Shown here: piece after piece, positions 1 through 64,000 of the stretch | Layout of the letters: the number at the start of each line of letters is the position of its first letter | How positions within the stretch are numbered: position 1 is the stretch's first letter | Assembly: GCA_910586195.1 (NCBI GenBank) | Contig: CAJUHO010000003.1 | Coordinates: 2,529 to 66,528 of the forward strand | Origin: an uncultured Bacilli bacterium | GTDB taxonomy: Bacteria; Bacillota_I; Bacilli_A; RF39; UBA660 | Direction: 5' to 3' | Length of the DNA: 64,000 bases | Notes under the pieces: generated by a model | The model's database searches: none | What the model was told of the DNA's origin: nothing | What the model saw: the letters and a program-made list of their open reading frames with translations, nothing else | Made by a program: the position numbers and the translations under genes

Positions 1-782
1 GCAAATGCTGTATCCAAAATAGGGATAGCTAATATTAATAAAGGAACAAAGAACGATGTAAGGGCAGGTCCCTTGAATTCTAATAAGGAAATAATTGCAA
101 TAATAAAACCTTCAAATTGGGTACAATCTCCTGCAAAAATACTTGCGGGATAAAAATTATGAACCAAAAATCCTAAGGTAGATCCTAACATAATAAAAGT
201 TAAAATCATAACAAGACTACCTGTTCTCGATTGATAAAAGCCAATTATGCCAATTGTAAGATAAAAGATACAGCAAATTCCCCCACTCAGACCATCTAGA
301 CCATCTATTAAGTTGATAATATTACAACAAGCTATAATAAATAATAGTGTCAATGGATATGCCCAAATACCAAAGTCTATTGAAAATCCTAAAGCTGTAA
401 CATTATCTAATAAAATACCACCATAAAAGACAATTACAGATGAGGCAATAAACTGTCCTAAAAATTTATAGGAAGCTCTTATCGATTTAATATCATCTAC
501 AATTCCTACTAATACAATAATAAAACTACCAATTAAAATAGAATTCATCTGCAAACTTTGGTCTCCGAAAAGCATATAACCAAATAAAAAACCTAAAAAA
601 ATACCTACAGCACCCAATTTGGGAATTGTTTTTTTATGAATATGGCGATTTCCTTCATCACTTCTTGGACGATCAAGAGCATTAATGTGTATAGCAATTT
701 TTTTCATAAGAGGCATTATTGCCGTTGCAAATATAAATGTTACAAAAACAATCTTACATGCACTTAGTATATCATGGCTCAT
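1..782 (-). CDS. MraY/WecA-family glycosyltransferase (TagO-like UDP-GlcNAc:undecaprenyl-P GlcNAc-1-P transferase), 3' truncated by window edge
   Basis: Manual translation from the ATG at 782 gives MSHDILSAC...; conserved IVDDIK, NLIDGLDGL and HNFYPASIF(A)GD motifs of glycosyltransferase family 4; many TM segments; runs off the window start so it is absent from the ORF track. Confidence 0.75.
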   Translation of the reverse strand, partial: MSHDILSACKIVFVTFIFATAIMPLMKKIAIHINALDRPRSDEGNRHIHKKTIPKLGAVGIFLGFLFGYMLFGDQSLQMNSILIGSFIIVLVGIVDDIKSIRASYKFLGQFIASSVIVFYGGILLDNVTALGFSIDFGIWAYPLTLLFIIACCNIINLIDGLDGLSGGICCIFYLTIGIIGFYQSRTGSLVMILTFIMLGSTLGFLVHNFYPASIFAGDCTQFEGFIIAIISLLEFKGPALTSFFVPLLILAIPILDTAF

Positions 783-894
783 CACTCTACCTCATTTCTA
801 CTTAAATTATAAACAATATTTTAATAATTGGCAATCACTATACTAAATTTGCAAAAAAAATATAGAATTTATAAAAAATTCTATGTCTTATTCA

Positions 895-1887
895 TTAATT
901 ATCTTCTAATCTTCCTATATTTTCTAATAAAACACCAGTTCCCTCTACTACGCAAGTTAGTGGAGTGTCTGCTATAAAGACTGGAACTTCTAACTCTTTT
1001 GTCAATAATTCTGGTAGACCTTGTAACATAGCACCACCGCCTGTTAAGATAATACCTTTATCCACAATATCAGCTGATAACTCTGGTGGTGTTTGTTCTA
1101 ATACATTAGTTGTAGCCTTTATGATTTCATAAATACTATCATGTAATGCTTCTTCAATTTCTGGCTGCTTTATTGTTATGGTATGAGGCAATCCTGTAAT
1201 TAAGTTTCTTCCTCTTACTTCCATCGTTTCTTCTTCCTTGGGGTCACAAATATTAGCAAAATTAATCTTAATATCTTCTGCTGTTCTATCCCCAATTAAT
1301 AATTTATATTTTTCCTTTATAAATTTAATAATATCTTGATCAAATACATTTCCCGCCACACGTACTGAAATTGAATTCACAATATCATCTAATGATAAAA
1401 TAGCGATATCTGTCGTTCCTCCACCAATATCTATTACCATATTAGCACTTGGCTTCGAAATATCCATTCCTGCTCCTACTGCGGCTACTTTAGGCTCTTC
1501 TTCGATATAGACCTTACGTGCACCTGTTCTCTCTGCTGCTTCTTTTATTGCATTTTTCTCAACTGGTGTTACATTGGTAGGACAACATATTAAAATTCGT
1601 GGCCTAGAAAATAGAGATCTCGCTTTTATTTTTTTGATAAAGGTATTTAGCATAATTTCAGTGATTTCAAAATCAGCAATCACACCATCTTTCATTGGTT
1701 TAATTGCCTTTACTTTACCAGGTGTTCTTCCTAACATTTCGTTTGCTTCTGTTCCAACAGCTATCACCTTTTTACTATCAGTATCAATGGCTACTATACT
1801 TGGTTCATTAAGTACTATCCCTTGCCCTTTAATATAAATTAATACATTAGCCGTCCCCAAATCTATTCCAATATCTTTTGCTAACAC
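895..1887 (-). CDS. mbl: rod-shape determining actin homolog MreB/Mbl
   Basis: IGIDLGTANV N-terminus, DIGGGTTD and LTGGGA actin-fold motifs; adjacent to spoIIID as in Bacillus. Confidence 0.93.
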   Translation of the reverse strand: MLAKDIGIDLGTANVLIYIKGQGIVLNEPSIVAIDTDSKKVIAVGTEANEMLGRTPGKVKAIKPMKDGVIADFEITEIMLNTFIKKIKARSLFSRPRILICCPTNVTPVEKNAIKEAAERTGARKVYIEEEPKVAAVGAGMDISKPSANMVIDIGGGTTDIAILSLDDIVNSISVRVAGNVFDQDIIKFIKEKYKLLIGDRTAEDIKINFANICDPKEEETMEVRGRNLITGLPHTITIKQPEIEEALHDSIYEIIKATTNVLEQTPPELSADIVDKGIILTGGGAMLQGLPELLTKELEVPVFIADTPLTCVVEGTGVLLENIGRLEDN

Positions 1888-1938
1888 TTTATCACTTCCT
1901 TTTCCTAAACATTATTATTTTACCATAAAAACGTGATT

Positions 1939-2199
1939 TTATTTTATTTTTTTAATATTTTGATACTTTTTTTTCGTAGATTCTCCTCCTTTTAAATGCC
2001 TTACATTAATATGCTCATGAAAAACCTTTTGAACTTTATCATATAATTGTGAATCAATTATTTTTAAACGAATATGCATATCTTTATGAATTGTACTTTT
2101 TCCAATATTTAATTTTTTTTCTAATTCTCTTAACGTATAATTGGATTCTATTATTAGTTTGGCTTCTTGCAATGTCCTTAATTTTATTTTATCCTCCAT
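1939..2199 (-). CDS. spoIIID: sporulation transcriptional regulator SpoIIID
   Basis: 86 aa; IGKSTIHKD HTH and C-terminal RHLKGGESTKKKY match SpoIIID; spoIIID-mbl synteny. Confidence 0.8.
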   Translation of the reverse strand: MEDKIKLRTLQEAKLIIESNYTLRELEKKLNIGKSTIHKDMHIRLKIIDSQLYDKVQKVFHEHINVRHLKGGESTKKKYQNIKKIK

Positions 2200-2259
2200 A
2201 TATACCTTCTTTCTAGTAAAGTATATAAAAGGATAATTAAAAATATGAAAAAAAGAAGA

Positions 2260-2895
2260 TTATTCTTCTTTTGAATTGATATCTTTATCAATATAATCAG
2301 CTGGATTTACGATTGCACCATTTAAATACATCTCAAAATGTAAATGATTGCCTAAATCTTTATCAATCTCATTTGTTCCACTCTTTCCAATTATCTGTCC
2401 CTGTGTTACAACATCACCTTTTTTTACACTGACTTCTGATAAGCTTTGATATACTGTAATATAGTCATTATCATGTTTCACTTCAACGGTTTTACCTAAT
2501 AAGTCATCCTCTGTTACTTTTGTAACTGTTCCATTTAATACTGTCACAACATCAAAAACTTCTCCTGCTGTATAATCTAATCCTGAATTCTGAATATAAG
2601 TATTATCATGTCTAGTAAGAGACTTTTCTTGACCTTCTGCTTCTCCTTTATAGTCATAATAATATTTACCTATTTGTACCGTCTCACTTGTAAATGGTTT
2701 AATAATTCTAGTAGTTTCGTTAATAACTGGTATATCTTTATTTAAAATAATACTAGAAACATAGTTGTAATTAGGAATTGTTTTTGTTTTTTTCATATCT
2801 TTTGCTGCATAATAAATTCCTATAGTAAGACCTACTACTAAAATAATATAAACACTTGGTAAAACATAGGGTTTTAACTTCAACTTTCTCTTCAT
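2260..2895 (-). CDS. membrane-anchored M23/LytM-family peptidase, SpoIIQ-like by position
   Basis: N-terminal TM segment; C-terminal LytM domain with intact HxxxD...HLHFE residues; sits upstream of spoIIID as spoIIQ does in Bacillus. Confidence 0.7.
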   Translation of the reverse strand: MKRKLKLKPYVLPSVYIILVVGLTIGIYYAAKDMKKTKTIPNYNYVSSIILNKDIPVINETTRIIKPFTSETVQIGKYYYDYKGEAEGQEKSLTRHDNTYIQNSGLDYTAGEVFDVVTVLNGTVTKVTEDDLLGKTVEVKHDNDYITVYQSLSEVSVKKGDVVTQGQIIGKSGTNEIDKDLGNHLHFEMYLNGAIVNPADYIDKDINSKEE

Positions 2896-2945
2896 AATTT
2901 CACCTCATTAAAAGTTTGTACTGAAATGAGGTAATTATACCTTTT

Positions 2946-3149
2946 TTAAACAATTTTTGAATATTCAAAAAAATCTATAATAAAATTAGTAATTAAGTAA
3001 ATTAATGCAACACCTAATAAAAAGTAAAAAACTCTTGCTTGCATTATTTTATTTTTTTTAAAAATGGCATTAATATTAACAGAATCCATGGCCCAAATCA
3101 CTATAAATGTTACAAATAAATATACAAAAAATTTAGCACTCATTCTCAT
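2946..3149 (-). CDS. small two-TM membrane protein (hypothetical)
   Basis: 67 aa ORF with two hydrophobic helices; overlaps the rpiB start by 17 nt; could be spurious in AT-rich DNA. Confidence 0.25.
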   Translation of the reverse strand: MRMSAKFFVYLFVTFIVIWAMDSVNINAIFKKNKIMQARVFYFLLGVALIYLITNFIIDFFEYSKIV

Positions 3150-3576
3150 ACCTCGTTATTTTATCTACTCTTCGTCTATGTCTTTCATCATTGATAACGT
3201 CAGCGGTAAGAAATGCATCTATATATTTTTTAATATTAGGAATTCCATCCATATAATTAAAAGTCATAACATTAGCACCATTATCATTTCTACTTAAAAT
3301 GGCATCTTCCAAAGAATTTATCTTAGCACATCTAATGCCTTTTACTTTGTTAGCTGCAATTGACATTCCTATCCCTGTTCTACAAACTAAAATACCAACC
3401 TCTGCTTCTTTTGCTACAATTTTTTCACATACCTTAAAAGCAAAGTCAGGATAATCATCTGTCTCTGTATTTTGAGTACTACAATCTATTACTATATAGT
3501 TTTTCTCTTCTAAATACTTTATTATTTCCTTTTTATATTCTACTCCACGATGATCACTGGCTATAGCTATTTTCAT
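3133..3576 (-). CDS. rpiB: ribose-5-phosphate isomerase B
   Basis: MKIAIASDHRG...CRTGIGMSIAANK motifs of RpiB/LacAB; start moved to the MKIAI methionine. Confidence 0.88.
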   Translation of the reverse strand: MKIAIASDHRGVEYKKEIIKYLEEKNYIVIDCSTQNTETDDYPDFAFKVCEKIVAKEAEVGILVCRTGIGMSIAANKVKGIRCAKINSLEDAILSRNDNGANVMTFNYMDGIPNIKKYIDAFLTADVINDERHRRRVDKITRYENEC

Positions 3577-3632
3577 AAAATCTCTCCTTACTATCATGAG
3601 TATAACACAATTATATCAAAAGAAAAACTGCA

Positions 3633-3845
3633 TTAAGCAGCTTCTTGTTCAAATCCATATTTCTTATTGAATTTATCTACACGTCCTGCACGAGATTTTC
3701 TACTTTGTTGACCAGTATAGAATGGATGACACTTAGAACATACTTCTACACTAATTTCATCTCTATTTGATTTTGTAACAAATGTTTCTCCACATGCACA
3801 TGTAACTGTACAATCCTTGTACTCTGGATGAATTCCTACTTTCAT
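3633..3845 (-). CDS. rpmE: 50S ribosomal protein L31
   Basis: MKVGIHPEY...CxxC...[10 protein letters not shown] zinc-ribbon L31 signature. Confidence 0.92.
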
Positions 3846-3931
3846 TTGATTCACTCCTTCCGCCATGACAAGTTTATGTCATAGTAATTAAATGCGTTAT
3901 TAATATATCAAACTTTTTTATATTTGGCAAG

Positions 3932-4645
3932 TTAATACTCTATATTTTCTACAATTTTTTGGTAAATATACTCATATCCCTCTATGGAAGGATGAATATT
4001 AAAAGGATTCGGTAAATAATTTTGATAAGGGAAGTCTTCATACAAACTAACATAATCAATAGACATATCTATACCAATTTGTTGATATTTTTTATCCAAC
4101 TCTTTAAATAATAAATCATATTGTTCATTTTTGGGATATAAATTATAATAACCGATTAAAATAATTTTTTTATTATATTTTTGAATTTCATTGATTAATT
4201 CTATTAAGTTATCTCCCACTCCGTTGACAATATCTCTATATTTTTTCTCTACCATTACTTCACTCATAATATTTACTTGACTTATAATATCGTTAGCGCC
4301 AATGGAAAGTGTAATAATATCAGAATCTCTCAAACTACTTTTAATACCGATTGTCTCTCCGTTAATATACACTTTTTTATTTAATAGTATATCCTGATAC
4401 ACATCCTTTATTCTGGCATCTGTTGCTGCAAATTTTTTAGTATATAATTTTAAATTGTGATTTTCTGCTAAATAGTTTGATAAATAATCACTATAACCAT
4501 AGGCAACTTCTCCATAAGGATTTTCTCCTAAAGCAAAGGAATCTCCTAAAGCCAAATATGTAATATTGTCTGTTGGAACATAAGTGTAGATTAAATATAC
4601 AGTAATACAGACTATTACACAAAAAATTAGTTTTATATGTTTCAT
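3932..4645 (-). CDS. SGNH/GDSL-family hydrolase with N-terminal signal/TM
   Basis: GDSFALG block I motif; GANDI block; C-terminal catalytic His region. Confidence 0.7.
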   Translation of the reverse strand: MKHIKLIFCVIVCITVYLIYTYVPTDNITYLALGDSFALGENPYGEVAYGYSDYLSNYLAENHNLKLYTKKFAATDARIKDVYQDILLNKKVYINGETIGIKSSLRDSDIITLSIGANDIISQVNIMSEVMVEKKYRDIVNGVGDNLIELINEIQKYNKKIILIGYYNLYPKNEQYDLLFKELDKKYQQIGIDMSIDYVSLYEDFPYQNYLPNPFNIHPSIEGYEYIYQKIVENIEY

Positions 4646-4675
4646 AGTGCCTCCAAAAAAAGAGAGTATATAAGA

Positions 4676-5929
4676 TTATATTTCTTTACTCTCTATTTTA
4701 GCACCGACGCTTGTAAGTTTTTCTACAATTTGTTCATAACCTCTTAAAATATGTTCAATATTGGTAATAGTTGTTTTGCCACTGGCAATTAAGCCTGCTG
4801 CTACCATCGCCGCTCCTGCTCTCAAATCTGTTGCTTTTACTCTTGTCCCAATCAATTCTGTTGGACCATAAATTGTAGCTGATTGAGATGATAAAGATAT
4901 TTCTGCTCCCATAGCTTGTAAATATGGTAAATGCATAAAACGATTTTCCCAAATTGTCTCTGTTACTTTGCTTTTTCCACTACATTGTGTTAGCAATACA
5001 GAAAATGGTTGCTGTAAGTCTGTTGGGAATCCAGGATAGACTAAGGTTTTTAAATTAGTAGCATGATATGAGTCTTTTTTACTAATGATAATATAATCAT
5101 CCCCTATATCCATATCTGCACCAATTTCCTGTAACTTGGAAATTAAAGAATCAATATGTTCTGGAATAATATTATCAATTTTTAAAATTTTTCCGCATAA
5201 AGCACCTATAATTAAGTAAGTTCCTGCTTCTATTCTATCTGGAATCACCTCATGAAAACAACCATGTAATTCTTCTACACCCGTAATTTTAATTGTTGAT
5301 GTTCCAGCACCTGTGATTTTTGCTCCCATATTGTTTAAAAGTGTGGCCACATTTACAATCTCAGGCTCTTTTGCTGCATTATCAATCTCTGTTATTCCTT
5401 CTGCACGTACAGCTGCTAACATTATATTAATCGTAGCACCTACACTTGCAATATCCAAATAAATATTATTTCCTCTTAAATGTTGTGCCCGTACTGTATA
5501 TTTATTTCCTTCATTAGTAACAGTAGCACCTAAAGCTTCAAATCCTTTTAGATGCAAATCAATTGGACGTTCTCCAATAGAACAGCCACCAGGAAAATAC
5601 ATCGTTACCTCTTTATATTTTCCTAATAATGCTCCCATAAAATAATATGACGCTCTAAGCTTTTTAGATAATTCCTCTGGAATTGCCCTATTCTTTATTG
5701 TTTTAGGATCAATGATAATACTCTCACTGGCTCTTTTTACATTAGCACCTAAAAACTGTAAAATTTCTGTTAATGAATTGATATCTGTGATATCAGGAAT
5801 ATTACAAATTGTAACGTCCTCCATAGCTAAAAGTGCCGCAGGAATCAAGGCCACAGCACTATTTTTAGCGCCACTTACTCGAATTGTTCCACTAAGCTCT
5901 TGTTCCCCAATAATTTCTAATACTTTCAT
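4676..5929 (-). CDS. murA: UDP-N-acetylglucosamine 1-carboxyvinyltransferase
   Basis: Full-length EPSP-synthase-fold MurA with SGAKNSA and catalytic Cys loop (GGCSIGERPID); start at MKVLEI. Confidence 0.93.
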   Translation of the reverse strand: MKVLEIIGEQELSGTIRVSGAKNSAVALIPAALLAMEDVTICNIPDITDINSLTEILQFLGANVKRASESIIIDPKTIKNRAIPEELSKKLRASYYFMGALLGKYKEVTMYFPGGCSIGERPIDLHLKGFEALGATVTNEGNKYTVRAQHLRGNNIYLDIASVGATINIMLAAVRAEGITEIDNAAKEPEIVNVATLLNNMGAKITGAGTSTIKITGVEELHGCFHEVIPDRIEAGTYLIIGALCGKILKIDNIIPEHIDSLISKLQEIGADMDIGDDYIIISKKDSYHATNLKTLVYPGFPTDLQQPFSVLLTQCSGKSKVTETIWENRFMHLPYLQAMGAEISLSSQSATIYGPTELIGTRVKATDLRAGAAMVAAGLIASGKTTITNIEHILRGYEQIVEKLTSVGAKIESKEI

Positions 5930-5984
5930 ATTTAGCCTCCATATTGTCACTATATTTTATTATAAAGTCTAATTTTGTTTCCTT

Positions 5985-6833
5985 TTAACCCCTTTTTGTT
6001 TGAAATAATGTAACAATTTCTTGGATTCTCTTTTTCATAGCTATCTCTCCACTGCCAATTATTTTTCTTGGATCATACACATCTTCGTTTTCGTCTATAA
6101 ATTTTCTTAACGCCAAACTCCAAACTACCTGTAAGTCTGTATTAATATTAATTTTGGAAATCCCACAATTTATTGCCTTATTAATATCCGTAATAGGAAT
6201 TCCTGTTCCACCATGTAGCACTAATGGAATTGGCAAAGTTTCATTTATTTTTTTCATTGTCTCAAAATCTAGATTCGGCTCTCCATGATAAAAACCATGA
6301 ACACTACCTAAAGCTGGTGCAATAGAATCAATTTCTGTACTATTATATAAAGTTATACAATCTTCTAATGTTGCATTTAAACTCGTATTACTAATATTAT
6401 CTTCACTACCACCAATATGTCCTACCTCAGCTTCTACTGTAACGTCTCTATCACGAGCATATTCTACTACTTTCTTTGTCATATTGATATTTTCATCTAG
6501 TGGATACTTAGAAGCATCAATCATAACAGATGTAAAACCAGCATCAATTGCCTGTAAACAAGATGCAATACTAGAACCATGATCTAAGTGAATAGCAACA
6601 GGAATCGTAATATTTAAATCTTCCATCAGTCCTTTCACAATAGATACAACAACATGATAGCCACCCATATATTTAATAGCACCTTCACTAACACCTAAAA
6701 TTAATGGTATTTTTAGCACTTCACACTCTTCTAATATATATTTTGTCCATTCTAAATTATTAATATTAAAATGTGGTATTGCATAATGATTTTGTTTTGC
6801 ATCTAACAGCATATTTTTTGTATTTACTAACAT
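5985..6833 (-). CDS. fba: class II fructose-bisphosphate aldolase
   Basis: HLDHG, GHIGGSED and LVLHGGTG motifs; start placed at MLVNTKNMLLDAK after an AAGGGTGA RBS. Confidence 0.9.
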   Translation of the reverse strand: MLVNTKNMLLDAKQNHYAIPHFNINNLEWTKYILEECEVLKIPLILGVSEGAIKYMGGYHVVVSIVKGLMEDLNITIPVAIHLDHGSSIASCLQAIDAGFTSVMIDASKYPLDENINMTKKVVEYARDRDVTVEAEVGHIGGSEDNISNTSLNATLEDCITLYNSTEIDSIAPALGSVHGFYHGEPNLDFETMKKINETLPIPLVLHGGTGIPITDINKAINCGISKININTDLQVVWSLALRKFIDENEDVYDPRKIIGSGEIAMKKRIQEIVTLFQTKRG

Positions 6834-7057
6834 CCTTATCACCCTTAATATTACTATAGACAAGTTCAATTTTTTTGTCAAGAATATCAACAAATAAATA
6901 AAAATACAGATATTTATTTAAAAACACCTGTACTTTTTCGGTAAGTGGCCTCATTTTTTAAAACCTTATTGTAATAAAGATTTCCTAAATAATAGGAAAA
7001 TGCTAATTCTTCTTTCAACTTCTCTCACCATTATTAGTATGACGTTAGTTTTATTTT

Positions 7058-7597
7058 TTATGTAAGCATAAAATATTTTAATGATAAAATGATTAAAATC
7101 CATGCTCCTATCATGGTTGCTTTATTACTATACTTTTTACTAATGAATTTTCCTAGTTTTAATCCTAAATAAGTAAACATTGTACTGACAATACTAAAAA
7201 TTACTCCTGCTACAATAATATGTTCATGCGCTAAACTTAATACGATTCCTACTGAAAAGCTATCTAGACTCACTGTAATTGCAAAAAAGATTAAATGGTA
7301 AAATTTACTAAGCGACATTATCTTTTCTTCTTCTTTTAGGGAAGATAGCATTTCTAGTGCGATAATTAGAAAAACAGAACCTGCTATAAAATTGGCTTTA
7401 TCCACAAAAACTGTTAATAAATTAATTCCTATTAAACTACCAACATAAGGCATTAGGAAATGAAATATACCTACTAAAATGCTTAATACTATTGTTTTTT
7501 TATTGCTAATTTTATTCATTCCATATATTACTGCTAAAGAAAAAGCATCTATACTTAAACCAATAGCCATAAAAATATATAAGATTATTTTATTCAC
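7058..7597 (-). CDS. MntP/YtaF (DUF204) family membrane protein, putative Mn efflux or sporulation protein
   Basis: Two internal repeats of G(L/V)S(I/L)D(A/S)F(S)(L/V) typical of DUF204; six TM. Confidence 0.6.
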   Translation of the reverse strand: MNKIILYIFMAIGLSIDAFSLAVIYGMNKISNKKTIVLSILVGIFHFLMPYVGSLIGINLLTVFVDKANFIAGSVFLIIALEMLSSLKEEEKIMSLSKFYHLIFFAITVSLDSFSVGIVLSLAHEHIIVAGVIFSIVSTMFTYLGLKLGKFISKKYSNKATMIGAWILIILSLKYFMLT

Positions 7598-7625
7598 ACT
7601 CTCACCTTATATATTTTATTACATA

Positions 7626-8162
7626 TCAAGAATGAAAATACTTATTCATCATTTCTTTTACAAAAGATTTATATTCTACTTTCTCCAATTGCTTATTCTC
7701 TTCTGCTTCTAATAGGCAAAGAGGAGGAAATAGTACACACCAGAAATTTTTGCCTTTTCCACTGCCAAGTGTTACAACTAATGACTCATACATTCCTTCT
7801 TCATAAACAACTCCTTTATAAGTTTTCTCTGGAAAATAGTGCGTTCCATAATCTATATCAAAAGTTGTATCATTTTTATTATTCTCTAAAGTAGTCTGAA
7901 TATTTTCTCTAAATTCTGGAAGTTTTGTTTTTAGTGTTTTTCTAGATGATGTTAAATTTTCCTGTGTAAGCATCGTTTTTCTTAGTTCATGCTGTAAATT
8001 AGTAGCTACTTTTTTCTTAATATTTTGATCTTTATCACTATTACTATTTGCTATTACACGAAAACGAATAGCATCTTTTGGTATTAAAACGACATCTTCC
8101 TGTGTTGATAATGCTCCTAATGTTATTATTGCTAAAACTATTAATATAACTGTTTTTTTCAT
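7626..8162 (-). CDS. spoIIR: stage II sporulation protein R
   Basis: Signal peptide; IRFRVIANSNSDKDQ and FWCVLFPPLC motifs of the SpoIIR family. Confidence 0.78.
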   Translation of the reverse strand: MKKTVILIVLAIITLGALSTQEDVVLIPKDAIRFRVIANSNSDKDQNIKKKVATNLQHELRKTMLTQENLTSSRKTLKTKLPEFRENIQTTLENNKNDTTFDIDYGTHYFPEKTYKGVVYEEGMYESLVVTLGSGKGKNFWCVLFPPLCLLEAEENKQLEKVEYKSFVKEMMNKYFHS

Positions 8163-8264
8163 CACTATCACCTTTCAATAACATGGTGAGATAGTTTTAA
8201 TTATTTTATACACATTTTTTCTAATTTTATTTTTTCCACAAAAAAAGTGAATAATCTTATCCAC

Positions 8265-8576
8265 TTATAAATCTTTTTCTATATCAGTATAGTAAATAAT
8301 CTCTTTATTTAAAGATTTTGCAAATTCTATTTCACTTCTTGTGCTACTGCCTATATAATTATTAATATTTACTACTAAAATAGCATCAGATAATTTTATT
8401 TTTTCTTTATGCATTTTGTCTAAGGATATTACTTCTTCTTCTGTATAAACATCTTTATTATCACTAGTTGGATATATTGGTGCCAATATACAGTTTTCCC
8501 TTAATTCCATTTTTTCTGCAATATACATCATCTCTTTTTTAAATTTTAAACTCCCACAAATTGTTATAACTTTCAT
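8265..8576 (-). CDS. small Rossmann-like protein, nucleoside 2-deoxyribosyltransferase-like/DUF4406-like
   Basis: 103 aa; MKVITICGSLKF start; 4-nt overlap with prmC suggests translational coupling; family call is tentative. Confidence 0.3.
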   Translation of the reverse strand: MKVITICGSLKFKKEMMYIAEKMELRENCILAPIYPTSDNKDVYTEEEVISLDKMHKEKIKLSDAILVVNINNYIGSSTRSEIEFAKSLNKEIIYYTDIEKDL

Positions 8577-9406
8577 CTTGTTATACCTTCCTGTTTAAAA
8601 ATAAAAATCATTCTATCTTTTTCTGATAAATCTTTTTTGCAGATAACTTCAACGTTATCTAAATATTGTTGAATTAAAGATCGAATTTGATCTTGCTGAT
8701 TCATTCCTATCTCAAAAGCAATTAAACATCTTTCTTTCATGTATGGTTTAATACTACTTAATATTTTTCGATAAAAATCCAGTCCGTCTTTACCACCATA
8801 TAAAGCAATAGAAGGTTCATTATTCTTTACGATTTCTTCTATTTCTTCATCATCTCTAATATAGGGAGGATTACTGATAATAATATCATATTTTTTTTCC
8901 ACACTTTCAAACATATCACTTTGAAGAATATGGGCTTTAGAATTTAATTTTTCACAGTTTTTGTTGGCAATTTCTAACGCTTTATCACTAATATCGATTA
9001 AATCCACAGAATTTGTGGAAATTTTTTTCTCAAGAGTTAGTCCAATGACCCCACTTCCACATCCAAGGTCAATAATATCCACAGGATCTTTAAAAAACTC
9101 CTTGCTATATTTCACTGTATTCTCTACTAATTCTTCTGTTTCAAATCTTGGAATTAAAACGTTTTCATTTATTATAAATTCATTTCCATAAAAATTTACT
9201 TTTCCTAATGCATATTGCAGAGGAGTACCATTTTCTATGGCTAAAACTGCTCTTTTATAACGTTCGCATTTCTCACTATCCACAATAAAACTCAAATAGT
9301 TTAATAATTCTAATGGATTAAGTCCTAACAAATCTGCTAGTAAAATTTTTGCAAAATCTGAGTGACAATGAGCCTTTCCGTATACTAACAATTCCTCTAC
9401 TTTCAT
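8573..9406 (-). CDS. prmC: release factor glutamine N5-methyltransferase
   Basis: GCGSG SAM motif and IISNPPY (NPPY) motif; downstream of prfA. Confidence 0.9.
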   Translation of the reverse strand: MKVEELLVYGKAHCHSDFAKILLADLLGLNPLELLNYLSFIVDSEKCERYKRAVLAIENGTPLQYALGKVNFYGNEFIINENVLIPRFETEELVENTVKYSKEFFKDPVDIIDLGCGSGVIGLTLEKKISTNSVDLIDISDKALEIANKNCEKLNSKAHILQSDMFESVEKKYDIIISNPPYIRDDEEIEEIVKNNEPSIALYGGKDGLDFYRKILSSIKPYMKERCLIAFEIGMNQQDQIRSLIQQYLDNVEVICKKDLSEKDRMIFIFKQEGITR

Positions 9407-9443
9407 AACATCTCCTATTTAGTACTTAGTATTATTCTATTTC

Positions 9444-10505
9444 CTATTCTTCTTCTCCAGCAAGTTTTCTTTTTTGATCTTCTGTAATTAATGCATTTAT
9501 AATATCTTCTAAATCTCCATCCATTACACGATCTAAATTTTTGGTAGTAAAGCCAATTCTATGATCGGTTACACGATTTTGTGGATAATTGTATGTTCTA
9601 ATTTTTTCTGCACGATCTCCTGTTCCTATTTTACTACGACGAACATTCCCTTCCTTCTCTTCCATTTCTTGCTGTTTCATCTCATAAAGTCTACTTTTTA
9701 AAACTTTCATAGCTTGTTCTTTATTTTGAATTTGACTGCGCTCATTCTGACAAGTAACGACAGTATTAGTTGGGAGATGGGTAATACGTACAGCAGAGTC
9801 TGTAGTATTTACACCTTGTCCTCCACAACCACTTGAACGATAAATATCAATCCTTAAATCACTTTGCTTAATTTCAATGTCCACTTCTTCTGCTTCTGGC
9901 ATTACAAGAACAGTAGCAGTAGATGTTTGCAAGCGTCCATTGGATTCTGTTACAGGAACACGCTGTACTCTGTGAGAGCCACTTTCGTATTTAAACTTAG
10001 AATAAGCTCCCATTCCTTTAATCATAAATTCAATCTGACTGAATCCTCCTGCTTCTCCATCAATAGCATTATAAACATCACACTTAAATCCCTGCTTTTC
10101 TGCATAGCGTGTATACATACGGTATAGGTCACCTGCAAAAATATTGGCCTCATCTCCTCCAGCAGCACCACGAATTTCTACAATTACATTTTTAGAATCG
10201 TTCGGATCTTTAGGAATTAACAAAATTTCAAGTTGGGCTTCTAAAGATATTTTTTGCTCTTCTAATCCTGGAAGTTCTTCTTTGGCAATCTCCCCTAACT
10301 CTGGATCTTTTTGCATCTCTTTTGTCTCATCTATGGCAGATAATATCTTTTGATAATTTCTAAAAACTCCTACTGTCTCTTCTAACTCACTCATCTCTTT
10401 GGATAATTTTTTTGTTTTATCGATATCAGCTAGAACTTCTGATTTCGTTAATTCCTGTTCTATTTCTTGATAACGAGCTTCAATTGCTTGTAAACGTTCA
10501 ATCAT
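9444..10505 (-). CDS. prfA: peptide chain release factor 1
   Basis: GGQ motif (SGCGGQGVNTTDSAVRITHLPT); PxT-type decoding region. Confidence 0.95.
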   Translation of the reverse strand: MIERLQAIEARYQEIEQELTKSEVLADIDKTKKLSKEMSELEETVGVFRNYQKILSAIDETKEMQKDPELGEIAKEELPGLEEQKISLEAQLEILLIPKDPNDSKNVIVEIRGAAGGDEANIFAGDLYRMYTRYAEKQGFKCDVYNAIDGEAGGFSQIEFMIKGMGAYSKFKYESGSHRVQRVPVTESNGRLQTSTATVLVMPEAEEVDIEIKQSDLRIDIYRSSGCGGQGVNTTDSAVRITHLPTNTVVTCQNERSQIQNKEQAMKVLKSRLYEMKQQEMEEKEGNVRRSKIGTGDRAEKIRTYNYPQNRVTDHRIGFTTKNLDRVMDGDLEDIINALITEDQKRKLAGEEE

Positions 10506-10752
10506 ATTTTCACCTTTTTCTCTATTAATTCAATCGTATTATATCATGTATTATATGCAAAAACCAGAATTATTCGTTATGAAATTTATATCACTAAATA
10601 CTCTTCTAGATATTCACATATATCTTTATAGGATTTTATATTTTATCTTTCAAAAGTATTAATTTTAAGTGTTTAAAAAATACTATGCAATGTCATAGTA
10701 TCAAAGTATATTCTCATGAGAAAGACTAGTAACGTTGCCGTATAAGTCTTCG

Positions 10753-11499
10753 TCATTTTAAAATCAATTCAAGTTTTTTTTGCAATCTTTTAACTTCATC
10801 TTCACTATTCTTATATACATCATTTGATTGCATTTTAAACGTCTCATATATTTCATATATATTATTAGGACTAATTATTCCTTTTTGGTTTAATTGTTCA
10901 ATTATTTTTTGAAACGGAAGAATATCATGTTCATCATATAATTCACCACAATCATATAAATTTCTCTTGCCTGTTATAAAATCAGTTAAATACAATCTTT
11001 TATTATCATAATTAGATATATTATTTAATTCTTTATATTTAGATAATTCATTTTCTAGTAATCTGATATCTAATTTTTTTGATGAGTTCTTATCAAATTC
11101 ACTTTCAGGTATACAAAACTCAACATGTGCTTTCCCCTTATAAAAACCATATCCACAATACTTTAATAAAATCTCTGCTGGAATATTATATTCCAAGAGT
11201 TCAAATTGCCATTTCTCATAACAATATCCATCTATACTAGAAAATGTGCACATTATAGCATCATAAGAAAAAAGAAAGAAAAACTTATAGCACTCATCTA
11301 AGAATTTAAATGTATTTACAACTTCTTCATTTCTTGTAAAAAAAGGATATACATTCTCAAAAGAAACACATCCCAAATCATACATAATGCCTTCTAGATT
11401 TTCTTGTTGACTATTTAACGTGCCAAACTTTTCAGTAGTAGAAGTAAGTGAAGGAACTGTCCTATAAACAATTGCCATAAAATTCGACTCCCTTTTCAA
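10753..11499 (-). CDS. hypothetical protein (aromatic/Cys-rich, no recognisable family)
   Basis: 248 aa ORF with an AAGGGAG RBS 8 nt upstream; inserted between prfA and rpoE; own terminator-like hairpin downstream (about 10700-10740). Confidence 0.55.
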   Translation of the reverse strand: MKRESNFMAIVYRTVPSLTSTTEKFGTLNSQQENLEGIMYDLGCVSFENVYPFFTRNEEVVNTFKFLDECYKFFFLFSYDAIMCTFSSIDGYCYEKWQFELLEYNIPAEILLKYCGYGFYKGKAHVEFCIPESEFDKNSSKKLDIRLLENELSKYKELNNISNYDNKRLYLTDFITGKRNLYDCGELYDEHDILPFQKIIEQLNQKGIISPNNIYEIYETFKMQSNDVYKNSEDEVKRLQKKLELILK

Positions 11500-11674
11500 A
11501 TTGCTAATTATACTAGCATATTTCTATTAAGGTGTCAAATCGTTGTCCTATCAAGATATTAATTAATCCTAATAATAACTTCAAAAAATTAATTCTATAT
11601 AGTAGTAAAATAATATTAATATTTTGTATATACGTCTTAAAATAAAGACCTTTAATCAAAAACTATATTTTACT

Positions 11675-11702
11675 ATTAAAAAGATTAAACATCTCTGTTT
11701 AA
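11675..11702 (-). terminator. hairpin TTAAACA-TCTC-TGTTTAA plus T-run downstream of rpoE
   Basis: Inverted repeat followed by a T tract on the minus strand immediately after the rpoE stop. Confidence 0.45.
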
Positions 11703-11711
11703 TCATTATTT

Positions 11712-12155
11712 TTATTCATCTAATTCTAGTTCATCTTCATCTAATACCACTAAATCTTTTAAATCTTCTTCTGTATCATCGTCATAGTCCTCATCAGTAT
11801 CATCATAATTATCTTCATCTATTTCATCTTCTGATTCATCTTCTTTTACAAATTCTTCTTCTAACTCATCATCATCTTCTTCTGTAATTTTCACTACTTT
11901 ATCAGAAGTATGACGACTTTTTATATCCCAAGTTCCATCACTTAATAATATAAATCTTTTATCTGTTGTTAAAGAAGTATAATAATCTCCTATTTTCGTT
12001 TCAAATTCTTTGTTTGGTAATTCTAATAGATGAATTATTGTTTTAAAAAGGTCTGCTGTATTCATAGGTTTTTTATTTTCTTCCAAAAGTAGGTTGGTAA
12101 TATCTTTATATGATAATAATTCCAAATCTTCCTTTTTCATTTCTTTTATACTCAT
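11712..12155 (-). CDS. rpoE: RNA polymerase delta subunit
   Basis: N-terminal HARE-HTH-like domain (LSYKDITNLLLEE...) followed by a long D/E-rich acidic tail, the RpoE hallmark. Confidence 0.85.
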   Translation of the reverse strand: MSIKEMKKEDLELLSYKDITNLLLEENKKPMNTADLFKTIIHLLELPNKEFETKIGDYYTSLTTDKRFILLSDGTWDIKSRHTSDKVVKITEEDDDELEEEFVKEDESEDEIDEDNYDDTDEDYDDDTEEDLKDLVVLDEDELELDE

Positions 12156-12222
12156 AAAATTCCTCCTAAACCGAATTCCCAAGTAAACTTATAACATGTC
12201 TCATGGGTAATTGCAAGTCTTT

Positions 12223-14328
12223 TTACATTTTTTCTGGAACTTCTATTCCTAAGGTATCAAGTAATAACATATTTGTATCATAAACTACTTTTGTTAGGGC
12301 AATCCAGCTCATTTTCAAATCCTCATTTTCTTCTGTTAAAATTTTATTTTCTGCATAAAAAGTATTATAAAGACTTGTTAGTTTATATATGTATTCTGCT
12401 ATTTCATTTAATGATTTTACTTCTAATGATTTTTTTAAAACCGTTGGAAGTTTCAATATAGTTAATGCAATATTACGATCTGAGGTTCCACGAAACTGTT
12501 TAAAGGAAATATTTTCTAAATTCTTCATATCTGCCTTTTGTAAAAGTGATTTCATTCTAATCGTTGAATATAGAAGATATGGGCCTGTCTTCCCTTCTAC
12601 ATCTGTAAATTTTATAGGATCAAATATATAGTCCTTTGTTCTAAATGATAGAAAATCTGCATACTTTAATGCAGCAATTCCCACTATTTCTGCAATTTTT
12701 TCTGATTCATCACTTTTTACAATATCTTTATTAATATGTTTTAGAATTTCTTCTTTTACCATGGTAATTAGATTTTGTAGAGTCATTACACCGCCATCAC
12801 GTGTTTTAAATGGTCTGCCATCATTTCCTGTCATAGTACCAAATCCGCAAAATTCTAAATTGATACTATCATCTACTAATTTTGTTAACTTAGAAGCACG
12901 AAAGACCTGTTCAAAATACAATGCTTGACGAGTGTCGGCAAAATACCAAATCTCTTCTGGCGAAAAACGAACAATTCTAGAATGTAGTGTCGCAAGTTCT
13001 CGTGTTGCATATAATGTGGAACCATTTGATTGTATGACAATAAGAGGTGGCATAGGACCATTATCTTCCTCTTTTTTGACGGAAATGATATGAGCTCCTT
13101 CACTCTTTTCTAACTTTCCACTATTTTTAATAATTTCTAAAGTTTCTGGAATATAAGAGTAGCAGTCGCTTTCTCCTTCTAACAAATCAAAGTCTGTATT
13201 AATTTTTTTATAAATTTCTTTAATATCTTCTATTGATACATCTTTAATTTTATTCCATAGTGCCTGATATCCTTTGTGTCCTTCTTCCAATTGTTTGGTA
13301 ATCTCTGCTACTTCCTGCATTCGAGATTCATCTTCTTTTGCTTTAGTACTTGCTAAAGGATAAATTTCTCCTAACTCCTCTGGTGTTATTGTATAATCAA
13401 TATCTTCATAATTGCCCTCATAATGCTCATCAAAATAGGAAAGGTTCGGATATCTTCTTTTTATCTCTGAAATTACCATTCCTGATTGTCTTCCAATATC
13501 TCCAAAATGGGCATCCGATATCACAGTATGTCCTAATAATCTTGCAAGTCTTTTTACTGCCTCTCCAATATTTGCAGAACGAAGATGACCAACATGTAGA
13601 GTTTTTGCAATATTAGCACCACCATAGTCCATCATAATTTTTTTGCTTTCTACATGATCAATATTAGTGTTCATATCTTTTTGAATTTTATTCATACTAT
13701 TTAATAAAAATTCATTTGTTAAAGTCAGATTAATGAATCCTGGGGCTACCACAGATACATTGCTAAAATTCCTATCTTTCTTTAATTCTTCTGCAATTTT
13801 CTCAGCAATAAAATTAGGATTTTCATGATACTTCTTAGCAAGACTCATCGCTTCATTTATTTGATAGTCTCCTAAATCTGGACGGTTCGATGGTAGAAGA
13901 GAAAAATGTTCCATTTCATAACCAATATGCTCAATTTTTTCTTTTACTTCTTGTTCTAGCTCTTTTATTATACTCATATTTTCACCTACTAATTCTATCT
14001 TTAATAAATATTCTATTTCATTTAGTAAATATTTTATTCTTATTTTCTCATGTGTTAATAATATATCTTTTATTTCCAAATCTAGACTATAGTTTAAATG
14101 CTCTTTTTTTAAATACAAACTGCTTTTTTGACCTTTTTCAAAAGCAAGCTCTACTAACAGATCTTTCGTCTCACGCATAAATGTTCTTTCTGATATACAA
14201 AAACGATTTTTACTATCATCATCCAATGAAAAATAATAAATATCATTTTTCTTTATATCAATATCAACAAATGACTGTATTATCGCATCTTGTGATTTTA
14301 AAAAAAAATATGCTTTTTGTTTCACCAT
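12223..14328 (-). CDS. argS: arginyl-tRNA synthetase with an in-frame 117-aa N-terminal DUF1934(YwiB)-like extension; canonical ArgS start at 13977
   Basis: HVGHLRSANIGEA HIGH motif, DLGDYQINEAMSLAK N-domain and class I core; the ORF continues with no stop for a further 351 nt upstream. Confidence 0.85.
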   Translation of the reverse strand: MVKQKAYFFLKSQDAIIQSFVDIDIKKNDIYYFSLDDDSKNRFCISERTFMRETKDLLVELAFEKGQKSSLYLKKEHLNYSLDLEIKDILLTHEKIRIKYLLNEIEYLLKIELVGENMSIIKELEQEVKEKIEHIGYEMEHFSLLPSNRPDLGDYQINEAMSLAKKYHENPNFIAEKIAEELKKDRNFSNVSVVAPGFINLTLTNEFLLNSMNKIQKDMNTNIDHVESKKIMMDYGGANIAKTLHVGHLRSANIGEAVKRLARLLGHTVISDAHFGDIGRQSGMVISEIKRRYPNLSYFDEHYEGNYEDIDYTITPEELGEIYPLASTKAKEDESRMQEVAEITKQLEEGHKGYQALWNKIKDVSIEDIKEIYKKINTDFDLLEGESDCYSYIPETLEIIKNSGKLEKSEGAHIISVKKEEDNGPMPPLIVIQSNGSTLYATRELATLHSRIVRFSPEEIWYFADTRQALYFEQVFRASKLTKLVDDSINLEFCGFGTMTGNDGRPFKTRDGGVMTLQNLITMVKEEILKHINKDIVKSDESEKIAEIVGIAALKYADFLSFRTKDYIFDPIKFTDVEGKTGPYLLYSTIRMKSLLQKADMKNLENISFKQFRGTSDRNIALTILKLPTVLKKSLEVKSLNEIAEYIYKLTSLYNTFYAENKILTEENEDLKMSWIALTKVVYDTNMLLLDTLGIEVPEKM

Positions 14329-14436
14329 ATTTACCCCACAAATAAAATTCTATTCTAGATTATAACATAACTTATAGAAAAAAAATACATATTTAAAAAT
14401 AATTTTTTCATACTAACCTTAGAAGGTGATTTCATC

Positions 14437-16401
14437 ATGAAATATATTAAAAAACTTTTAAAAATGACTACTATTTTTATAATACTAATGTTTATTTTGA
14501 TAGTAGGTGTCTACACATATGCAAAACTCTCTCCTAAATTAGAAATTAATGGAGCTAACAGTCTTGCTATTTTTGATAATCAGGGTGAACTATTTTTTCA
14601 GGGAAGTGGTTCTAAAAAATGGATTGAACTAGAAAATATTTCTCCCAACTTAATTAATGCAACGCTTGCTGCTGAAGATAAAAACTTTTATAATCATAAG
14701 GGATTTGATTTACTTCGTATTTTAAAAGCGACTTATATTAATATCACATCCAAATCAGTAGAACAAGGAGCCTCTACTATTACACAGCAATATGCTAAAA
14801 ACTTATTTTTAGATTTTGATAAAACTTGGAAGAGAAAGATTGAAGAAATGTGGTACACTATCGAAATTGAGGCTCATTATAGTAAGGATTCTATTTTGGA
14901 AGGATATTTAAATACTATTAATTATGGTCATGGTATGTATGGAATTGAAAATGCAAGTAAATTTTACTTTAACAAAAGTGCAAAGAATTTAACATTAGCA
15001 GAAGCAGCAATTTTAACAGGTATTCCAAAGTCTCCCTCGAATTACTCACCTATTGTCGATTTAGATGCTGCCAAAAAAAGACAGTTATTAATTCTTAATT
15101 TAATGGTCAAAAATAAAATGATTACAGAAAAGGAAAAAGAACAGGCATATCAAGAAGAATTAAATATTGTAGGGAAAGATAGTGATTTTAATCTTAATAC
15201 TGTTATGTATTATCAAGATGCAGTATTAGATGAATTAGAAAAAATTTCCTCTATCCCTAGCTCTTATTCTAAAACAAAAGGACTAAAAATTTACACTAGT
15301 CTTAATTTAGATGCTCAGACAAATCTGGAAAATATTATTAAAGAAGAATTTCCTGATGAATCAAAACTTCAAGTTTCTACTGTTATGATGAATCCTCAAA
15401 CGGGAGAAATTGTAGCATTAATTGGAGGGAGAGATTACAATAGTTCCCAGTACAATAGGGCAACAGATGCTATGCGACAAGTAGGATCTACGATGAAACC
15501 TTATCTTTATTATGCTGCACTAGAAAATGGTTTTACATCTAGTTCTTCTTTTACTAGTGAAAAAACAACCTTTACTTTTGCTAATAATTCTACTTATTCA
15601 CCTAGAAATTATAATGATTTGTATGGAGAAAAACCAATATCTATGGCTACCGCCATTGCCTACTCTGAAAATATTTATGCTGTAAAAACACATATGTTTT
15701 TAGGAAGTGAAGTTTTAATTGATGTTGCAAAAAGAGTAGGAATTACTGCAGATTTAGAAGATGTAGCATCTCTTCCTCTTGGGACGAAAGAAATTAATAT
15801 TACAGAAATGGCTGCAGGATATAGCGCTTTTGCTAATGAAGGATATAGAATAAAGCCTCATTTAATCACAAGAGTAGAAGATTATAATGGAAATGTTTTA
15901 TATCAAGCAAAACCTGAAAAAAAACAAGTTTTAGATAAAAGTTTAACCTTTATTTTAAATAATATGCTAACAGGAACTTATGATTCTGATTATATAGATT
16001 ATAACTATCCAACTGCTATTTCTCTAGCATCCAAATTAACGCATAAATATGCTTTAAAATCTGGAACTACTGAAACAGACAATTGGTATATTGGATATAA
16101 TAAAAATATTGTTACAGCAGTTTGGGTTGGATATGATAATAATGCTACTTTATCTAATAAAGAATATAAATATGCCCAAAATATCTGGTATAAAACTATG
16201 GAAAGTTATGAAAAAGATAAAAAAGATAATTGGTATGAAATACCTGAAAATGTATCTAGTGTTCTAGTGGATCCAATTTCTGGCAAGCCTGCTACGGATG
16301 AAAGTCCTAAGAAAAAAATAATGTATTTTATAAAGGGTACAGAACCAACTATTGCCGATAGTGTATTTGATGAAAAACTTACCAACAGTGAAAAGAGCTA
16401 A
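14437..16401 (+). CDS. ponA: class A penicillin-binding protein (transglycosylase + transpeptidase)
   Basis: N-terminal TM; GT51 motifs EDKNFYNHKGFD and ITQQYAKN; transpeptidase STMKP (SxxK), SEN, KSGTT (KTG). Confidence 0.9.
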   Translation: MKYIKKLLKMTTIFIILMFILIVGVYTYAKLSPKLEINGANSLAIFDNQGELFFQGSGSKKWIELENISPNLINATLAAEDKNFYNHKGFDLLRILKATYINITSKSVEQGASTITQQYAKNLFLDFDKTWKRKIEEMWYTIEIEAHYSKDSILEGYLNTINYGHGMYGIENASKFYFNKSAKNLTLAEAAILTGIPKSPSNYSPIVDLDAAKKRQLLILNLMVKNKMITEKEKEQAYQEELNIVGKDSDFNLNTVMYYQDAVLDELEKISSIPSSYSKTKGLKIYTSLNLDAQTNLENIIKEEFPDESKLQVSTVMMNPQTGEIVALIGGRDYNSSQYNRATDAMRQVGSTMKPYLYYAALENGFTSSSSFTSEKTTFTFANNSTYSPRNYNDLYGEKPISMATAIAYSENIYAVKTHMFLGSEVLIDVAKRVGITADLEDVASLPLGTKEINITEMAAGYSAFANEGYRIKPHLITRVEDYNGNVLYQAKPEKKQVLDKSLTFILNNMLTGTYDSDYIDYNYPTAISLASKLTHKYALKSGTTETDNWYIGYNKNIVTAVWVGYDNNATLSNKEYKYAQNIWYKTMESYEKDKKDNWYEIPENVSSVLVDPISGKPATDESPKKKIMYFIKGTEPTIADSVFDEKLTNSEKS

Positions 16402-16457
16402 AAAATTACCATATTTTTAATATTCCTACATACAATTAATTAGAAAGAGGGAATATT

Positions 16458-16802
16458 ATGAATAACAATAATTATTTAAATTATCCAAATACTGGTGCAC
16501 CTAATTATACAGGAACTATGCCTCCTTATCAAAATATACAAAATCCAAATAATGGAAATTCAATCAATTTATCTCCAGAGGAATATGCTGAAAGCTTATT
16601 AAAATTAAATCATGGAAAATATGCTGAATTCTATATGTCTTACGCTGATTCTAATCAGTGGAAAGATAGAATTTTTAGGGGTACTATTGAAGATTCTGGT
16701 AGAGATTATGCTGTTTTAAAACAAGATGATGGTAGTTATGTAATTTTATGGTTAGTTTACTTGGATTACGTTATTTTTCCAGAAAAGATAACACACAATT
16801 AA
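16458..16802 (+). CDS. GerQ/YwdL-like spore coat protein
   Basis: N/Q/P-rich N-terminus; C-terminal LNHGK...FYMSY...F.G.IEDSGRDYAVL...LDYVIF block resembles the GerQ domain. Confidence 0.45.
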   Translation: MNNNNYLNYPNTGAPNYTGTMPPYQNIQNPNNGNSINLSPEEYAESLLKLNHGKYAEFYMSYADSNQWKDRIFRGTIEDSGRDYAVLKQDDGSYVILWLVYLDYVIFPEKITHN

Positions 16803-16896
16803 AAATTTTGAAACAACAATATTTTAAGAACTTGAGATGGATAGTTGTATCATCTTTTTTCTTTTGGTATAATAAGTTATATTAAGAGGTGGTTAA

Positions 16897-17427
16897 ATGT
16901 ATTGGATTTTAGGCGTTTTAATTCTTTTAGTATTAATTATTGGCATTATTATATGGGTATTTTACTATAAGTTTCAGTACATTATCATTCGAATAAAGGA
17001 AGCAGAAAATAATATTGATATTCTTTTTCAAAAGAAAATAGACTATATTTTAAAAGCAATTCCTATTATTCAAGCAACTACAAAAGAGCAAGATTTTTTA
17101 GTTGACTTTGAAGAAATGCAAAAAAGACAAAAAACACGATTCGATATGAATGAATTTTTAAAAAATAGTTATATTGAAATTATAAAAACGTTGGATGACC
17201 ATGAGAAACTTTTAAATGGAAAGAGTTTGAGTAAAATTCTAGATAATCTTGAAGATAACGAAGAAGAAATTATGGCTACTATTAGATTTTATAACGATAA
17301 TGCTACTGAATTTAATCATTTAATTAATTCTTTTCCTTCTAACATTATTCGAATCTTTCTACACCTTAAAAAACTAAATTTATATTCTACAAAATATGGG
17401 GAAATTTATGAAATACTAAAAAAATAG
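16897..17427 (+). CDS. lemA: LemA-family membrane protein
   Basis: Single N-terminal TM and the C-terminal RFYNDNATEFNHLINSFPSNI LemA motif. Confidence 0.65.
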   Translation: MYWILGVLILLVLIIGIIIWVFYYKFQYIIIRIKEAENNIDILFQKKIDYILKAIPIIQATTKEQDFLVDFEEMQKRQKTRFDMNEFLKNSYIEIIKTLDDHEKLLNGKSLSKILDNLEDNEEEIMATIRFYNDNATEFNHLINSFPSNIIRIFLHLKKLNLYSTKYGEIYEILKK

Positions 17428-17446
17428 ATTCACATGAATCTATTTT

Positions 17447-18106
17447 TTATATTTGCCAAGAAATTGGTTTTAGCCCTTTCTCCTCTAAGAAATGATTTGT
17501 TTTAGAAAATGGCTTACTACCGAAAAATCCATTATATGCTGAAAAAGGAGAGGGATGAGGGGATTCAACTATATAATGAGATGGATTTGTAATAAAGTTT
17601 TTCTTACTTCTAGCATAGGAACCCCAAAGAATAAACACAACAGGAGTATTCTTCTCGTTTATTCTTTTTATAACACTATCTGTAAATATTTCCCAGCCTT
17701 GATCTTTATGAGATGCAGCTTTATCCTTTTCAACTGTAAGTACTGCGTTTAATAATAAGACACCCTCTTTTGTCCATGGAATTAATGAATTATTGGAAGA
17801 AATTTTTATTCCAATATCACTTTCTAACTCTTTAAAGATATTTTGCAGAGACGGAGGACGTCCCACCTCATTTCGAACGGAAAACGATAATCCTTGTGCT
17901 TGTCCAATACCATGATATGGATCTTGTCCTAAAATTACTACTTTCACATCTTTATAAGTTGTATATCGAAAAGCATTAAAAATCTCATTTTTTTTTGGAT
18001 ATATTTCTTTTGTTTGATACTCTTTTTCTACAAATTGTAATAATTTATTAAAATACTCCTTTTCAAACTCTTCTTTTAGTACTTCATCCCAATCATTTCC
18101 AATCAT
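17447..18106 (-). CDS. ung: uracil-DNA glycosylase
   Basis: GQDPYH water-activating loop, leucine-loop HPSPFS and GVLLLN motifs. Confidence 0.93.
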   Translation of the reverse strand: MIGNDWDEVLKEEFEKEYFNKLLQFVEKEYQTKEIYPKKNEIFNAFRYTTYKDVKVVILGQDPYHGIGQAQGLSFSVRNEVGRPPSLQNIFKELESDIGIKISSNNSLIPWTKEGVLLLNAVLTVEKDKAASHKDQGWEIFTDSVIKRINEKNTPVVFILWGSYARSKKNFITNPSHYIVESPHPSPFSAYNGFFGSKPFSKTNHFLEEKGLKPISWQI

Positions 18107-18123
18107 ACTATCACTCCTATCTT

Positions 18124-18576
18124 TTATTTATGATAACTTTCATGATTTATAATTTTATAGTTACGATATAATTGCTCTAATAATATAATTCTAAATAGTT
18201 GATGGGGAAATGTCATCTTAGAAAACGAAATTGCTAAATTTGATCGTTTTTTTATTGTATCATCTAGTCCATTAGAGCCTCCAATTATAAATGCTATATT
18301 AGCATAATTTGCTTGAAGTTGTTCTAATTTTTTAGAAAATTCTAAAGAATTATAGGATTTCCCCTCTATTTCTAAGGTAATAATATAATCATTTTCTTTT
18401 ATATGCTTTAATATTAACTCCGCTTCTTCTTTTAAGGATTTATTAATATCATTATAATTTTTATCTATTACTTCTATAATCTTTATATTTTGATATTTCG
18501 ATAAACGTTTTTGATATTCCTCAATGGCACTTTCAAAATATTTTTCTTTTATTTTACCTACACAAATAATCTTCAT
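18124..18576 (-). CDS. rlmH: 23S rRNA (pseudouridine1915-N3)-methyltransferase RlmH
   Basis: 150-aa SPOUT protein with MKIICVGKIKEKY start and C-terminal LLEQLYRNYKI...YHK. Confidence 0.85.
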   Translation of the reverse strand: MKIICVGKIKEKYFESAIEEYQKRLSKYQNIKIIEVIDKNYNDINKSLKEEAELILKHIKENDYIITLEIEGKSYNSLEFSKKLEQLQANYANIAFIIGGSNGLDDTIKKRSNLAISFSKMTFPHQLFRIILLEQLYRNYKIINHESYHK

Positions 18577-18578
18577 TC

Positions 18579-19334
18579 CTATACCTCAATATAAGGACTT
18601 TCTTCATCCTGTTTTGCAATTAATACTTGAATCTTTTTATTACCTAATTTTTCTTTCGTGGCTGATAGGGCTAACTGCTCTGTATTATTTTTTTCACTTA
18701 AATGGGCTAATATAATATACTTTGTATTATCACCAATCAAATTTTCTAAGTATTTAGCAGTTGTTTTATTTGATAAATGTCCAACATCACTTATAACACG
18801 TTGTTTTAGATAGTATGGATAAGGTCCTTCCATCAACATTTTTTCATCGTGATTACTTTCTATTAAATAGATGTCTTTCTTTCTCATCTTTTCTAAATAT
18901 TTTCTATTAATATAGCCTGTATCCGTTATATAAACTAATCCTTTATCCCGATAAGTCATAATATAACCAACAGATGAAGTAGCATCATGGGAAGTGTGAA
19001 TTAAATCTATACCGATATCTCCTATTTGAAAATTATCTGTAATAAATTCTATATTGTTGTGGTGAATTTGTTCCTCTAAATCGATATACATTTGCTTAGG
19101 AATGTATACTTTAAGATTGGTACTTTTTGTTAAAGAAGAAAGACCCTTGATGTGATCTGTATGGGCATGAGTAATCAGTAAAGCAGAAAAATCATCAAGT
19201 CTTAGATTTAATTCTTCTAATTTTCTTTTTAGTTTTAAATAACTAATTCCTATATCAACCAATATCTTGGTATTATCACAAAGAATAATACTACAATTAC
19301 CTTTAGAGCCACTAGCTAGTGTCTTAATTATCAT
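18579..19334 (-). CDS. MBL-fold metallo-hydrolase (YycJ/WalJ-like)
   Basis: THAHTDH metal-binding motif; position upstream of rlmH as yycJ in Bacillus. Confidence 0.8.
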   Translation of the reverse strand: MIIKTLASGSKGNCSIILCDNTKILVDIGISYLKLKRKLEELNLRLDDFSALLITHAHTDHIKGLSSLTKSTNLKVYIPKQMYIDLEEQIHHNNIEFITDNFQIGDIGIDLIHTSHDATSSVGYIMTYRDKGLVYITDTGYINRKYLEKMRKKDIYLIESNHDEKMLMEGPYPYYLKQRVISDVGHLSNKTTAKYLENLIGDNTKYIILAHLSEKNNTEQLALSATKEKLGNKKIQVLIAKQDEESPYIEV

Positions 19335-19335
19335 T

Positions 19336-20841
19336 TTAATAGAAACTTAGTGGATTCAATGCCACTCCTCCACGATATGGATATCCTCTCCAAACTGAGA
19401 AGTGAAGGTGAGTTCCTGTAGCAAATCCAGTATGGCCCATACCACCAATTACTTGACCACGTGCTACATTAACACCCGTTGGCGCATAACGACATCCTGG
19501 GCAAAGATGTGCATACATTGTATAGTATCCATTATGGTGATCGATTAAAATTGCTTCACCACTTCCATTGAAAATACCTACTCCCGATTTTACGACTGTT
19601 CCAGATTGTGCAGCGTAAATCGGTGAACCTTCTCCACAACCAGCAATATCTTGTCCATCATGTAATGTTCCCCAACGATAACCAAAACCACTACTTAAAT
19701 AGTATGGAACTCTCGTTGGCCAGTACCATTCTCCTTTACTTGCTGGTGCACTTCCTCCACCATTCCATGTACTATAACTACTCTTTTTACCACCTTTGAC
19801 GATAATCTCTGTAGTCACAGGTTTTATGGTTTCCGTATTTGTAATAACAACATTATTAGTATCTCCATTTACTTTTTTTATCTTTTGTGTTACTCGATTT
19901 TGTCCATTAATACCTGTTTGAATTTTTGCTTCATATCCAACCATTTGGCTATTATCATATCTGATTTCTGTCGTATATTTTTGTTCTTGATATTCTACAA
20001 CATGATCCTCTTCAATTAAATTAAATTGTGGTCTTAAAATTCCTAATGTTACCTCTTGTCCTGGAAATAAAAGACTATTCTCATCTTTAAACTGAGGGTT
20101 AGCTATTAAAAATTCTTCATTTGATATTTTATTATTGAATGCAATATCACTAATGGTGTCTCCATCTTTAATCGTATATTTTTGTTGTTCTTCTGTAGTA
20201 CCAAATAGTAAGTATTTACTTAAATCCTCCTCATTCATATAAATCGTTTTAGTAACAGGAATATTTTGTCTTTTTATTACTATTTTATTTTCAATATAAA
20301 TATCCTCAATAATTTTACCTGTATCAGATAATTCCTTTTGTGTATCATTCATAAACTTTTCATAATCTTCATCGTTTACAAATAATTTTACTGTCTTCTC
20401 TAAAGAATTTGTAAAAATCTTTTTATCCAAAACATAAAGTGTTTGATCTTTAGTTGTAATTTTTTCTCCTTCATTTGTTTGGGTATCAAGTCCTTTGATG
20501 GTAATAGCATAACCTTTAATTGTAAATGGAGATTTGTCTTTTATCTTTTCGTAAATTTCTTTTGTAGTAGATGTTTTTTTATTATATGTAATCTCTTTTA
20601 CAATATCTAACTCATCTGGAGCATATACTTTTTTGACTTTATATTTTTGCTTCAGATGTTCCTGTTCTTTATCGATATATTCCTCTAATGCCTTTTTTGA
20701 TTTAATTAATCCTAAAGATTTTCCCTTCAAGTATACTCGATATACTGTTTGTGGCTCCTGATTTAATTTTTTATAACCTACAAGACAGCTAGACATTAAC
20801 ATAATAGTTATCATAAATAATACTATAGACTTTTTTTTCAT
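19336..20841 (-). CDS. lipoprotein with LysM domain and C-terminal M23 peptidase domain
   Basis: Lipobox LMSSC; LysM-like YTIKDGDTISDIA; M23 HxxxD...HLHFS catalytic motifs. Confidence 0.8.
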   Translation of the reverse strand: MKKKSIVLFMITIMLMSSCLVGYKKLNQEPQTVYRVYLKGKSLGLIKSKKALEEYIDKEQEHLKQKYKVKKVYAPDELDIVKEITYNKKTSTTKEIYEKIKDKSPFTIKGYAITIKGLDTQTNEGEKITTKDQTLYVLDKKIFTNSLEKTVKLFVNDEDYEKFMNDTQKELSDTGKIIEDIYIENKIVIKRQNIPVTKTIYMNEEDLSKYLLFGTTEEQQKYTIKDGDTISDIAFNNKISNEEFLIANPQFKDENSLLFPGQEVTLGILRPQFNLIEEDHVVEYQEQKYTTEIRYDNSQMVGYEAKIQTGINGQNRVTQKIKKVNGDTNNVVITNTETIKPVTTEIIVKGGKKSSYSTWNGGGSAPASKGEWYWPTRVPYYLSSGFGYRWGTLHDGQDIAGCGEGSPIYAAQSGTVVKSGVGIFNGSGEAILIDHHNGYYTMYAHLCPGCRYAPTGVNVARGQVIGGMGHTGFATGTHLHFSVWRGYPYRGGVALNPLSFY

Positions 20842-22200
20842 TTAAGAATTCGCACTCCCTTCTCTATATTCCTTTTTTAAGTTTACAAATGTACTAGTAT
20901 TTTTCTTAAATAATAATTCAATTGTTGCCGTAGGACCATTACGATGTTTTCCAATAATTAATTCACTAATACTTGTATCATCTTCACGACGAGCTTCTTT
21001 GTTATAATAATCATCACGATATAAAAATGATACAATATCAGCATCTTGTTCTATAGAACCTGATTCACGTAAGTCACTCATTAATGGTCTTTTATCTTCG
21101 CGAGCTTCTACTTGTCTTGATAATTGTGCTAAAGCAATAACCGGTACATGTAATTCCATAGCTAGTGTTTTTAAGCTTCTTGAAATATCTGATACTTCTT
21201 GTTGTCGGTTACTACCATAGTTTCTACCTCCAGAAATCAATTGCAAATAATCGATAATTACAATACCTAAACCCTTTTCACTACTAGCAAGGCGTCTGCA
21301 TTTTGCTCGTATTTCTCCAATCGTAATTCCTGGGGTATCATCAATAAAAATGTTAGTATCCGTTAATTGACTAATTGCTTCATTTACTCTTTTCCAATCA
21401 TCGTTCATTAATTTCCCTGTTCTAAGTTTATATCCTTCTACTTGACCTAGCGATGATATAATTCTTAAAGCAAGCTGTTCTGCTCCCATTTCCAAATTAA
21501 ATAAAGCTACGGTCTTATCACTACTCATAGCAATATTCGTTGCCATATTTAAAGCAAATGCAGTTTTTCCCATAGCTGGTCTGGCTGCTATAATAATAAA
21601 TTCATTTTCATGAAGCCCTGCTGTTAATTTATCAAAGTCATACCATCCCGTTGCAAGTCCTGTAATTTCTCCCTTTGTTTCTGCTAATTTTTCTAAATCA
21701 TTTCTTGTTTTAATTAACACATCTTGAATAGTTCTAAATTCACTTGATTTCCTATTTTTTACAATATTCAATATTTTTTTCTCTGCAATATCTAATGTCT
21801 CATTTACACTTTCCTCTGTATTGTAACCTGTAGTAGCAATATCAGTTGCAGTTTCAATCAAGCGTCTAAGAATAGATGACTCTTCAACTTTTTTTATATA
21901 ATAATCTATATTAGCTGCAGTTGGAACAAAATTAATAATTTCTGTTAGGTATTCTACTCCACCTATTTCTTTTAATAGATTCTTATCCTTTAAATCCGTA
22001 GTAACTGTTGTTAAGTCAATAGGAATTTTCTCTTCTGATAAACTTAAAAGACTAGCAAATATTTTACTATTTGCATCATAGTAAAAAACATCAGGCATTA
22101 AGCTTTCACACGCTTTTTCTAAAGCATGTTTTGATAAAAAACAAGCTCCTAAAACAGACTTTTCTGCTTCAATATTATTAGGCATTGTTTTTACTGGCAT
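20842..22200 (-). CDS. dnaB: replicative DNA helicase (DnaB family; DnaC in Bacillus nomenclature)
   Basis: Walker A AARPAMGKTAF, RecA-like fold, N-terminal DnaB domain. Confidence 0.95.
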   Translation of the reverse strand: MPVKTMPNNIEAEKSVLGACFLSKHALEKACESLMPDVFYYDANSKIFASLLSLSEEKIPIDLTTVTTDLKDKNLLKEIGGVEYLTEIINFVPTAANIDYYIKKVEESSILRRLIETATDIATTGYNTEESVNETLDIAEKKILNIVKNRKSSEFRTIQDVLIKTRNDLEKLAETKGEITGLATGWYDFDKLTAGLHENEFIIIAARPAMGKTAFALNMATNIAMSSDKTVALFNLEMGAEQLALRIISSLGQVEGYKLRTGKLMNDDWKRVNEAISQLTDTNIFIDDTPGITIGEIRAKCRRLASSEKGLGIVIIDYLQLISGGRNYGSNRQQEVSDISRSLKTLAMELHVPVIALAQLSRQVEAREDKRPLMSDLRESGSIEQDADIVSFLYRDDYYNKEARREDDTSISELIIGKHRNGPTATIELLFKKNTSTFVNLKKEYREGSANS

Positions 22201-22210
22201 AATCTTTACC

Positions 22211-22651
22211 TCACTTTACTACATGTATTTTTATTTTTGCTTCAATTTGGGGATGAAGACTTATTTTAATATAATGAAATCCTAAACATGAAATTGGGGT
22301 ATCTATTATAATCATAGACTTTTCTATTTTATAACCTAGCTTCAATAGAGCTTCTTTTATTTGCTTTGAACTAATACTACCATAAACCTTATCCCCATCT
22401 CCTGTTCTAACTTTAAATTCTAAAGTTAATTTTTCTAAATTTTCTTTTATAGATAAGGCTTCCTTTTTCTTCTGTTCGTGCTTTTCTTCATCCTTTCTTT
22501 GTTCATATTTTAATTTATTTAAATTTTTGCTATTTGATGGAATGGCATATCCATTCTTAATCAGAAAATTCTCTGCATATCCATCTGCTACCTCTTTAAT
22601 ATCACCTTTTTTAGCTTTTTTCTTCAAATCTTTAATAAATATAACTTGCAT
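22211..22651 (-). CDS. rplI: 50S ribosomal protein L9
   Basis: [22 protein letters not shown]-domain; 146 aa. Confidence 0.92.
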
Positions 22652-22655
22652 TTTT

Positions 22656-23672
22656 TCACCTCTTTTTTACATCAATTGCATGCATCAATTTTTCTTCGGC
22701 CTTACTAATTGTCATTTTTTCTAATTTTGCGGCTCCGTTATATTCGTCTCCTCCTCCACCTATTTTTTCTAAAATAGGTAAAATATCAATATTCCCCATA
22801 GATCTTCCACTAATTCCGATTATATCTTCTCCAATTTTTCCAATTACAAATGAAACTTCTATATCGTTAAAAAATAATAAAGTATCAGCCATCTTTGCCA
22901 AATCTTCTCTTCTATAAACAGTATAGGGAGAGCCCTTTGTAATGGCAATATTATTATTTATTATTTTAATACCAGTAAGTAATTTTTGTCGCTCTGTATA
23001 ATCTTTTAAGTCTTGTTTTAATAAATATTGAACTTTTTTAACACTTGCCCCTAAACTTGTTAGATAATAGGCTGCATAAAATGTATCATTACTTGTTTTT
23101 AAAGTAAAATTGTTAGTATCTAAAACGATTCCTGCTAATACAACTGTACAATAATAAGGATCAAGATCCACTTTATAGGTCTCTATTAATTGGCATACCA
23201 TTTCACAGGTTGAAGAAGCATGATCATCTACTAACATTAAAGTAGCATCTTTGATTGAAGTCTTTCCTAATTCGTGATGGTCCATCACTATCTTATGGTT
23301 AAAATATTCTAATGCTTTCTTACTTTGTACTAAGTCTATTTTATTAGTATCTAAAATAAGCAGTAAATTTTTAGCATCAATTTTAGATAATTGCTCTGGA
23401 ATTTCTTTACTTTCAATAATATTAAGACAACCATCCAATTCTCTTAAAACTTTTGCAACACCTGGTTCATTTTCTTTATCATCTATAATTATATAACAAT
23501 TTTTTTTGATTTTCTTTAAAATCATATACATACCAATAGAACTTCCAATGGCATCTAAATCTAGATTACTATGAGCCATAATGAAAATATTTTTAGCTTT
23601 CTTTATTTCTTTTATAAATTCCTTTTTTTTCTCAATTATAATCATGTTTTTTCTCCTCATAGATAAATCCAT
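22656..23672 (-). CDS. stand-alone DHH/DHHA1 phosphoesterase (GdpP/NrnA-like) with atypical motifs
   Basis: [13 protein letters not shown] motif I; DHH motif reads DDHA and the DHHA1 GGGH reads GGGGDE; occupies the yybT position upstream of rplI; true start may be the internal MIIIEKK. Confidence 0.75.
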
Positions 23673-23740
23673 ATTTATTATATAATAAATTCAATACTTT
23701 GTCTAATTATTCAAATAAAAAAACAGGCCTTATAAACCTG

Positions 23741-23956
23741 TTATTTTGTATATGGCATTAAAGCAATTGCACGTGCTTTCTTAATTTCTCGAGCAATAAC
23801 ACGTTGATGGTGTGCACAATTTCCAGTAATACGACGAGAAACTATTTTTCCCTTTTCGTTTATATATCGTTTTAATGTTTCTGGTTCTTTATAATTTACT
23901 GTTTTTCCAGTACACATCATACATACTTTCTTCTTTTTACGGTAAAATTCTGCCAT
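23741..23956 (-). CDS. rpsR: 30S ribosomal protein S18
   Basis: Conserved ...RRITGNCAHHQR...ARAIALMPY. Confidence 0.93.
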   Translation of the reverse strand: MAEFYRKKKKVCMMCTGKTVNYKEPETLKRYINEKGKIVSRRITGNCAHHQRVIAREIKKARAIALMPYTK

Positions 23957-23970
23957 GTAATAACCTCCTT

Positions 23971-24444
23971 CTAGAATGGTAATTCGTCATCGCTAATTTC
24001 AATACTTGAGCCAAAATCTGCAAATGGATTATTATCAACATCTGTTTTTGGTGGTTCACTCTGGGCTGAAAAATCATATGGTGTAGGATCTTTTGCAATT
24101 GAATTTGATGAACTATTATTTCCACTATTTTTACTTCCTAAAAATTCTACATTATCTGCTATAACTTCTGTAACATAACGTTTTTGTCCATCTTCGGTTT
24201 CATAATTACGGACTTGAATACGACCATCAATTGCTACTTGACTTCCTTGAGTTAAATAATTTTTAACATTTTCTGCTTGCTTTCTCCAAACTACAATATT
24301 AATAAAGTCAGCTTCACGTTCTCCTGATTGATTTGTAAAATTTCTATTTACAGCAATAGAAAATGATGCTACTGCTGTATTATTACCTGTATATCTTAAC
24401 TCAGGATCTCTTGTTAAACGACCAATTAAAAACACTTTATTCAT
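23971..24444 (-). CDS. ssb: single-stranded DNA-binding protein
   Basis: OB-fold N-terminus MNKVFLIGRLTRDPELRYT and acidic C-terminal tip DDELPF. Confidence 0.95.
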   Translation of the reverse strand: MNKVFLIGRLTRDPELRYTGNNTAVASFSIAVNRNFTNQSGEREADFINIVVWRKQAENVKNYLTQGSQVAIDGRIQVRNYETEDGQKRYVTEVIADNVEFLGSKNSGNNSSSNSIAKDPTPYDFSAQSEPPKTDVDNNPFADFGSSIEISDDELPF

Positions 24445-24461
24445 ATTAAATCCTCACAATT

Positions 24462-24749
24462 CTACTCTTCTACTTTTACAATCAAATGACGAAGTATATT
24501 TTCATTAATTTTAGCAATACGATCAAATTCACTTACTGCAGTTGCATTAGCTTCTACTACAAATAAGAAATAGTATCCTGCTTTAAACTTCTTAATCTCA
24601 TAAGCAAGTTCTCTTTGTCCCATTGCTTTTTCTTCTAGAAGTTTTGCTTTGTTATCCGTTAAAACCTTCTTTAGCTCTTCCGCAACTTTAGTAATTTGCG
24701 TTTCCTCCATATCTGGTTTTACAATAAACATTACTTCATATTTATTCAT
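24462..24749 (-). CDS. rpsF: 30S ribosomal protein S6
   Basis: MNKYEVMFIV...; rpsF-ssb-rpsR operon order. Confidence 0.93.
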   Translation of the reverse strand: MNKYEVMFIVKPDMEETQITKVAEELKKVLTDNKAKLLEEKAMGQRELAYEIKKFKAGYYFLFVVEANATAVSEFDRIAKINENILRHLIVKVEE

Positions 24750-24893
24750 CTTCTACACCTCCTTTTGGACTAACGGCTACAATTTGTAGCAAGGAGCAGT
24801 TTGTTGCTCGTATGTATTATAACAAAAGGTTATGCCTTTGTAAATAAAAAGAGTACTATTTGTGCAATTATCTTAATGATACCTCCTAATAAG
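24750..24893 (-). promoter_or_regulatory. rpsF 5' leader/promoter region, possible S6:S18 autoregulatory leader
   Basis: 144-nt leader with GC-richer segments (GGACUAACGGCUACAAUUUGUAGCAAGGAGCAG) that can pair; inferred from the known S6:S18 leader in Firmicutes. Confidence 0.3.
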
Positions 24894-25988
24894 TTATACA
24901 TTAAATCTAAAATGACAAATATCACCGTCTTGCATCAAATAATCTTTTCCTTCTAATCTAGCTTTTCCAGCCTCTTTTACTTTTAATTCACTGCCATAAG
25001 TAATTAAATCAACATAGGAAATAACCTCTGCCCTAATAAATCCTTTTTCAAAATCTGTATGAATAATTCCTGCACAACGTTTTGCATTCATTCCCATTGG
25101 AAAAGTCCAAGCACGTACTTCATCTTCACCCACTGTAAAATAAGTTGCAAGCCCTAATAAATCATAGGTTGCTTTAATTAACTTATCTAATCCACTAGAT
25201 TTTTCTCCCAAAGCCTCCAACATTTCTTTTCTATCATCTAAACTAAGCTCACTTAACTCTTCTTCTACCTTTGCACATAGTGATATAACTTTAGCATCAC
25301 TTGCATATTCTTTTACCTTTTTAACATAAATATTATCTTCTTTTCCTAATTCTTCTTCAGCAATATTTGCTAAATAGATAATGGGTTTAATTGTTAAAAA
25401 ACTAAATGGCTTCAATATTTTTCTTTCTTCTTCTGTAAAAGACACTTGACGAAGTGGAACATTTTCTTTTAATGCCTGTTCTGCCTTTGTTAATGTTTCT
25501 AACTCCAAAATATCATCTTTATTTTTGCTTGTTCTTGCTTTTTTTCCAACTTTTTCAAGACGAGTTGTAATTACATCTAAATCAGCAATAACGAGTTCTA
25601 AGTTAATTGTTTCGATATCTCGAATAGGATCAACTTCTCCATCCACATGAATAATTTTTCCATTATCAAAACACCTTACAACTTCTACTATAGCATCTAC
25701 CTCGCGTATATGGGATAAAAATTTATTACCTAATCCTTCTCCCTTACTTGCTCCTTTTACTAAACCAGCAATATCTGTAAATTCGTAGGATGTGGGTATG
25801 TTCTTTTTAGGATGATACATTTCTACCAACCTATCCTGTCTTTCATCTGGTACTATTACTACTCCCACATTAGGATCAATTGTTGCAAATGGATAATTTT
25901 CTGCTAAAATATGCTTATTTGTAATAGCATTAAATAAGGTTGACTTACCAACATTTGGAAGGCCTACAATTCCTGCAGTTAAACTCAT
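24894..25988 (-). CDS. ychF: ribosome-binding ATPase YchF
   Basis: [17 protein letters not shown]1 motif and C-terminal TGS domain; start at MSLTAG. Confidence 0.92.
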
Positions 25989-26084
25989 AAGACTCCTCTT
26001 TTCTCTTTCATTTATCATTTGTATTATATAGCAAGATTGGCTATTTCACAAGAAATTTTATCTCAATCACTACTTTTTTCAGAA

Positions 26085-26130
26085 ATTTTTCTAATATAAA
26101 AACTAGAAAATTTTTATAAAAACTTTCTAG
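26085..26130. terminator. bidirectional hairpin AAAACTAGAAA...TTTCTAGTTTT
   Basis: 11-bp perfect inverted repeat flanked by A/T runs between ychF upstream and the AbgT gene end. Confidence 0.5.
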
Positions 26131-26132
26131 TT

Positions 26133-27728
26133 TTAAATTGTTGGATAAACTCCTGGACCTATTGGCAAGCCAATAATATACCAACCAACCAAAAGCAAAA
26201 TCCATGTAGCATTAATAATTAAAAAATATGGCATAATATATTTAATAGATTGTCTAATTCCAATTGGCTTAGATTTATCTAAATTATAAATATTTAAGTA
26301 TCCAATGTATAATGCAAAACAAGCAAGTAAAGGAGTTACTCCATTTGTCATAGAATCTCCTGCTCGTAATATAAACTGTGCAAACTGAGGAGAGACATTA
26401 GATTGCATTAAAGTTGGTACTACAACAGGAGCAAAGATTGTCCATTTGGTAACTGTTGTAGTTAAAAATAAATTGGCAATAGCAATTAGAAATACAACTA
26501 AAAGAATCAGTGGTAATCCATTAAAATCCAAATAATTGAGAACATTAGCAAGCCATGCAGTAATAATGGTTCCAATATTTGTTTTTTTAAATACTGCAAT
26601 AAACTGAGATGCTACAAAAATTAATATGATGATACTACCAACTTTATTAAAACTAACTGTTGCCTTTTCAATAACTTCTTTATCATTTTTTATAGTCTTT
26701 GCTCCTATTCCATAGGCAAGTCCCATAAATAAGAAGAATAAGCATATCATATAAGTAAAACCATCTTGAAAATAGGAATTATCTCCAAATAGTTGATTCA
26801 AATATGTTTTTTCCTTCATGTCAAGAAGTAATCCAGAATATGGTAAATCTGGTACTATCATATAAATAAATAAAAAGATTACAATAATTCCCACAAATAC
26901 TGCTAAACGAAGGCCCTTTTTTTCTCTTTTTTCCTCTGCTATTTTTTGCTGTTCAACTTCTTGAACATCAATTAGGCTTAGCTCCTCTGTTTTTTGGACC
27001 TCTTCTTTTTCGCGATACCTTCCTAACTTTGGAGCAATAAACTTCTCTACAGTAACCATTCCGACTAAAGAAAGAATAATACTGCTGGCAATAATAATAA
27101 ATAAATTAGAAGTTAAAGCAATATGTGCATTAGTATCGATTAAGTGTGAAGCACTAGTAGTATAAGGAATGAGCCATGTTTCTATTGAACCTACAAAGAT
27201 AGAGACACCATATCCAAACGATACACCACAAAATGCAGTAATAATTCCTAATAGAGGATTCCGATTATTTTGTAAATATATTACAGCTACTAATGGAATT
27301 AAAATAGCATAACCAATTTCATTAATTAGAGTAGAAATAGTTCCTAAAAAAATCACAATAAATGACAATTGATATTTATTTAATTTTGAAACCCATCTTC
27401 TAGAAAAAGCTTCAATAAAGCCAGTTGCTTCCGCAATGCTGATTCCAATTAATGAAATTAAAAGCATTACTAATGGGGCAAAACTAATAAAGTTTTTCGC
27501 TGCATTACTAATAATGAATTTCATCCCTTCAAAATTCAGTAAATTTTCTACGACTACTAAGGTTGGCTCTAAATCCATAGTAGTTGCATTTACAGTATTA
27601 TATGTTGCCTGCATTTGAAAAAAGGACAAAATACTGCTTAATATCATTACTATAAACATTAATACTATGAACATCAAAATAGGATGAAAATAGAATTTCT
27701 TTAATTTTAATTTTCTTCGATCTCGCAT
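26133..27728 (-). CDS. AbgT-family transporter (aminobenzoyl-glutamate/antimetabolite transporter family)
   Basis: 531 aa, about 12 TM, conserved RAGDSMTNGVTPL motif of the AbgT/MtrF family. Confidence 0.65.
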   Translation of the reverse strand: MRDRRKLKLKKFYFHPILMFIVLMFIVMILSSILSFFQMQATYNTVNATTMDLEPTLVVVENLLNFEGMKFIISNAAKNFISFAPLVMLLISLIGISIAEATGFIEAFSRRWVSKLNKYQLSFIVIFLGTISTLINEIGYAILIPLVAVIYLQNNRNPLLGIITAFCGVSFGYGVSIFVGSIETWLIPYTTSASHLIDTNAHIALTSNLFIIIASSIILSLVGMVTVEKFIAPKLGRYREKEEVQKTEELSLIDVQEVEQQKIAEEKREKKGLRLAVFVGIIVIFLFIYMIVPDLPYSGLLLDMKEKTYLNQLFGDNSYFQDGFTYMICLFFLFMGLAYGIGAKTIKNDKEVIEKATVSFNKVGSIIILIFVASQFIAVFKKTNIGTIITAWLANVLNYLDFNGLPLILLVVFLIAIANLFLTTTVTKWTIFAPVVVPTLMQSNVSPQFAQFILRAGDSMTNGVTPLLACFALYIGYLNIYNLDKSKPIGIRQSIKYIMPYFLIINATWILLLVGWYIIGLPIGPGVYPTI

Positions 27729-27732
27729 GATA

Positions 27733-27930
27733 TCATCCTTCCTCTGAAATGACTTTTTTTAATTTTTTATTAAATTCAATTCTTGGAATCAATACTGCCC
27801 TTTGACAATTAATACATTTAATTTTTATATCAGCACCTACTCTTGTAATTTCCCAACAATTGCTACCACAAGGGTGAGATTTTTTCATCATAACTCTAGT
27901 TCCTATATTATATTCTCTATTTTCCATCAT
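27733..27930 (-). CDS. DUF951 (YyzM-like) zinc-ribbon protein
   Basis: 65 aa with HPCGS...C...CINC four-Cys pattern; found near ychF in Bacillus. Confidence 0.6.
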   Translation of the reverse strand: MMENREYNIGTRVMMKKSHPCGSNCWEITRVGADIKIKCINCQRAVLIPRIEFNKKLKKVISEEG

Positions 27931-28732
27931 TTACCTCAAATTTTTGCTTAGGCATTTTAATATGATTTTTTTCAAAAGCATTTCTAATTTCTTTTAACAA
28001 ATATCTTTGAATTGAATATTGTTCTGTAGCAGCAACCGCTAACGTAATCTTATATATCATTGCTTGATCTGTTATCATTTCAATTCCTAAAATTTCAATA
28101 TTTCCTTTTGCTTTCGGAATCGTTCCATTTAATTTTTCAAATAAAGTAGTTAATACTTTCTCTACTTTTTCTGGTTTTTCTTCTCTACTAACTGGAACTT
28201 CTACTACTGCTAGAGAATTATGAAGATTATAATTAATAACACTTGTAATATTATGATTATTAATAATCATAGTAGCACCTTTATAGTTCCTAATTCTGGT
28301 ACTACGTAGTCCGATAAAAATTACTTCTCCCATAAAACCATTTATTTCTACAGTATCACCTATTTCATATTGATCCTCTGCAATAATTGTAATTCCTGCT
28401 AAAAAATCTTTAGCCATATCTTGAAAAGCAAGTCCGATAATAGCTGCAGAAATACCAAGTCCAGCAACTAAAGCTTTAATATTCAAATTAAAATTTGACA
28501 TAATTCCTAAGATAACTATTATTACTATTGCATATTTTAAAACATTGATAATTAATGTAGAAATTGTTTGTGCTCTTTTCTGATGATGTCTTTTCTTTAA
28601 TGTTTTCTTTATTAAAACATTCGTAATAATTCTCTTTAAAACTTCGTATATTAAAACACCTATTATTATATATATAATTGGAGAAAGATATTTCTGTAAA
28701 TCTTCAAAAAAAACAGTTCCAAAGATTTCCAT
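27917..28732 (-). CDS. small-conductance mechanosensitive channel MscS family
   Basis: Three TM segments then the MscS beta-domain (LAGITIIAEDQYEIGDTVEINGFMGEV). Confidence 0.85.
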   Translation of the reverse strand: MEIFGTVFFEDLQKYLSPIIYIIIGVLIYEVLKRIITNVLIKKTLKKRHHQKRAQTISTLIINVLKYAIVIIVILGIMSNFNLNIKALVAGLGISAAIIGLAFQDMAKDFLAGITIIAEDQYEIGDTVEINGFMGEVIFIGLRSTRIRNYKGATMIINNHNITSVINYNLHNSLAVVEVPVSREEKPEKVEKVLTTLFEKLNGTIPKAKGNIEILGIEMITDQAMIYKITLAVAATEQYSIQRYLLKEIRNAFEKNHIKMPKQKFEVNDGK

Positions 28733-28748
28733 ATTTCCACTCCTTTCT

Positions 28749-29642
28749 TTAATTTAATTTCATAATTTCTAATAGTCTGTTTAAATCGTTATCATTTGCA
28801 AAAGAAATTTCCAATTTTCTACCTTTGATTCTAATCTTAGTTCCCAATTTCTCTCCTATTGATTCCTGTAATTGTACGTAATGTTCATTCATTGGTTCCT
28901 TTTGTCTGTGAATTTTATTTTTCCGCTCAAATGTATCAGTAGAAGATGTTAAATCTTCTAATTCTCGAACACTTAAGTGTTCTTTTGTTACCTTATCAGC
29001 AAGATCAGAAATTTTTTCAGCATCTTCTAATTTACTTAATACTCTGGCATGGCCCATCGAAATATTATTTTCGACTACCATATTTTTGACAGATTCTGGT
29101 AAATTTAGAAGTCCTAACATATTCGTAATATGACTTCTACTCTTTCCTAAACGTTTTGCTAAAGCATCTTGTGTTAAACTTAGATTTTCTAGCAATTTTT
29201 TATAGGCAATAGCCTCTTCTAAGGCACTTAAATTTTCACGCTGAAGATTTTCTAATAAGGCAATTTCCATCATTTCACTATCTGTAAAATCACGAACAAT
29301 TGCAGGAATCTCTTCAAGACCTGCTAAAAGCGAGGCCTTTACTCTACGCTCCCCTGCAATAATTTCATAACCTTTGATACTTTTTTTTACAATAATTGGC
29401 TGAAATACACCATGTTCTTTAATGGAAGCTGCTAATTCATTTAATGTCTCTTCATTAAAGTTTTTTCGAGGTTGATATGGATTACTACGTAATTCTTTCA
29501 ACGGAACTTTAACTATTTCTTCTTTTGGAGTCGTCGTAACTATTTTTTCTTCCATTTTTTCATAATCGATTGGTTCATTATTAAAAAGTTCTTCTAGTCC
29601 TCTCCCTAATGCTCTTCTTTTAGGTGTTTCCATTGCGTTCAA
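28749..29642 (-). CDS. spo0J: chromosome partitioning protein ParB/Spo0J
   Basis: ParB box GERRVKAS and HTH TQDALAKRLGKSRSHITN; downstream of soj. Confidence 0.92.
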   Translation of the reverse strand: MNAMETPKRRALGRGLEELFNNEPIDYEKMEEKIVTTTPKEEIVKVPLKELRSNPYQPRKNFNEETLNELAASIKEHGVFQPIIVKKSIKGYEIIAGERRVKASLLAGLEEIPAIVRDFTDSEMMEIALLENLQRENLSALEEAIAYKKLLENLSLTQDALAKRLGKSRSHITNMLGLLNLPESVKNMVVENNISMGHARVLSKLEDAEKISDLADKVTKEHLSVRELEDLTSSTDTFERKNKIHRQKEPMNEHYVQLQESIGEKLGTKIRIKGRKLEISFANDNDLNRLLEIMKLN

Positions 29643-30408
29643 TCACTTCCTTTGCTAAATTTAAATAAGCTGCTGATCCTCTACTTTTTGGATCATATGC
29701 AATAATAGGTTCTCCATGCGATGGTGCCTCTGTTAAACGAATTAGTCTAGGTATAATTGTATTATAAACACGTTCTTTAAAAAATTTACGAATATCATCT
29801 ACTACTTCAAATCCTAAATTTGTTCTAGAATCTAACATTGTTAACAATACTCCTTCAATATCTAAATCTGGATTTAATGTTTTTTGAGCGAGCATAATAG
29901 TATTTAATAATTGCATAATTCCCTCTAATGCAAAGAATTCACACTGAACAGGAATAATTACTGAATTAGATGCTGTTAATGCATTTGTTGTGATAAGTCC
30001 TAATGATGGTGGACAATCGATAATAATATAATCAAAATTTTCTCTTACTTCATCAATATATTTTTTTAGTTGTGCTCCTTTTGCAAAACCTGGTTCATGT
30101 TGACTTTTTTCTAATAATTCAATATCAAGACCTGCTAAATTAATTGTTGCTGGCATTACATATAAATTCTTATACTTTGTTTTTACCATTGCTTCATCCA
30201 AACTACACTTTTCAGTTAAGACATCATAAATTGATTTATCGATATCTCCTTTATTAATACCAACTCCTGTTGTAGTATTTCCCTGTGGATCTAAATCAAT
30301 CAATAAAACTTTTTTCCCTAATACGGCAAGGGATGCAGAAAGGTTAATACTTGTCGTTGTTTTTCCTACTCCACCCTTTTGATTAACTAATGAAATAACC
30401 TTTCCCAT
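29620..30408 (-). CDS. soj: chromosome partitioning ATPase ParA/Soj
   Basis: Deviant Walker A KGGVGKTT; start placed at MGKVISL after an AAAAGGTGA RBS. Confidence 0.93.
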   Translation of the reverse strand: MGKVISLVNQKGGVGKTTTSINLSASLAVLGKKVLLIDLDPQGNTTTGVGINKGDIDKSIYDVLTEKCSLDEAMVKTKYKNLYVMPATINLAGLDIELLEKSQHEPGFAKGAQLKKYIDEVRENFDYIIIDCPPSLGLITTNALTASNSVIIPVQCEFFALEGIMQLLNTIMLAQKTLNPDLDIEGVLLTMLDSRTNLGFEVVDDIRKFFKERVYNTIIPRLIRLTEAPSHGEPIIAYDPKSRGSAAYLNLAKEVIERNGNT

Positions 30409-30514
30409 TCTATCACCTTTTCTTTTGTCTGTATAATTACTAATATATTGTATCAAAAGATACCAATTTTTAAAATGCTTTTGTCGAAAAAAAGTAGATT
30501 TCTCTACTTTCATA

Positions 30515-31912
30515 TTAATTATTTTTATTAATCTTTATGACAATTTGATAAGAATTTTCAAAATCAATTTCATCACTATCAACCTGCAATCCTTGTCTTT
30601 CTAATTGCTTTATCTGATCTCTAATGCTATTTATAGCATCTTTAATCGTTATTGGTCTATCTTCATATGACGGCTTTCTCTCATTGTAAGATGTTAAATT
30701 TCTGTTACTACCTGGTATATTTTCAAAGAAACTATTAATTTCTGCTGCATCATGATCTGTTTTTTTCGAGTTGGATTTAGAGGAAGGTTTGGTATCTGTA
30801 TCCAAGGGAGAGAAAAATTTAAATGATGGTTGTACTTCTTCTTCCTCCTCACCTTCATCCTCTGAAATTGGCACTGGGCTAATTTTTAATAAACTATCCA
30901 AATCTGCAATATTCTTCGCTGCATCATTCATAGTTTCATTAATATCTTTCGTATTTGATTTTAAGGCTGCAATATCTACTGGGCTTGCGGCTGAGGAAGT
31001 TCCAAAAGAAAAACCTTCTTCTTCATCGTCATCATCTTCATCCGGATCAATTTCCCCATAATTAATAAATTTTGGCAATTCTTCTGGTTTTTCCTTTGGT
31101 ATATCCATTGGTTTACTTTGTGCAAACACATCATTTTTCATATAATTAGGATTTCCGTCAATACTATCCATAAGCTTTGGTCTTTCTATCTCTTCTGCAA
31201 AAGAATGTCCTAATTGTATATCATCATTTGGAATTCGTAAATTAGGCACCTTAATATCTTTTGGATTTTCAATATTTTTATTTGGAACTAAATCTTCATT
31301 TCTAATTTCTTCTTTTTTTACTTCCTGTTCTAATTCACGTACAGTCATTCTAGACTCTATTACTTTATTTAACATATCCTTTTGTTCTTCTGGATTTTCA
31401 AAATTTAAAAGAGTTCTAGCATGTCGCTCAGAAATCTGTTCTTTTAGTAAAGCTTGTTGAACATCCTCCGTTAAAGCTAATAGACGTAATTTATTTGCCA
31501 CTGCTGATTGGCTTTTTCCCATTGTTTTAGCAAGTTCTTCTTGCGTCATTTGATCTAATTCTAATATTTTTTGGTAAGTTCTAGCTTCTTCAACTGGATT
31601 TAAATTTTTTCTTTGCAGATTTTCAAGCAAAGCTACTTTAGAACTTTCTTTATCATCTAAGTTACGAACAATAGCTGGAATTTTTGTAAGTCCTGCTAAA
31701 GCAGATGCTTTATAACGACGTTCTCCTGCTATTATTTCATATTTATTTCCAATATTTCTTACAATAATTGGCTGTATTACACCATGTTCTTTAATAGAAA
31801 TTGCTAATTCTTTTAAGGCTCTATCATCAAAAACTTCTCTTGGTTGAAACCTATTTGGTATAATATCATCTAAATGTAAATATACTACTTCATTATCTGA
31901 ATGCATATACAT
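30515..31912 (-). CDS. noc: Noc-like ParB-family protein with roughly 200-aa acidic, low-complexity C-terminal extension
   Basis: N-terminal ParB domain (GERRYKAS, HTH QEELAKTMGKSQSAVANK) in the rsmG-noc-soj position; C-terminal DPDEDDDDEEEG / EDEGEEEEE acidic tracts. Confidence 0.8.
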   Translation of the reverse strand: MYMHSDNEVVYLHLDDIIPNRFQPREVFDDRALKELAISIKEHGVIQPIIVRNIGNKYEIIAGERRYKASALAGLTKIPAIVRNLDDKESSKVALLENLQRKNLNPVEEARTYQKILELDQMTQEELAKTMGKSQSAVANKLRLLALTEDVQQALLKEQISERHARTLLNFENPEEQKDMLNKVIESRMTVRELEQEVKKEEIRNEDLVPNKNIENPKDIKVPNLRIPNDDIQLGHSFAEEIERPKLMDSIDGNPNYMKNDVFAQSKPMDIPKEKPEELPKFINYGEIDPDEDDDDEEEGFSFGTSSAASPVDIAALKSNTKDINETMNDAAKNIADLDSLLKISPVPISEDEGEEEEEVQPSFKFFSPLDTDTKPSSKSNSKKTDHDAAEINSFFENIPGSNRNLTSYNERKPSYEDRPITIKDAINSIRDQIKQLERQGLQVDSDEIDFENSYQIVIKINKNN

Positions 31913-32061
31913 CCCTCACTTTTTATTCTTTTATATTCTTATCCCTATGATACATTATAAAGTAAAAAAAGAAATCTTTCAATGAATTTTTCATTATTTC
32001 TTTGTAAAGTAAGATTATTTTTTTAATATATGGCTAATTTCACTTTTTTTCATCCTCACTT

Positions 32062-32703
32062 TTAAGATTTATTATGTTCTATTACTACAAGGCTTCTAAT
32101 ACTATTTTCATATGGTAACAAAAATTTTTCAATTTTTTTAATTCTATATTTCCTTTCTATTTTATTTTTAACACTCATAGTCAATTCTTCTTCTATATTT
32201 CCTTTCATAGCAATAAAAGATCCTGTACCATTTACTAAATGCATTGTATAATCTAATAATTTAGAAAGATTAGCTACTGCTCTTGCTGTTACAATATCAA
32301 ATGTATCCTGATAATTTTCTGCCCTTATATGAACAGCCTTAATATTATCTAAGTTTAATTGTTTAATAATTTCATTTAAATAAACAACTCGTTTATTTAA
32401 GGAATCTAATAAAGTAATCTCTAAATCAGGAAATGCTATCTTTAAAACAATTCCTGGGAAACCCGCTCCACTTCCTACATCACATAATGTTTTTCTTCCT
32501 TTTAAATCTATCACTTTTGAAAGTGTTAGACTATCATAGAAATGTTTTAGGTAAACATCCTTTTCTTCTGTAATTCTCGTAAGGTTTAATTTTTGATTCC
32601 AATCTATCAATAGTAAATAAAACTTATTCAATTGTTCTAACTGTGTTTCTGTAAGAAAAATATTTAAATTTTTTAATGCTAATACAAATTCATCTTTAGT
32701 CAT
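32062..32703 (-). CDS. rsmG: 16S rRNA m7G527 methyltransferase
   Basis: DVGSGAGFPGI SAM motif; downstream of mnmG. Confidence 0.92.
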   Translation of the reverse strand: MTKDEFVLALKNLNIFLTETQLEQLNKFYLLLIDWNQKLNLTRITEEKDVYLKHFYDSLTLSKVIDLKGRKTLCDVGSGAGFPGIVLKIAFPDLEITLLDSLNKRVVYLNEIIKQLNLDNIKAVHIRAENYQDTFDIVTARAVANLSKLLDYTMHLVNGTGSFIAMKGNIEEELTMSVKNKIERKYRIKKIEKFLLPYENSIRSLVVIEHNKS

Positions 32704-34558
32704 TTCTTTCCCTCTTTCTAAGGTAAATCATTAAAATTGAAATATCTGCGGGATTTACTCCACTTATTCTTGACGCTTGTCCAATTGAGGTGGGACGTAT
32801 TTCTGCTAACTTTTGCCTAGCCTCACTAGCAATATTAGGAATTTCTTCATAATTTATATCTTCGGGTATTTTTTTATTTTCTAATAATAGCATTTTTTCG
32901 GCTTCATGTAATGCTTTTTTTATATATCCTTCATAACGAATATTAATTTCTACTTGATAACATACCTCTTCATCATAAGAAATATCTATAAAATGTTTTA
33001 TATGCTCTATCGTTATTTCTGGTCGTTTTAAAAGGTTGTAGAGAGTAATACCATCCTTTAATTCCGCAGAATTTTGATTTTTTAAATAGGAATTTACTTC
33101 ATTCGTTGGTGTTATTTTATTATTCTCTAATAATTTAAATAATTCTTGAATATCCTTCTTTTTTTGTAAAAAGGTTTGATAATTATCTTCTTGAACGAGT
33201 CCCAATTCATACCCATATTCTCTAAGACGTAGATCAGCATTATCATGTCTTAATAATAGTCGATATTCAGCACGAGATGTTAATAGTCGATAAGGATCCT
33301 TTACTCCCTTTGTTACTAAGTCATCAATTAAAACACCAATATAAGATTCATTTCTTTTTAAAACAAAAGAAGGTTTTCCCTCTAACTTCAAAGAAGCATT
33401 GATTCCTGCTATCAGTCCTTGTCCAGCGGCTTCTTCATAACCACTAGTACCATTAATTTGTCCTGCTGTAAAAAGGTTTTCTACTAATTTTGTTTCTAAG
33501 CTTTGTTTTAATTGCCTTGCATCGATAGCATCATATTCAATTGCATAAGCATATTTTTTAATTTTAGCATGTTCAAGTCCTGAAAGACTATGAACCATCT
33601 TTTCTTGTACATCATATGGCATACTTGTTGAAAATCCTTGGATATAAATATCATCATAATACTTACTTTCTGGTTCTAAAAATAGTTGATGACGACTCTT
33701 ATCTTTAAAACGTACTACCTTATCTTCTATGGAAGGACAATACCTAGGTCCAATTCCTTCTACATATCCTCCATACATGCTAGATTTTTCTAGATTATTA
33801 TTGATAATTTTATGTGTCTCATCATTTGTATAAATTAAATAACATGGCTCTTGATTTTCTACATCATAATATACTTTATTTTCAAATGAAAAGGTATGAG
33901 AAATATTATCCCCTAGTTCTAAAGAGGTTTTAGTAAAATCAATAGAACTTTTTTCAATTCTTGGAGGAGTTCCTGTTTTTAATCTAAGTATTGTAAATCC
34001 TAATTTTCTTAATGATTCACTTAAAAATTTACTGGGACGTTCTCCATGAGGACCTTCTGCTTTCTTCTCTGATCCTACTAAAATATTGCTTTTTAAATAG
34101 GTTCCAGTAGTGAGAATTACTGCCTTACAAAGAATTTTTGTTCCATCTTCTAAAATAACTCCTTGTATTTTATTATTCTCTACTATTAAATCTTCTACTA
34201 AAGATTCTTTTACACTTAAATTATTTTGATTTTTGATTGTTTTTAACATTTCTTGTGGATAAATTATTTTATCTTCCTGTGCACGAAGAGCTTGAACTGC
34301 TGGACCTTTTTTTGTATTTAGCATTTTCACTTGCAAGGCTGCTTTATCTGCATTTTTTCCCATTTCTCCACCTAAGGCATCTATTTCACGAACAACAATT
34401 CCCTTAGCGGGACCACCAATAGAGGGGTTACAAGGCATATCCGCAATATTTTTAATATTTCCTGTTATTAAAAGGGTAGAATGTCCCATTCTAGCTGTTG
34501 CAAGGGCTGCTTCACATCCAGCATGCCCTCCACCTACTACAATTACTTCATATTCCAT
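32696..34558 (-). CDS. mnmG: tRNA uridine 5-carboxymethylaminomethyl modification enzyme MnmG
   Basis: FAD-binding VIVVGGGHAGCEAA and full-length GidA family. Confidence 0.95.
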   Translation of the reverse strand: MEYEVIVVGGGHAGCEAALATARMGHSTLLITGNIKNIADMPCNPSIGGPAKGIVVREIDALGGEMGKNADKAALQVKMLNTKKGPAVQALRAQEDKIIYPQEMLKTIKNQNNLSVKESLVEDLIVENNKIQGVILEDGTKILCKAVILTTGTYLKSNILVGSEKKAEGPHGERPSKFLSESLRKLGFTILRLKTGTPPRIEKSSIDFTKTSLELGDNISHTFSFENKVYYDVENQEPCYLIYTNDETHKIINNNLEKSSMYGGYVEGIGPRYCPSIEDKVVRFKDKSRHQLFLEPESKYYDDIYIQGFSTSMPYDVQEKMVHSLSGLEHAKIKKYAYAIEYDAIDARQLKQSLETKLVENLFTAGQINGTSGYEEAAGQGLIAGINASLKLEGKPSFVLKRNESYIGVLIDDLVTKGVKDPYRLLTSRAEYRLLLRHDNADLRLREYGYELGLVQEDNYQTFLQKKKDIQELFKLLENNKITPTNEVNSYLKNQNSAELKDGITLYNLLKRPEITIEHIKHFIDISYDEEVCYQVEINIRYEGYIKKALHEAEKMLLLENKKIPEDINYEEIPNIASEARQKLAEIRPTSIGQASRISGVNPADISILMIYLRKRERND

Positions 34559-34565
34559 AATATTC

Positions 34566-35921
34566 CTACTTTCCTACACAAAAATTTGCAAATAGATGAT
34601 CTATAATTTCTTCGCTGTATTCTTCGCCAATTACTTCACCTAATAAATCGAAAATATTTTTTAAATCAATTGTAAGCATATCAATTGGTAAATCTTTTTC
34701 AATTTCATCTAGAATATTCATTAAAATATCATATGATTTTTTTATAAGAGATACTTGTCTAGCATTACTTAAATAAGTAGTATCTATATTTTCTATCTTT
34801 TCTAAATTAAATAAATCTTTTATTTTTTCTTTTAAACATCTTATTCCGTCTTCTTCTTTTGTATTAGTACTTACTACTTGAAAATCTTTAATATCTTTTT
34901 CCTGTAATTTACTTTCTAAATCGTTTTTATTAAGCACTACAATTGTTTTTTCTTTATCCACCTTTTTTAATAATTCTAAGTCTTGTTCTGTTAACACTTC
35001 GGCTCCATTTAAAACAAGTAAAATAAGATTAGCATCATTTATTAGTGAAAGACTTTTTTCTACTCCAATTTTCTCAATTTTATCTTCTGTATTACGAATT
35101 CCTGCAGTATCAATCATATTTAAGCAAATACCATCAATATTAATATTTCCTTCCACAATATCACGAGTTGTTCCTTCAATATCGGTAACGATTGCTTTTT
35201 CCTGGCCTAGCAGACTGTTTAAGATACTACTCTTTCCGACATTAGGACGTCCAATAATGATTGTTTTTATTCCCTCTTTTATCACACTACCACTTTTAGC
35301 ATCCTCTAGTAACTTTTCTAATTCTTTTAATAATTCTTTAGAGGTTGCCTTTATTTTATCAATTGTCACAATTTCAATATCATAGTATTCGGGATAGTCA
35401 ATATTTACTTCAATACTAGCTAGTAAATCTTTTATTTTTTCTCTAAGATTTTGAATATGATTAGAAAGTTTCCCTTGTAATTGTCCCAATGCTTGACGTC
35501 GTGCAATATCACTTTTACTTTCAATCAGATCCATTACAGCTTCCGCTTGAGTTAAATCGATTCTCCCATTTAAAAAAGCTCTTTTCGTAAACTCTCCTGC
35601 TTCTGCTATTCTTGCCCCATGCAGTAAAATAATTTCTAAAATACGATTCGTTGTTATAATTCCACCATGACAGTTTATCTCTACTATATCTTCCATTGTA
35701 AAAGTTCTAGGAGATTTCATAATAGTCACTAATACTTCGTCTATTAATTCTTCTTTCTCTTTTATATATCCATAATGTATTGTATGAGATGGAGCTGTTG
35801 TTAAATCTTTTCCCATAAATATCTCATTTACAATAGGGATTGCATTTTCTCCACTTATTCTGACAATGGAAATGGCACCCTTGCCTAATGCTGTGGAAAT
35901 TGCAACAATTGTATCTTTCAT
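34566..35921 (-). CDS. mnmE: tRNA modification GTPase MnmE
   Basis: GRPNVGKSS G1 motif and C-terminal CxGK. Confidence 0.95.
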   Translation of the reverse strand: MKDTIVAISTALGKGAISIVRISGENAIPIVNEIFMGKDLTTAPSHTIHYGYIKEKEELIDEVLVTIMKSPRTFTMEDIVEINCHGGIITTNRILEIILLHGARIAEAGEFTKRAFLNGRIDLTQAEAVMDLIESKSDIARRQALGQLQGKLSNHIQNLREKIKDLLASIEVNIDYPEYYDIEIVTIDKIKATSKELLKELEKLLEDAKSGSVIKEGIKTIIIGRPNVGKSSILNSLLGQEKAIVTDIEGTTRDIVEGNINIDGICLNMIDTAGIRNTEDKIEKIGVEKSLSLINDANLILLVLNGAEVLTEQDLELLKKVDKEKTIVVLNKNDLESKLQEKDIKDFQVVSTNTKEEDGIRCLKEKIKDLFNLEKIENIDTTYLSNARQVSLIKKSYDILMNILDEIEKDLPIDMLTIDLKNIFDLLGEVIGEEYSEEIIDHLFANFCVGK

Positions 35922-35992
35922 AAATTTTACTTCCCTTCCAAATTACTAGACATATTCTAACACAATCCCAAGAAAAAAAGAAGACTAAGCTT

Positions 35993-36718
35993 CTATTTCT
36001 TATAGGGTGACTTTTTAATAGTACCTTCATCAAAGGTTGATACTATTTTATGATTTTCTAATGATACTTCTAATATGTTTTGCGCCCTTTTTCCAAAAAA
36101 TGCACTTTGCTCTCTTTTACTAAGACTATAAATATCAAAAGATCTGAAATTTTCTATATCATCGTTAGAAATACGAAATTCTGCATCTTTTCCATATTTT
36201 TCTAATGCACATAGTAAATTCTTTTCTTCACTTTCTAAATCTATTGCTATATTTTTGGGATTCTGAATAATTTCAATTCCATTTTTTTCACTTACTACTT
36301 TATCTCCCCTATATCTTTTCATCTCTGTTAAAACAGACTCTGCATTTCTTAAATAACGTAGAAAATCACAACATTTTAAAGAACATTTTCGGTTTATAGT
36401 CACTGAAGTCAAAGGACAATCTGGTAACTTCAAAAATTCTCCTTTACATTTTAATATCAAAGCATATTTTAATACTAAAGTTCCTTCATAATACTTTTTT
36501 TTAGAAGAAGATGGCGCAAAAAGTGTTCCGTCCTCACCTATTTCAAGATTTTCCAAAAATTCCTGATATTGTAACTGCTCTGTTATTTTTTCTATTTCTT
36601 TTAGATAATTTTTTACTTCTACTGTTTGTTCCATTGCCAGTTTATTAGCAACTGCTAAATCATAAGATGCCCTACTTTCTTCTTTTAATTTTTCTATTTT
36701 TTTATTTATCATATCCAT
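35993..36718 (-). CDS. hypothetical protein (N-terminal coiled coil, Cys-containing C-terminal domain)
   Basis: ORF inserted between mnmE and jag; probable start MDMINKK with an AAGGAAGGGA RBS; no family recognised. Confidence 0.55.
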   Translation of the reverse strand: MDMINKKIEKLKEESRASYDLAVANKLAMEQTVEVKNYLKEIEKITEQLQYQEFLENLEIGEDGTLFAPSSSKKKYYEGTLVLKYALILKCKGEFLKLPDCPLTSVTINRKCSLKCCDFLRYLRNAESVLTEMKRYRGDKVVSEKNGIEIIQNPKNIAIDLESEEKNLLCALEKYGKDAEFRISNDDIENFRSFDIYSLSKREQSAFFGKRAQNILEVSLENHKIVSTFDEGTIKKSPYKK

Positions 36719-36792
36719 CCGTCCCTTCCTTAATAACTTTTTCATACATGAATTTATTTACTTTATTAATAATTATTAGAATAAAAAAAGAC

Positions 36793-37407
36793 CTAGTCTT
36801 CTCTTGATTTAATTACCACAGCCCGATTAGGTTCCTCCCCAACGCTTTCTGTATATACCATTTTATTATTAGCAAGGGTATTATGAACAATTCTTCTTTC
36901 ATATGAATTCATAGAGTCCATTTTAACTTCAATTTTAGAACTTGCTACTTCCCTAGCTATACGTTTTGCAAGAAGCTCTATTTGCTTTTGATGGTGCTCT
37001 TTATAGTCACTAACATCAATAGAAAACTTAAAAGGTACACTTAATTCTCTTTTTAAAGCTTGTCCTACCACCGTGGAAAAAGCATGCAAATTTTTTCCAC
37101 CTTTTCCTATTAATAAAGCATCATTATCTGAATAAATAATATAGTTGGGAACTTCTTCTTTCAATTTTACTTCAATATTAATACTAAATCCTAAATCTTT
37201 TAGCAACCCTTGCATATATTCTTTTAAAAACTTTATAATTTCCCGTTTTTCAATGACTTCTATTTCTATCTTTTTACTTTTAAATAGGCCACCTTTTATT
37301 TCTTCTTTTTCAATAATAATAAGGTTGTTTTCTGTCTCTTGCAAATCGAGTTTTGCAATATTTATTGCTTCTTCTTTGGTTTTTCCAACATACTTATGCT
37401 TTTCCAT
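36793..37407 (-). CDS. khpB: RNA-binding protein KhpB/Jag (KH + R3H)
   Basis: KH GKGGKNL motif and C-terminal R3H (SYERRIVHNTL); downstream of yidC. Confidence 0.88.
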   Translation of the reverse strand: MEKHKYVGKTKEEAINIAKLDLQETENNLIIIEKEEIKGGLFKSKKIEIEVIEKREIIKFLKEYMQGLLKDLGFSINIEVKLKEEVPNYIIYSDNDALLIGKGGKNLHAFSTVVGQALKRELSVPFKFSIDVSDYKEHHQKQIELLAKRIAREVASSKIEVKMDSMNSYERRIVHNTLANNKMVYTESVGEEPNRAVVIKSRED

Positions 37408-38329
37408 TTTTTTCTTTACTCCTTTTTACCAATATATTTTGGAATATTGTAAAGACATTTGTTGTTACCCAATAAATTCCTAATGCAGATGGCATAAATA
37501 AGGCCATGACAATAATCATTACACTCATCATGATAGGCATCATTTTCATATTCATGTTACCACTAGTTCCTGCTACATTCATTTTGAAAGAGTAGTATGT
37601 TGTTAAGGCGATAATTATCATTAATACTAAATAGGCATACCATGTACTAGTTGCAAAACCAATCATTGGTGTTGTTCCTAATTGAAGAGATAAAAATTTA
37701 TCTTCGAATAATGCTGGTGTTCTTTGAACTGCTTCGAAAAAGGCAATAAATAGGGGTAATTGAAGCATTGAAAACAGACATCCAGATAGGGGACTTATGT
37801 TATATTTTTGATAGACAGCCATTAATTCCTGATTTTGTTTTAACATGGAGTCCTGATCTTGTTTTCCTTCATATTTTTTTTGAATACGATTAATTTCTGG
37901 TTGTGCCTTTTTTAAAATCTCAGATTGCATTGCTGTTTTTTTAGTAACAGGGTATGCAATTAGACGAATTATTAAACTAACAATAATAATCGATAGAGCA
38001 TAACTACTTAATACTTTTCCTAATAATAAAAGAATAAATGCAAGAGGCTTTATAAAAATGCTTGTCCATAATCCCTCATATACTCCAGAATTTATCTTAA
38101 AATCTTCACATTCTGGTAATTTCTTCATTTCTACTTTATTTTTTTCATAAGCTTTTATTGTTTCCTTATCAGTTGGTCTACATAATATATTTTCTGTTAA
38201 ATTTTGACCTGTAACTTCATTTTTAACAGGGTTACCTTTTTTATCTACTAATGTTTTAGTACATCCTGTTGTTAACAATAATAAAATAACTACAATTATT
38301 ATTTTTTTCTTATACTTTGTATTTTTCAT
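37394..38329 (-). CDS. yidC: membrane protein insertase YidC/SpoIIIJ
   Basis: Lipobox LLTTGC; five-TM Oxa1 core with basic C-terminus. Confidence 0.92.
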   Translation of the reverse strand: MKNTKYKKKIIIVVILLLLTTGCTKTLVDKKGNPVKNEVTGQNLTENILCRPTDKETIKAYEKNKVEMKKLPECEDFKINSGVYEGLWTSIFIKPLAFILLLLGKVLSSYALSIIIVSLIIRLIAYPVTKKTAMQSEILKKAQPEINRIQKKYEGKQDQDSMLKQNQELMAVYQKYNISPLSGCLFSMLQLPLFIAFFEAVQRTPALFEDKFLSLQLGTTPMIGFATSTWYAYLVLMIIIALTTYYSFKMNVAGTSGNMNMKMMPIMMSVMIIVMALFMPSALGIYWVTTNVFTIFQNILVKRSKEKNGKA

Positions 38330-38672
38330 CTCTTCGCTCCTTATTTTTATAGTGACTTATCATTAATTCAAATAAACTTTCTTTCATCTCTTGATAAGAC
38401 AGTAAAAGACAGTTCTTTCTTATTATTATAATATAATTCATACTATTTTGCGAGATTTTTTTATATTCATCAATAATAGAACGTATTTTTCTTTTATACT
38501 TGTTACGAATTACTGCATTTCCTATTTTCTTACCAACTGAAATCCCATATTTATCATAACCTAAAGAATTTTTTTCATAGTAAATAACATAATTCTTATT
38601 TTTAATACAAAATCCAGATTTTATAATCCTATTAAAATCTTCCTGTCTTTTTACTATATTTCCTTTTCTCAT
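38310..38672 (-). CDS. rnpA: ribonuclease P protein component
   Basis: 120 aa basic protein with RNR-like GISVGKKIGNAVIRNKYKR motif, between rpmH and yidC. Confidence 0.88.
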   Translation of the reverse strand: MRKGNIVKRQEDFNRIIKSGFCIKNKNYVIYYEKNSLGYDKYGISVGKKIGNAVIRNKYKRKIRSIIDEYKKISQNSMNYIIIIRKNCLLLSYQEMKESLFELMISHYKNKERRDEKYKV

Positions 38673-38716
38673 TTTTTCACCTACTTAAAAGCAAAAAACC
38701 ACTGAAATCAGTGGTA

Positions 38717-38839
38717 TTATTTGCATAATCTTTTACGACCCTTGCGACGACGTCGATTTAAAATATTTGTTTTCTTACGTGCAAAAAATCCATGTTTTTT
38801 TGCTTTTTTACGATTATTGGGTTGATACGTTCTTTTCAT
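38717..38839 (-). CDS. rpmH: 50S ribosomal protein L34
   Basis: [24 protein letters not shown]...; start moved to MKRTYQP. Confidence 0.93.
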
Positions 38840-38899
38840 CCATTCCACCTCCAGACATAAATCTACATTATTATAATAATAATAAATTGTATTTGTCAA

Positions 38900-39151
38900 T
38901 TAAAAGTTATAATTTATTATTTTATTTTTCCACGATTTCAACAGATATGTGGATTATTTTTTTCACTATGTGTATAAAAAATTGTGGAAAATGTGGAAAA
39001 GTACTTTTCATTATTTAAATTCAATCACTAAATTTGTGGAAAAGATTGTGAATATCCTGTGAATTTATTTTTTTCGATTAAAATTGTTTATTTTTTCAAC
39101 AATTTGAGATACACTATTTTTAAGTTTTTAAGTTGTGGGGAGAGGGTATGA
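38900..39151. promoter_or_regulatory. oriC left DnaA-box cluster and dnaA promoter region
   Basis: TTTTCCACG at 38925-38933; TGTGGATTA at 38947-38955; TGTGGAAAA at 38982-38990, 38991-38999 and 39034-39042; each within one mismatch of TTATCCACA. Confidence 0.8.
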
Positions 39152-40519
39152 ATGAACGTAGAAATTTTATGGTCAAAATTTTTATCAACAATCAAAAATG
39201 AACTTTCCTCTCTTTCTTTTAATATTTGGTTTAAAGATACAGAACTTTATAAATTAGAAGAGGAAAAAGCAATTATTATCGTTCCAATGCCAATTCATAA
39301 AAAGCATTTACCTGATAATTATTCCGAAATTATTATTAGCACTCTAAATCAGATTACTGGTACAAATTTTGAACTTGAATTTCTCTTAAAAGAGGAGATG
39401 GAAGCAGAACCTAAGGAGGAGCTTTTTCCACCACAAACAATTAGTGAAGGCGTTCCCTCTACAAATCTTATTCAAACCAACTTAAAAAAGCAGTATACTT
39501 TTGAAAATTTCTATGTAGGAAACAGTAATAAATTTGCACAAGCAGCAGCACTTTCTGTAGCAGAAAATCCGGGTAAAATGTATAATCCCTTATTTATTTA
39601 TGGAAATAGTGGTCTCGGGAAGACTCATTTAATGCACGCTATTGGAAACTATATTGTTGAAAATAGTAATAGGCGTGTTTTATATGTTACAAGTGATCAA
39701 TTTATTGAAGATTTTATTGGTATTAATAAAAAAAATAAAAAAGAAGCAAATTTTGACTGTGTAGATTTCTTTAAAAATAAATATCGTAATATCGATGTGT
39801 TAATAATCGATGATATTCAGTTCTTAGGGCCTGCTACACAATCTCAGCAAGAATTCTTTCATACTTTTAATTCTCTTTATAGCGATTCTAAACAAATTAT
39901 TATATCTTCCGATCGTTCCCCAGATGATTTAAAACTCTTAGAAGATAGACTTAGAACCCGTTTTTGTTGGGGATTAACTGTAAATATTTTTCCACCAGAC
40001 TTTAATCTTCGAGTCGAAATTTTAAAGAAAAAAATAGCAGCAGGCAACTTTGAGAAGGAAATTCCACAAGATGTTGTGGAATATATTGCTTCCAATATTG
40101 GAAATGATGTTCGGCAGCTTGAGGGCTCCATCACTCGTTTGATTGCATATTCTACCATAATGAGTGGAGCAGAAATCAATCTAGATTTAGCAATTGACGC
40201 TTTAAAAGACTTTATTAGTAAGGGAATCTGTGAAAAAAATGATATCCATAGAATTCAGCGAATTGTTTCTGAATACTTTCAAATTTCAGTGGAAGATATT
40301 AGAAGTAAAAAGAGAAGCGCTAATATTGCATTTCCTAGGCAGATTGCCATGTATCTGTGTAGAACAACCACCAGTGAATCTTTTCCTAAAATAGGAACAG
40401 AGTTTGGGGGAAAAGACCATTCTACCGTTATGCACTCTGTTGAGAAGATTGAAAATGAAATTAAGGTAAATAAAGATTTAGCAAATATTATTGAAAAATT
40501 AAAAAAGGATATTGAATAG
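39152..40519 (+). CDS. dnaA: chromosomal replication initiator DnaA
   Basis: AAA+ Walker A GNSGLGKTHL and C-terminal DnaA signature helix. Confidence 0.97.
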   Translation: MNVEILWSKFLSTIKNELSSLSFNIWFKDTELYKLEEEKAIIIVPMPIHKKHLPDNYSEIIISTLNQITGTNFELEFLLKEEMEAEPKEELFPPQTISEGVPSTNLIQTNLKKQYTFENFYVGNSNKFAQAAALSVAENPGKMYNPLFIYGNSGLGKTHLMHAIGNYIVENSNRRVLYVTSDQFIEDFIGINKKNKKEANFDCVDFFKNKYRNIDVLIIDDIQFLGPATQSQQEFFHTFNSLYSDSKQIIISSDRSPDDLKLLEDRLRTRFCWGLTVNIFPPDFNLRVEILKKKIAAGNFEKEIPQDVVEYIASNIGNDVRQLEGSITRLIAYSTIMSGAEINLDLAIDALKDFISKGICEKNDIHRIQRIVSEYFQISVEDIRSKKRSANIAFPRQIAMYLCRTTTSESFPKIGTEFGGKDHSTVMHSVEKIENEIKVNKDLANIIEKLKKDIE

Positions 40520-40660
40520 GGGATGTGGATAATTTTTACTTATTATTTTACTTTTCCACAAACTTTATTGTAAAATAATACTTGTAAATTCGTTTTAAAA
40601 AAAGTTTTGAACTTTTTCCACAGTAATAATAACAATAAAAAATAAGAAAGAAGGAATATT
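40520..40660. promoter_or_regulatory. oriC right DnaA-box cluster and AT-rich unwinding region
   Basis: Perfect TGTGGATAA at 40523-40531; TTTTCCACA at 40551-40559 and 40613-40621; A/T-rich spacer. Confidence 0.8.
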
Positions 40661-41788
40661 ATGAAATTAACAATAAAAAAAGAACTATTACTTGATGCTT
40701 TAAATAAAGTAAGTAAAGCAATATCTACTAAAAACTTAATCCCTGTGTTAGCTGGAATTAGATTCGATGTTACTAAAAAGAAATTAACCTTAACTGCATC
40801 CGATAATGACATTACTATTGAAACTACTATTTTAGCAAATGATACAGAAGATTTTACAATCGAAAAAGAGGGTTCTATTATTATTCAAGGAAAATATATT
40901 TTGGATATTGTGAAAAAGTTACCAGATAAATATATTAATATTGAATTAATAGATGAATTGAAAATATTAATATATACAGAAAATAGTGAATTTAATCTGA
41001 ATGGTATTAATGAAAATGAATATCCATCTATTAATTTAGAAGAGAGTAAGAAAAAGGTTATGATTTCTAATCAAACTTTTAGAGATATTGTTATGCAAAC
41101 TTCTTTTGCTTCTTCTAATGAAGAGACAAAACCTGTACTTACTGGTATTAATTTTAATATAGTAGGGAATATATTAGAATGTAATTCAACAGATAGTTAT
41201 CGTTTAGCAAGGAAAGTTATAAAATTGGATAATAATAATGAAGAAAATTATAATATTGTTATTCCTAGTCATAACTTAGAAGAATTTTGTAAAATTTTAA
41301 ATGATGATAATGATGATATTGAAATTCATATTTTTAATAATAAAATTTTATTTAAATATCAGAATGTAAAATTTCAATCTCGTTTGATTAATGGAACTTA
41401 TCCTAATACTTCTAATTTAATGCCTACAGATTCTCTTTTAATCGTAAGTGCTAAATTGGATGATCTTTATAGTGTGATAGATAGGGCCAGTATATTGACA
41501 AGTGATCGTGAGAAAAATATTGTTACATTAGAGACTATGGATAATACTTTAATACTCAAATCTTCTTCTGCTGAAATTGGTAGAGTAGAAGAAAAAATGC
41601 AGATTGTTAAAAATAATTCAGAAAATATAAAAATATCATTTAGTGCTAAATATATGATGGAAGCATTAAAATCATTTAAAACAGATAATATTGATTTATA
41701 TTTTGTTGGAGAGATAAAGCCTATCTTGATAAAATCTAGGGATGATGAAACTTTAACCCAACTTGTGTTACCAATTCGTACTTATTAG
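40661..41788 (+). CDS. dnaN: DNA polymerase III beta sliding clamp
   Basis: Three-domain beta clamp, 375 aa, immediately after dnaA. Confidence 0.95.
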   Translation: MKLTIKKELLLDALNKVSKAISTKNLIPVLAGIRFDVTKKKLTLTASDNDITIETTILANDTEDFTIEKEGSIIIQGKYILDIVKKLPDKYINIELIDELKILIYTENSEFNLNGINENEYPSINLEESKKKVMISNQTFRDIVMQTSFASSNEETKPVLTGINFNIVGNILECNSTDSYRLARKVIKLDNNNEENYNIVIPSHNLEEFCKILNDDNDDIEIHIFNNKILFKYQNVKFQSRLINGTYPNTSNLMPTDSLLIVSAKLDDLYSVIDRASILTSDREKNIVTLETMDNTLILKSSSAEIGRVEEKMQIVKNNSENIKISFSAKYMMEALKSFKTDNIDLYFVGEIKPILIKSRDDETLTQLVLPIRTY

Positions 41789-41835
41789 TTAAAATAGTCT
41801 TGTTAAACTTATCACATCACTTGTGACTTTTACTA

Positions 41836-41862
41836 TTTTCCATTTGCTCTCATATGAGAGTT
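41836..41862 (+). terminator. rho-independent terminator after dnaN
   Basis: GCTCTCATATGAGAG hairpin followed by T8. Confidence 0.6.
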
Positions 41863-42167
41863 TTTTTTGTAAAGAATTGTGATTTTTGATTAAATATCTT
41901 TATTTTAAAGAATATGTATAAGATTTTAGTGATGTTTTACTATTAATTTACTACTTTTGAAAGTGAAATTATAACGACTTTTAAGTGTTTATGAAAAGAT
42001 ATTCAAAAAATACAATGATTTTTTATGTAGGGGATTAGAAAAATATGAAATTAATAAATTTTTAACATTTTTTGGTTATTTCCAGAAATTTCAGCAAATA
42101 TCGACTATACGTAGTGGTATGTTGGTAGTGAAAGCGACAAATTTCGCTTTCAGAAACGGGGGTTTTT

Positions 42168-42611
42168 ATGAAATATGAAATTAACGAAGGGACTTTAGCT
42201 ATTATGCCAGTAGGAGATGATACTAGTAAGGTTTTTGAGGATGAGGTACAATATGTAATTGAGCAGAAACCTTTTCAAATTATGGATGATAGTTGTAAGT
42301 ATTTTGGAAGTAGTTATAGGGGAAGAAAGGAAGGAGCCAAAAGTATTCTTGGTGACGGTTATAAAATACCAATATTAATTGAAGATAGTCGTAATATTGT
42401 ATTTTTTCCTACGATTTCACCACAAGATAGTGAATGTATTTGGCTTGCCTCTAATAAAATAGAAAGACTTGACTATATTGATGAATTAAATTCCAAGGTT
42501 ATATTTAATAATGGTCAGGAAATTATCATCCCAATTTCTTATCGTTCCTTAGAAAATCAGCTACTTCGTGCAACTAGGCTAGAGTCTGTCGTTAGAAACC
42601 GAAAAAAATAA
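42168..42611 (+). CDS. comK: ComK-family competence transcription factor
   Basis: 147 aa; strong ComK blocks CKYFGSSYRGRKEGA, IVFFPTISPQDSECIWL and IPISYRSLENQLLRATRL; GGGGG RBS. Confidence 0.8.
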   Translation: MKYEINEGTLAIMPVGDDTSKVFEDEVQYVIEQKPFQIMDDSCKYFGSSYRGRKEGAKSILGDGYKIPILIEDSRNIVFFPTISPQDSECIWLASNKIERLDYIDELNSKVIFNNGQEIIIPISYRSLENQLLRATRLESVVRNRKK

Positions 42612-42726
42612 TAAGAATATGCAAAATTAAGTGCATAAATGCCCATATTATGCTATAATAGTCATGTAGGTATAGGAATATTAATACAGGGATAAGGTGA
42701 TAATATGGGTCTTTTTTTGGTGATTT

Positions 42727-43836
42727 ATGATTTTAGATAGGATTAGTCTTTATAATTTTAGAAATTATCATAAAATAAATCTTCAGTTAGGACCGAATAT
42801 GAATATTTTTATTGGTCAAAATGCTCAGGGAAAAACAAATATTTTGGAAGCGATTTCCATATTAGCTCTGACAAAATCTCATAGAAGTGGTGTGGATCCT
42901 AACTTAATTAAAATAGGGGAAGAGAAAGCCATTTTAAAAGGAAAAGTGAAAGATAATAAAATTATTAATAATTTAGAAGTACAACTTGTAAATGCAAATA
43001 AGAAAATTATAGTTAATAATAGCAATATTAAAAAATTAGCAGATTATATTTCTTATTTAAATATTATTATTTTTACACCAGATGATTTGGAGTTAATTAA
43101 AGGTTCTCCTAGTATTAGAAGAAATTTTTTTAATATTGAATTGAGTCAATTATCAAAAACTTATTTAAATACCTATAATGAATATAATAAAATTCTAAAA
43201 ACTCGGAATGAGTATTTAAAATTATTATTTACAAGTAGTTTGGCTGATAAAAACTATTTGAATATTTTAACAGATACTTTAGTAGAGAAAGCAATTATTG
43301 TATATCAAGAACGTAAAAAATTTATAGATTATATTAATGAAAATTTAAGTAATATATTCTATGATATTGCAAATCAAAAGGAATTACGAATACAGTATGT
43401 AACAAATTTACATTTTGATCAATTTGATTATGATACCATTAGGAAAAAAATGTTGGATACCTTTCAGCATAATTATGAGAAAGAGTTAAATTATAAAATG
43501 ACATTATATGGTCCACATCGTGATGATTTTATATTTTATTTAAATGAAATTGATTTAAAATTTTTTGGTTCTCAAGGACAACAGCGGCTAGCTGTTATTG
43601 CTACAAAGTTATCAGAAATTGGGATTTTTGAAAGTATTTGTCATACAAAGCCAATTCTACTTTTAGATGATATATTTAGCGAGCTTGATTTACAAAAGAG
43701 AAAGAAATTACTTAAGTATATTCATAATGATTTACAAAGTGTTATTACTACAACAGATTTAAAGAATATTCAAAAAAAGTTTTTAGAAAATGCCAATATT
43801 TATGTTGTAGAAAATGGAAATGTTTATAGAAAGTAG
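42727..43836 (+). CDS. recF: DNA replication and repair protein RecF
   Basis: Walker [10 protein letters not shown], signature FGSQGQQR, Walker B LLLDDI; extended -10 TGCTATAAT upstream at 42651-42659. Confidence 0.95.
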
Positions 43837-43844
43837 GGAAGAAA

Positions 43845-45761
43845 ATGGAAGAGAAAAAATATGATTCATCTGCAATTCAAGTTTTAGAAGGATTAGAAGC
43901 CGTTCGAAAACGTCCAGGGATGTATATTGGAACTACTAGTTCGCGTGGACTTCATCATTTAGTTTGGGAAATTGTGGATAATGCAATAGATGAAGCTTTA
44001 GCAGGTTTTTGTTCTCATATTGAAGTTATTGTGGGAAAGGAAAATACCATTACAGTTAAAGATGATGGACGTGGTATTCCAGTAGATATTCATCCTAAAA
44101 CAAAAAAAAGTACAGTGGAAACAGTTTATACCGTTTTACATGCTGGTGGAAAATTTGGTGGCGGTGGATATAAGGTGTCTGGTGGTCTGCATGGAGTTGG
44201 TGCCAGTGTTGTTAATGCCTTAAGTAGTTGGTTAGAAGTTAGGGTTTATAAAGATGGAAATGTTTATTATCAGAAGTATAGTAATGGTGGGCACCCTGAA
44301 GCACAACTTACAGTGATTGAAGAGTGTGCAAAAGAAAGAACAGGAACTACGGTAACTTTTAAGCCAGATCCAGAAATATTTACAGAAACGACAATCTATG
44401 ATTATGAGATATTGAAAACAAGATTACGTGAATTGGCTTTTTTAAATAAGGGGCTTCGTATTTCTTTATTTGATGAAAGAGAAGTTGATAGAAAAGATTC
44501 TTTTTATTATGAAGGTGGCTTAAAGGAGTATGTATCTATGTTGAATACTTCTAAGAATCCTATTCATGATACTATCATTGATGTAGAAGGTATCGATAAG
44601 GATATTTCTTTAGAGGTTGCTCTTCAATATAATGAAACATATAATTCTAGTATTTACTCTTTTGTAAATAATATTACAACTCCAGAAGGTGGAACGCATG
44701 AGGATGGAGTAAGACGTGCTTTGACTAGAATTCTTAATAAGTATGCTGTTGCTAATGGTATCTTAAAGAATAATGATGATTCACTAACAGGGGATGATGT
44801 ACGAGAGGGTCTTACTATGATTATCTCTATTAAGCATCCAAATCCCCAGTTTGAAGGACAGACAAAGACGAAACTTGGAAATGCAGAGGTTAGAGGGGTT
44901 GCTGATAAGATTTTTTCTGCGACATTTGAACGTTTTTTAATGGAGCATCCAGATGAAGCAAAAATTATTGTAGAAAAGGGAATGACCGCTTCTCGTGCTA
45001 GAGTTGCCGCTAAAAAGGCTCGAGAGCTTACAAGACGTAAGGGTGATTTGGATATTACTAATTTCTATGGAAAATTATCTGATTGCAAGAGTAAAGATGC
45101 TTCAGAAAGTGAAATTTTCTTAGTCGAGGGGGATTCAGCAGGAGGTTCTGCTATTAAAGGTAGAAATAGTATTACACAGGCGATATTGCCACTTCGTGGA
45201 AAAATTTTAAATGTAGAAAAGGCAAGACTTGATAGAGCTTTGTCGAATGAAGAGATTCGTACTATTATTACAGCATTTGGAACAGGAATAGGAGACGATT
45301 TTGATTTGAGTAAGCTTCGTTATCATAAAATTATTATTATGACCGATGCCGATGTAGATGGTTCTCATATCCGAGTACTTCTTTTAACGCTATTTTACCG
45401 GTTTTTTAGGCCTATTGTGGAAGCTGGACATGTATATGCTGCCCAACCTCCATTATTCGTCATAAAACACGGGAAAACGATTAAATATGTGTTGAATGAA
45501 CAAGAAAGAGATGAGTATTTAGCAACTCTTGCTCCTAATACGAAATATGAGATTGCTCGTATGAAAGGTTTAGGAGAGATGGATGCTGAGGAGTTAAATG
45601 AGACAACAATGGATATTGAAAAGAGAGTATTAAGACAGATTACAGTTGATGATGCGATGCTTGCAGATGAGACTTTTTCAAAACTTATGGGAGAAGAAGT
45701 AGAACCACGTCGTAATTTTATTGAAGAAAATGCTGTATATGTTGAGAATTTGGATGTTTAG
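43845..45761 (+). CDS. gyrB: DNA gyrase subunit B
   Basis: GHKL ATPase, Toprim EGDSAGG and C-terminal tail. Confidence 0.97.
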
Positions 45762-45774
45762 GAGGTAAGGTATA

Positions 45775-48228
45775 ATGGATAGATTAGAAAAGAATAATAT
45801 TGTAAATGAGATTCGAAATTCCTTTTTAGAGTATTCTATGAGTGTTATTGTAGCACGTGCATTACCAGATTTACGTGATGGACTTAAACCAGTTCATCGT
45901 AGAATTCTATATTCAATGTATGAGTCTGGTTATACGCCTGATAAACCTCATAAAAAGAGTGCAAAAACTGTCGGAGAAGTTATGGGGAATTACCATCCAC
46001 ATGGGGACTCTAGTATTTATGAAGCTATGGTTCGTATGGCACAGGATTTCTCCTATCGTTATATGTTAGTAGATGGTCATGGTAACTTTGGTAATATCGA
46101 AGGTTACGGTGCAGCGGCTATGCGTTATACAGAGTCTCGTCTTTCTAAGATTTCGTTAGAACTTCTTAGAAATATTAATAAAAATACTGTTGATTTTGTA
46201 CCAAATTTTGATGAGACAACAAAAGAACCTACTGTTTTACCTTCTCGTTTTCCTAACATTTTAGTAAATGGAACGATGGGAATTGCAGTTGGTATGGCTA
46301 CTAATATTCCTCCCCATAATTTGGGAGAAGTGATAGATGGGTGTATTGCTTATATTGATAATCCAGATATTGATGTTGATGGTTTAATGAAATATATTAA
46401 AGGTCCTGATTTTCCTACTGGTGCTACAATCCTTGGAAATAGTGGAATAAGAAAGGCTTATGAAACAGGACGAGGTAGTATTACTATTCGTAGTAAGGCA
46501 CGAATTGAGGAAGATAAAGGAAAACATTATATTATTGTTGATGAGGTTCCATATGGAATTAATACTCTTGATTTAAAAAATAAAGTAGCGGATTTAGTTC
46601 ATAATAAGGTTATTGATGGTATTGCAGATTACCATACTGATTTAAAAGATGGTATTAAGATTACTATTACTTTGAAAAAAGATGCTAATCCTCAAGTAGT
46701 ACTTAATAACTTATATAAACATACCGCCTTTCAAAATAATTTTGGTATTATTTTCTTAATGTTAGATCAAGGTGTTCCAAAAACTCTTGGATTGAAAGAT
46801 ATTATCTCTAAATATGTGGATTATCAAAAGGAAATTATTATTCGCCGGACAAAGTTTGATTTGGCTAAGGATGAAGCTAGGGCCCATATTTTAGAGGGAT
46901 TAAAGATTGCACTTGATCATATTGATGCCATTATTGCATTAATTAAGGCTTCTAAAAGTGATGAAGAGGCTATGAATGGTCTGATGAGTAAGTATCATCT
47001 ATCAGAAGCTCAATCTCAGGCAATTTTAGAGATGAAATTAAGAAGATTGACTGGATTAGAACGAGATAAGATTGAAAATGAACTTGCTGCTTTGCTCGCT
47101 GAGATAGAGGAATTGAAATCGATTCTTGCTAGTGAAGAGAAAGTATTACAGATTATTAAGGATGAAATGACGGAAATTAAGAATAAATATGGTGATGAAC
47201 GTCGCACTGATATTGATATGACTGCTATTGAATATATTGAGGATGAATCATTAATCCCTGTAGAAGATATTATTGTTACTTTGACGAATAATGGCTATGT
47301 TAAAAGATTAAAGTCAGATACTTATCGTGCACAAAATCGAGGTGGCGTTGGTGTTAAGGGTATGGCAACTAATGAAGAAGACTTCGTAAAACATCTCATT
47401 AATATGAAAACACATGATTATATTCTTTTCTTTTCAAATAAGGGAAGGGTATATCGATTGAAAGGATATGAAATACCAGAATTTAGCAGACAATCTAAAG
47501 GACTGCCAATTATTAATTTGTTATCTTTAGATAAAAACGAAAACATTAGTTCGATTGTTAAGGTAGCTGCAGAGAGTGAAGAAAATAATTTCTTATTATT
47601 TACAACGAAAAATGGTTTAGTTAAACGTACGGCAATGGAAGAATTTGATAGTATTCGTAGAGGTGGAAAGATTGCTATTATTTTAAAAGATGATGATGAG
47701 TTGATTAATGTTTCTAAAACAAATGGTGAGAATGAAGTTGTTTTAGGTGCAAGTAATGGACGAATGGTACGTTTTAATGAACAGGAAGTTAGAGTAATGG
47801 GAAGAGGTACTTCTGGTGTTAGAGGTATGGATTTAGATGGTAGTCATATTGTTGGTGCAGAAGTTGTTACGCCAGAGCAATTAATTTTAATTGTAACGGA
47901 AAATGGTTATGGAAAACAAACTGAGATTAATGAGTATCGTTTAACTCATCGTGGTAGTAAGGGAGTAAAGGCTCTTAATGTTACAGAAAAAAATGGAAGC
48001 ATGGTAGCACTTAATTGTGTGGATGTTACAAAGGAACAAGATTTAATTATTGTCAGTGATAGTGGTATTGTTATGAGGATGCCATTAGAACAAGTTTCTA
48101 CATTGAGAAGGGCAACACAAGGAGTTAGATTGATTCATTTGAAAGATAATCAAAGGGTAGCAACTGTAACAATTGTGGAAAAAGAAAAATCAGAGGATAT
48201 AACAGAAGAGGAAAAAGTGGAAAACTAA
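45775..48228 (+). CDS. gyrA: DNA gyrase subunit A
   Basis: Active-site Tyr region [24 protein letters not shown]-terminal beta-pinwheel repeats. Confidence 0.97.
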
Positions 48229-48395
48229 AAGTCCACTTTTTTTGTGGAAAAGTAAAATAATTAGTTGCTTTTTTTTATGAGTTATATTAAAATGTAATCG
48301 GTACAATGAATATGTTGGAACTAGGTCAGGATCGGAAGATAGCAGCCTTAACAAATTTTATTCATGTGTACCATTTTTTATGGAGTGAATTATCT

Positions 48396-48860
48396 ATGTA
48401 TAATGAGAAGTTTATGAAGGTGGCAATTGAAGAGGGGAAAAAAGCTTTATTATGCGATGAAGTACCTATAGGTGCTGTTATTGTAAAAGATGATAAAATT
48501 ATTTCCCAAGCATTTAACAGAAAAAATAAAAGTAATATAGTAACTAGGCATGCAGAGATCATCGCAATTGAGGAAGCTAATCGTATTTTTAATAATTGGC
48601 GTTTGTGTGATTGTGATATATATGTAACTTTAGAGCCCTGTCCGATGTGCATGAGTGCTATACAGCAAGCTAGAATAGCTAATGTTTATTATGGATTATC
48701 AAATAGGAATCAGGAAAATAGAGATATAATTAGTGTTATTGCAGGAAAAAGTCATATAAATCCAAGTGTAAATTTATCTGGAGGTTATATGAGCAAGGAA
48801 GTATCATTACTAATGACATCTTTTTTTAAGAAAAGACGAATTATTAGCGATGATAAATGA
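48396..48860 (+). CDS. tadA: tRNA-specific adenosine deaminase TadA
   Basis: HAEIIAIEEA and PCPMC zinc-binding CDA motifs; start chosen at MYNEKFMKVAIEEG, the ORF-track start 48306 being probably too early. Confidence 0.85.
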   Translation: MYNEKFMKVAIEEGKKALLCDEVPIGAVIVKDDKIISQAFNRKNKSNIVTRHAEIIAIEEANRIFNNWRLCDCDIYVTLEPCPMCMSAIQQARIANVYYGLSNRNQENRDIISVIAGKSHINPSVNLSGGYMSKEVSLLMTSFFKKRRIISDDK

Positions 48861-48875
48861 AAGTAATTACTTATA

Positions 48876-49824
48876 AATTATTTCCCGGGAAATAATTTTT
48901 TTAATTCTATGTCCTTAATTATTTTAATTTTATGGAGTTTTTGTATTAGAATTATTTCCCAAAAAACAATCGTATTATTTGATTATAATCATATATTTAT
49001 ATTAATATGATTTTCTTTTCTACTGATTATAAGTATTGAATTTAATGTTTCACGTGAAACATTAAACCATATAATAAATAAATTAGCATCATAAAATGAT
49101 AAAAATTATTTCCCGGGAAATAACTTTTTTAATTCTATATCTTTAACTGTTTTATATTAAAAGAAGTTAAATATAATAATTTTCTTAATTTTTTTATTTT
49201 ATGGTGTTTATAAACTTAAAGACACAATGTATTTTAATATTAGAATTATTTCCCAAAAACAATCGTATTGTTTAATTATAATCATATATTCATATTAATA
49301 TGGTTTTCTTTTCTATTGATAATAAGCATCCAATTTAATGTTTCACGTGAAACATTAAACTATATTAATAGGTAAATTAGTTTCATAAAACGATAAAAAA
49401 TTATTTCCCGGGAAATAATTTGGTACTTCTTATATGATTTACTATTGTTTATTATGATTATATTCATATTAGTATGTTATGTTTTTTTTGATAATAAGCA
49501 TCCAATTTAATGTTTCACGTGAAACATTGAACTATATTAATAGGTAAATTAATTTCATAAAACGATAAAAAATTATTTCCTGGGAAATAATTTGGTACTT
49601 CTTATGATTTACTATTGTTTATTATGATTATATTTATATTAGTATGTTATGTTTTTTATTAATTATAAGCATCTGATTTAATGCTTCATATGAAAGATTG
49701 AACTGTATTAATAGGTAAATTAGTTTCATAAAATAATAAAAATTATTTCCCGGGAAATAATTTTTGCGTGTTATATCGATGGAATAATTAATGTTTCACG
49801 TGAAACATTAATTATTTTTTTTAG
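48876..49824. repeat. tandem array of at least four degenerate 175-290 bp units, each holding two perfect palindromes: P1 AATTATTTCCCGGGAAATAATT and P2 AATGTTTCACGTGAAACATT
   Basis: P1 at 48878, 49105, 49400, 49573 (one mismatch) and 49745; P2 at 49046, 49339, 49510, 49790, with a degenerate copy near 49678; the DNA between palindromes is also conserved between units; P1 is usually followed by a T-run. Confidence 0.85.
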
Positions 49825-49926
49825 AGATATTAAAAAATATTTTTTTGTTTGAAATAAGTATAATAATTCAAATAAATTGTGATATACTTAATTGGACAAG
49901 TTATATAATGTAAGGGGAGTGATTGA

Positions 49927-51621
49927 ATGTATCAAGCTTTATATAGAAAATATAGACCATTGTTGTTTTCTGATGTGGTAGGACAAACCTCAATTGTAAA
50001 AATATTAAAAAACTCTATTTTAAATAATCAGGTGGGACATGCCTATTTGTTTTTTGGATCTCGTGGAACTGGAAAAACATCATTGGCTAAAATATTTGCT
50101 CGTACTATTAATTGTTCGCATTTGAACAATGGTGAAATTTGTTGTGAATGTGATTCCTGTAAAGAAATGATAGGTGAGAAGTCTGTAGATATAATTGAAA
50201 TTGATGCAGCATCAAATAATGGTGTGGATGAAATTCGTGAGTTACGGAGTAAGGTGAATTTGGTTCCTAATCAATTGAAATATAAGGTTTATATTATTGA
50301 TGAGGTTCATATGCTTTCTATAGGTGCGTTTAATGCATTACTAAAAACATTAGAGGAACCTCCTGAGCATATTGTGTTTGTTTTGGCTACTACTGATCCT
50401 CAAAAGGTTCCAGATACTATTAAATCTAGATGTCAATGTTTTAATTTTAAACGCATTAGTGATGAACATATTGTTCAAAAGTTGGAAGAAATATGTGATG
50501 CTGAAAAGATAAATGTGGAAAAATCGATTTTACAAAGTATTGCTTCATTTTCAAATGGTGGTATGAGGGATTCACTTAGTTCTTTGGATATGTTATATTC
50601 TGCCTGTGGAAAAAATATTACGATGCAGGATTATATTGAAATAAATAATTTGATAGATAATAATGAGTTGAAAATCCTTTTGGAGGAAATTTTATCTGGC
50701 AATGTGGAAAACTTTTTAAAACATATTGAGAAAGTTAATTCTTATGGAAAAAATATTGTTCAGATTTTTGAATTGATGCTAAAACAGGGGAGAGATATTT
50801 TAGTGAATCATTATGTAAATAATACCTCTTGTGATTATGATTTGGCTTTGCTAGAAGATTTTGTGTTTTACTTAAATGAGCATTTGTTTGATATTAAGAA
50901 GGCATCTAATTCTAGGATATATGTTGAAATAATGATTTTGAAATTTATTAATGAAAAAATATTAGATAAGAGTGAAGAACAAATTATTTCCCGGGAAATA
51001 ATTTGTAAACAAACGTTCGATAATGAGACAGAAGTTTCAAAAAATGATTTTTTGGAAGAGGAAAAGTCAGAAAATATTTCTATAAGTTTAAAAGAAAACT
51101 TTGATAATGATAATTCCTATGATAAAATAGAAAATGATTTCTTACAAAAGTATAAAAATCTTATGGATATACGTGTAAACAATACTCTTTGTAAAGCGGA
51201 TAAAAATGTTTTACTGTCTGTAAAGAAAAATATGGAAAAGTTAAAGGAGTATGTTTTTGATCAAAAAATCGGATATTTAGTTTGTTCTTTAATGGATGGC
51301 ACAATTCGTGTTGCTAGTGAGGAAAATATTTTAATTAGCGTTGAGTATGATTCTATGGTTGATTCTAATATAAAGAACATAGATAAATTAAAGGACGCAT
51401 TATTTCAGATTACAGGATTGACTCAAAATTTGGTTTTTATTACAGATGAATGTTGGGTTTCTAAAAAGCAAGAGTATATTCAACGGATGCAAAGTGGCGA
51501 GAGTTATCAGTATCTTTCAGAGCCTGAACTGCCTATTATGCCAGAGAAAGATTGTAAGAAAAATGAATTAGTAGAACATGCCATAGAATTATTTGGTGAT
51601 ATAGTAGAGGAGGAAAAATAG
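49927..51621 (+). CDS. dnaX: DNA polymerase III subunit gamma/tau
   Basis: AAA+ Walker A GSRGTGKTS, zinc module CxxC...CxxC, SRC motif; carries an internal 24-bp perfect palindrome at 50981-51004. Confidence 0.95.
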   Translation: MYQALYRKYRPLLFSDVVGQTSIVKILKNSILNNQVGHAYLFFGSRGTGKTSLAKIFARTINCSHLNNGEICCECDSCKEMIGEKSVDIIEIDAASNNGVDEIRELRSKVNLVPNQLKYKVYIIDEVHMLSIGAFNALLKTLEEPPEHIVFVLATTDPQKVPDTIKSRCQCFNFKRISDEHIVQKLEEICDAEKINVEKSILQSIASFSNGGMRDSLSSLDMLYSACGKNITMQDYIEINNLIDNNELKILLEEILSGNVENFLKHIEKVNSYGKNIVQIFELMLKQGRDILVNHYVNNTSCDYDLALLEDFVFYLNEHLFDIKKASNSRIYVEIMILKFINEKILDKSEEQIISREIICKQTFDNETEVSKNDFLEEEKSENISISLKENFDNDNSYDKIENDFLQKYKNLMDIRVNNTLCKADKNVLLSVKKNMEKLKEYVFDQKIGYLVCSLMDGTIRVASEENILISVEYDSMVDSNIKNIDKLKDALFQITGLTQNLVFITDECWVSKKQEYIQRMQSGESYQYLSEPELPIMPEKDCKKNELVEHAIELFGDIVEEEK

Positions 51622-51626
51622 TTATT

Positions 51627-51923
51627 ATGAATATTCAAGCAATGATGAAGCAAGCACAGTCGCTTCAAAAAGAAATGATGAAAGCAAAAGAGGAGATTGA
51701 TAAAACGGAATTTGTAGGGGAGAGTTCTTTTGTAAAAATAAAAATAAACGGTAAAAAGGAAGTTTTGAAAATTGAAATAGATAAGCAAGAGACTATAGAA
51801 ACAGATGATATTGAGATGTTAGAAGATATGCTAGTTGTTGCTATTAATAATGCTATGAATCAAGTAGACGAAATGACAGAGAAAAAAATGGGAAAATTTG
51901 GTAATATCCCAGGATTATTTTAG
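51627..51923 (+). CDS. ybaB: nucleoid-associated protein YbaB/EbfC
   Basis: 98 aa, MMKQAQSLQKEMMKAKEE start; dnaX-ybaB-recR order. Confidence 0.9.
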   Translation: MNIQAMMKQAQSLQKEMMKAKEEIDKTEFVGESSFVKIKINGKKEVLKIEIDKQETIETDDIEMLEDMLVVAINNAMNQVDEMTEKKMGKFGNIPGLF

Positions 51924-51925
51924 TT

Positions 51926-52522
51926 ATGTATCCAGAGAGTCTTCAAGAACTAATACAGGGCTTTAAATATTTGCCAGGAATAGGTGAGAAAACGGCAGAA
52001 CGTTTAGCTTTTGCTGTTTTAGATTTAGATAGTGAACAGGTAGAACTATTTTCCGATAGTATTCAAAAAGTGAAAAGTAAAATTCATGCTTGTAAAGTAT
52101 GCAATACTTTAACAGAAGATGAGGAGTGCTCTATTTGTTCTGATGCAAGTCGTAATACTAAAATTTTATGTATTGTTGAGGATGCTAAGAGTGTATTTTT
52201 GTTTGAAAAATTAGGTACTTATAAAGGTATTTATCATGTCTTAGATGGTTTGATTTCCCCTTTAGATGGTATTAACCCTGAGGATATTGGTATTGATAAA
52301 CTTATAAAACGTTTAAATACAAAACAGTTTGAGGAAATTATTTTCGCATTTCGTCCTAGTATAGAGGGAGAGACTACAGCTCTTTATATTAAACAAATTT
52401 TAACAGGTTTAAATATAAAAATTACGAAGTTAGCGAGTGGTGTCCCTATGGGGGCTGATATGGAATATATTGATGCGCTAACTCTTGAAAGAGCATTAAA
52501 TGATCGGAAAGAAGTAACATAA
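51926..52522 (+). CDS. recR: recombination protein RecR
   Basis: HhH, C4 zinc finger (CKVCNTL...CSIC), Toprim. Confidence 0.95.
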   Translation: MYPESLQELIQGFKYLPGIGEKTAERLAFAVLDLDSEQVELFSDSIQKVKSKIHACKVCNTLTEDEECSICSDASRNTKILCIVEDAKSVFLFEKLGTYKGIYHVLDGLISPLDGINPEDIGIDKLIKRLNTKQFEEIIFAFRPSIEGETTALYIKQILTGLNIKITKLASGVPMGADMEYIDALTLERALNDRKEVT

Positions 52523-52551
52523 TTCCGTTTCTTTTTCATATTCTTTATTAG

Positions 52552-52746
52552 GTGATTGAATTGAAGCAAATAATAAAGTATTGTAAAAGAATCATTTTAG
52601 GAGCTTTTATTTTATATGGATATAACGTAATTGCTTCTAATTTTAATATGATAGTACCAATAAATTTTATTACTGTTGGAATGATTGGACTTTTAGGGGC
52701 ACCAGCATTGATTGCACTAATATTATTAAAAATTATGATTATGTGA
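52552..52746 (+). CDS. bofA: BofA-family sigma-K processing regulatory membrane protein
   Basis: Two-TM 64-aa protein with conserved VPINFITVGMIGLLGAPAL segment; located after recR as in Bacillus; start may be GTG at 52552 or TTG at 52561. Confidence 0.6.
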   Translation: MIELKQIIKYCKRIILGAFILYGYNVIASNFNMIVPINFITVGMIGLLGAPALIALILLKIMIM

Positions 52747-52753
52747 GGTAGTA

Positions 52754-53593
52754 ATGGAAAAAGAAAAATTAGAAGGAACTATATATGATAGAATTTATAA
52801 TGCCTTAGATCATAATATGTTATCACATGCCTATTTGTTTGAAATGGATAATTTGGTACAGGCTAATGATATTATAAAACATATTGCCAAATTGATTCTG
52901 TGTTCTAATCGTGGTATTCATGATCAAGAAGAAAGATGCGAAATTTGTCGTTTAATTGATTTAGATCAATGCACAGATTTGAAAACAGTATATCCAAATG
53001 GAAGTATGATAAAAAAGGAACAATTGTTAGAAATTAAAAAGTTGTATAAAACAACTTCATCGTCGAGGTATCGAATTTATGTTATTTATGAAGCTGAAAA
53101 ACTAAATGCGTCATCGGCAAATACTATTTTGAAGTTTTTAGAAGAACCAGAAAAGGGCATTATTGCTTTTTTGGTGGCAAAAAATCGTTATCAAGTATTA
53201 GATACTGTCGTTTCTAGGTGCCAAGTTTTAAATTTTAAGGATATAGATAAAGAATTGCAATTTGATAGTCATATTATTGATTTTATTCAAAAAGTTACTC
53301 AAAATAATAGTTTTTATATGGAATTTAAAGAAATATTAGAAAATTATTTGTCAGATAAAGAAAGTGCTAAACAGTTGTTGGATGCTGTGGAACAATACTT
53401 TCATGAGTTATTGATTTATAATGTGGGAAATAATTCTCATTTAAAAGATGCAGAAATTTTTGCAAAAATTCCCAAAGATAGTATAATAAGATATATTTCT
53501 ATTATAGAAGATGAAAAGCAAAAGTTGGTGTATAATGTCAATTATAAGCTTTGGTTAGATAATTTATTATTGCGTTTTCTGGAGGTGTTATAG
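52754..53593 (+). CDS. holB: DNA polymerase III delta-prime subunit
   Basis: Degenerate AAA+ clamp-loader fold, LSHAYLF start, zinc module CEICRL...C; upstream of yaaT. Confidence 0.85.
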   Translation: MEKEKLEGTIYDRIYNALDHNMLSHAYLFEMDNLVQANDIIKHIAKLILCSNRGIHDQEERCEICRLIDLDQCTDLKTVYPNGSMIKKEQLLEIKKLYKTTSSSRYRIYVIYEAEKLNASSANTILKFLEEPEKGIIAFLVAKNRYQVLDTVVSRCQVLNFKDIDKELQFDSHIIDFIQKVTQNNSFYMEFKEILENYLSDKESAKQLLDAVEQYFHELLIYNVGNNSHLKDAEIFAKIPKDSIIRYISIIEDEKQKLVYNVNYKLWLDNLLLRFLEVL

Positions 53594-54378
53594 TGATTGA
53601 TGTAGTTTGTGTTAAATTGGACTCTGATAAAAATTTAGCTTATTTTTCACCTCAAAATTTAAAAATATATAAGGGACAAGCTGTTATAGTAGAGACTGAA
53701 AATGGTATGCAATTAGGTAAGACAATGTCAGGTGTCTTCAAGGAAGAAGAACAGAATCTTTTGTTGCCGTTAAAAAAAATTCTTCATATTGCAACAGAGG
53801 TAGAGATTGAGAAACAAAAAAAATTAAAAAAGGAAGCCGAGGATGCTTTGCAAATTGCTAAGCGATATGCCAAAGAGTTACAATTAGATATGACCTTTAT
53901 TGATGCATATTATACATTTGAAAAGAGTCAATTGTTTTTCTCCTTTGTCTCTGATAATCGAATTGATTTTAGAGAACTTGCTAAGAAATTAGCACAGAAA
54001 TATAAAACGAGGATCGAGTTGCGTCAGATTGGTGTGCGTGATAAGGCAAAACGAGTTGGTGGGTTAGGACCATGTGGATTGTTTTTATGTTGTAATACAT
54101 TTTTGACAGATTTTAATAGTGTATCTATTAATATGGCTAAAAATCAAATGTTGGCACTTAACCCTTCTAAAATCAATGGTGTTTGTGGACGTCTGTTGTG
54201 TTGCTTGAATTATGAAAATGAGACCTATAGTTATTTAAAAAAAGATTTACCTAAAATTGGTACTATTATAAAAACAGAAGAAGGAACAGGAAAGGTAATT
54301 GATATTGATATTTTTAGAAAGAGTTATCGTGTTGATTTTGGAATGAGAGGTATTATAGAGTTTCATAATGAAAAATAA
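53593..54378 (+). CDS. ricT: PSP1-domain protein RicT/YaaT (stage 0 sporulation protein)
   Basis: PSP1 C-terminal Cys cluster GPCGLFLCC...CGRLLCCLNYE. Confidence 0.88.
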   Translation: MIDVVCVKLDSDKNLAYFSPQNLKIYKGQAVIVETENGMQLGKTMSGVFKEEEQNLLLPLKKILHIATEVEIEKQKKLKKEAEDALQIAKRYAKELQLDMTFIDAYYTFEKSQLFFSFVSDNRIDFRELAKKLAQKYKTRIELRQIGVRDKAKRVGGLGPCGLFLCCNTFLTDFNSVSINMAKNQMLALNPSKINGVCGRLLCCLNYENETYSYLKKDLPKIGTIIKTEEGTGKVIDIDIFRKSYRVDFGMRGIIEFHNEK

Positions 54379-55081
54379 TAAAATGCAAGATTTAGAGTTG
54401 TGTAGCATTGTCGGATATGAACACATTAAAATTTATCAGCAAAAAGGGTTCTTTAAAATGACAAGTGATTCTTTAGCTTTAGCCAATTTTGTTAAGGTGA
54501 ATTACAAAGATAAAAATATTATGGATATTGGTACTGGATTAGCTTGTATTCCTTTAGTTTTAAGTGCTAAATCTAATGCTCATATTACAGCTGTTGAGAT
54601 TGATAAAAGTGTTGCTGATATTGCGATGAAGTCTGTGAAATTTAATCACTTAGAAAAACAAATAACTATTGTTAATGAAGATATCAATGATTACGCAAAA
54701 AGGAGTCATATTAATAGTTATGATATTATTGTCTCTAATCCGCCATATTTTTCTTTCGAAAATGGATATTTAAATTCTTCTGAAGTTTTATCAAAGGCGA
54801 GGCATGATATCACTTTGGAGTTAGATAGTATTTTTTCTATTTCATCTAAATTGTTAAAAGATGGGGGAAAGTTAGTATTAGTTTTTACTGCCACTCGTTT
54901 GATAGAAATTATAGATTTATATCATAAATATCATTTTACAATTAAACGGTTGCAATTTATTCATGGTGGTATAGGTAAAGGTGCAAAAACCTTTTTAATC
55001 GAGGGTAGTAAAAATGGAAAAGAAGGTATGGTAGTTTCTTTTCCTTTAATTCTAAATATGGAAGGAGATTTTTTTGTATGA
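54368..55081 (+). CDS. SAM-dependent tRNA (adenine-N6)-methyltransferase, YabB/TrmN6-like
   Basis: DIGTGLA SAM motif and SNPPYF catalytic motif; yabB position. Confidence 0.8.
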   Translation: MKNNKMQDLELCSIVGYEHIKIYQQKGFFKMTSDSLALANFVKVNYKDKNIMDIGTGLACIPLVLSAKSNAHITAVEIDKSVADIAMKSVKFNHLEKQITIVNEDINDYAKRSHINSYDIIVSNPPYFSFENGYLNSSEVLSKARHDITLELDSIFSISSKLLKDGGKLVLVFTATRLIEIIDLYHKYHFTIKRLQFIHGGIGKGAKTFLIEGSKNGKEGMVVSFPLILNMEGDFFV

Positions 55082-55929
55082 GTCAAAAAAGTTATGATAA
55101 ATCAGCCAGTTTATATTTAATACCAACTCCCATTGGTAATTTAGAAGATATTACTATGCGTAGTTTGCGTCTTTTAAAAGAAGTGAATTATATTTTATGC
55201 GAAGATACAAGAACGACAGGAAACTTATTGAAAAAGTATGACATTAAAAATCAATTAGTAAGCTGTCATGAATTTAATGAAAATAATGTTAAAAGTCGTG
55301 TTATTGCTGATTTGAAAAATGGTAAAAATATAGGGTTGGTTACAGATCAAGGAACGCCCATTATTAGTGATCCTGGATATAAGGTTGTACAGGAAGTGAT
55401 TGCTAATTCTTTAAATGTTATAGCTTTACCAGGTGCCACTGCCTTTGTTCCTGCTCTTATTACATCTGGAATATCACCTTCTCCATTTTTGTTTTATGGT
55501 TTTTTAAATGCCAAATCGTCTAAACAAAAAAAGGAATTAGAAATGATAAAGAACAATACTGCTACTATGATTTTTTATGAGGCTCCTCACCGTATTCGTG
55601 ATACTTTAGTGAATATGAGAGAAATTTTAGGGGAACGTAGAATTAGTTTAAGTAGAGAGATTTCTAAACTTTATGAGGAAATTTATCGTGGAACGATTTC
55701 TGATGTTTTAGATGAATTAGACGCTTTAAAAGGGGAATTTGTACTTGTTGTAGAGGGAAATACGGAAAATCAAAAATATGATCATTTAACTATAGCAGAG
55801 CATGTTTGTCTTTATTTAGATGATGGTATGAATGAAAAGGAAGCAATTAAACTAGTTGCCAAAGAGAGAAATGTCTTGAAGGGATTTGTTTATCAAGAGT
55901 ATCATAATGTAAAGGGTGTGAAAAAGTGA
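55078..55929 (+). CDS. rsmI: 16S rRNA (cytidine1402-2'-O)-methyltransferase RsmI
   Basis: LYLIPTPIGNLEDIT and CEDTRTTG tetrapyrrole-methylase-fold motifs. Confidence 0.92.
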   Translation: MSQKSYDKSASLYLIPTPIGNLEDITMRSLRLLKEVNYILCEDTRTTGNLLKKYDIKNQLVSCHEFNENNVKSRVIADLKNGKNIGLVTDQGTPIISDPGYKVVQEVIANSLNVIALPGATAFVPALITSGISPSPFLFYGFLNAKSSKQKKELEMIKNNTATMIFYEAPHRIRDTLVNMREILGERRISLSREISKLYEEIYRGTISDVLDELDALKGEFVLVVEGNTENQKYDHLTIAEHVCLYLDDGMNEKEAIKLVAKERNVLKGFVYQEYHNVKGVKK

Positions 55930-56492
55930 AATTGGTAGTAGGGTTAGGAAATCCAGGGGATGATTATCTTAATACAAGACATAATACAGGCTTTTATATG
56001 CTTGATTTATATTTAGAGTCTAAGGAGTTAACGAATTATAAAAGTAAATTTAATGGACTTTATATTATTGCTTCTATAAATGGAGAGAAAGTTATATTTT
56101 TAAAGCCACAGTCTTTTATGAATTTATCTGGTGAAGTTGTTAAAAGATTTATGGATTTTTATAAAATTTCTGTAGATAATGTATTTATTGTTCATGATGA
56201 TTTAGATATTCCTCTTGGAAGTTTTAAGTTGAAATCATCTGGTAGTAGTGCAGGTCATAATGGCTTGAAAAATATTGAGTCTCATTTAAAGACACAGGCT
56301 TACAAAAGATTGAAGATTGGTATTTCGCATGTTGACCGTGCTGAAACTATTGACTATGTACTTGGAAAATTTTCGAAAGATGAGCAGGAAATTTTGGAAA
56401 AGTTAAGTATTATTGTTGGTAATTTGTTAGACGATTTCTTTAGAATGGATTTTTCTACTTTAATGAATAAATATAATCGAAAGATTGGGTGA
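55926..56492 (+). CDS. pth: peptidyl-tRNA hydrolase
   Basis: MKLVVGLGNPG...RHNTGF N-terminus and AGHNGLK motif. Confidence 0.95.
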   Translation: MKLVVGLGNPGDDYLNTRHNTGFYMLDLYLESKELTNYKSKFNGLYIIASINGEKVIFLKPQSFMNLSGEVVKRFMDFYKISVDNVFIVHDDLDIPLGSFKLKSSGSSAGHNGLKNIESHLKTQAYKRLKIGISHVDRAETIDYVLGKFSKDEQEILEKLSIIVGNLLDDFFRMDFSTLMNKYNRKIG

Positions 56493-56496
56493 TAAT

Positions 56497-59400
56497 ATGA
56501 GTGTTTTTACGGAATTAATTGAAATACCGCAAAAAGAGACCATGGGCATTGTAAATTTGACCGATGAGTTTTTTTGTATATATTTAAAAACTTTGTTTGA
56601 AAAAAATGGAGCAAATATATTGGTGGTTGTAAATTCACTGTTTGAGGCAAATAAGCTTTATAAGGATTTACTTGTTTATACGGATAAAGTATCTTTGTTT
56701 CCAATGGATGATTTTTTAACGAGTGAAGCGATTGCTATTAGTCCAGATTTACAAATGGTGAGAATGGAAACTTTGATTTCTCTTACTTTACAAAAATCAC
56801 AAATTGTTATTACCAATTTAATGGGATTTCTTCGTTATCTTCCCTCTCCTGTTGATTTTTCAAATTGTTTGAAGACGTATCGAAGGGGGGAGGAAATTTC
56901 TTCAAAAGATTTGATTCAATATTTGTTAAAATTAGGCTACCATAGGGAAACAATGGTCACTCAAACTGGAGAATTTGCTATTCGTGGTTTTATTATAGAT
57001 ATTTTTCCAGTAACTTATGATAATCCTATTCGTTTTGAATTTTTTGGTGATGAGATTGATGAGATTCGTAGTTTTCAAATTGGAAGTCAACGTTCTATAG
57101 AAAAACTTGAAGAAGTTACCATTTATCCATGTTGGGAGTTTATTGTAGAAAAAGAGGTGGAAGAAGAAAAACAAAAGCAGAAATATTTGGAAGAATGTTT
57201 ACAGCATACTTTTTCTATTAAAGATTATTTGTTAAATCCTACTATTATTTATAAAGACTATTCTCAATTAGCAGTTAGTGAGAAAACTCTTCGTAATGAG
57301 ATTATGACTTATCAGACTACTAAAGATGTATCTTATTCTGGTAATTATATGTTTTTTTTAAGCGATTTAAGAACTAGTAAAGAAATATATTATATGAATG
57401 TTGATAATATCATTGCGGATCAAAATTTATATGTTATGGATTTTGGTATTAAATCGGTTCCTTCTTTTCATGAAAATGGTGAGGCTATTAATCAATACTT
57501 AATTCATAATTTAGAAAATCAAAAAACAGTGATTATTTGTTTAGATAAAACTCAAATAGAGAGTTTTACATCTCATCTTGCAGTCCCTTATGCTCAAGTT
57601 TTTGAGAATGGAATCGTTTTACATCAGGTGAATATATTAGAAAAGCCAATTGGTGAGGGATTTATTTATAAGGATTATATATTTATTTCTCAAAATGAAT
57701 TATATAATGAAAAGAAACGCAGTAAAAAATCAGTATCTAGTTTTAAATACACTTCTAAAATAAAGGATATTGATAAATTACAAATAGGAGATTATGTTGT
57801 TCATGATGTTCATGGTATTGGTATTTATAATGGTATTCGTGTGTTAGTTCAAAATGGTATGAGTAAGGACTATTTAGAATTACTTTATAAAAACAATGAT
57901 AAACTTTATATTCCAGTGGAAAAAATAGATTATTTAAATAAATATACTGGAAGAGAAGGAAGTGCTCCTAATATTCATTCATTAAATGGTAGTGAATGGG
58001 AAAAAACGAAACGTCGTGTATCTCAAAAAATTGCTGATATGGCAGATCAACTTTTGAAGCTTTATGCAGAAAGAGAAAGCAGAAAAGGTTATGCTTTTTC
58101 AAAAGATACAGCGTTACTTTATGAATTTGAACATGATATTCCTTTTCAACTTACCAAAGATCAAATGTTAGCTATTAAACAAATAAAATTAGATATGGAG
58201 TCTATTCAACCAATGGATCGTCTTTTATGTGGGGATGTTGGTTTCGGAAAAACAGAGGTTGCTTTTGTTGCTGCTTTTAAGGCTATACTGGATTCTAAGC
58301 AAGTTTTGTTTTTATGTCCTACTACTATTTTATCTAATCAGCATTATGAAAATGCTTTACGTCGTTTTCGTGATTTCCCAGTTCAAATTGCTTTACTGAA
58401 TCGTTTTAGTTCCTCTCGTGAAGTAAAACGAATTATTGCAGGATTAAAGGATGGAACTATTGATTTAGTTTTTGGTACTCATCGTCTTTTAAGTGATGAT
58501 GTTCAACCAAAGGATTTGGGTTTATTAATTATTGATGAAGAGCAGAGATTTGGAGTAGCGCATAAAGAAAAAATTAAACAGTATAAATCTAATGTTGATA
58601 TTTTGACTCTAACAGCAACTCCAATTCCTAGAACTTTACAAATGTCTATGACGGGTATTCGGAGTCTTTCCTTAATTGAGACACCACCAGTAGATCGTTA
58701 TCCTATTCAAACGTATGTAGTGGAGGAAAATAAGCAGATTATACGAGATGCTATTTATAAGGAACTTTCTAGAGATGGTCAAATATTTTTACTTTATAAT
58801 CGAGTAGAATTGATAGAACGGAAGGCCCAAGAAATTGCTGAGTTAGTTCCTGATGCCCGTGTTATGGTAGCACATGGACAGATGACTAAAATTCAGATGG
58901 AAAATAGGATGATAGATTTTATTAATCATGAGTATGATGTTTTAGTTTGTACAACAATTATAGAAACAGGAATTGATATTCCTAATGTCAATACACTGAT
59001 TATTTTAGATGCTGATCATTTTGGATTAAGTCAGTTATATCAAATTAGAGGTCGTGTTGGTCGTAGTAATAAGTTTGCATATGCTTATTTAATGTATAAA
59101 CCATTTAAAGCTTTGACAGAAACTGCTGTAAAAAGATTGAATGTTATAAAAGAGTTTACGGAACTTGGTAGTGGCTTTTCTATTGCTACTCGTGACTTGT
59201 CTATTCGGGGAGCTGGAGATATATTGGGTAGAGAGCAAGCTGGATTTATCGATAGTATAGGAATTGATTTATATTTAAAACTTCTTAATAATGAAGTGGC
59301 GAGAAGACAGGGGAAAAATTTGAGTGAAGAAGAAAAAGAAGATGTTAATCCTTTGATAAATGTTGCTACTCATATTGAGGATAATTATGTAAATGATGAA

Positions 59401-59796
59401 GATTTAAAAATAGAAATCCATCGTTTAATTAATACCATTGATAGTAGAAGAATGCTAGGACAGGTGAAATGTGAACTAGAAGATAGATTTGGTAAAATTA
59501 ATGAAGATATGTTGATTTATATGCATGAAGAATGGTTTGAAAAATTGGCGAAAAAAATTCCAATAAAAAATTTCAGACAAACTAAAAATTCAATAGAATT
59601 ATCTTTTACGAAAAATATTGTAGAAAAGTTAAATATGGAAGAACTGTTTATGGATGCTTGTAATATTTCAATGATGTTTCGTTTTAAAACTTTAGGAGAG
59701 ACTTTGGTTATAGTTTTAGATACTATTAAGCTGGAAATCCATCCCATTTATTATTTGTGTGATTTATTGGAAAATATTAGTTGTAAATTATACTGA
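56497..59796 (+). CDS. mfd: transcription-repair coupling factor Mfd
   Basis: UvrB-homology N-domain, RNAP-interacting domain, superfamily 2 helicase motifs (GDVGFGKTEVA, DEEQRFG) and TRG motif; start at the ATG after the GGGTGA RBS. Confidence 0.95.
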   Translation: MSVFTELIEIPQKETMGIVNLTDEFFCIYLKTLFEKNGANILVVVNSLFEANKLYKDLLVYTDKVSLFPMDDFLTSEAIAISPDLQMVRMETLISLTLQKSQIVITNLMGFLRYLPSPVDFSNCLKTYRRGEEISSKDLIQYLLKLGYHRETMVTQTGEFAIRGFIIDIFPVTYDNPIRFEFFGDEIDEIRSFQIGSQRSIEKLEEVTIYPCWEFIVEKEVEEEKQKQKYLEECLQHTFSIKDYLLNPTIIYKDYSQLAVSEKTLRNEIMTYQTTKDVSYSGNYMFFLSDLRTSKEIYYMNVDNIIADQNLYVMDFGIKSVPSFHENGEAINQYLIHNLENQKTVIICLDKTQIESFTSHLAVPYAQVFENGIVLHQVNILEKPIGEGFIYKDYIFISQNELYNEKKRSKKSVSSFKYTSKIKDIDKLQIGDYVVHDVHGIGIYNGIRVLVQNGMSKDYLELLYKNNDKLYIPVEKIDYLNKYTGREGSAPNIHSLNGSEWEKTKRRVSQKIADMADQLLKLYAERESRKGYAFSKDTALLYEFEHDIPFQLTKDQMLAIKQIKLDMESIQPMDRLLCGDVGFGKTEVAFVAAFKAILDSKQVLFLCPTTILSNQHYENALRRFRDFPVQIALLNRFSSSREVKRIIAGLKDGTIDLVFGTHRLLSDDVQPKDLGLLIIDEEQRFGVAHKEKIKQYKSNVDILTLTATPIPRTLQMSMTGIRSLSLIETPPVDRYPIQTYVVEENKQIIRDAIYKELSRDGQIFLLYNRVELIERKAQEIAELVPDARVMVAHGQMTKIQMENRMIDFINHEYDVLVCTTIIETGIDIPNVNTLIILDADHFGLSQLYQIRGRVGRSNKFAYAYLMYKPFKALTETAVKRLNVIKEFTELGSGFSIATRDLSIRGAGDILGREQAGFIDSIGIDLYLKLLNNEVARRQGKNLSEEEKEDVNPLINVATHIEDNYVNDEDLKIEIHRLINTIDSRRMLGQVKCELEDRFGKINEDMLIYMHEEWFEKLAKKIPIKNFRQTKNSIELSFTKNIVEKLNMEELFMDACNISMMFRFKTLGETLVIVLDTIKLEIHPIYYLCDLLENISCKLY

Positions 59797-59909
59797 TAGT
59801 GTTACAAATTAGATAGTTAATAGTATTTCTTTAATCTTTTGTTTTTCTGAAAAAAACATTGACTAAAAAAATATTGCTTGGTATTCTTTTTATGTAATTA
59901 TAGAAAGAG

Positions 59910-60575
59910 GTGTTGATTTTGATAGGAGTAGAGGATCTAGAAAGACAACATTTGGAAACATATAAAAATGCAATTTTAGAGTTGATTCGTAATAATACAG
60001 AAATTCTTATTACTGAAGATATTATTTCTCTTCTTAGACAACCACCTCTTGACTCTATGGATTCTGTAAAAACTAGATTGTTTAATTTATCAAAAAGATT
60101 TGGAATTGTTTTAGATAAAGAAGTAGTGGATGGTTTATTGAATGCGTATCGTGTGCAATTAATTGAAAAATTTTCTAACATTGGTGAAGATAGAGTGCAT
60201 AGACTAAGTAAACTTGTAGAAGATTTTTTTCCTAAAAAGGAATCAGACATGATAAAAATTCCTAAAAAGGAGTTTTCTTCAATTAATAGTAAAATAAAAA
60301 AAATTTCTAAAGAAAAAATAAAAAGTGCTAATCAATCATTGCTTTCAGGTCTTCCTAAACTTTTTAAGGAAGATATAGATAATGAATGTAGAATTAAAAT
60401 AATAGATGATATGAGAAAATATCTTTTAGGAAACTATAGTAAAGATTTAATTGAAAATATAGAATTAAAAATAGTTATTAAAGATACTACTTTAATGAAT
60501 AGTATATTAGAGCAAGGGGAGAGATATCTGTTTACTAAAAGTAACTCTCATTTGTTTGATATTTCAAATAATTAG
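59910..60575 (+). CDS. hypothetical protein (helical, K/E-rich)
   Basis: 221-aa ORF with GTG start 6 nt after an AGAAAGAGG RBS; preceded by TTGACT-17-TATTCT promoter-like sequence; followed by a terminator; inserted between mfd and spoVT. Confidence 0.5.
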   Translation: MLILIGVEDLERQHLETYKNAILELIRNNTEILITEDIISLLRQPPLDSMDSVKTRLFNLSKRFGIVLDKEVVDGLLNAYRVQLIEKFSNIGEDRVHRLSKLVEDFFPKKESDMIKIPKKEFSSINSKIKKISKEKIKSANQSLLSGLPKLFKEDIDNECRIKIIDDMRKYLLGNYSKDLIENIELKIVIKDTTLMNSILEQGERYLFTKSNSHLFDISNN

Positions 60576-60577
60576 GA

Positions 60578-60606
60578 CTCAATCTGAGTTCTTTTTTTTA
60601 TTTAGT
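60578..60606 (+). terminator. rho-independent terminator
   Basis: GGACTCAATCTGAGTTC hairpin followed by T8. Confidence 0.55.
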
Positions 60607-60732
60607 TTACTAAATGGAAATATTTACCAAGGGAATTTATGGGAATAAAGTTTATAATATATATAGAAGTAATTATTAAGGTATAAAGTTTCAAAAATAG
60701 CAGATGATAATTGTAGAAAGAGAGGAATCGTT

Positions 60733-61263
60733 ATGAAAACAACTGGTGTAGTAAGAAGAATAGATGACTTGGGAAGAATTGTTATTCCTAAAGAAATTAG
60801 AAGAACCTTAAGGATTAGAGATGGTGAATCTTTGGAGATATTTGTTGATAAAGAAATGATTGCTTTAAAAAAATATTCTTCTATGGATGATATGACGGAG
60901 ATTGCAAAAACTTTAGCGGATACCATTAGTTCTACAATTAAAAAAAATATTTTTATTACCGATCGTGATAGATTTATTGTTGCAACAGGAGAAGATAGAA
61001 AAAAATATTTAAATAAGGCTATATCAAGAGTGTTAGAACAGCAAATGAATGATCGTGAAGTATTAGTAGAAAAAACTCCTCATTCGATAGAACTCATAGA
61101 TGGCAAAAAAGAGGAATATACTTATATCATCAATCCAATTAATGTAAAAGGGGACGTTGTGGGATTGGTGATTATTCTTTCTCAAGAGAATAGTATTATA
61201 GAAGTAGATGAAAAAATTGCTGTTGTGATAGCAGATTTTCTAAGTAAACATATTGAAGAATAA
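60733..61263 (+). CDS. spoVT: stage V sporulation protein T (AbrB-type DNA-binding domain + GAF-like domain)
   Basis: N-terminus MKTTGVVRRIDDLGRIVIPKEIRRTLRIRDGESLEIFVD is nearly identical to the SpoVT/AbrB swapped-hairpin domain; 176 aa. Confidence 0.88.
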   Translation: MKTTGVVRRIDDLGRIVIPKEIRRTLRIRDGESLEIFVDKEMIALKKYSSMDDMTEIAKTLADTISSTIKKNIFITDRDRFIVATGEDRKKYLNKAISRVLEQQMNDREVLVEKTPHSIELIDGKKEEYTYIINPINVKGDVVGLVIILSQENSIIEVDEKIAVVIADFLSKHIEE

Positions 61264-61289
61264 AAGAGTTTATGATATAATTCAACATA

Positions 61290-61510
61290 TTGATTGTTTT
61301 GATGGAGAGTTTAATAGATAGCATTAGTTAAGAGAGTTCTTGTTGGTGGAAATAGAATCTAATGAACTATTAGATATGGCTTCTGAACTATTAAGTTGAT
61401 AAGTAAGCTTAATCGTTTAATAGGCGTTAACTATTTGAGTGTATAATGAACATTATAAAATAAGGTGGTACCGCGAAGATTCGTCCTTATGTTATAATGT
61501 TTTTTGTGTC
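61290..61510 (+). ncRNA. T-box riboswitch leader (Met-specific by context) upstream of metG
   Basis: Conserved T-box sequence AAGGTGGTACCGCG at 61462-61475; AGAGAG stem-I box near 61330; extended -10 TGATATAAT at 61273-61281; terminator T-run before the RBS. Confidence 0.7.
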
Positions 61511-61527
61511 TATATGGGAGGGATTTT

Positions 61528-63051
61528 ATGAAAGATAAATTTTATATTTCGACAGCTATTACTTATACATCAGGGAAACCACATATTGGGAATACGTATG
61601 AAGTTATTTTAGCAGATGCTATTGCACGCTATAAACGATTGAAGGGTTATGATGTATATTTTCAGACTGGAACGGATGAACATGGCTTGAAAATAGAAGA
61701 TAAAGCTCGTGAAAGTGGACAGACTCCACAACAATTTGTAGATACTATTGCTACAGAAATTAAAAGAATTTGGGATTTGATGAATACTAGTTATGATAAA
61801 TTCGTTAGAACTACGAATCCTCATCATAAAGAGATTGTTCAAAAAATTTTTAAGAAATTATACGATCAAGGAGATATTTATAAAGGCGAATATAAGGGGC
61901 TTTATTGTAAACCTTGTGAATCCTTTTTTACAGATAGTCAATTAGTAGATGGAAAATGTCCGGATTGTGGGCGTGTAGTTGAAGAAGCATGTGAGGAGGC
62001 TTATTTCTTTAGATTAAGCAAGTATCAAAAACAATTAGAAGAATATATTGAAACACATCCTCATTTTATTGAACCAGTTTCTCGTAAAAATGAAATGATT
62101 AATAATTTTTTGAAGCCAGGATTGCAAGATTTATGTGTATCTAGAACTACTTTTGATTGGGGGGTTCCTGTTGACTTCGATTTAAATCATGTGGTTTATG
62201 TTTGGATTGATGCATTATCAAATTATATTACATTTTTAGGGTATGATCCTGATGGTTCTAGTGAAGAATTTCGAAAGTATTGGCCAGCTGATATTCATTT
62301 GATTGGAAAAGATATTTTAAGATTTCATACATTGTATTGGCCTATTTTATTAATGGCTTTGGATTTAGAGTTACCAGAGAGAATTTTTGGACATCCATGG
62401 CTTTTAATGAATAATGATAAGATGAGTAAAAGTAAAGGTAATGTAATTTATGCTGACGATTTAGTAGAAAAGTTTGGAGTGGATGCTGTTCGTTATTATT
62501 TGATTCATGAAATTCCATTTTCTAGTGATGGTAATATTACTTATGAGTTATTAATAGAACGTATTAATGGGGATCTTGCTAATATTCTAGGTAATTTGGT
62601 GCAAAGAACAATTTCAATGGTGAATCAATATTTTAGTGGTCATATTGAAAATTCTCATGTCGATGATCCTAAAGATGAAGAAATATTTACATTAATGAAT
62701 GAGTTAGATGCTAAGGTGGAAGCGAAGATGAATTCTTTGGAAGTAAGTGCGGCGGTTGATGAAGTATTTACATTATTAAGGGCTAGTAATAAATATATTG
62801 ACGAGACAATGCCTTGGGTACTTGCTAAAGATGAAGAAATGAAATTGCGTCTAGAAACCGTTTTGTATAATTTGTTAGAGTCTATTCGGATCTGTGCTGT
62901 TTTTTTAGAACCTATTATTCCGGATACTAGTCGAGAAATATTATTTCAGTTACAAATAGAAAATAAAAGTTTGTCATATCAGGATAATTTAATTTATGAA
63001 GTAGGAACTCCAAGACCTATTTTTAAAAGAATTAACAAGGATAGTTTTTAA
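61528..63051 (+). CDS. metG: methionyl-tRNA synthetase (short form, no C-terminal tRNA-binding domain)
   Basis: KMSKSKGN motif, zinc knuckle CKPCE...CPDCG; HIGH motif reads HIGN; start at MKDKFY after a GGGAGGG RBS. Confidence 0.92.
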   Translation: MKDKFYISTAITYTSGKPHIGNTYEVILADAIARYKRLKGYDVYFQTGTDEHGLKIEDKARESGQTPQQFVDTIATEIKRIWDLMNTSYDKFVRTTNPHHKEIVQKIFKKLYDQGDIYKGEYKGLYCKPCESFFTDSQLVDGKCPDCGRVVEEACEEAYFFRLSKYQKQLEEYIETHPHFIEPVSRKNEMINNFLKPGLQDLCVSRTTFDWGVPVDFDLNHVVYVWIDALSNYITFLGYDPDGSSEEFRKYWPADIHLIGKDILRFHTLYWPILLMALDLELPERIFGHPWLLMNNDKMSKSKGNVIYADDLVEKFGVDAVRYYLIHEIPFSSDGNITYELLIERINGDLANILGNLVQRTISMVNQYFSGHIENSHVDDPKDEEIFTLMNELDAKVEAKMNSLEVSAAVDEVFTLLRASNKYIDETMPWVLAKDEEMKLRLETVLYNLLESIRICAVFLEPIIPDTSREILFQLQIENKSLSYQDNLIYEVGTPRPIFKRINKDSF

Positions 63052-63168
63052 TTTAAATTTGTCAATTTTACAGAAAGGGAATAATTAATTGTTTTCTTTC
63101 TTTATATTTTTTGTTACGATGGAAAGGTAGTGTTGAAGTTGTAGTTGTAGTAAAACTTTAGGAAAGGA

Positions 63169-63375
63169 ATGACTATAATGGATGATACACCTCAACAATA
63201 TGTACCAGATATTTTAATAAAAATGGCAAATATTGATACTGCCTATTTACTAGTTGCTGGGTTTTTAGTTCTATCTATTTCTCAAACTGGAAATATTATT
63301 GATATTTTATATCTGGGTGTAGTAACTTATTCTTATGTTAGAATTAAAATTCATAGGTGGAAATTAAAGAAGTAA
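63169..63375 (+). CDS. small two-TM membrane protein (hypothetical)
   Basis: 68-aa ORF with two hydrophobic helices and a GGAAAGGAATG RBS-like sequence; could be spurious. Confidence 0.3.
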   Translation: MTIMDDTPQQYVPDILIKMANIDTAYLLVAGFLVLSISQTGNIIDILYLGVVTYSYVRIKIHRWKLKK

Positions 63376-63445
63376 GTTAATATCATTGATTAATGATATT
63401 TTTTATTTATAAAATGGTTTTATATTAAAAGGAGGTGTTAGAGGA

Positions 63446-64000
63446 ATGTTTATTGATACACATTGTCATTTATCAAAGCAATATTATGATGATATAGATA
63501 GTATTATAGCAAAGAACAAAGAAAGGGGAGTTGAAAGAATTATTATTTCTGGTTGTGAATTATCTGAGATTGAAGAGAGTCTTTATTATGCAAAAAAGTA
63601 TAATGATGTATATTTATCTTTGGGTTTTCATCCTTCAGAGGTAGACAAAATAGAAAATAGTCATTTTAAAATGTTAGAAAATTTTCTTGGTGAGGAGAAG
63701 GTAGTAGCTCTTGGTGAGATTGGTTTGGATTATCATTATGGTAAAGAAAATAGACTAGAACAAATGAAACTTTTTGAAAAACAATTAAACATTGCTGAGG
63801 CAATGAACTTACCTGTTATTGTTCATTCAAGGGATGCTACACAAGATACTATTGATATATTGAAAAATCATCATGTTAAAGGAGTTATTCATTGTTTTTC
63901 TGGTAGTTATGAGATTGCTAAGCAATATATTGATATGGGATTTTTATTAGGAATAGGTGGTGTTGTTACTTTTAAGAATAGTAATTTACCTAAAGTGATT
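63446..64000 (+). CDS. tatD: TatD-family metal-dependent DNase/hydrolase (YabD), 3' truncated by window edge
   Basis: MFIDTHCHL start and GEIGLDYHY motif; AAAGGAGGTG RBS; follows metG as in Bacillus; no stop before the window end. Confidence 0.88.
   Translation, partial: MFIDTHCHLSKQYYDDIDSIIAKNKERGVERIIISGCELSEIEESLYYAKKYNDVYLSLGFHPSEVDKIENSHFKMLENFLGEEKVVALGEIGLDYHYGKENRLEQMKLFEKQLNIAEAMNLPVIVHSRDATQDTIDILKNHHVKGVIHCFSGSYEIAKQYIDMGFLLGIGGVVTFKNSNLPKVI

Follow-up and report, generated by a model that had tools for sequence, protein, structure and literature searches.

The cytoplasmic arginyl-tRNA synthetase of mammals is made in a long and a short form from two start codons of one mRNA, and its extension, a helical leucine-zipper segment, docks into the multi-synthetase complex and serves protein–protein association. 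The Trbp111/Arc1p-type tRNA-binding domain is a protein of its own in some bacteria, whereas others carry it at the C-terminus of MetRS, and there the fusion revealed the functional link of a small accessory protein with an aminoacyl-tRNA synthetase (aaRS). For YwiB/DUF1934, an orphan family, a crystal structure has existed since 2003. In Bacillus subtilis, YwiB (UniProt O07624, PDB 1R0U, DUF1934/PF09148) is a separate protein of 142 aa, and its gene adjoins argS. A literature search for experimental work on YwiB/DUF1934 function found none, and a lipocalin survey lists YwiB as a singleton (PMC4532494). In the supplements considered here of a whole-cell crosslinking and co-fractionation study of B. 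subtilis (PMC10090944), YwiB was detected with no crosslinks, its co-fractionation candidate was aspartokinase 1 (AK1_YWIB), and the ArgS–YwiB pair was absent. In the size exclusion data of supplementary file 4 of that study, the 16-kDa YwiB begins to come off a few fractions before the 63-kDa ArgS, with an earlier peak, and this part of the data set suggests that YwiB is not a free monomer in the B. subtilis lysate.

Here we describe a locus of an uncultured Bacilli bacterium in which a YwiB-like beta-barrel domain and arginyl-tRNA synthetase (ArgS) share one open reading frame (ORF). The locus lies in the window, the whole 64-kb stretch of DNA that was analysed. The type of system is not new; new are a lineage-restricted aaRS fusion and a testable hint for an orphan family. 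As for mammalian ArgRS, one gene would, through alternative initiation, yield a core isoform and an N-terminally extended one, the isoforms being only predicted in the window, whereas the mammalian extension is unrelated to the barrel in fold and origin. The likeness to the Trbp111/Arc1p-type domain is that an accessory protein of an aaRS occurs in two arrangements, encoded on its own or appended to a synthetase. That domain, however, has an OB fold, belongs to another synthetase, is widely fused and is a demonstrated tRNA binder, while the YwiB-like barrel is mostly acidic to neutral. With B. subtilis YwiB the domain of the window shares fold and position, but it has 117 aa, is only 13–18% identical and is fused to ArgS.

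The ORF listing of the window gives a single ORF on the minus strand (12223..14328, stop codon 12223..12225) encoding 701 aa. The protein begins MVKQKAYFFLKSQD..., and at the junction ...KIELVGEN is followed directly by MSIIKELEQEV..., the residues before the latter being ...EYLLKIELVGEN. Reading the DNA confirmed an ATG at 14328 and another at 13977, with GGTGAAAAT immediately 5′ of the second, so the in-frame extension of 117 codons is exactly as the preliminary description had claimed. ArgS models match residues 118/120–701 only. TIGR00456 (argS) scores 365.4 bits over residues 120–701 against a curated cutoff of 261.65, which places the protein in this family, and Pfam finds Arg_tRNA_synt_N (PF03485) at 123–203, tRNA-synt_1d (PF00750) at 217–570 and DALR_1 (PF05746) at 585–701. 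The HIGH motif reads HVGH (residues 245–248). A complete ArgS module of 584 aa therefore occupies 12226..13977 on the minus strand, starting at the internal ATG 13977..13975, and shares 83% identity with the ArgS, also of 584 aa, of the unfused relative L001. In all relatives ArgS starts at the homologous ATG or GTG. There is no second argS copy within the 64-kb window. The extension does not stay open by chance: at 29% G+C, stops are expected at 0.11 per codon (about one in nine codons), the probability of 117 open codons is about 1e-6, none of 100,000 shuffled versions of the segment stayed open, and its remaining two frames hold 19 and 13 stops.

The N-terminal domain (13978..14328, minus strand, start ATG 14328..14326) had been proposed to be a small beta-rich domain of the DUF1934 (YwiB) type. 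It has the YwiB fold: a small, closed barrel built entirely of beta strands, which superposes on PDB 1R0U. The suggested search of the 117 aa with PF09148, in contrast, gave no match at E ≤ 1 (gathering score 22.5 bits), so the segment stays outside formal membership of that family, and the NCBIfam scan did not find DUF1934 in it either. Matches to PF09148 of any strength are rare among family members (0 of 15 and 2 of 29): one relative, L054_up, scores 29.8 bits, above the threshold, and another, L028_up, has a sub-threshold but full-length match of 14.4 bits. Since L054_up also matches the profile of the window's own family (A8; E 1.6e-11, 35.9 bits, 47-sequence set), a chain of homology runs from the window family through L054_up to PF09148, covering the C-terminal two-thirds of the domain. 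Against PDB sequences, phmmer and hmmsearch never reached 1R0U, whether the query was the segment itself, any of three family profiles or the member positive for PF09148, so that sequence comparison is not enough by itself to place the domain. On the basis of the bridge through L054_up and the conserved position upstream of argS, we take the 117-aa domain to be a divergent homologue of YwiB/DUF1934, beyond the reach of the present Pfam model. The proposed identity thus stands on fold, homology chain and gene position, and not on a direct Pfam match.

Relatives were gathered by scanning one genome per species (9 loci) and metagenomes (80 loci), with ArgS identities of 45–83%. About 45 of them carry a family member of 102–137 aa directly upstream of argS, and among some 50 loci none is fused. 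Co-directional argS directly downstream of a YwiB-like gene is thus common to the window, about 45 related loci and the PF09148-positive L054 group. The stand-alone genes of the clade (P0001, P0002, L009–L015 and L027–L083) are homologues at 68% down to about 20% identity, with profile E-values from 1e-32 to 1e-5, and they share with the window the penicillin-binding protein (PBP) gene, the small gene, argS and the delta-like gene in the same neighbourhood, as well as the 5′ region and the argS Shine-Dalgarno (SD) sequence. In the comparison with relatives that the preliminary description suggested, the small gene has its own stop in all of them: it lies 14, 4 or 1 nt inside argS or at most 12 nt before it, and only in the window's clade are the frames joined. 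Overlaps of 14 nt occur in L001, L004, L007 and L027. Coupling this tight (overlap 1–14 nt or gap ≤12 nt) was seen in about 45 of 55 loci, at ArgS identities of 50–83%, and extends to the PF09148-positive branch. In L010, L035, L037, L063, L073 and L075 the small gene and argS already share a frame, with the stop of the small gene 3–12 nt before the argS start; these six are one stop-codon substitution away from a fusion and yet unfused, so fusion is clearly not generally favoured. No YwiB-like gene adjoins argS in L008, L045, L068 and L071, and the small gene is therefore not indispensable at that position. In L008 a histidine-phosphatase-like ORF with an RHG motif (2444–2992) ends 8 nt before argS, and the GTGATAAAGATG junction is kept.

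The neighbouring genes were also compared. A class A PBP gene (14437..16401, plus strand; Pfam Transgly and Transpeptidase) diverges from the fused ORF and is a conserved neighbour, found also in L001 and L017–L026. Beside it lies a GerQ spore-coat homologue (16458–16802, plus strand, 77 bits), from whose presence we conclude that this reduced lineage of 29% G+C, labelled 'uncultured Bacilli/Tenericutes', probably sporulates. Downstream of argS, a 147-aa gene with an acidic tail (11712..12155, minus strand) has a weak HARE-HTH match (PF05066, 19.7 bits, cutoff 25.9), is RNA polymerase delta-like and is conserved in relatives. The slot between it and prfA (window 10753–11499) differs among relatives that are otherwise 92–100% identical: it holds an ORF of 241–248 aa in the window, L017 and L019, ORFs of 53 and 166 aa in L023, L025 and L026, a 978-aa ORF in L021, and SHOCT and DnaG-zinc-ribbon ORFs in L001. 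The 241–248-aa ORF has no Pfam and no PADLOC match. This slot looks like a strain-variable insertion hotspot.

The origin of the fusion can be read from its closest relatives. The small genes P0001 and P0002 (121 aa, 68% and 63% identical to the 117-aa segment) sit between the divergent PBP gene and argS, as in the window. In the closest relatives the small gene ends ...GGT GAT AAA GAT GAG TAT AAT TAA, and the argS start, ATG AGT ATA ATT AA.., is embedded in this end as a 14-nt out-of-frame overlap. The junction of the window (13978..13987, minus strand; alignment of window, L001 and L007) consists of the argS SD sequence AGGTGA (13987..13982) and AAAT (13981..13978), where the relatives have TAAAG or AAAAG, i.e. 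one base more between GGTGA and ATG. It is the loss of this base that puts the small gene and argS in one frame. Codon 4 of argS in the window is ATA instead of ATT, and the former out-of-frame TAA is thereby gone. Several lineages (L001, L007, L027) share the 14-nt overlap with a tail ..E(Y/H)N, a tail also seen in P0005; this overlap is therefore ancestral for the subclade and the fusion derived. The preliminary description had supposed that the stop codon of a separate upstream gene was lost; the separate gene and the fusion are borne out, and since the junction is 1 nt shorter than in the relatives, the event was a 1-nt deletion in the overlap and not a point mutation of the stop codon. 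The ancestral locus was a two-gene operon in which the last 14 nt of a barrel gene of about 121 aa overlapped the argS start in another frame, an arrangement that gave translational coupling. One base lost between AGGTGA and ATG then brought both genes in frame, and the synonymous change ATT>ATA at argS codon 4 removed the old TAA.

The fusion is a genuine, lineage-specific, derived state: two parts that are separate genes in relatives form one ORF here, reproducibly. The exact 701-aa protein occurs on at least 28 contigs (NCBI, ENA, Logan), and its 90% cluster holds five further 701-aa alleles down to 93% aa identity (six distinct alleles). The junction DNA ...GTAGGTGAAAATATGAGTATAATAAAAG... 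is identical in 10 fused loci from different samples, with GTG for GTA in the most divergent allele. That allele (L021/L022) is only 92–93% identical in DNA over the whole locus including the PBP gene, which is under the usual species boundary, so the fusion is older than a substantial split. Among the best 120 ArgS homologues, 701 aa is found in the window's own cluster only, and the others have 536–584 aa. A profile searched exhaustively against 1.84 billion representative proteins gave 14 matches, none of about 700 aa and all stand-alone proteins of 104–136 aa bar one; the exception, the 1599-aa P0008, was rejected as a multi-domain relative because its match to FN3-like repeats is spurious. 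Queried with the 117 aa, a word-indexed search for homologues gave two stand-alone proteins only, without the 701-aa cluster to which the query itself belongs; this reflects the limit of the word index, and absence from that search is not evidence of absence from the database. The fusion is restricted to one small clade and has a single origin.

The internal ribosome-binding site suspected before 13977 is present. The argS SD sequence AGGTGA, 4 nt before the ATG, forms a duplex of -10.5 kcal/mol, equal to that of unfused relatives; no other in-frame ATG of the 701-aa ORF has so strong a duplex before it. Since the ORF retains both this SD sequence and the ATG, internal initiation very probably continues to supply the ordinary 584-aa ArgS. 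The signals at 14328 that the preliminary description had looked for are more mixed: there is a weak SD sequence GGGG (14334..14337, minus strand; duplex with the 16S 3′ end) 5 nt before the upstream ATG, whose duplex of -6.1 kcal/mol is the same as for the stand-alone small gene in L001, and, read from the sequence, an extended -10-like element TGTTATAAT (14359..14367, minus strand) marks a putative promoter, with no good -35 match. A promoter and terminator scan was uninformative in this AT-rich DNA (29 found, 22 expected). The 120 nt 5′ of ATG 14328 are 98–100% identical among fused alleles and nearly identical in the unfused L001. This stretch is better conserved than coding DNA, and the signals by which relatives must express the stand-alone gene are therefore intact in the window. 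The divergent intergenic region as such, from the PBP gene to the fused gene (14329–14436, 108 nt), is 98–100% identical in the most divergent fused lineage, compared with 92–93% for the flanking coding DNA, and nearly identical in L001, which suggests dense shared regulatory signals.

Initiation at the conserved ATG 14328 would necessarily yield the 701-aa barrel–ArgS protein with almost no linker (..VGEN-MSII..), and initiation at the argS ATG the 584-aa enzyme. The locus would thus give two ArgS isoforms and no free barrel protein, which we infer to be the most economical reading. Leader-type explanations were considered as well. An arginine-codon-rich regulatory leader ORF was rejected, the 117 codons holding only 4 Arg and the product being a well-folded conserved domain. 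Rfam finds no T-box and no other leader RNA near 12–15 kb, and a leader of this kind for argS was likewise rejected. Elsewhere in the window, Rfam models above gathering score are a T-box leader (61290–61491, plus strand, 110.8 bits), a small SRP RNA (48290–48388, plus strand, 65.8 bits) and an L31-Firmicutes ribosomal protein leader (3854–3884, minus strand, 35.8 bits).

The preliminary description held that a fusion to an aaRS would hint at the function of the uncharacterised partner. The tight argS coupling over wide divergence, together with a fixed and selected fusion, supports, rather than proves, a partnership in which the barrel normally serves ArgS as an accessory or a regulator. A linker of about three residues would tether the barrel to the N-terminal tRNA (D-loop)-binding domain of ArgS, and since the fusion is fixed in lineages about 8% apart in DNA with the barrel under selection, this tethering is at least tolerated. 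The best surviving alternative grants that the fusion exists and is translated but denies it any functional meaning: because internal initiation kept supplying normal ArgS, an almost neutral accident could have become fixed by drift, and it would then be silent on a YwiB–ArgS partnership. Chance fusion is easier for operon neighbours than for unlinked genes, and a single origin in a narrow clade, relaxed constraint on the barrel after fusion and the missing ArgS–YwiB pair in the part of the B. subtilis interaction data considered here all agree with such an accident. Yet if the functions were unrelated, there would be a price to pay for having no free barrel and for a share of the essential ArgS carrying an appendage; the barrel remains under purifying selection after fusion, and the coupling, kept in about 45 of 55 loci as well as in the PF09148-positive branch, argues for co-function. 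We take neutral fixation as a live possibility and lean against it. The more specific proposal reads the fusion as a Rosetta stone for YwiB/DUF1934, a family conserved beside argS in Bacillota: the barrel would be a dedicated ArgS partner, would dock at or near the N-terminal D-loop-binding domain and modulate tRNA-Arg charging or couple it to a small ligand in the barrel, and here would act in cis, with long and short isoforms from one mRNA. This proposal is tentative and, taken as a whole, rather doubtful. A general RNA-binding role of the barrel is unsupported, most family members being acidic to neutral (pI about 4.6–6).

Less probable still is a reading of the 117 codons as a remnant in decay or a leader that is untranslated or irrelevant, the barrel becoming a pseudogene after the frameshift and only ArgS from the internal ATG mattering. 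Across four fused alleles, the variable sites of the barrel comprise 15 synonymous and 27 non-synonymous ones, with no stop and no indel in any allele, although stops arise at about 0.11 per codon; the neutral expectation is 82% non-synonymous (binomial P = 0.005), and the replacements are mostly conservative and of surface type. The ArgS part of the fused clade has 112 synonymous and 46 non-synonymous sites. Pairwise dN/dS values of the fused barrel are 0.11, 0.33 and 0.99 (small counts; one allele pair has 2 synonymous to 9 non-synonymous changes), with omega for the clade at about 0.3–0.4, while ArgS gives 0.06–0.08 and two stand-alone barrel genes 0.17. Purifying selection on the barrel thus persists after fusion, in what looks like a relaxed form. 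The raised dN/dS would fit slow decay too, the internal SD sequence is much stronger than the upstream one, and the four relatives without a small gene beside argS mark it as dispensable there. The departure from neutrality and the intact reading frame speak against decay, however, as do the upstream ATG, SD sequence and promoter-like region, which are identical to those by which the stand-alone gene must be expressed in relatives, and we judge a remnant or leader improbable.

A sequencing error had been raised as grounds for refuting the fusion. As a homopolymer error in one assembly, in which a base dropped from the short A-run before the argS ATG falsely joined two genes, it is itself effectively refuted: the difference from relatives is indeed one base in an A-rich stretch, but the run has only 4 A, the same junction recurs in the 10 loci, which differ in sample and in assembler (ENA SPAdes contigs, Logan, NCBI), the protein is repeated on its many contigs and in six alleles, one at 8% DNA divergence, and putting the base back would not return the small ORF to its ancestral TAA stop, a codon that is itself altered.

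Taken as a whole, the locus is best explained by a lineage-specific fusion through loss of 1 nt, with two predicted ArgS isoforms and a selected barrel tethered to ArgS, and of this explanation we are fairly confident. The locus documents a path from a 14-nt out-of-frame overlap to a fusion through a single-base deletion, with the internal start site kept. It also reveals a large branch of the YwiB family in uncultured gut Bacilli that is invisible to the present Pfam model. A fixed, selected in-frame fusion is genomic evidence, independent of adjacency, that the barrel can operate on the ArgS N-terminus, and it turns guilt-by-association for the orphan YwiB family into a testable YwiB–ArgS hypothesis.

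What the first reader, a model, noticed from the sequence alone, without database searches (positions are those of the whole stretch)
41789..42611. ComK-family competence regulator inserted between dnaN and recF
In nearly all Firmicutes the dnaN-recF gap holds the small S4-domain gene yaaA/rlbA. Here that slot is a 379-bp non-coding leader followed by a clear ComK homolog, a compact 147 aa versus 192 in B. subtilis. This is the only non-replication gene in the dnaA-dnaN-recF-gyrBA block. It is bracketed by the dnaN terminator and a separate recF promoter (TGCTATAAT), so it is an independent unit. Placing the competence master regulator at the origin would give it maximal gene dosage. Its presence beside many sporulation genes in an otherwise Clostridia-like region is unexpected.
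Basis: partly seen in the sequence, partly recalled or inferred. Interest (0 to 1): 0.6.

Follow-up and report, generated by a model that had tools for sequence, protein, structure and literature searches.

The report
Spo0A-controlled short ComK gene beside oriC
The gene between dnaN and recF is a genuine but shortened ComK-family regulator that occupies this origin-proximal slot in a whole clade of uncultured spore-forming gut Bacilli and carries a promoter that looks Spo0A-controlled; whether it switches on DNA uptake could not be tested.

Summary
ORF 42168-42611 (147 aa) matches Pfam ComK over the full profile (E=5e-46). It lies about 2-3 kb from oriC, between dnaN and recF, with no S4/yaaA gene in that gap.

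It is not a local insertion. All 27 related loci examined carry dnaN-comK-recF, down to 32% ComK identity.

The functional part of the 379-bp leader is only its last ~90 bp:
- three direct 7-mers at a 10-bp period, consensus TTCGACA (reverse complement of the Spo0A box TGTCGAA);
- an extended -10 with no -35;
- a 5' hairpin and a GGGGG Shine-Dalgarno.

A metagenome scan for this promoter layout found it in front of spo0A itself, orphan histidine kinases, AbrB-type genes and comK. This suggests comK belongs to a Spo0A regulon.

The protein lacks the B. subtilis C-terminal segment that holds the MecA degron and is needed for activation. No exact K-box is present near it. Its predicted fold is LytTR-like.

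A role in competence is inferred from homology only. Late competence genes could not be searched in this genome. I rate it a new variant of a known kind, of moderate interest.

The parts
41846..41869 (+). Intrinsic terminator of dnaN (GCTCTCATATGAGAGT plus T-run)
   Evidence: the only terminator-like site in 41500-43000 (0.3 expected). Relatives have an equivalent hairpin plus T-run directly before the comK promoter.
41870..42079 (+). Non-conserved AT-rich spacer (distal part of the 'leader'), specific to this genome and its closest relatives
   Evidence: No ORF of 20 aa or more. Absent or much shorter in relatives, where the whole spacer is 114-225 bp. The 14-nt repeat AAATATGAAATTAA (42041 and 42171) is at chance level for AT-rich DNA (about 0.4 expected by my estimate).
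42080..42106 (+). Three direct 7-mers at a 10-bp period: TTCCAGA-AAT-TTCAGCA-AAT-ATCGACT, each 5/7 to the consensus TTCGACA (reverse complement of the Spo0A 0A box TGTCGAA)
   Evidence: Anchored alignment of 14 lineages. The 39-box consensus is T33 T31 C24 G26 A36 C32 A27. A PWM built without the window's own site ranks this site 1 of 127,948 positions (18.8 bits, next best 9.5). The same layout lies upstream of spo0A, histidine kinases and abrB-type genes in metagenomes. 0A-box consensus from PMC3485338.
42115..42123 (+). Extended -10 promoter element TGGTATGTT of comK; no -35 hexamer at 17 bp
   Evidence: TGnTAnnnT lies exactly 11 bp after the last box in all 14 lineages. This is an inferred promoter; no transcript data.
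42129..42152 (+). Stem-loop at the 5' end of the comK leader: TGAAAGCGA-CAAATT-TCGCTTTCA (9 bp, -11.7 kcal/mol)
   Evidence: A hairpin at the same place in all 15 lineages folded, dG -4.4 to -14.8, z -1.0 to -5.3. Loop length varies (4-11 nt) and stems show compensatory changes (L009 AAACCA/TGGTTT, L010 GAAAAGG/CCTTTTC). It is absent in some deeper lineages with short leaders.
42158..42162 (+). Shine-Dalgarno GGGGG of comK
   Evidence: Conserved in all leaders.
42168..42611 (+). Short-form ComK-family protein gene (147 aa)
42618..42637 (+). Weak hairpin after comK (TATGCA-N8-TGCATA) without a T-run; not a canonical terminator
   Evidence: Read from the sequence. Not called by the terminator scan. 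L006, L007 and L010 have a hairpin plus T-run at the same place.
42651..42659 (+). recF extended -10 promoter TGCTATAAT
   Evidence: TATGnTATAAT is invariant in 10 of 10 aligned lineages.
42660..42740 (+). Conserved recF 5' leader: GTATAGGAATAT element (42670-42681), Shine-Dalgarno AAGGTGAT (42694-42701), and uORF 42705-42740 ([11 protein letters not shown]) overlapping the recF start at 42727
   Evidence: Nucleotide-level conservation exceeds that of the ComK protein. A uORF ATG at -22/-23, of 7-11 codons, with its stop overlapping the recF start, occurs in 16 of 16 lineages. No consensus RNA fold and no Rfam hit.

Best explanation
This is the local copy of an ancient, orthologous short-form ComK-family DNA-binding regulator. 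It has replaced the usual S4/yaaA gene in the dnaN-recF slot throughout a broad clade of low-GC, mostly uncultured, spore-forming gut Bacilli (the group around RFN20, RF39, ML615J-28 and Erysipelotrichales).

It has its own promoter. Transcription from dnaN stops at a terminator. The comK promoter has an extended -10, no -35, and three tandem Spo0A-type boxes spanning roughly -50 to -24. The mRNA begins with a stabilising stem-loop and has a strong Shine-Dalgarno.

The most likely mechanism is that phosphorylated Spo0A binds the tandem boxes and turns comK on at the transition to stationary phase or sporulation, together with spo0A itself and orphan sporulation kinases that share the same promoter geometry. 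The ComK protein then binds DNA through a LytTR-like beta fold.

By homology it probably controls DNA-uptake and recombination (K-state-like) genes. It must be regulated differently from B. subtilis ComK, because it lacks the C-terminal segment that carries the MecA/ClpCP degron and is required for activation at comG.

Shown: family membership, conserved position, promoter anatomy, and co-occurrence of that promoter layout with spo0A, kinase and abrB-type genes. Inferred: Spo0A binding, activation rather than repression, and the identity of the target genes.
For: - Family: Pfam ComK E=5e-46; 36% identity to B. subtilis ComK over the core; invariant motifs.
- Position: dnaN-comK-recF in every locus examined. 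oriC lies at about 39-40 kb.
- Promoter: three 10-bp-phased TTCGACA repeats ending 11 bp before TGnTAnnnT in 14 lineages. The site is unique in the window.
- 0A box: the consensus TGTCGAA is recognised alike by Bacillus and Clostridioides Spo0A (PMC3485338).
- Regulon signature: 109 metagenomic sites share the layout. Collapsed at 90% identity, the downstream genes are 25 histidine kinases, 10 ComK, 4 Spo0A (PF08769, E=1e-41) and 2 AbrB-type. Most of the rest lie on contigs above 35% GC and are probably chance matches.
- Precedent: B. subtilis Spo0A~P binds PcomK directly at boxes with up to 2/7 mismatches (PMC3297582).
- Spore former: the window encodes SpoIIR, GerQ and SpoVT. The clade is reported to encode spo0A (PMC10868615).
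- Hairpin.
- Missing C-terminus.
- Fold.
Against: - No late competence gene (comG, comE, comF, dprA) was seen in the window or in about 1 Mb of fetched loci. Those loci are not a genome sample, so this says nothing either way.
- No exact K-box lies in the comK leader or the recF spacer, and K-boxes are not enriched in the window (33 found against 26±5 expected).
- In B. subtilis, deleting the 25 C-terminal residues abolishes activation at comG, and the naturally truncated B. cereus ComK2 lowers comG expression (PMC3128618). A short form may therefore not be an activator.
- The window's own boxes are degenerate (5/7 each), and the simple tandem pattern is not matched at up to 2 mismatches.
- Some lineages (L014, L018) have TGACA or AGACA in place of the CGACA core.
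- The Spo0A and kinase loci from the scan were not proven to come from the same genomes as the ComK loci. They share only low GC and habitat.
- The position of the boxes is compatible with repression as well as activation.
Confidence: 0.55

Rival explanations
1. Same protein and same Spo0A control, but it is not a competence regulator. On this reading the short ComK-family protein is a sporulation or transition-state DNA-binding factor. It might repress or remodel DNA, or couple sporulation entry to replication and recombination at the adjacent oriC/dnaA-dnaN/recF region. Its origin-proximal position would then matter for timing or dosage.
For: - It lacks the C-terminal activation and degron region.
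- The truncated B. cereus ComK2 decreases comG expression.
- No exact K-boxes nearby.
- It is co-regulated by promoter layout with spo0A and sporulation kinases rather than with any DNA-uptake gene seen.
- Its position next to oriC is strictly conserved over deep divergence.
Against: - The core of the protein, including all motifs shared with B. subtilis ComK, is strongly conserved.
- The dnaA-dnaN-recF-gyrBA block is one of the most rearrangement-resistant in bacteria, so positional conservation may be a frozen accident (my inference from general knowledge).
- The PWM scan of the window found no second site for the three-box element, but that element is read here as the Spo0A site, not a ComK site, so ComK targets near oriC or recF were not tested.
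Confidence: 0.25
2. The TTCGACA direct repeats are bound by the ComK-family protein itself. That would be positive autoregulation through a LytTR-like fold that reads direct repeats, and spo0A and the kinases would then be ComK targets rather than co-regulated genes.
For: - B. subtilis ComK autoregulates (abstract of PMC3297582).
- In some relatives there is no room for any other upstream operator between the dnaN terminator and the promoter.
Against: - The consensus is an exact match to the established 0A box.
- The Spo0A proteins found behind the same promoters have a full Spo0A_C domain (E=1e-41) with the recognition helix SRVERAIRHAIEV conserved.
- LytTR sites have a period of about 21 bp, not 10 bp, and B. 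subtilis ComK binds A4-N5-T4 boxes in the minor groove (my knowledge).
Confidence: 0.08
3. One reading: a recent, lineage-specific insertion of a competence master regulator at the origin, selected for maximal gene dosage and unexpected in a Clostridia-like sporulating genome.
For: The gene is 2-3 kb from oriC and replaces the usual yaaA slot.
Against: - The arrangement is shared by all relatives, down to 32% ComK and 39% DnaA identity.
- GC content is not distinct from the surroundings.
- The lineage is Bacilli, not Clostridia.
Confidence: 0.04
4. A decaying or functionless relic that merely persists in a stable gene cluster.
For: The window's 0A-like boxes are degenerate (5/7 each), and its leader has gained about 150-250 bp of non-conserved DNA.
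Against: - The ORF is intact and full-length in every lineage.
- 28 residues are invariant.
- The model is confident and compact.
- Promoter, hairpin and Shine-Dalgarno are conserved.
Confidence: 0.03

Closest known systems
Bacillus subtilis ComK (192 aa), master activator of late competence genes
   Same: - Same Pfam family over the whole core and 36% identity.
- Shared motifs: CxFFGSSYxGRK, KPPI, FPT, C-W and SYxSFENQ.
- In both organisms the comK promoter carries Spo0A boxes (PMC3297582).
- Both organisms sporulate.
   Different: - Lacks about 9 N-terminal and about 35 C-terminal residues. The missing C-terminus includes the MecA/ClpCP degron FMLYPKEERT... (PMC8138137) and the 25 residues needed for activation at comG (PMC3128618).
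- No exact K-box at its own promoter.
- The gene sits at oriC between dnaN and recF, not at a distant locus (B. subtilis position from my knowledge).
- The promoter is a compact three-box, extended -10 type with no room for the Rok, CodY, DegU and ComK sites of PcomK.
Bacillus cereus ComK2 (C-terminally truncated ComK paralog)
   Same: A naturally short ComK lacking the C-terminal activation region (PMC3128618).
   Different: ComK2 coexists with a full-length ComK1 and lowers comG expression. Here the short form is the only ComK seen at this locus and is the norm for the clade, where nearly all of the top 120 homologs are 145-157 aa. Whether a second, long ComK exists elsewhere in the genome is unknown.
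Spo0A-dependent promoters (spo0A, spoIIG/spoIIE-type, abrB) with tandem 0A boxes
   Same: - The 7-mer consensus is identical to the 0A box.
- The boxes are tandem and head-to-tail with 3-bp spacers.
- The boxes overlap the -35 region of a promoter that lacks a -35 at normal spacing.
- The same layout lies upstream of spo0A and kinase genes.
   Different: Binding has not been demonstrated. The window's boxes are 5/7 each. Whether Spo0A activates or represses here is unknown.
LytTR DNA-binding domains (AgrA, pneumococcal ComE, 3d6w)
   Different: There is no sequence-level relationship (9-14% identity, no Pfam LytTR hit). ComK has an extra long C-terminal helix and no receiver domain.
yaaA/rlbA (S4-domain gene) in the dnaN-recF slot of most Bacillota
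   Same: Same chromosomal slot.
   Different: An unrelated protein. No S4 ORF is present in either spacer here or in relatives. The DUF721/remB gene usually found between recF and gyrB is also absent (recF ends at 43836, gyrB starts at 43845).

Membership tests
ComK family (Pfam PF06338) | Full-length profile match above the curated threshold | tested here: met
   E=5.3e-46, 156.6 bits against a cut-off of 22.3, profile positions 3-151 of 152. All 206 homologs also carry PF06338.
ComK family (Pfam PF06338) | Conserved core motifs shared with B. subtilis ComK | tested here: met
The invariant clade columns C43, G47, S48, Y50, G52, R53, Y65, K66, P68, F80, P81, T82, C90, S124, N130 and Q131 coincide with them.
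B. subtilis-type ComK competence switch | C-terminal region carrying the MecA/ClpCP degron (FMLYPK...) and required for transcription activation | tested here: not met
   The protein ends at the position equivalent to about residue 157 of 192. Degron location from PMC8138137. Requirement of the C-terminal 25 aa from PMC3128618.
B. subtilis-type ComK competence switch | K-boxes (AAAA-N5-TTTT pairs) at its own promoter (autoregulation) | tested here: not met
   No exact A4N5T4 in 41789-42167 or 42612-42726. The window total is 33 against 26±5 expected. The binding specificity of the short form is unknown, so this does not exclude autoregulation.
B. subtilis-type ComK competence switch | Controls late competence operons (comG, comE, comF, dprA, ssbB) present in the same genome | not testable with these tools
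   None are in the 64-kb window. No literature was found.
Spo0A regulon promoter | 0A boxes matching TGTCGAA near the promoter | tested here: met
   Three boxes with consensus TTCGACA (reverse complement), each 5/7 in the window and 6-7/7 in several relatives. Consensus from PMC3485338.
Spo0A regulon promoter | Same motif and layout upstream of hallmark Spo0A targets (spo0A, kinases, abrB) | tested here: met
   Metagenome scan: 25 histidine-kinase, 10 ComK, 4 Spo0A and 2 AbrB-type clusters at 90% identity.
Spo0A regulon promoter | The organism encodes Spo0A | not tested
   spo0A is not in the window. The indirect evidence is SpoIIR, GerQ and SpoVT in the window, and the clade being reported to encode spo0A (PMC10868615).
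Spo0A regulon promoter | Direct binding of Spo0A~P and Spo0A-dependent expression | not testable with these tools
   Needs EMSA, ChIP or a reporter assay.
LytTR DNA-binding fold | Structural superposition with solved LytTR domains | tested here: met
LytTR DNA-binding fold | Sequence-profile membership (Pfam LytTR) | tested here: not met
   Only PF06338 is reported at E up to 1.
Canonical Bacillota dnaN-yaaA(S4)-recF-remB-gyrB arrangement | A small S4-domain ORF between dnaN and recF | tested here: not met
   ComK is the only ORF of 20 aa or more in the gap. The same holds in the relatives whose gene calls were returned with Pfam annotation.

The most novel reading that the evidence does not exclude
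The short ComK-family protein is not a competence switch at all. Instead it is a Spo0A-induced, origin-encoded DNA-binding factor that couples entry into sporulation or stationary phase with chromosome replication or recombination in reduced-genome gut Bacilli. Its invariant position next to oriC/dnaA-dnaN and recF would then be functionally required, through replication-coupled dosage or timing, or through local action on oriC or recF.
Probability: 0.15. Interest if true: 0.75.

Novelty: new variant of a known kind. Interest (0 to 1): 0.45.

Why it matters
ComK has been studied almost only in Bacillus, Listeria and Staphylococcus. Here a short ComK lacking the MecA/ComS control module is a fixed, origin-proximal gene in a large clade of uncultured gut Bacilli. 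One member, annotated 'Mycoplasma sp. CAG:877', is indexed in 1178 blocks of the assembly collection.

The comK promoter shares its layout with spo0A and orphan sporulation kinases. If the protein does drive DNA uptake, these reduced-genome commensals would be naturally transformable under direct Spo0A control. That bears on horizontal gene transfer in the gut and on the genetic tractability of these organisms.

It would also show that the Spo0A-to-ComK link predates the elaborate B. subtilis circuit. The tandem-box plus extended -10 pattern is in addition a practical handle for predicting Spo0A regulons in uncultured low-GC Bacilli.

Tried and rejected
- Rfam at a permissive threshold on 38000-46000 found nothing.
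- NCBIfam has no ComK hit. PHROGs gave only a marginal hit of unknown function.
- The PDB sequence search found no relative.
- RNAalifold on the recF leader gave no consensus fold (-0.63 kcal/mol). I therefore dropped the idea of a riboswitch-like element and the long-range pairing 42637-42651/42700-42714.
- I considered the palindrome TGAAAGCG...CGCTTTCA as a cre or LacI-type operator and rejected it, because the gap between the half-sites varies from 4 to 11 nt among lineages.
- I considered a CodY-like box (TTCCAGAAATTT) and did not pursue it, because it is confined to the closest relatives.
- I considered the 14-nt duplicate of the comK start (42041 and 42171) as a partial duplication. It is at chance level.
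- I looked for abrB in the window as an internal 0A-box control. The candidate ORF turned out to be the reverse frame of spoVT.
- Plain 0A-box counts in the window are at chance level.
- Literature searches for ComK with Erysipelotrichia, Tenericutes, RFN20, RF39 or dnaN-recF found nothing relevant. The supplement of PMC10868615 holds no competence KOs.
- A regex search for prepilin and ComGA signatures in about 1 Mb of fetched loci found none, which is uninformative.
- I could not list distant ComK relatives with context, because only the best 120 hits are shown.

Full report
**Observation.** The window contains rpmH/rnpA/yidC/jag on the minus strand. On the plus strand it has dnaA (39152-40519), dnaN (40661-41788), a 147-aa ORF (42168-42611), recF (42727-43836), gyrB and gyrA. 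GC skew changes sign at about 39-40 kb, so this is the replication origin region. The 147-aa ORF matches Pfam ComK (PF06338) at E=5.3e-46 over profile positions 3-151 of 152. The dnaN-comK gap is 379 bp and has no ORF of 20 aa or more. A dnaN terminator lies at 41846-41861 plus a T-run. The TGCTATAAT element in front of recF is at 42651-42659. Two details need correcting. No canonical terminator follows comK in this window; there is only a 6-bp hairpin without a T-run. Also, most of the 379 bp is non-conserved spacer.

**It is not a local insertion.** A genome scan found eight related loci in MAGs labelled uncultured Bacilli, Tenericutes or Erysipelotrichaceae. Every one with enough contig shows dnaA-dnaN-comK-recF-gyrB-gyrA. 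Context look-ups for seven further homologs at 51-95% identity gave the same order each time. These include a protein annotated '[Mycoplasma sp. CAG:877]' that is indexed in 1178 blocks of the assembly collection. Fourteen more ComK loci were later found through the promoter motif alone, independently of protein similarity. They collapse to 10 clusters at 90% identity. All lie between dnaN and recF, at ComK identities down to 32% and DnaA identities down to 39%. The arrangement is therefore ancient and fixed in this clade. No S4/yaaA gene is in the slot, and recF abuts gyrB with no remB gene.

**Which organism.** The window is 29% GC. It encodes genuine endospore genes: SpoIIR (7626-8171), GerQ (16458-16802) and SpoVT (60733-61263). 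It also has PBP1, MreB/Mbl and MurA, so the organism is a walled spore former. A 2024 study of GTDB Bacilli predicts that RFN20 families CAG-631 and CAG-449, RF39, ML615J-28 and Erysipelotrichales include spore formers that encode spo0A (PMC10868615). 'Clostridia-like' is therefore a misreading. Several of the 'sporulation-named' genes near the origin (spoIIIJ/yidC, jag, soj/spo0J) are ordinary origin genes, but real sporulation genes are present too. No late competence gene lies in the window.

**The protein.**
- The closest 120 homologs are almost all 145-157 aa.
- A search of 1.84 billion cluster representatives finds 1239 family members. Both short (about 147-157 aa) and long (about 185-200 aa) forms occur, and the short forms are the nearest.
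- The missing C-terminus contains the MecA/ClpCP degron FMLYPKEERT... (PMC8138137).
- The missing C-terminus also includes the 25 residues whose deletion abolishes activation at comG while preserving DNA binding. B. cereus ComK2, naturally truncated by 22 residues, lowers comG expression (PMC3128618).
- 28 residues are invariant across 35 clade members.
- The AlphaFold model is confident (pLDDT 94.5, pTM 0.89).
- A 2026 preprint already remarks on similarity among ComK, AgrA-LytTR, RemA and SwrD (PMC13232269).

**The comK control region.** Only the last ~90 bp before the start codon is conserved. Anchored alignment of 14 lineages shows three direct 7-mers at a strict 10-bp period. The last one ends 11 bp before TGnTAnnnT, and there is no -35 at normal spacing. 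The consensus of 39 boxes is TTCGACA. This is the reverse complement of the Spo0A 0A box TGTCGAA, whose recognition is conserved between Bacillus and Clostridioides (PMC3485338). In the window the boxes are TTCCAGA, TTCAGCA and ATCGACT (42080-42106), each 5/7. A PWM built without the window's own site, with its close relatives down-weighted, ranks this site first of 127,948 positions in the window (18.8 bits, next best 9.5). Downstream of the inferred start site, every one of 15 lineages has a stem-loop with a GAAAAC/GTTTTC core 2-6 nt before a GGGGG Shine-Dalgarno. Loop length varies and stems carry compensatory changes. This argues for an RNA hairpin, probably a 5' stabiliser, rather than an operator.

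**Test of the Spo0A reading.** I scanned the metagenome collection for TTCGAC-N4-TNCGACA-N8-TGNTATNNT and obtained 109 sites. I then classified the first ORF downstream of each site.

| Downstream gene | Sites | Clusters at 90% identity |
|---|---|---|
| Histidine kinases (membrane, about 400 aa, and soluble, about 204 aa; HisKA + HATPase) | 39 | 25 |
| ComK | 14 | 10 |
| Spo0A (PF08769, E=1.3e-41, with the recognition helix SRVERAIRHAIEV) | 5 | 4 |
| AbrB/SpoVT-type | 2 | 2 |
| Small unknown proteins (56-aa class and 131-aa class) | 6 | 3 |
| Other, including one MvaI-type restriction enzyme | 26 | 24 |
| No usable ORF | 17 | not clustered |

Most of the 'other' group lies on contigs above 35% GC and is probably chance. 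A promoter layout shared by spo0A itself, orphan kinases, abrB-type genes and comK is what a Spo0A regulon looks like. In B. subtilis, Spo0A~P binds PcomK directly at activating and repressing boxes that have up to 2/7 mismatches (PMC3297582). I therefore conclude, with moderate confidence, that comK in this clade is a direct Spo0A target. Activation is the more likely direction, because the same geometry serves spo0A and the kinase genes and the promoter has no -35. The alternative, that ComK itself reads these repeats, is less parsimonious but not excluded.

**What remains open.** Nothing here shows that the protein controls DNA uptake. Exact A4-N5-T4 boxes are absent from the leader and from the recF spacer, and they are at chance frequency in the window. 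Literature searches found no study of ComK in these lineages or of a ComK gene in the dnaN-recF slot.

**recF.** The comK-recF spacer is more conserved at the nucleotide level than ComK is at the protein level.
- It holds an invariant extended -10 (TATGnTATAAT).
- It holds a GTATAGGAATAC element.
- A Shine-Dalgarno (AGGTGAT) is followed by an ATG at -22/-23. This opens a 7-11-codon uORF whose stop overlaps the recF start, often as ATGA, in 16 of 16 lineages.
- It has no consensus RNA fold and no Rfam match.

recF therefore has its own promoter and is probably translated by coupling to the uORF. Read-through from comK is possible in this genome.

**Verdict.** This is a real short-form ComK-family gene at a clade-wide conserved origin-proximal position, with a promoter that places it in a Spo0A-type regulon. 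It is a new variant of a known kind. The family and the Spo0A-ComK link are known from B. subtilis. The truncated form as the sole visible ComK, its fixed dnaN-recF location and the compact three-box promoter are not described in the literature I could search. Interest is moderate (0.45). It would rise if the clade proves to carry a DNA-uptake machinery under this regulator, or if the protein turns out to act on replication or recombination instead.

Noticed in passing
window 42612-42740 (and L001-L021 equivalents): The recF promoter and leader are nearly invariant at the nucleotide level across lineages whose ComK proteins are only about 50-77% identical. The leader holds an extended -10, a GTATAGGAATAC element, a strong Shine-Dalgarno and a 7-11-codon uORF whose stop overlaps the recF ATG (often ATGA) in 16 of 16 lineages. 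This suggests translational coupling and possibly an operator. No RNA fold and no Rfam hit.
   Followed up: partly
window 42129-42152: A conserved stem-loop at the 5' end of the comK mRNA with compensatory changes and variable loop length in 15 lineages. Its arms resemble cre half-sites (TGAAAGCG/CGCTTTCA), but the gap between them is variable.
   Followed up: yes
L022-L130 (metagenome loci): The promoter layout of tandem TTCGACA boxes, 11 bp, then an extended -10 recurs in low-GC gut contigs. It lies in front of about 400-aa polytopic histidine kinases, about 204-aa soluble HisKA kinases, Spo0A, 77-aa AbrB-type proteins with a Cys-rich tail, a 56-aa protein, an unknown protein of at least 131 aa, and one MvaI/BcnI restriction endonuclease (L090). 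This is a ready-made candidate Spo0A regulon for uncultured Bacilli.
   Followed up: partly
window 41870-42079: About 150-250 bp of extra, non-conserved AT-rich DNA lies between the dnaN terminator and the comK promoter. It is absent from L001 and shorter in the 95%-identical relative L013. It contains a 14-nt exact copy of the comK start region (42041-42054 against 42171-42184), which is at chance level.
   Followed up: yes
window 30515-31912 (-): A second ParB-family protein of 465 aa (ParB_N plus HTH_ParB in the first 200 residues, then a long C-terminal extension with no Pfam hit). It lies upstream of the parA/parB pair and is conserved as a 405-442-aa protein in L009 and L010. It may be a Noc-like protein with an unusual tail.
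   Followed up: no
window 12223-14328 (-): The ArgS ORF is 701 aa, and the first Pfam domain starts only at residue 123. Either there is an N-terminal extension of about 120 aa or the mechanically chosen start codon is too far upstream.
   Followed up: no
window 48290-48388 and 48306-48860: The SRP RNA (Rfam 65.8 bits) overlaps the 5' part of the mechanically called 184-aa deaminase (tadA) ORF. The real tadA start is probably about 30 codons further in, since the Pfam domains start at residue 33.
   Followed up: no
window 35993-36745 (-), 10753-11499 (-): Two ORFs of about 250 aa with no Pfam match. The one between mnmE and jag occupies a variable slot that holds an acetyltransferase in L009 and a MerR regulator in L014.
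   Followed up: no
window 61290-61491, 3854-3884: A T-box leader lies upstream of metG, and an L31-Firmicutes ribosomal leader lies at 3854-3884 on the minus strand. Both are ordinary, and both score above the Rfam gathering threshold.
   Followed up: no
   Followed up: partly

Follow-up and report, generated by a model that had tools for sequence, protein, structure and literature searches.

The stretch of DNA analysed here, 64 kb in length and referred to below as the window, contains a replication origin together with the genes of a partition system, and some 9 kb from oriC the 950-bp gap between tadA and dnaX is occupied by a tandem array carrying two palindromes, which we call P1 and P2. 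The origin region is marked by clusters of DnaA boxes on both sides of dnaA (38948-39035 and 40524-40614) and by a flip in the sign of the GC skew at about 40 kb. Matches to Pfam and NCBIfam models give the gene order rsmG, Noc-like, ParA, ParB, with the ParB and Noc-like genes located 17-20 kb from the array in the same window. An SRP RNA gene sits just upstream of tadA; the original prediction had failed to find such an RNA, and on this point it has to be corrected. The other Rfam matches in the window, to a T-box and an L31 leader, lie outside the array. The principal features are the following:

28749..29642, minus strand: ParB/Spo0J, 297 aa, residues R,M,N,G at the specificity positions, with an N-terminal LGRGL motif
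29620..30513, minus strand: ParA/Soj ATPase
30515..31912, minus strand: Noc-like ParB paralogue, 465 aa, residues Q,K,A,R at the specificity positions
38948..40622, no strand: oriC region, from the DnaA-box clusters flanking dnaA and the change of sign of the GC skew
48290-48388, plus strand: SRP RNA gene (Rfam RF00169, 65.8 bits)
48396: true start of tadA
48876..49824, no strand: the whole array, five tandem units in which NBS and parS sites alternate

The 16-bp core of P2, TGTTTCACGTGAAACA, is identical at all 16 positions to the published consensus of parS, the palindrome on which ParB is loaded, and the core of P1, TATTTCCCGGGAAATA, agrees at 16 of 16 positions with the consensus Noc-binding site, or NBS (PMC7383237). 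These two sequences differ from one another at two positions per half-site, four substitutions in all. The array holds four perfect parS copies and a fifth that has decayed, and four perfect NBS copies and a fifth with one mismatch; the four perfect P2 cores in the window compare with an expectation of 0.25, and none of 100 shuffled sequences reached that number; P1, too, is far more frequent than chance would predict. The sites, none of which is assigned to a strand, were located by pattern search except where another source is given:

48879..48894: NBS-1, perfect TATTTCCCGGGAAATA; extended palindrome AAATTATTTCCCGGGAAATAATTT (pattern search, extended consensus)
48950..48965, with a second copy at about 49244-49259: NBS half-site remnant AATTATTTCCCAAAAA (repeat family D6, inverted repeats I20-I23)
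49046..49061: parS-1, perfect TGTTTCACGTGAAACA (pattern search with the consensus of PMC7383237)
49107..49122: NBS-2, perfect
49339..49354: parS-2, perfect
49402..49417: NBS-3, perfect
49511..49526: parS-3, perfect
49574..49589: NBS-4, one mismatch (CCCGGG to CCTGGG)
49682..49697: decayed parS TGCTTCATATGAAAGA, four mismatches (repeat families)
49744..49759: NBS-5, perfect
49792..49807: parS-4, perfect
50985..51000: solitary perfect NBS inside dnaX

With N for an NBS and P for a parS, the order of sites in the array is N P N P N P N* (P*) N P, and the distance from parS to NBS varies between about 50 and 230 bp. The predicted tandem array with two palindromes is borne out by the sequence itself, by the pattern searches, by the repeat families and by TRF, which detects a 172-bp period in 2.9 copies at 90%; the palindrome coordinates had been correct to 1-2 bp, and the degraded fifth P2 copy that had been noted is indeed present at 49682-49697, its counterpart in another strain (L126) being a perfect parS. 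Because the unit families span 62-96% identity (124 nt, four copies), 90% (117 nt, two copies) and 98% (55 nt, two copies), and BLAST matches of the array to itself 79-91%, the conservation of 85-95% that had been claimed for the DNA between the palindromes is valid within sub-families but not between them.

When up to three mismatches are allowed, all parS and NBS matches in the window belong either to the array or to the dnaX site, the count of NBS being five within 0.9 kb, a further one in dnaX and zero across the other 62 kb or so; the same scan finds no parS in the par operon region. The dnaX NBS is a sixth P1 copy, about 1.1 kb downstream of the array, which codes for IISREII in a hypervariable linker of the protein and is kept in about 30 species. 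It is also the location of one CCCGGG outside the array, although the claim that every CCCGGG of the window is inside a P1 palindrome was confirmed. Apart from this site, the array DNA has no match elsewhere in the window.

Two independent assemblies have identical versions of the window array and two more differ from it by one unit, the copy number of the array being variable among strains; long-read circular MAGs of other species (L003, L074) bear such arrays too. Because independent assemblies agree and the long-read circular genomes also have arrays, an assembly artefact is ruled out. Arrays of this kind break short-read assemblies, and they can be mis-called as repeat proteins (L102).

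The two ParB-family proteins encoded in the window are readily distinguished. Among solved structures the best match of the 297-aa protein is Spo0J (219 bits, versus 168 for Noc), and that of the 465-aa protein is Noc (206 bits, versus 174 for Spo0J). Four positions, 173, 179, 184 and 201, have been associated with the specificity of these proteins: Noc has Q173, K179, K184 and R201, a single lysine at 179 or 184 suffices for NBS specificity, and R173 with G201 is a parS-specific combination that is invariant in ParB orthologues (PMC7383237). At these positions the window ParB reads R,M,N,G, hence of the parS type R173/G201, and the Noc-like protein reads Q,K,A,R, with alanine and not lysine at 184. 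In 150 representatives of the latter's family, Q173 is present in 150, K179 in 147 and R201 in 149. The motifs for CTP, GERR and ENLQR, are intact in the Noc-like protein, which scores 293.6 bits with the NCBIfam Noc model TIGR04285, below the cut-off of 315, and carries the generic public annotation "ParB/RepB/Spo0J family". Given A184 and the score below the curated cut-off, we infer its NBS specificity from the three remaining residues.

An N-terminal amphipathic helix is found in all the Noc homologues that have been examined, and it is needed for both membrane binding and function (PMC4331003). A search for such a helix in the Noc-like protein, by alignment, in its ORF and among its homologues, failed to find one. 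Residue 7 of the protein aligns to residue 26-28 of Noc, an upstream extension of the ORF is impossible (the start is probably two codons further in), and the PNRFQPR motif begins at residue 15-19 in the 119 close homologues that have it and at 13-21 in most of the 150 representatives. About 210 aa of the protein form a disordered linker with conserved short motifs, among them PKFIN[YF]GEI plus an acidic tract, ADLDSLL[KR] and xFKFFSP, followed by a small C-terminal domain, and the protein belongs to a large family of Noc-like proteins all of which are without the N-terminal helix and have a long disordered linker in its place. One linker sequence, PSFKFFSPL, which we take to resemble the N-terminus of B. 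subtilis Noc, was considered as a relocated membrane-targeting motif; its conservation is confined to the close subfamily (7 of the 150 representatives), in a region that AF2 models as disordered, and we make no such claim for it.

A genome scan in which a parS-NBS pair was demanded, and whose catch is therefore limited to arrays with both sites, yielded at least 120 loci, against a chance expectation of about 0.01 by our own estimate from the size of the collection and the length of the pattern. The arrangement is kept in over 100 species of uncultured gut Bacilli, and MAG species with mixed arrays in the gyrA-tadA-dnaX interval number more than 120; the arrays are often strictly alternating, contain up to 25 sites and are nearly all flanked by gyrA, dnaX or tadA, with GyrA proteins 56-84% identical to that of the window. 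The closest relative in the genome collection, among the matches listed, has 76-78% nucleotide identity over gyrBA; a named relative is Candidatus Onthousia, placed in Bacilli incertae sedis. As a control, 58 loci were picked by DnaX similarity alone: 52 were devoid of parS or NBS sites upstream of dnaX, and the other six were low-GC relatives.

Across these species only the two sites have been kept. Units of 76, 79, 83, 84, 105, 126 and 172 bp, with unrelated spacers, all retain both; column identity is at least 90% in the 24-bp extended NBS and 80-99% in parS, compared with 30-70% in the spacers, where no third conserved motif was detected (the most widespread 9-mer was present in just 14 of 121 loci, the highest-ranking ones being purine-rich strings or NBS half-sites). 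The scaffold matches, 718 in number, comprise 367 pure NBS, 344 pure parS and no chimeras, and 320 of the 367 perfect NBS in the sequence analysed are inside arrays. There is nevertheless variation in composition: at least one related species (L131) has a parS-only array, and several arrays are parS-rich with one or two NBS each, which in a number of cases stand at the edges (NPPPPPN in L040, NPPPPN in L052, and also L137, L146 and L089). The distance from parS to NBS in other species is typically 20-120 bp. Helical phasing of the parS-parS periods was not detected (R = 0.06, p = 0.75); for parS-NBS, R is about 0.36-0.39 alike at 10, 10.5 and 11 bp, a value driven by related species with one unit type. 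Such variable spacing, with no robust helical phasing, implies no fixed ParB-Noc geometry. Moreover, since the amplification of a unit with both sites can give alternation, the alternation alone is no proof of a selected interleaving.

We consider it highly probable that the array is the centromere of this chromosome, a composite structure from which two paralogous CTP-dependent DNA clamps are loaded. To judge from their sequences, the predicted ParB dimers would recognise parS and, on binding CTP, close as clamps that slide away over the flanking DNA; the resulting partition complex would then act together with ParA and, if B. subtilis is a guide, recruit SMC. The interleaved NBS would load the Noc-like paralogue in the same manner and, because the loading sites are so close, both clamps would be loaded on the same few kb, about 9 kb from oriC, where a single nucleoprotein complex containing the two would be expected. 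Copy number and spacers would evolve through tandem duplication, unequal recombination and gene conversion, while selection would keep both palindromes intact. Our best guess for the linker of the Noc-like protein is that it recruits a further partner or activity to the neighbourhood of the origin, for example the control of the division site or of replication, and such a role would make the protein an origin-anchored regulator and not a nucleoid-wide one. More speculatively, and with rather less than even confidence, we suggest that this large gut Bacilli clade could possess a two-reader centromere, in which a "headless" Noc paralogue is deliberately co-loaded with ParB and, anchored at the origin, regulates division, replication or the positioning of the origin. 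The NBS may itself have been born from a duplicated parS that diverged inside a tandem centromere array, before Noc gained its helix and the sites spread.

Several roles had been suggested in the original prediction, and of these a reading of the array at the RNA level or as a mobile element has scarcely any probability left. Palindromes can fold into hairpins, and the T-runs that follow P1 copies give them the look of bidirectional terminators; across species the palindrome carries a conserved, symmetric AAA...TTT extension, one half of which these runs represent, and no terminator-like site was called in the array. A small RNA or toxin-antitoxin locus finds no more support: Rfam gave no match in the array, either for 48200-50000 at E<=1 or for the whole window at the gathering threshold, a 172-nt unit folded on both strands has z = -1.55 and -0.44, no conserved ORF was found, and promoter-like sites are not enriched (23, compared with 19.1 +/- 4.8 in shuffles). 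As for a MITE-like element, or a dispersed repeat of the REP, BOX or RUP kind, the units have no dispersed copies in the window, a blastn search of the array against 72,556 plasmids and 50,697 phage records returned no match, viral contigs lack the paired-site pattern, and the array keeps to one locus throughout a deep clade, between whose species the spacers are not conserved. The proposal that the array offers binding sites to some unknown dimeric regulator was essentially correct, but the readers are not unknown, given the 16/16 agreement with both consensus sites and the presence of genes for ParB and a Noc-like protein. Similarly, the two motifs of the repeat unit are known ones, parS and NBS, but a literature search conducted largely outside subscription journals turned up no account of an architecture in which parS and NBS are interleaved, nor of a Noc family without the N-terminal helix.

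Three rival explanations were weighed. The array could be a parS centromere in whose amplified unit a dispersed NBS was caught by chance, the interleaving having no function of its own; amplification would produce the alternation automatically, copy number does differ between strains, some arrays are parS-rich or parS-only, and single NBS occur elsewhere, as in dnaX. Neutral hitch-hiking of this sort is nonetheless unlikely, because both sites are retained in units of 76-172 bp with unrelated spacers, NBS columns in arrays show conservation equal to or better than that of parS columns while the spacers diverge, most perfect NBS are inside arrays, and neither chimeras nor drifting intermediates were seen among the 718 matches. 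Alternatively, the NBS-bound Noc-like protein might mainly limit or shape the sliding of ParB (or the reverse), without a joint complex having an output of its own. Tightly bound proteins act as barriers to ParB-family clamps, and an insulator of this type would suit both the NBS at the edges of parS runs and the conserved solitary NBS in dnaX. We think this quite improbable: most arrays alternate strictly instead of being flanked at their edges, the conserved motifs of the linker suggest that the Noc-like protein has its own partner, and its intact motifs for CTP binding and hydrolysis mean that it is expected to slide off its site, not block statically. There is, finally, very little chance that ParB alone binds both palindromes and that the Noc-like paralogue plays no part in the array. 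The small difference between the sites would make this conceivable, and ParB variants of dual specificity, most of them bearing T or S at position 201, can be engineered, but the ParB of the window has the parS-specific residues R173 and G201 (PMC7383237), and a site distribution so sharply bimodal, without a single chimera, fits two readers.

ParB and Noc are the textbook case of a duplicated DNA-binding protein whose specificity and function have changed, ParB marking the centromere and Noc marking the bulk nucleoid, which it ties to the membrane. Here both types of site are in one array, and the Noc-like protein is without the defining feature of Noc's known mechanism. If the co-loading of the two proteins is functional, it would represent both a new centromere architecture, with two paralogous CTP-switch clamps on one platform, and a new job for the Noc branch. 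Either way, these arrays provide a natural system for the co-evolution of NBS/Noc from parS/ParB, a question that the published mutational paths cover on the protein side only (PMC7383237). They also mark oriC-proximal DNA in the MAGs of a lineage without cultured members.

With the ParABS system of the B. subtilis type, the present one shares a 16-bp consensus parS, an origin-proximal location, and a ParA and a ParB of the R173/G201 type encoded beside rsmG near oriC; the mechanism expected from the sequences, CTP-dependent loading and sliding, would also be the same. In B. subtilis, the parS occur singly, scattered through the origin-proximal part of the chromosome, and one is within spo0J, whereas here all the copies within the 64 kb around oriC are in one intergenic tandem array and are interleaved with the sites of a second protein. 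The Noc-NBS system of B. subtilis and S. aureus has in common with ours the 16-bp NBS consensus, Noc as the best structure match, the residues Q173, K179 and R201, intact CTP motifs and a gene directly after rsmG. The canonical NBS, however, are scattered single sites, absent near the terminus in B. subtilis (PMC7383237), and in S. aureus they are dispersed over 41 loci. In contrast, the NBS described here are packed into a centromere array at about 2.8 per kb, and the corresponding Noc-like family has a long disordered linker instead of the membrane helix that classical nucleoid occlusion needs. Tandem iterated sites also make up a plasmid centromere, the sopC of F. For the chromosome of P. 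aeruginosa, a cluster of four parS sites is reported (PMC4368675). Both resemble our array in having many partition-protein sites clustered or in tandem in non-coding DNA, with a variable copy number, but they serve one binding protein, whereas the array alternates sites for two paralogues. An origin-anchored regulator is already known in Caulobacter, where MipZ, a ParA-like ATPase, is recruited by protein contact with ParB. The likeness is one of functional analogy, a second activity at the segregating centromere that could inform the placement of the division site; in the Bacilli studied here, by contrast, the second factor is a ParB paralogue that would be recruited through predicted DNA sites of its own.

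The gap between tadA and dnaX in the window (48861-49926) is non-coding, and a tandem array fills 48876-49824 of it. This array and its two interleaved palindromes, the core of the original prediction, were borne out by sequence, repeat and pattern searches with small corrections; TRF gives a 172-bp period in 2.9 copies at 90% identity, and a repeat finder distinguishes unit families of 124, 117, 82 and 55 nt that are 62-98% identical. Both palindromes match exactly a consensus published by Jalal et al. 2020 (PMC7383237), that of the ParB loading site parS (TGTTTCAC-GTGAAACA) in one case and that of the Noc-binding site NBS (TATTTCCC-GGGAAATA) in the other; hence P2, with the core TGTTTCACGTGAAACA, is a perfect parS and P1, with the core TATTTCCCGGGAAATA, a perfect NBS. 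The parS core has four matches in the window versus 0.25 expected, and no shuffle reached four.

Sites in and near the window array
49046, 49339, 49511, 49792: perfect parS core (pattern search)
48879, 49107, 49402, 49744: perfect NBS core (pattern search)
49574-49589: NBS copy with one mismatch (pattern search for TATTTCCCGGGAAATA)
49682-49697: decayed fifth parS copy
48950-48965, ~49244-49259: NBS half-sites AATTATTTCCCAAAAA, common to both long units
50985-51000: perfect NBS outside the array, inside dnaX (pattern search)

The array is dynamic among strains of the same species as the window: two assemblies match it exactly, two others (strains L122 and L124) are shorter by one ~170-bp unit and have a perfect equivalent NBS with the decayed parS still there, and in strain L126 the parS is intact where the window copy has decayed. 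The mismatched NBS and the decayed parS are two sites of one unit, and their central changes all fall at CpG (CCCGGG to CCTGGG, CACGTG to CATATG), a pattern that looks like deamination of methylated cytosine. The half-sites are probably what is left of once-complete sites; spacers in other species likewise contain recurrent NBS half-site 9-mers.

The SRP RNA that had been thought missing lies at 48290-48388 (+) (Rfam RF00169, 65.8 bits), between gyrA and tadA, and tadA starts at 48396, 7 nt past the end of the RNA. Some P1 copies had been considered terminator-like; no terminator-like site was called within the array. RNA, terminator and mobile-element readings of the array each failed all the tests applied. 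A T-box leader at 61290-61491 (+) (110.8 bits, upstream of an ORF at 61504-63051) and an L31-Firmicutes ribosomal-protein leader at 3854-3884 (-) are ordinary Firmicute features.

The window is a replication-origin region. Its genes run rnpA-yidC-jag-mnmE-mnmG-rsmG to one side, with dnaA-dnaN-recF-gyrB-gyrA to the other, DnaA-box clusters lie on both sides of dnaA, and GC skew changes sign at ~40 kb; oriC is ~9 kb from the array. Directly after rsmG come a ParB paralogue, ParA and ParB, which is the gidB-noc-soj-spo0J order of B. subtilis.

Predicted readers of the two sites
30515-31912 (-): ParB paralogue, 465 aa, here called the Noc-like protein
28749-29642 (-): ParB, 297 aa

Compared with solved structures, the 465-aa protein scores as a Noc (206 bits versus 174 for Spo0J) and the 297-aa protein as a Spo0J (219 bits versus 168 for Noc). 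Binding specificity is switched by four positions, R..G in ParB and Q, K, K, R in Noc, of which one lysine is enough (PMC7383237); these read R, M, N, G in the window's ParB and Q, K, A, R in the Noc-like protein, and the CTP-binding GERR and catalytic ENLQR motifs are intact in both. Given the identity of the palindromes and these matching residues, each palindrome therefore has a predicted cognate reader encoded in the window. Relatives at 49% identity keep the operon context, and their 21-kb operon regions hold no parS or NBS. In one relative (loci L209 6356-9895 and L210 1824-5363), an inserted gene between rsmG and the Noc-like gene encodes a 1179-aa protein that has sigma-70 regions 2-4.

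By its sequence, the Noc-like protein is a non-canonical Noc. The N-terminal membrane helix of Noc was extremely conserved in all the homologues examined in a 2015 study (PMC4331003), and it is needed for function (PMC4331003; PMC8429893). Residue 7 of the Noc-like protein aligns to Noc residue 26-28 and upstream extension of the ORF is impossible, so the helix is absent. The PNRFQPR motif begins at residue 15-19 in the 119 close homologues that carry it (430-507 aa), and the N-terminal domain begins within the first few residues in almost all of the 150 best representatives (50% identity level, 221-798 aa), among which Q and GERR are each found in 150, R201 in 149 and K179 in 147. The absence is thus a family trait, not limited to the window gene. 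An AF2 model is confident for the N-terminal and DNA-binding domains (residues 9-206) and for a small C-terminal domain; the ~210-residue linker (pLDDT <50) is acidic and rich in N/E/P/S. In this disordered linker (residues ~207-415), members of the close subfamily share conserved short motifs: PKFIN[YF]GEI with an acidic run after it, ADLDSLL[KR], xFKFFSP and D[IL]xSFFGN. We take FKFF to resemble the membrane motif at the N-terminus of canonical Noc, and DLDSLL the N-terminal GLDALL motif of ParB. The protein scores 293.6 against the NCBI Noc model, below the cut-off of 315, and its public annotation is only that of a generic ParB-family protein.

Genomes of 185,579 species, one for each, were scanned for a parS core with an NBS core 30-60 bp after it; this gave at least 120 loci, where chance would give ~0.01 by our own estimate from collection size and pattern length. 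Nearly all the matches listed come from gut MAGs that carry the label uncultured Bacilli, Erysipelotrichaceae, 'Mycoplasma' or 'Tenericutes'; one named relative is Candidatus Onthousia (Bacilli incertae sedis). Long arrays are present at many of the loci: sites alternate strictly in L045 and L074, with 25 in each, and the arrays L027, L071 and L087 have 22, 18 and 14 sites, with permutation p <=0.005 for all five. Other layouts are units of one NBS and two parS, or parS runs with edge NBS; the parS-rich arrays L040, L052, L137, L146, L089, L111 and L005 carry one or two NBS at the ends of the run, which may be bracketed as in NPPPPPN or NPPPPN (N, NBS; P, parS). Unit length differs by species (76, 79, 83, 84, 105, 126 and 172 bp).

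Across species the arrays lie in syntenic positions. Among the matches listed, tblastn with the window proteins found gyrA at 83, dnaX at 77 and tadA at 96 loci. In 64 loci the array is upstream of tadA and in 14 it is downstream, the window's own arrangement; in another 18 it flanks tadA on both sides. GyrA at array loci is only 56-84% identical to that of the window. As a control, 80 metagenome loci were picked by DnaX similarity alone, and 58 of them reach 1 kb or more upstream of dnaX: neither site occurs upstream of dnaX in 52 of the 58, mostly from higher-GC bacteria, and the six with sites are all low-GC relatives, five having both types. Short-read assemblies often break in the arrays (contigs L124-L127 and genome loci L001, L010, L012, L016 and L045 end there), so that many of this lineage's MAGs probably lack or collapse the centromere and the oriC-proximal junction. 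At locus L102 (4520-5113) a 208-aa ORF spans the whole array, since NBS reads in frame as ISREI and parS as VSRET; arrays could thus be mis-annotated as repeat proteins.

Sequence comparison suggests that selection acts on parS and NBS and on nothing else in the array. The shared scaffold T-N-TTTC-N-CG-N-GAAA-N-A is matched by 718 sequences, of which 367 are pure NBS, 344 pure parS and 7 other, with no parS/NBS chimera. In 12 species with a ~126-bp unit, all columns of a 24-bp extended NBS are at least 90% identical and parS columns 80-99%, spacer columns falling to 30-70%; no third conserved motif was found in array spacers. Each site type occurs at ~2.8/kb within arrays, versus 1.7/100 kb (parS) and 5.2/100 kb (NBS) in 910 kb of flanks. 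Most of these outside NBS are a single conserved dnaX site of ~30 species, a perfect 16-mer ~1.0-1.2 kb from the dnaX start and always in the same frame, encoding (I/N)ISREI(I/F) amid an otherwise hypervariable linker. No synonymous position in it varies, a sign that the DNA site itself is constrained.

The dnaX NBS in relatives (locus and position)
L018 2298; L064 4993; L035 4045; L008 2700; L044 3920; L114 4978; ~20 more loci

In locus L116 an in-frame parS (NVSRET) lies 54 bp past the dnaX NBS. Start-to-start distances of adjacent parS and NBS in the L001-L120 arrays cluster near 47, 58 and 69 bp, approximately half-integer helical turns, a spacing confounded by related species with one unit type; parS-parS periods in these arrays have no helical phasing.

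Neutral hitch-hiking, in which NBS was simply carried along in an amplified parS unit, could draw on the existence of parS-rich arrays and on a scan biased by its requirement for a parS-NBS pair; it is weakened by the conservation of both site types beside diverged spacers, by the lack of chimeras and by the retention of both sites in diverse unit types. A role of NBS as a roadblock or insulator is hinted at by its edge placement in some species, but it does not match the strictly alternating majority. Binding of both palindromes by ParB alone conflicts with the R/G residues of ParB (PMC7383237).

We favor loading of two different clamps. The arrangement combines two intact site types, two predicted cognate readers and proximity to the origin, with sites and locus conserved. 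Taking the ParB/Noc mechanism as established (PMC7383237; PMC8429893), a ParB or Noc-like dimer would nucleate on its own palindrome, take CTP, close to a clamp and slide onto adjoining DNA. As the loading sites are spaced by tens of bp up to a few hundred, both clamps would occupy the same few kb beside oriC in one mixed complex, to which ParB would contribute ParA-dependent and, by analogy, SMC-dependent segregation functions. Since it lacks the helix, the Noc-like clamp cannot use the known occlusion mechanism, unless a membrane element lies elsewhere in the protein; our most likely hypothesis is that its linker recruits a further partner or activity to the region around the origin.

Both motifs and both protein families were already known. 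The literature searched, mostly without subscription-journal papers, holds no report of interleaved parS and NBS or of a helix-less Noc variant; within it, a putative tandem centromere in which the sites of two paralogous clamps alternate, the conservation of such an array at one locus in at least 120 species and a Noc branch without the membrane helix are undescribed. In known systems NBS are dispersed and parS sites separate (PMC7383237); their clustering is not what a specialist would predict, and with it one can test directly how Noc and NBS co-evolved from ParB and parS.
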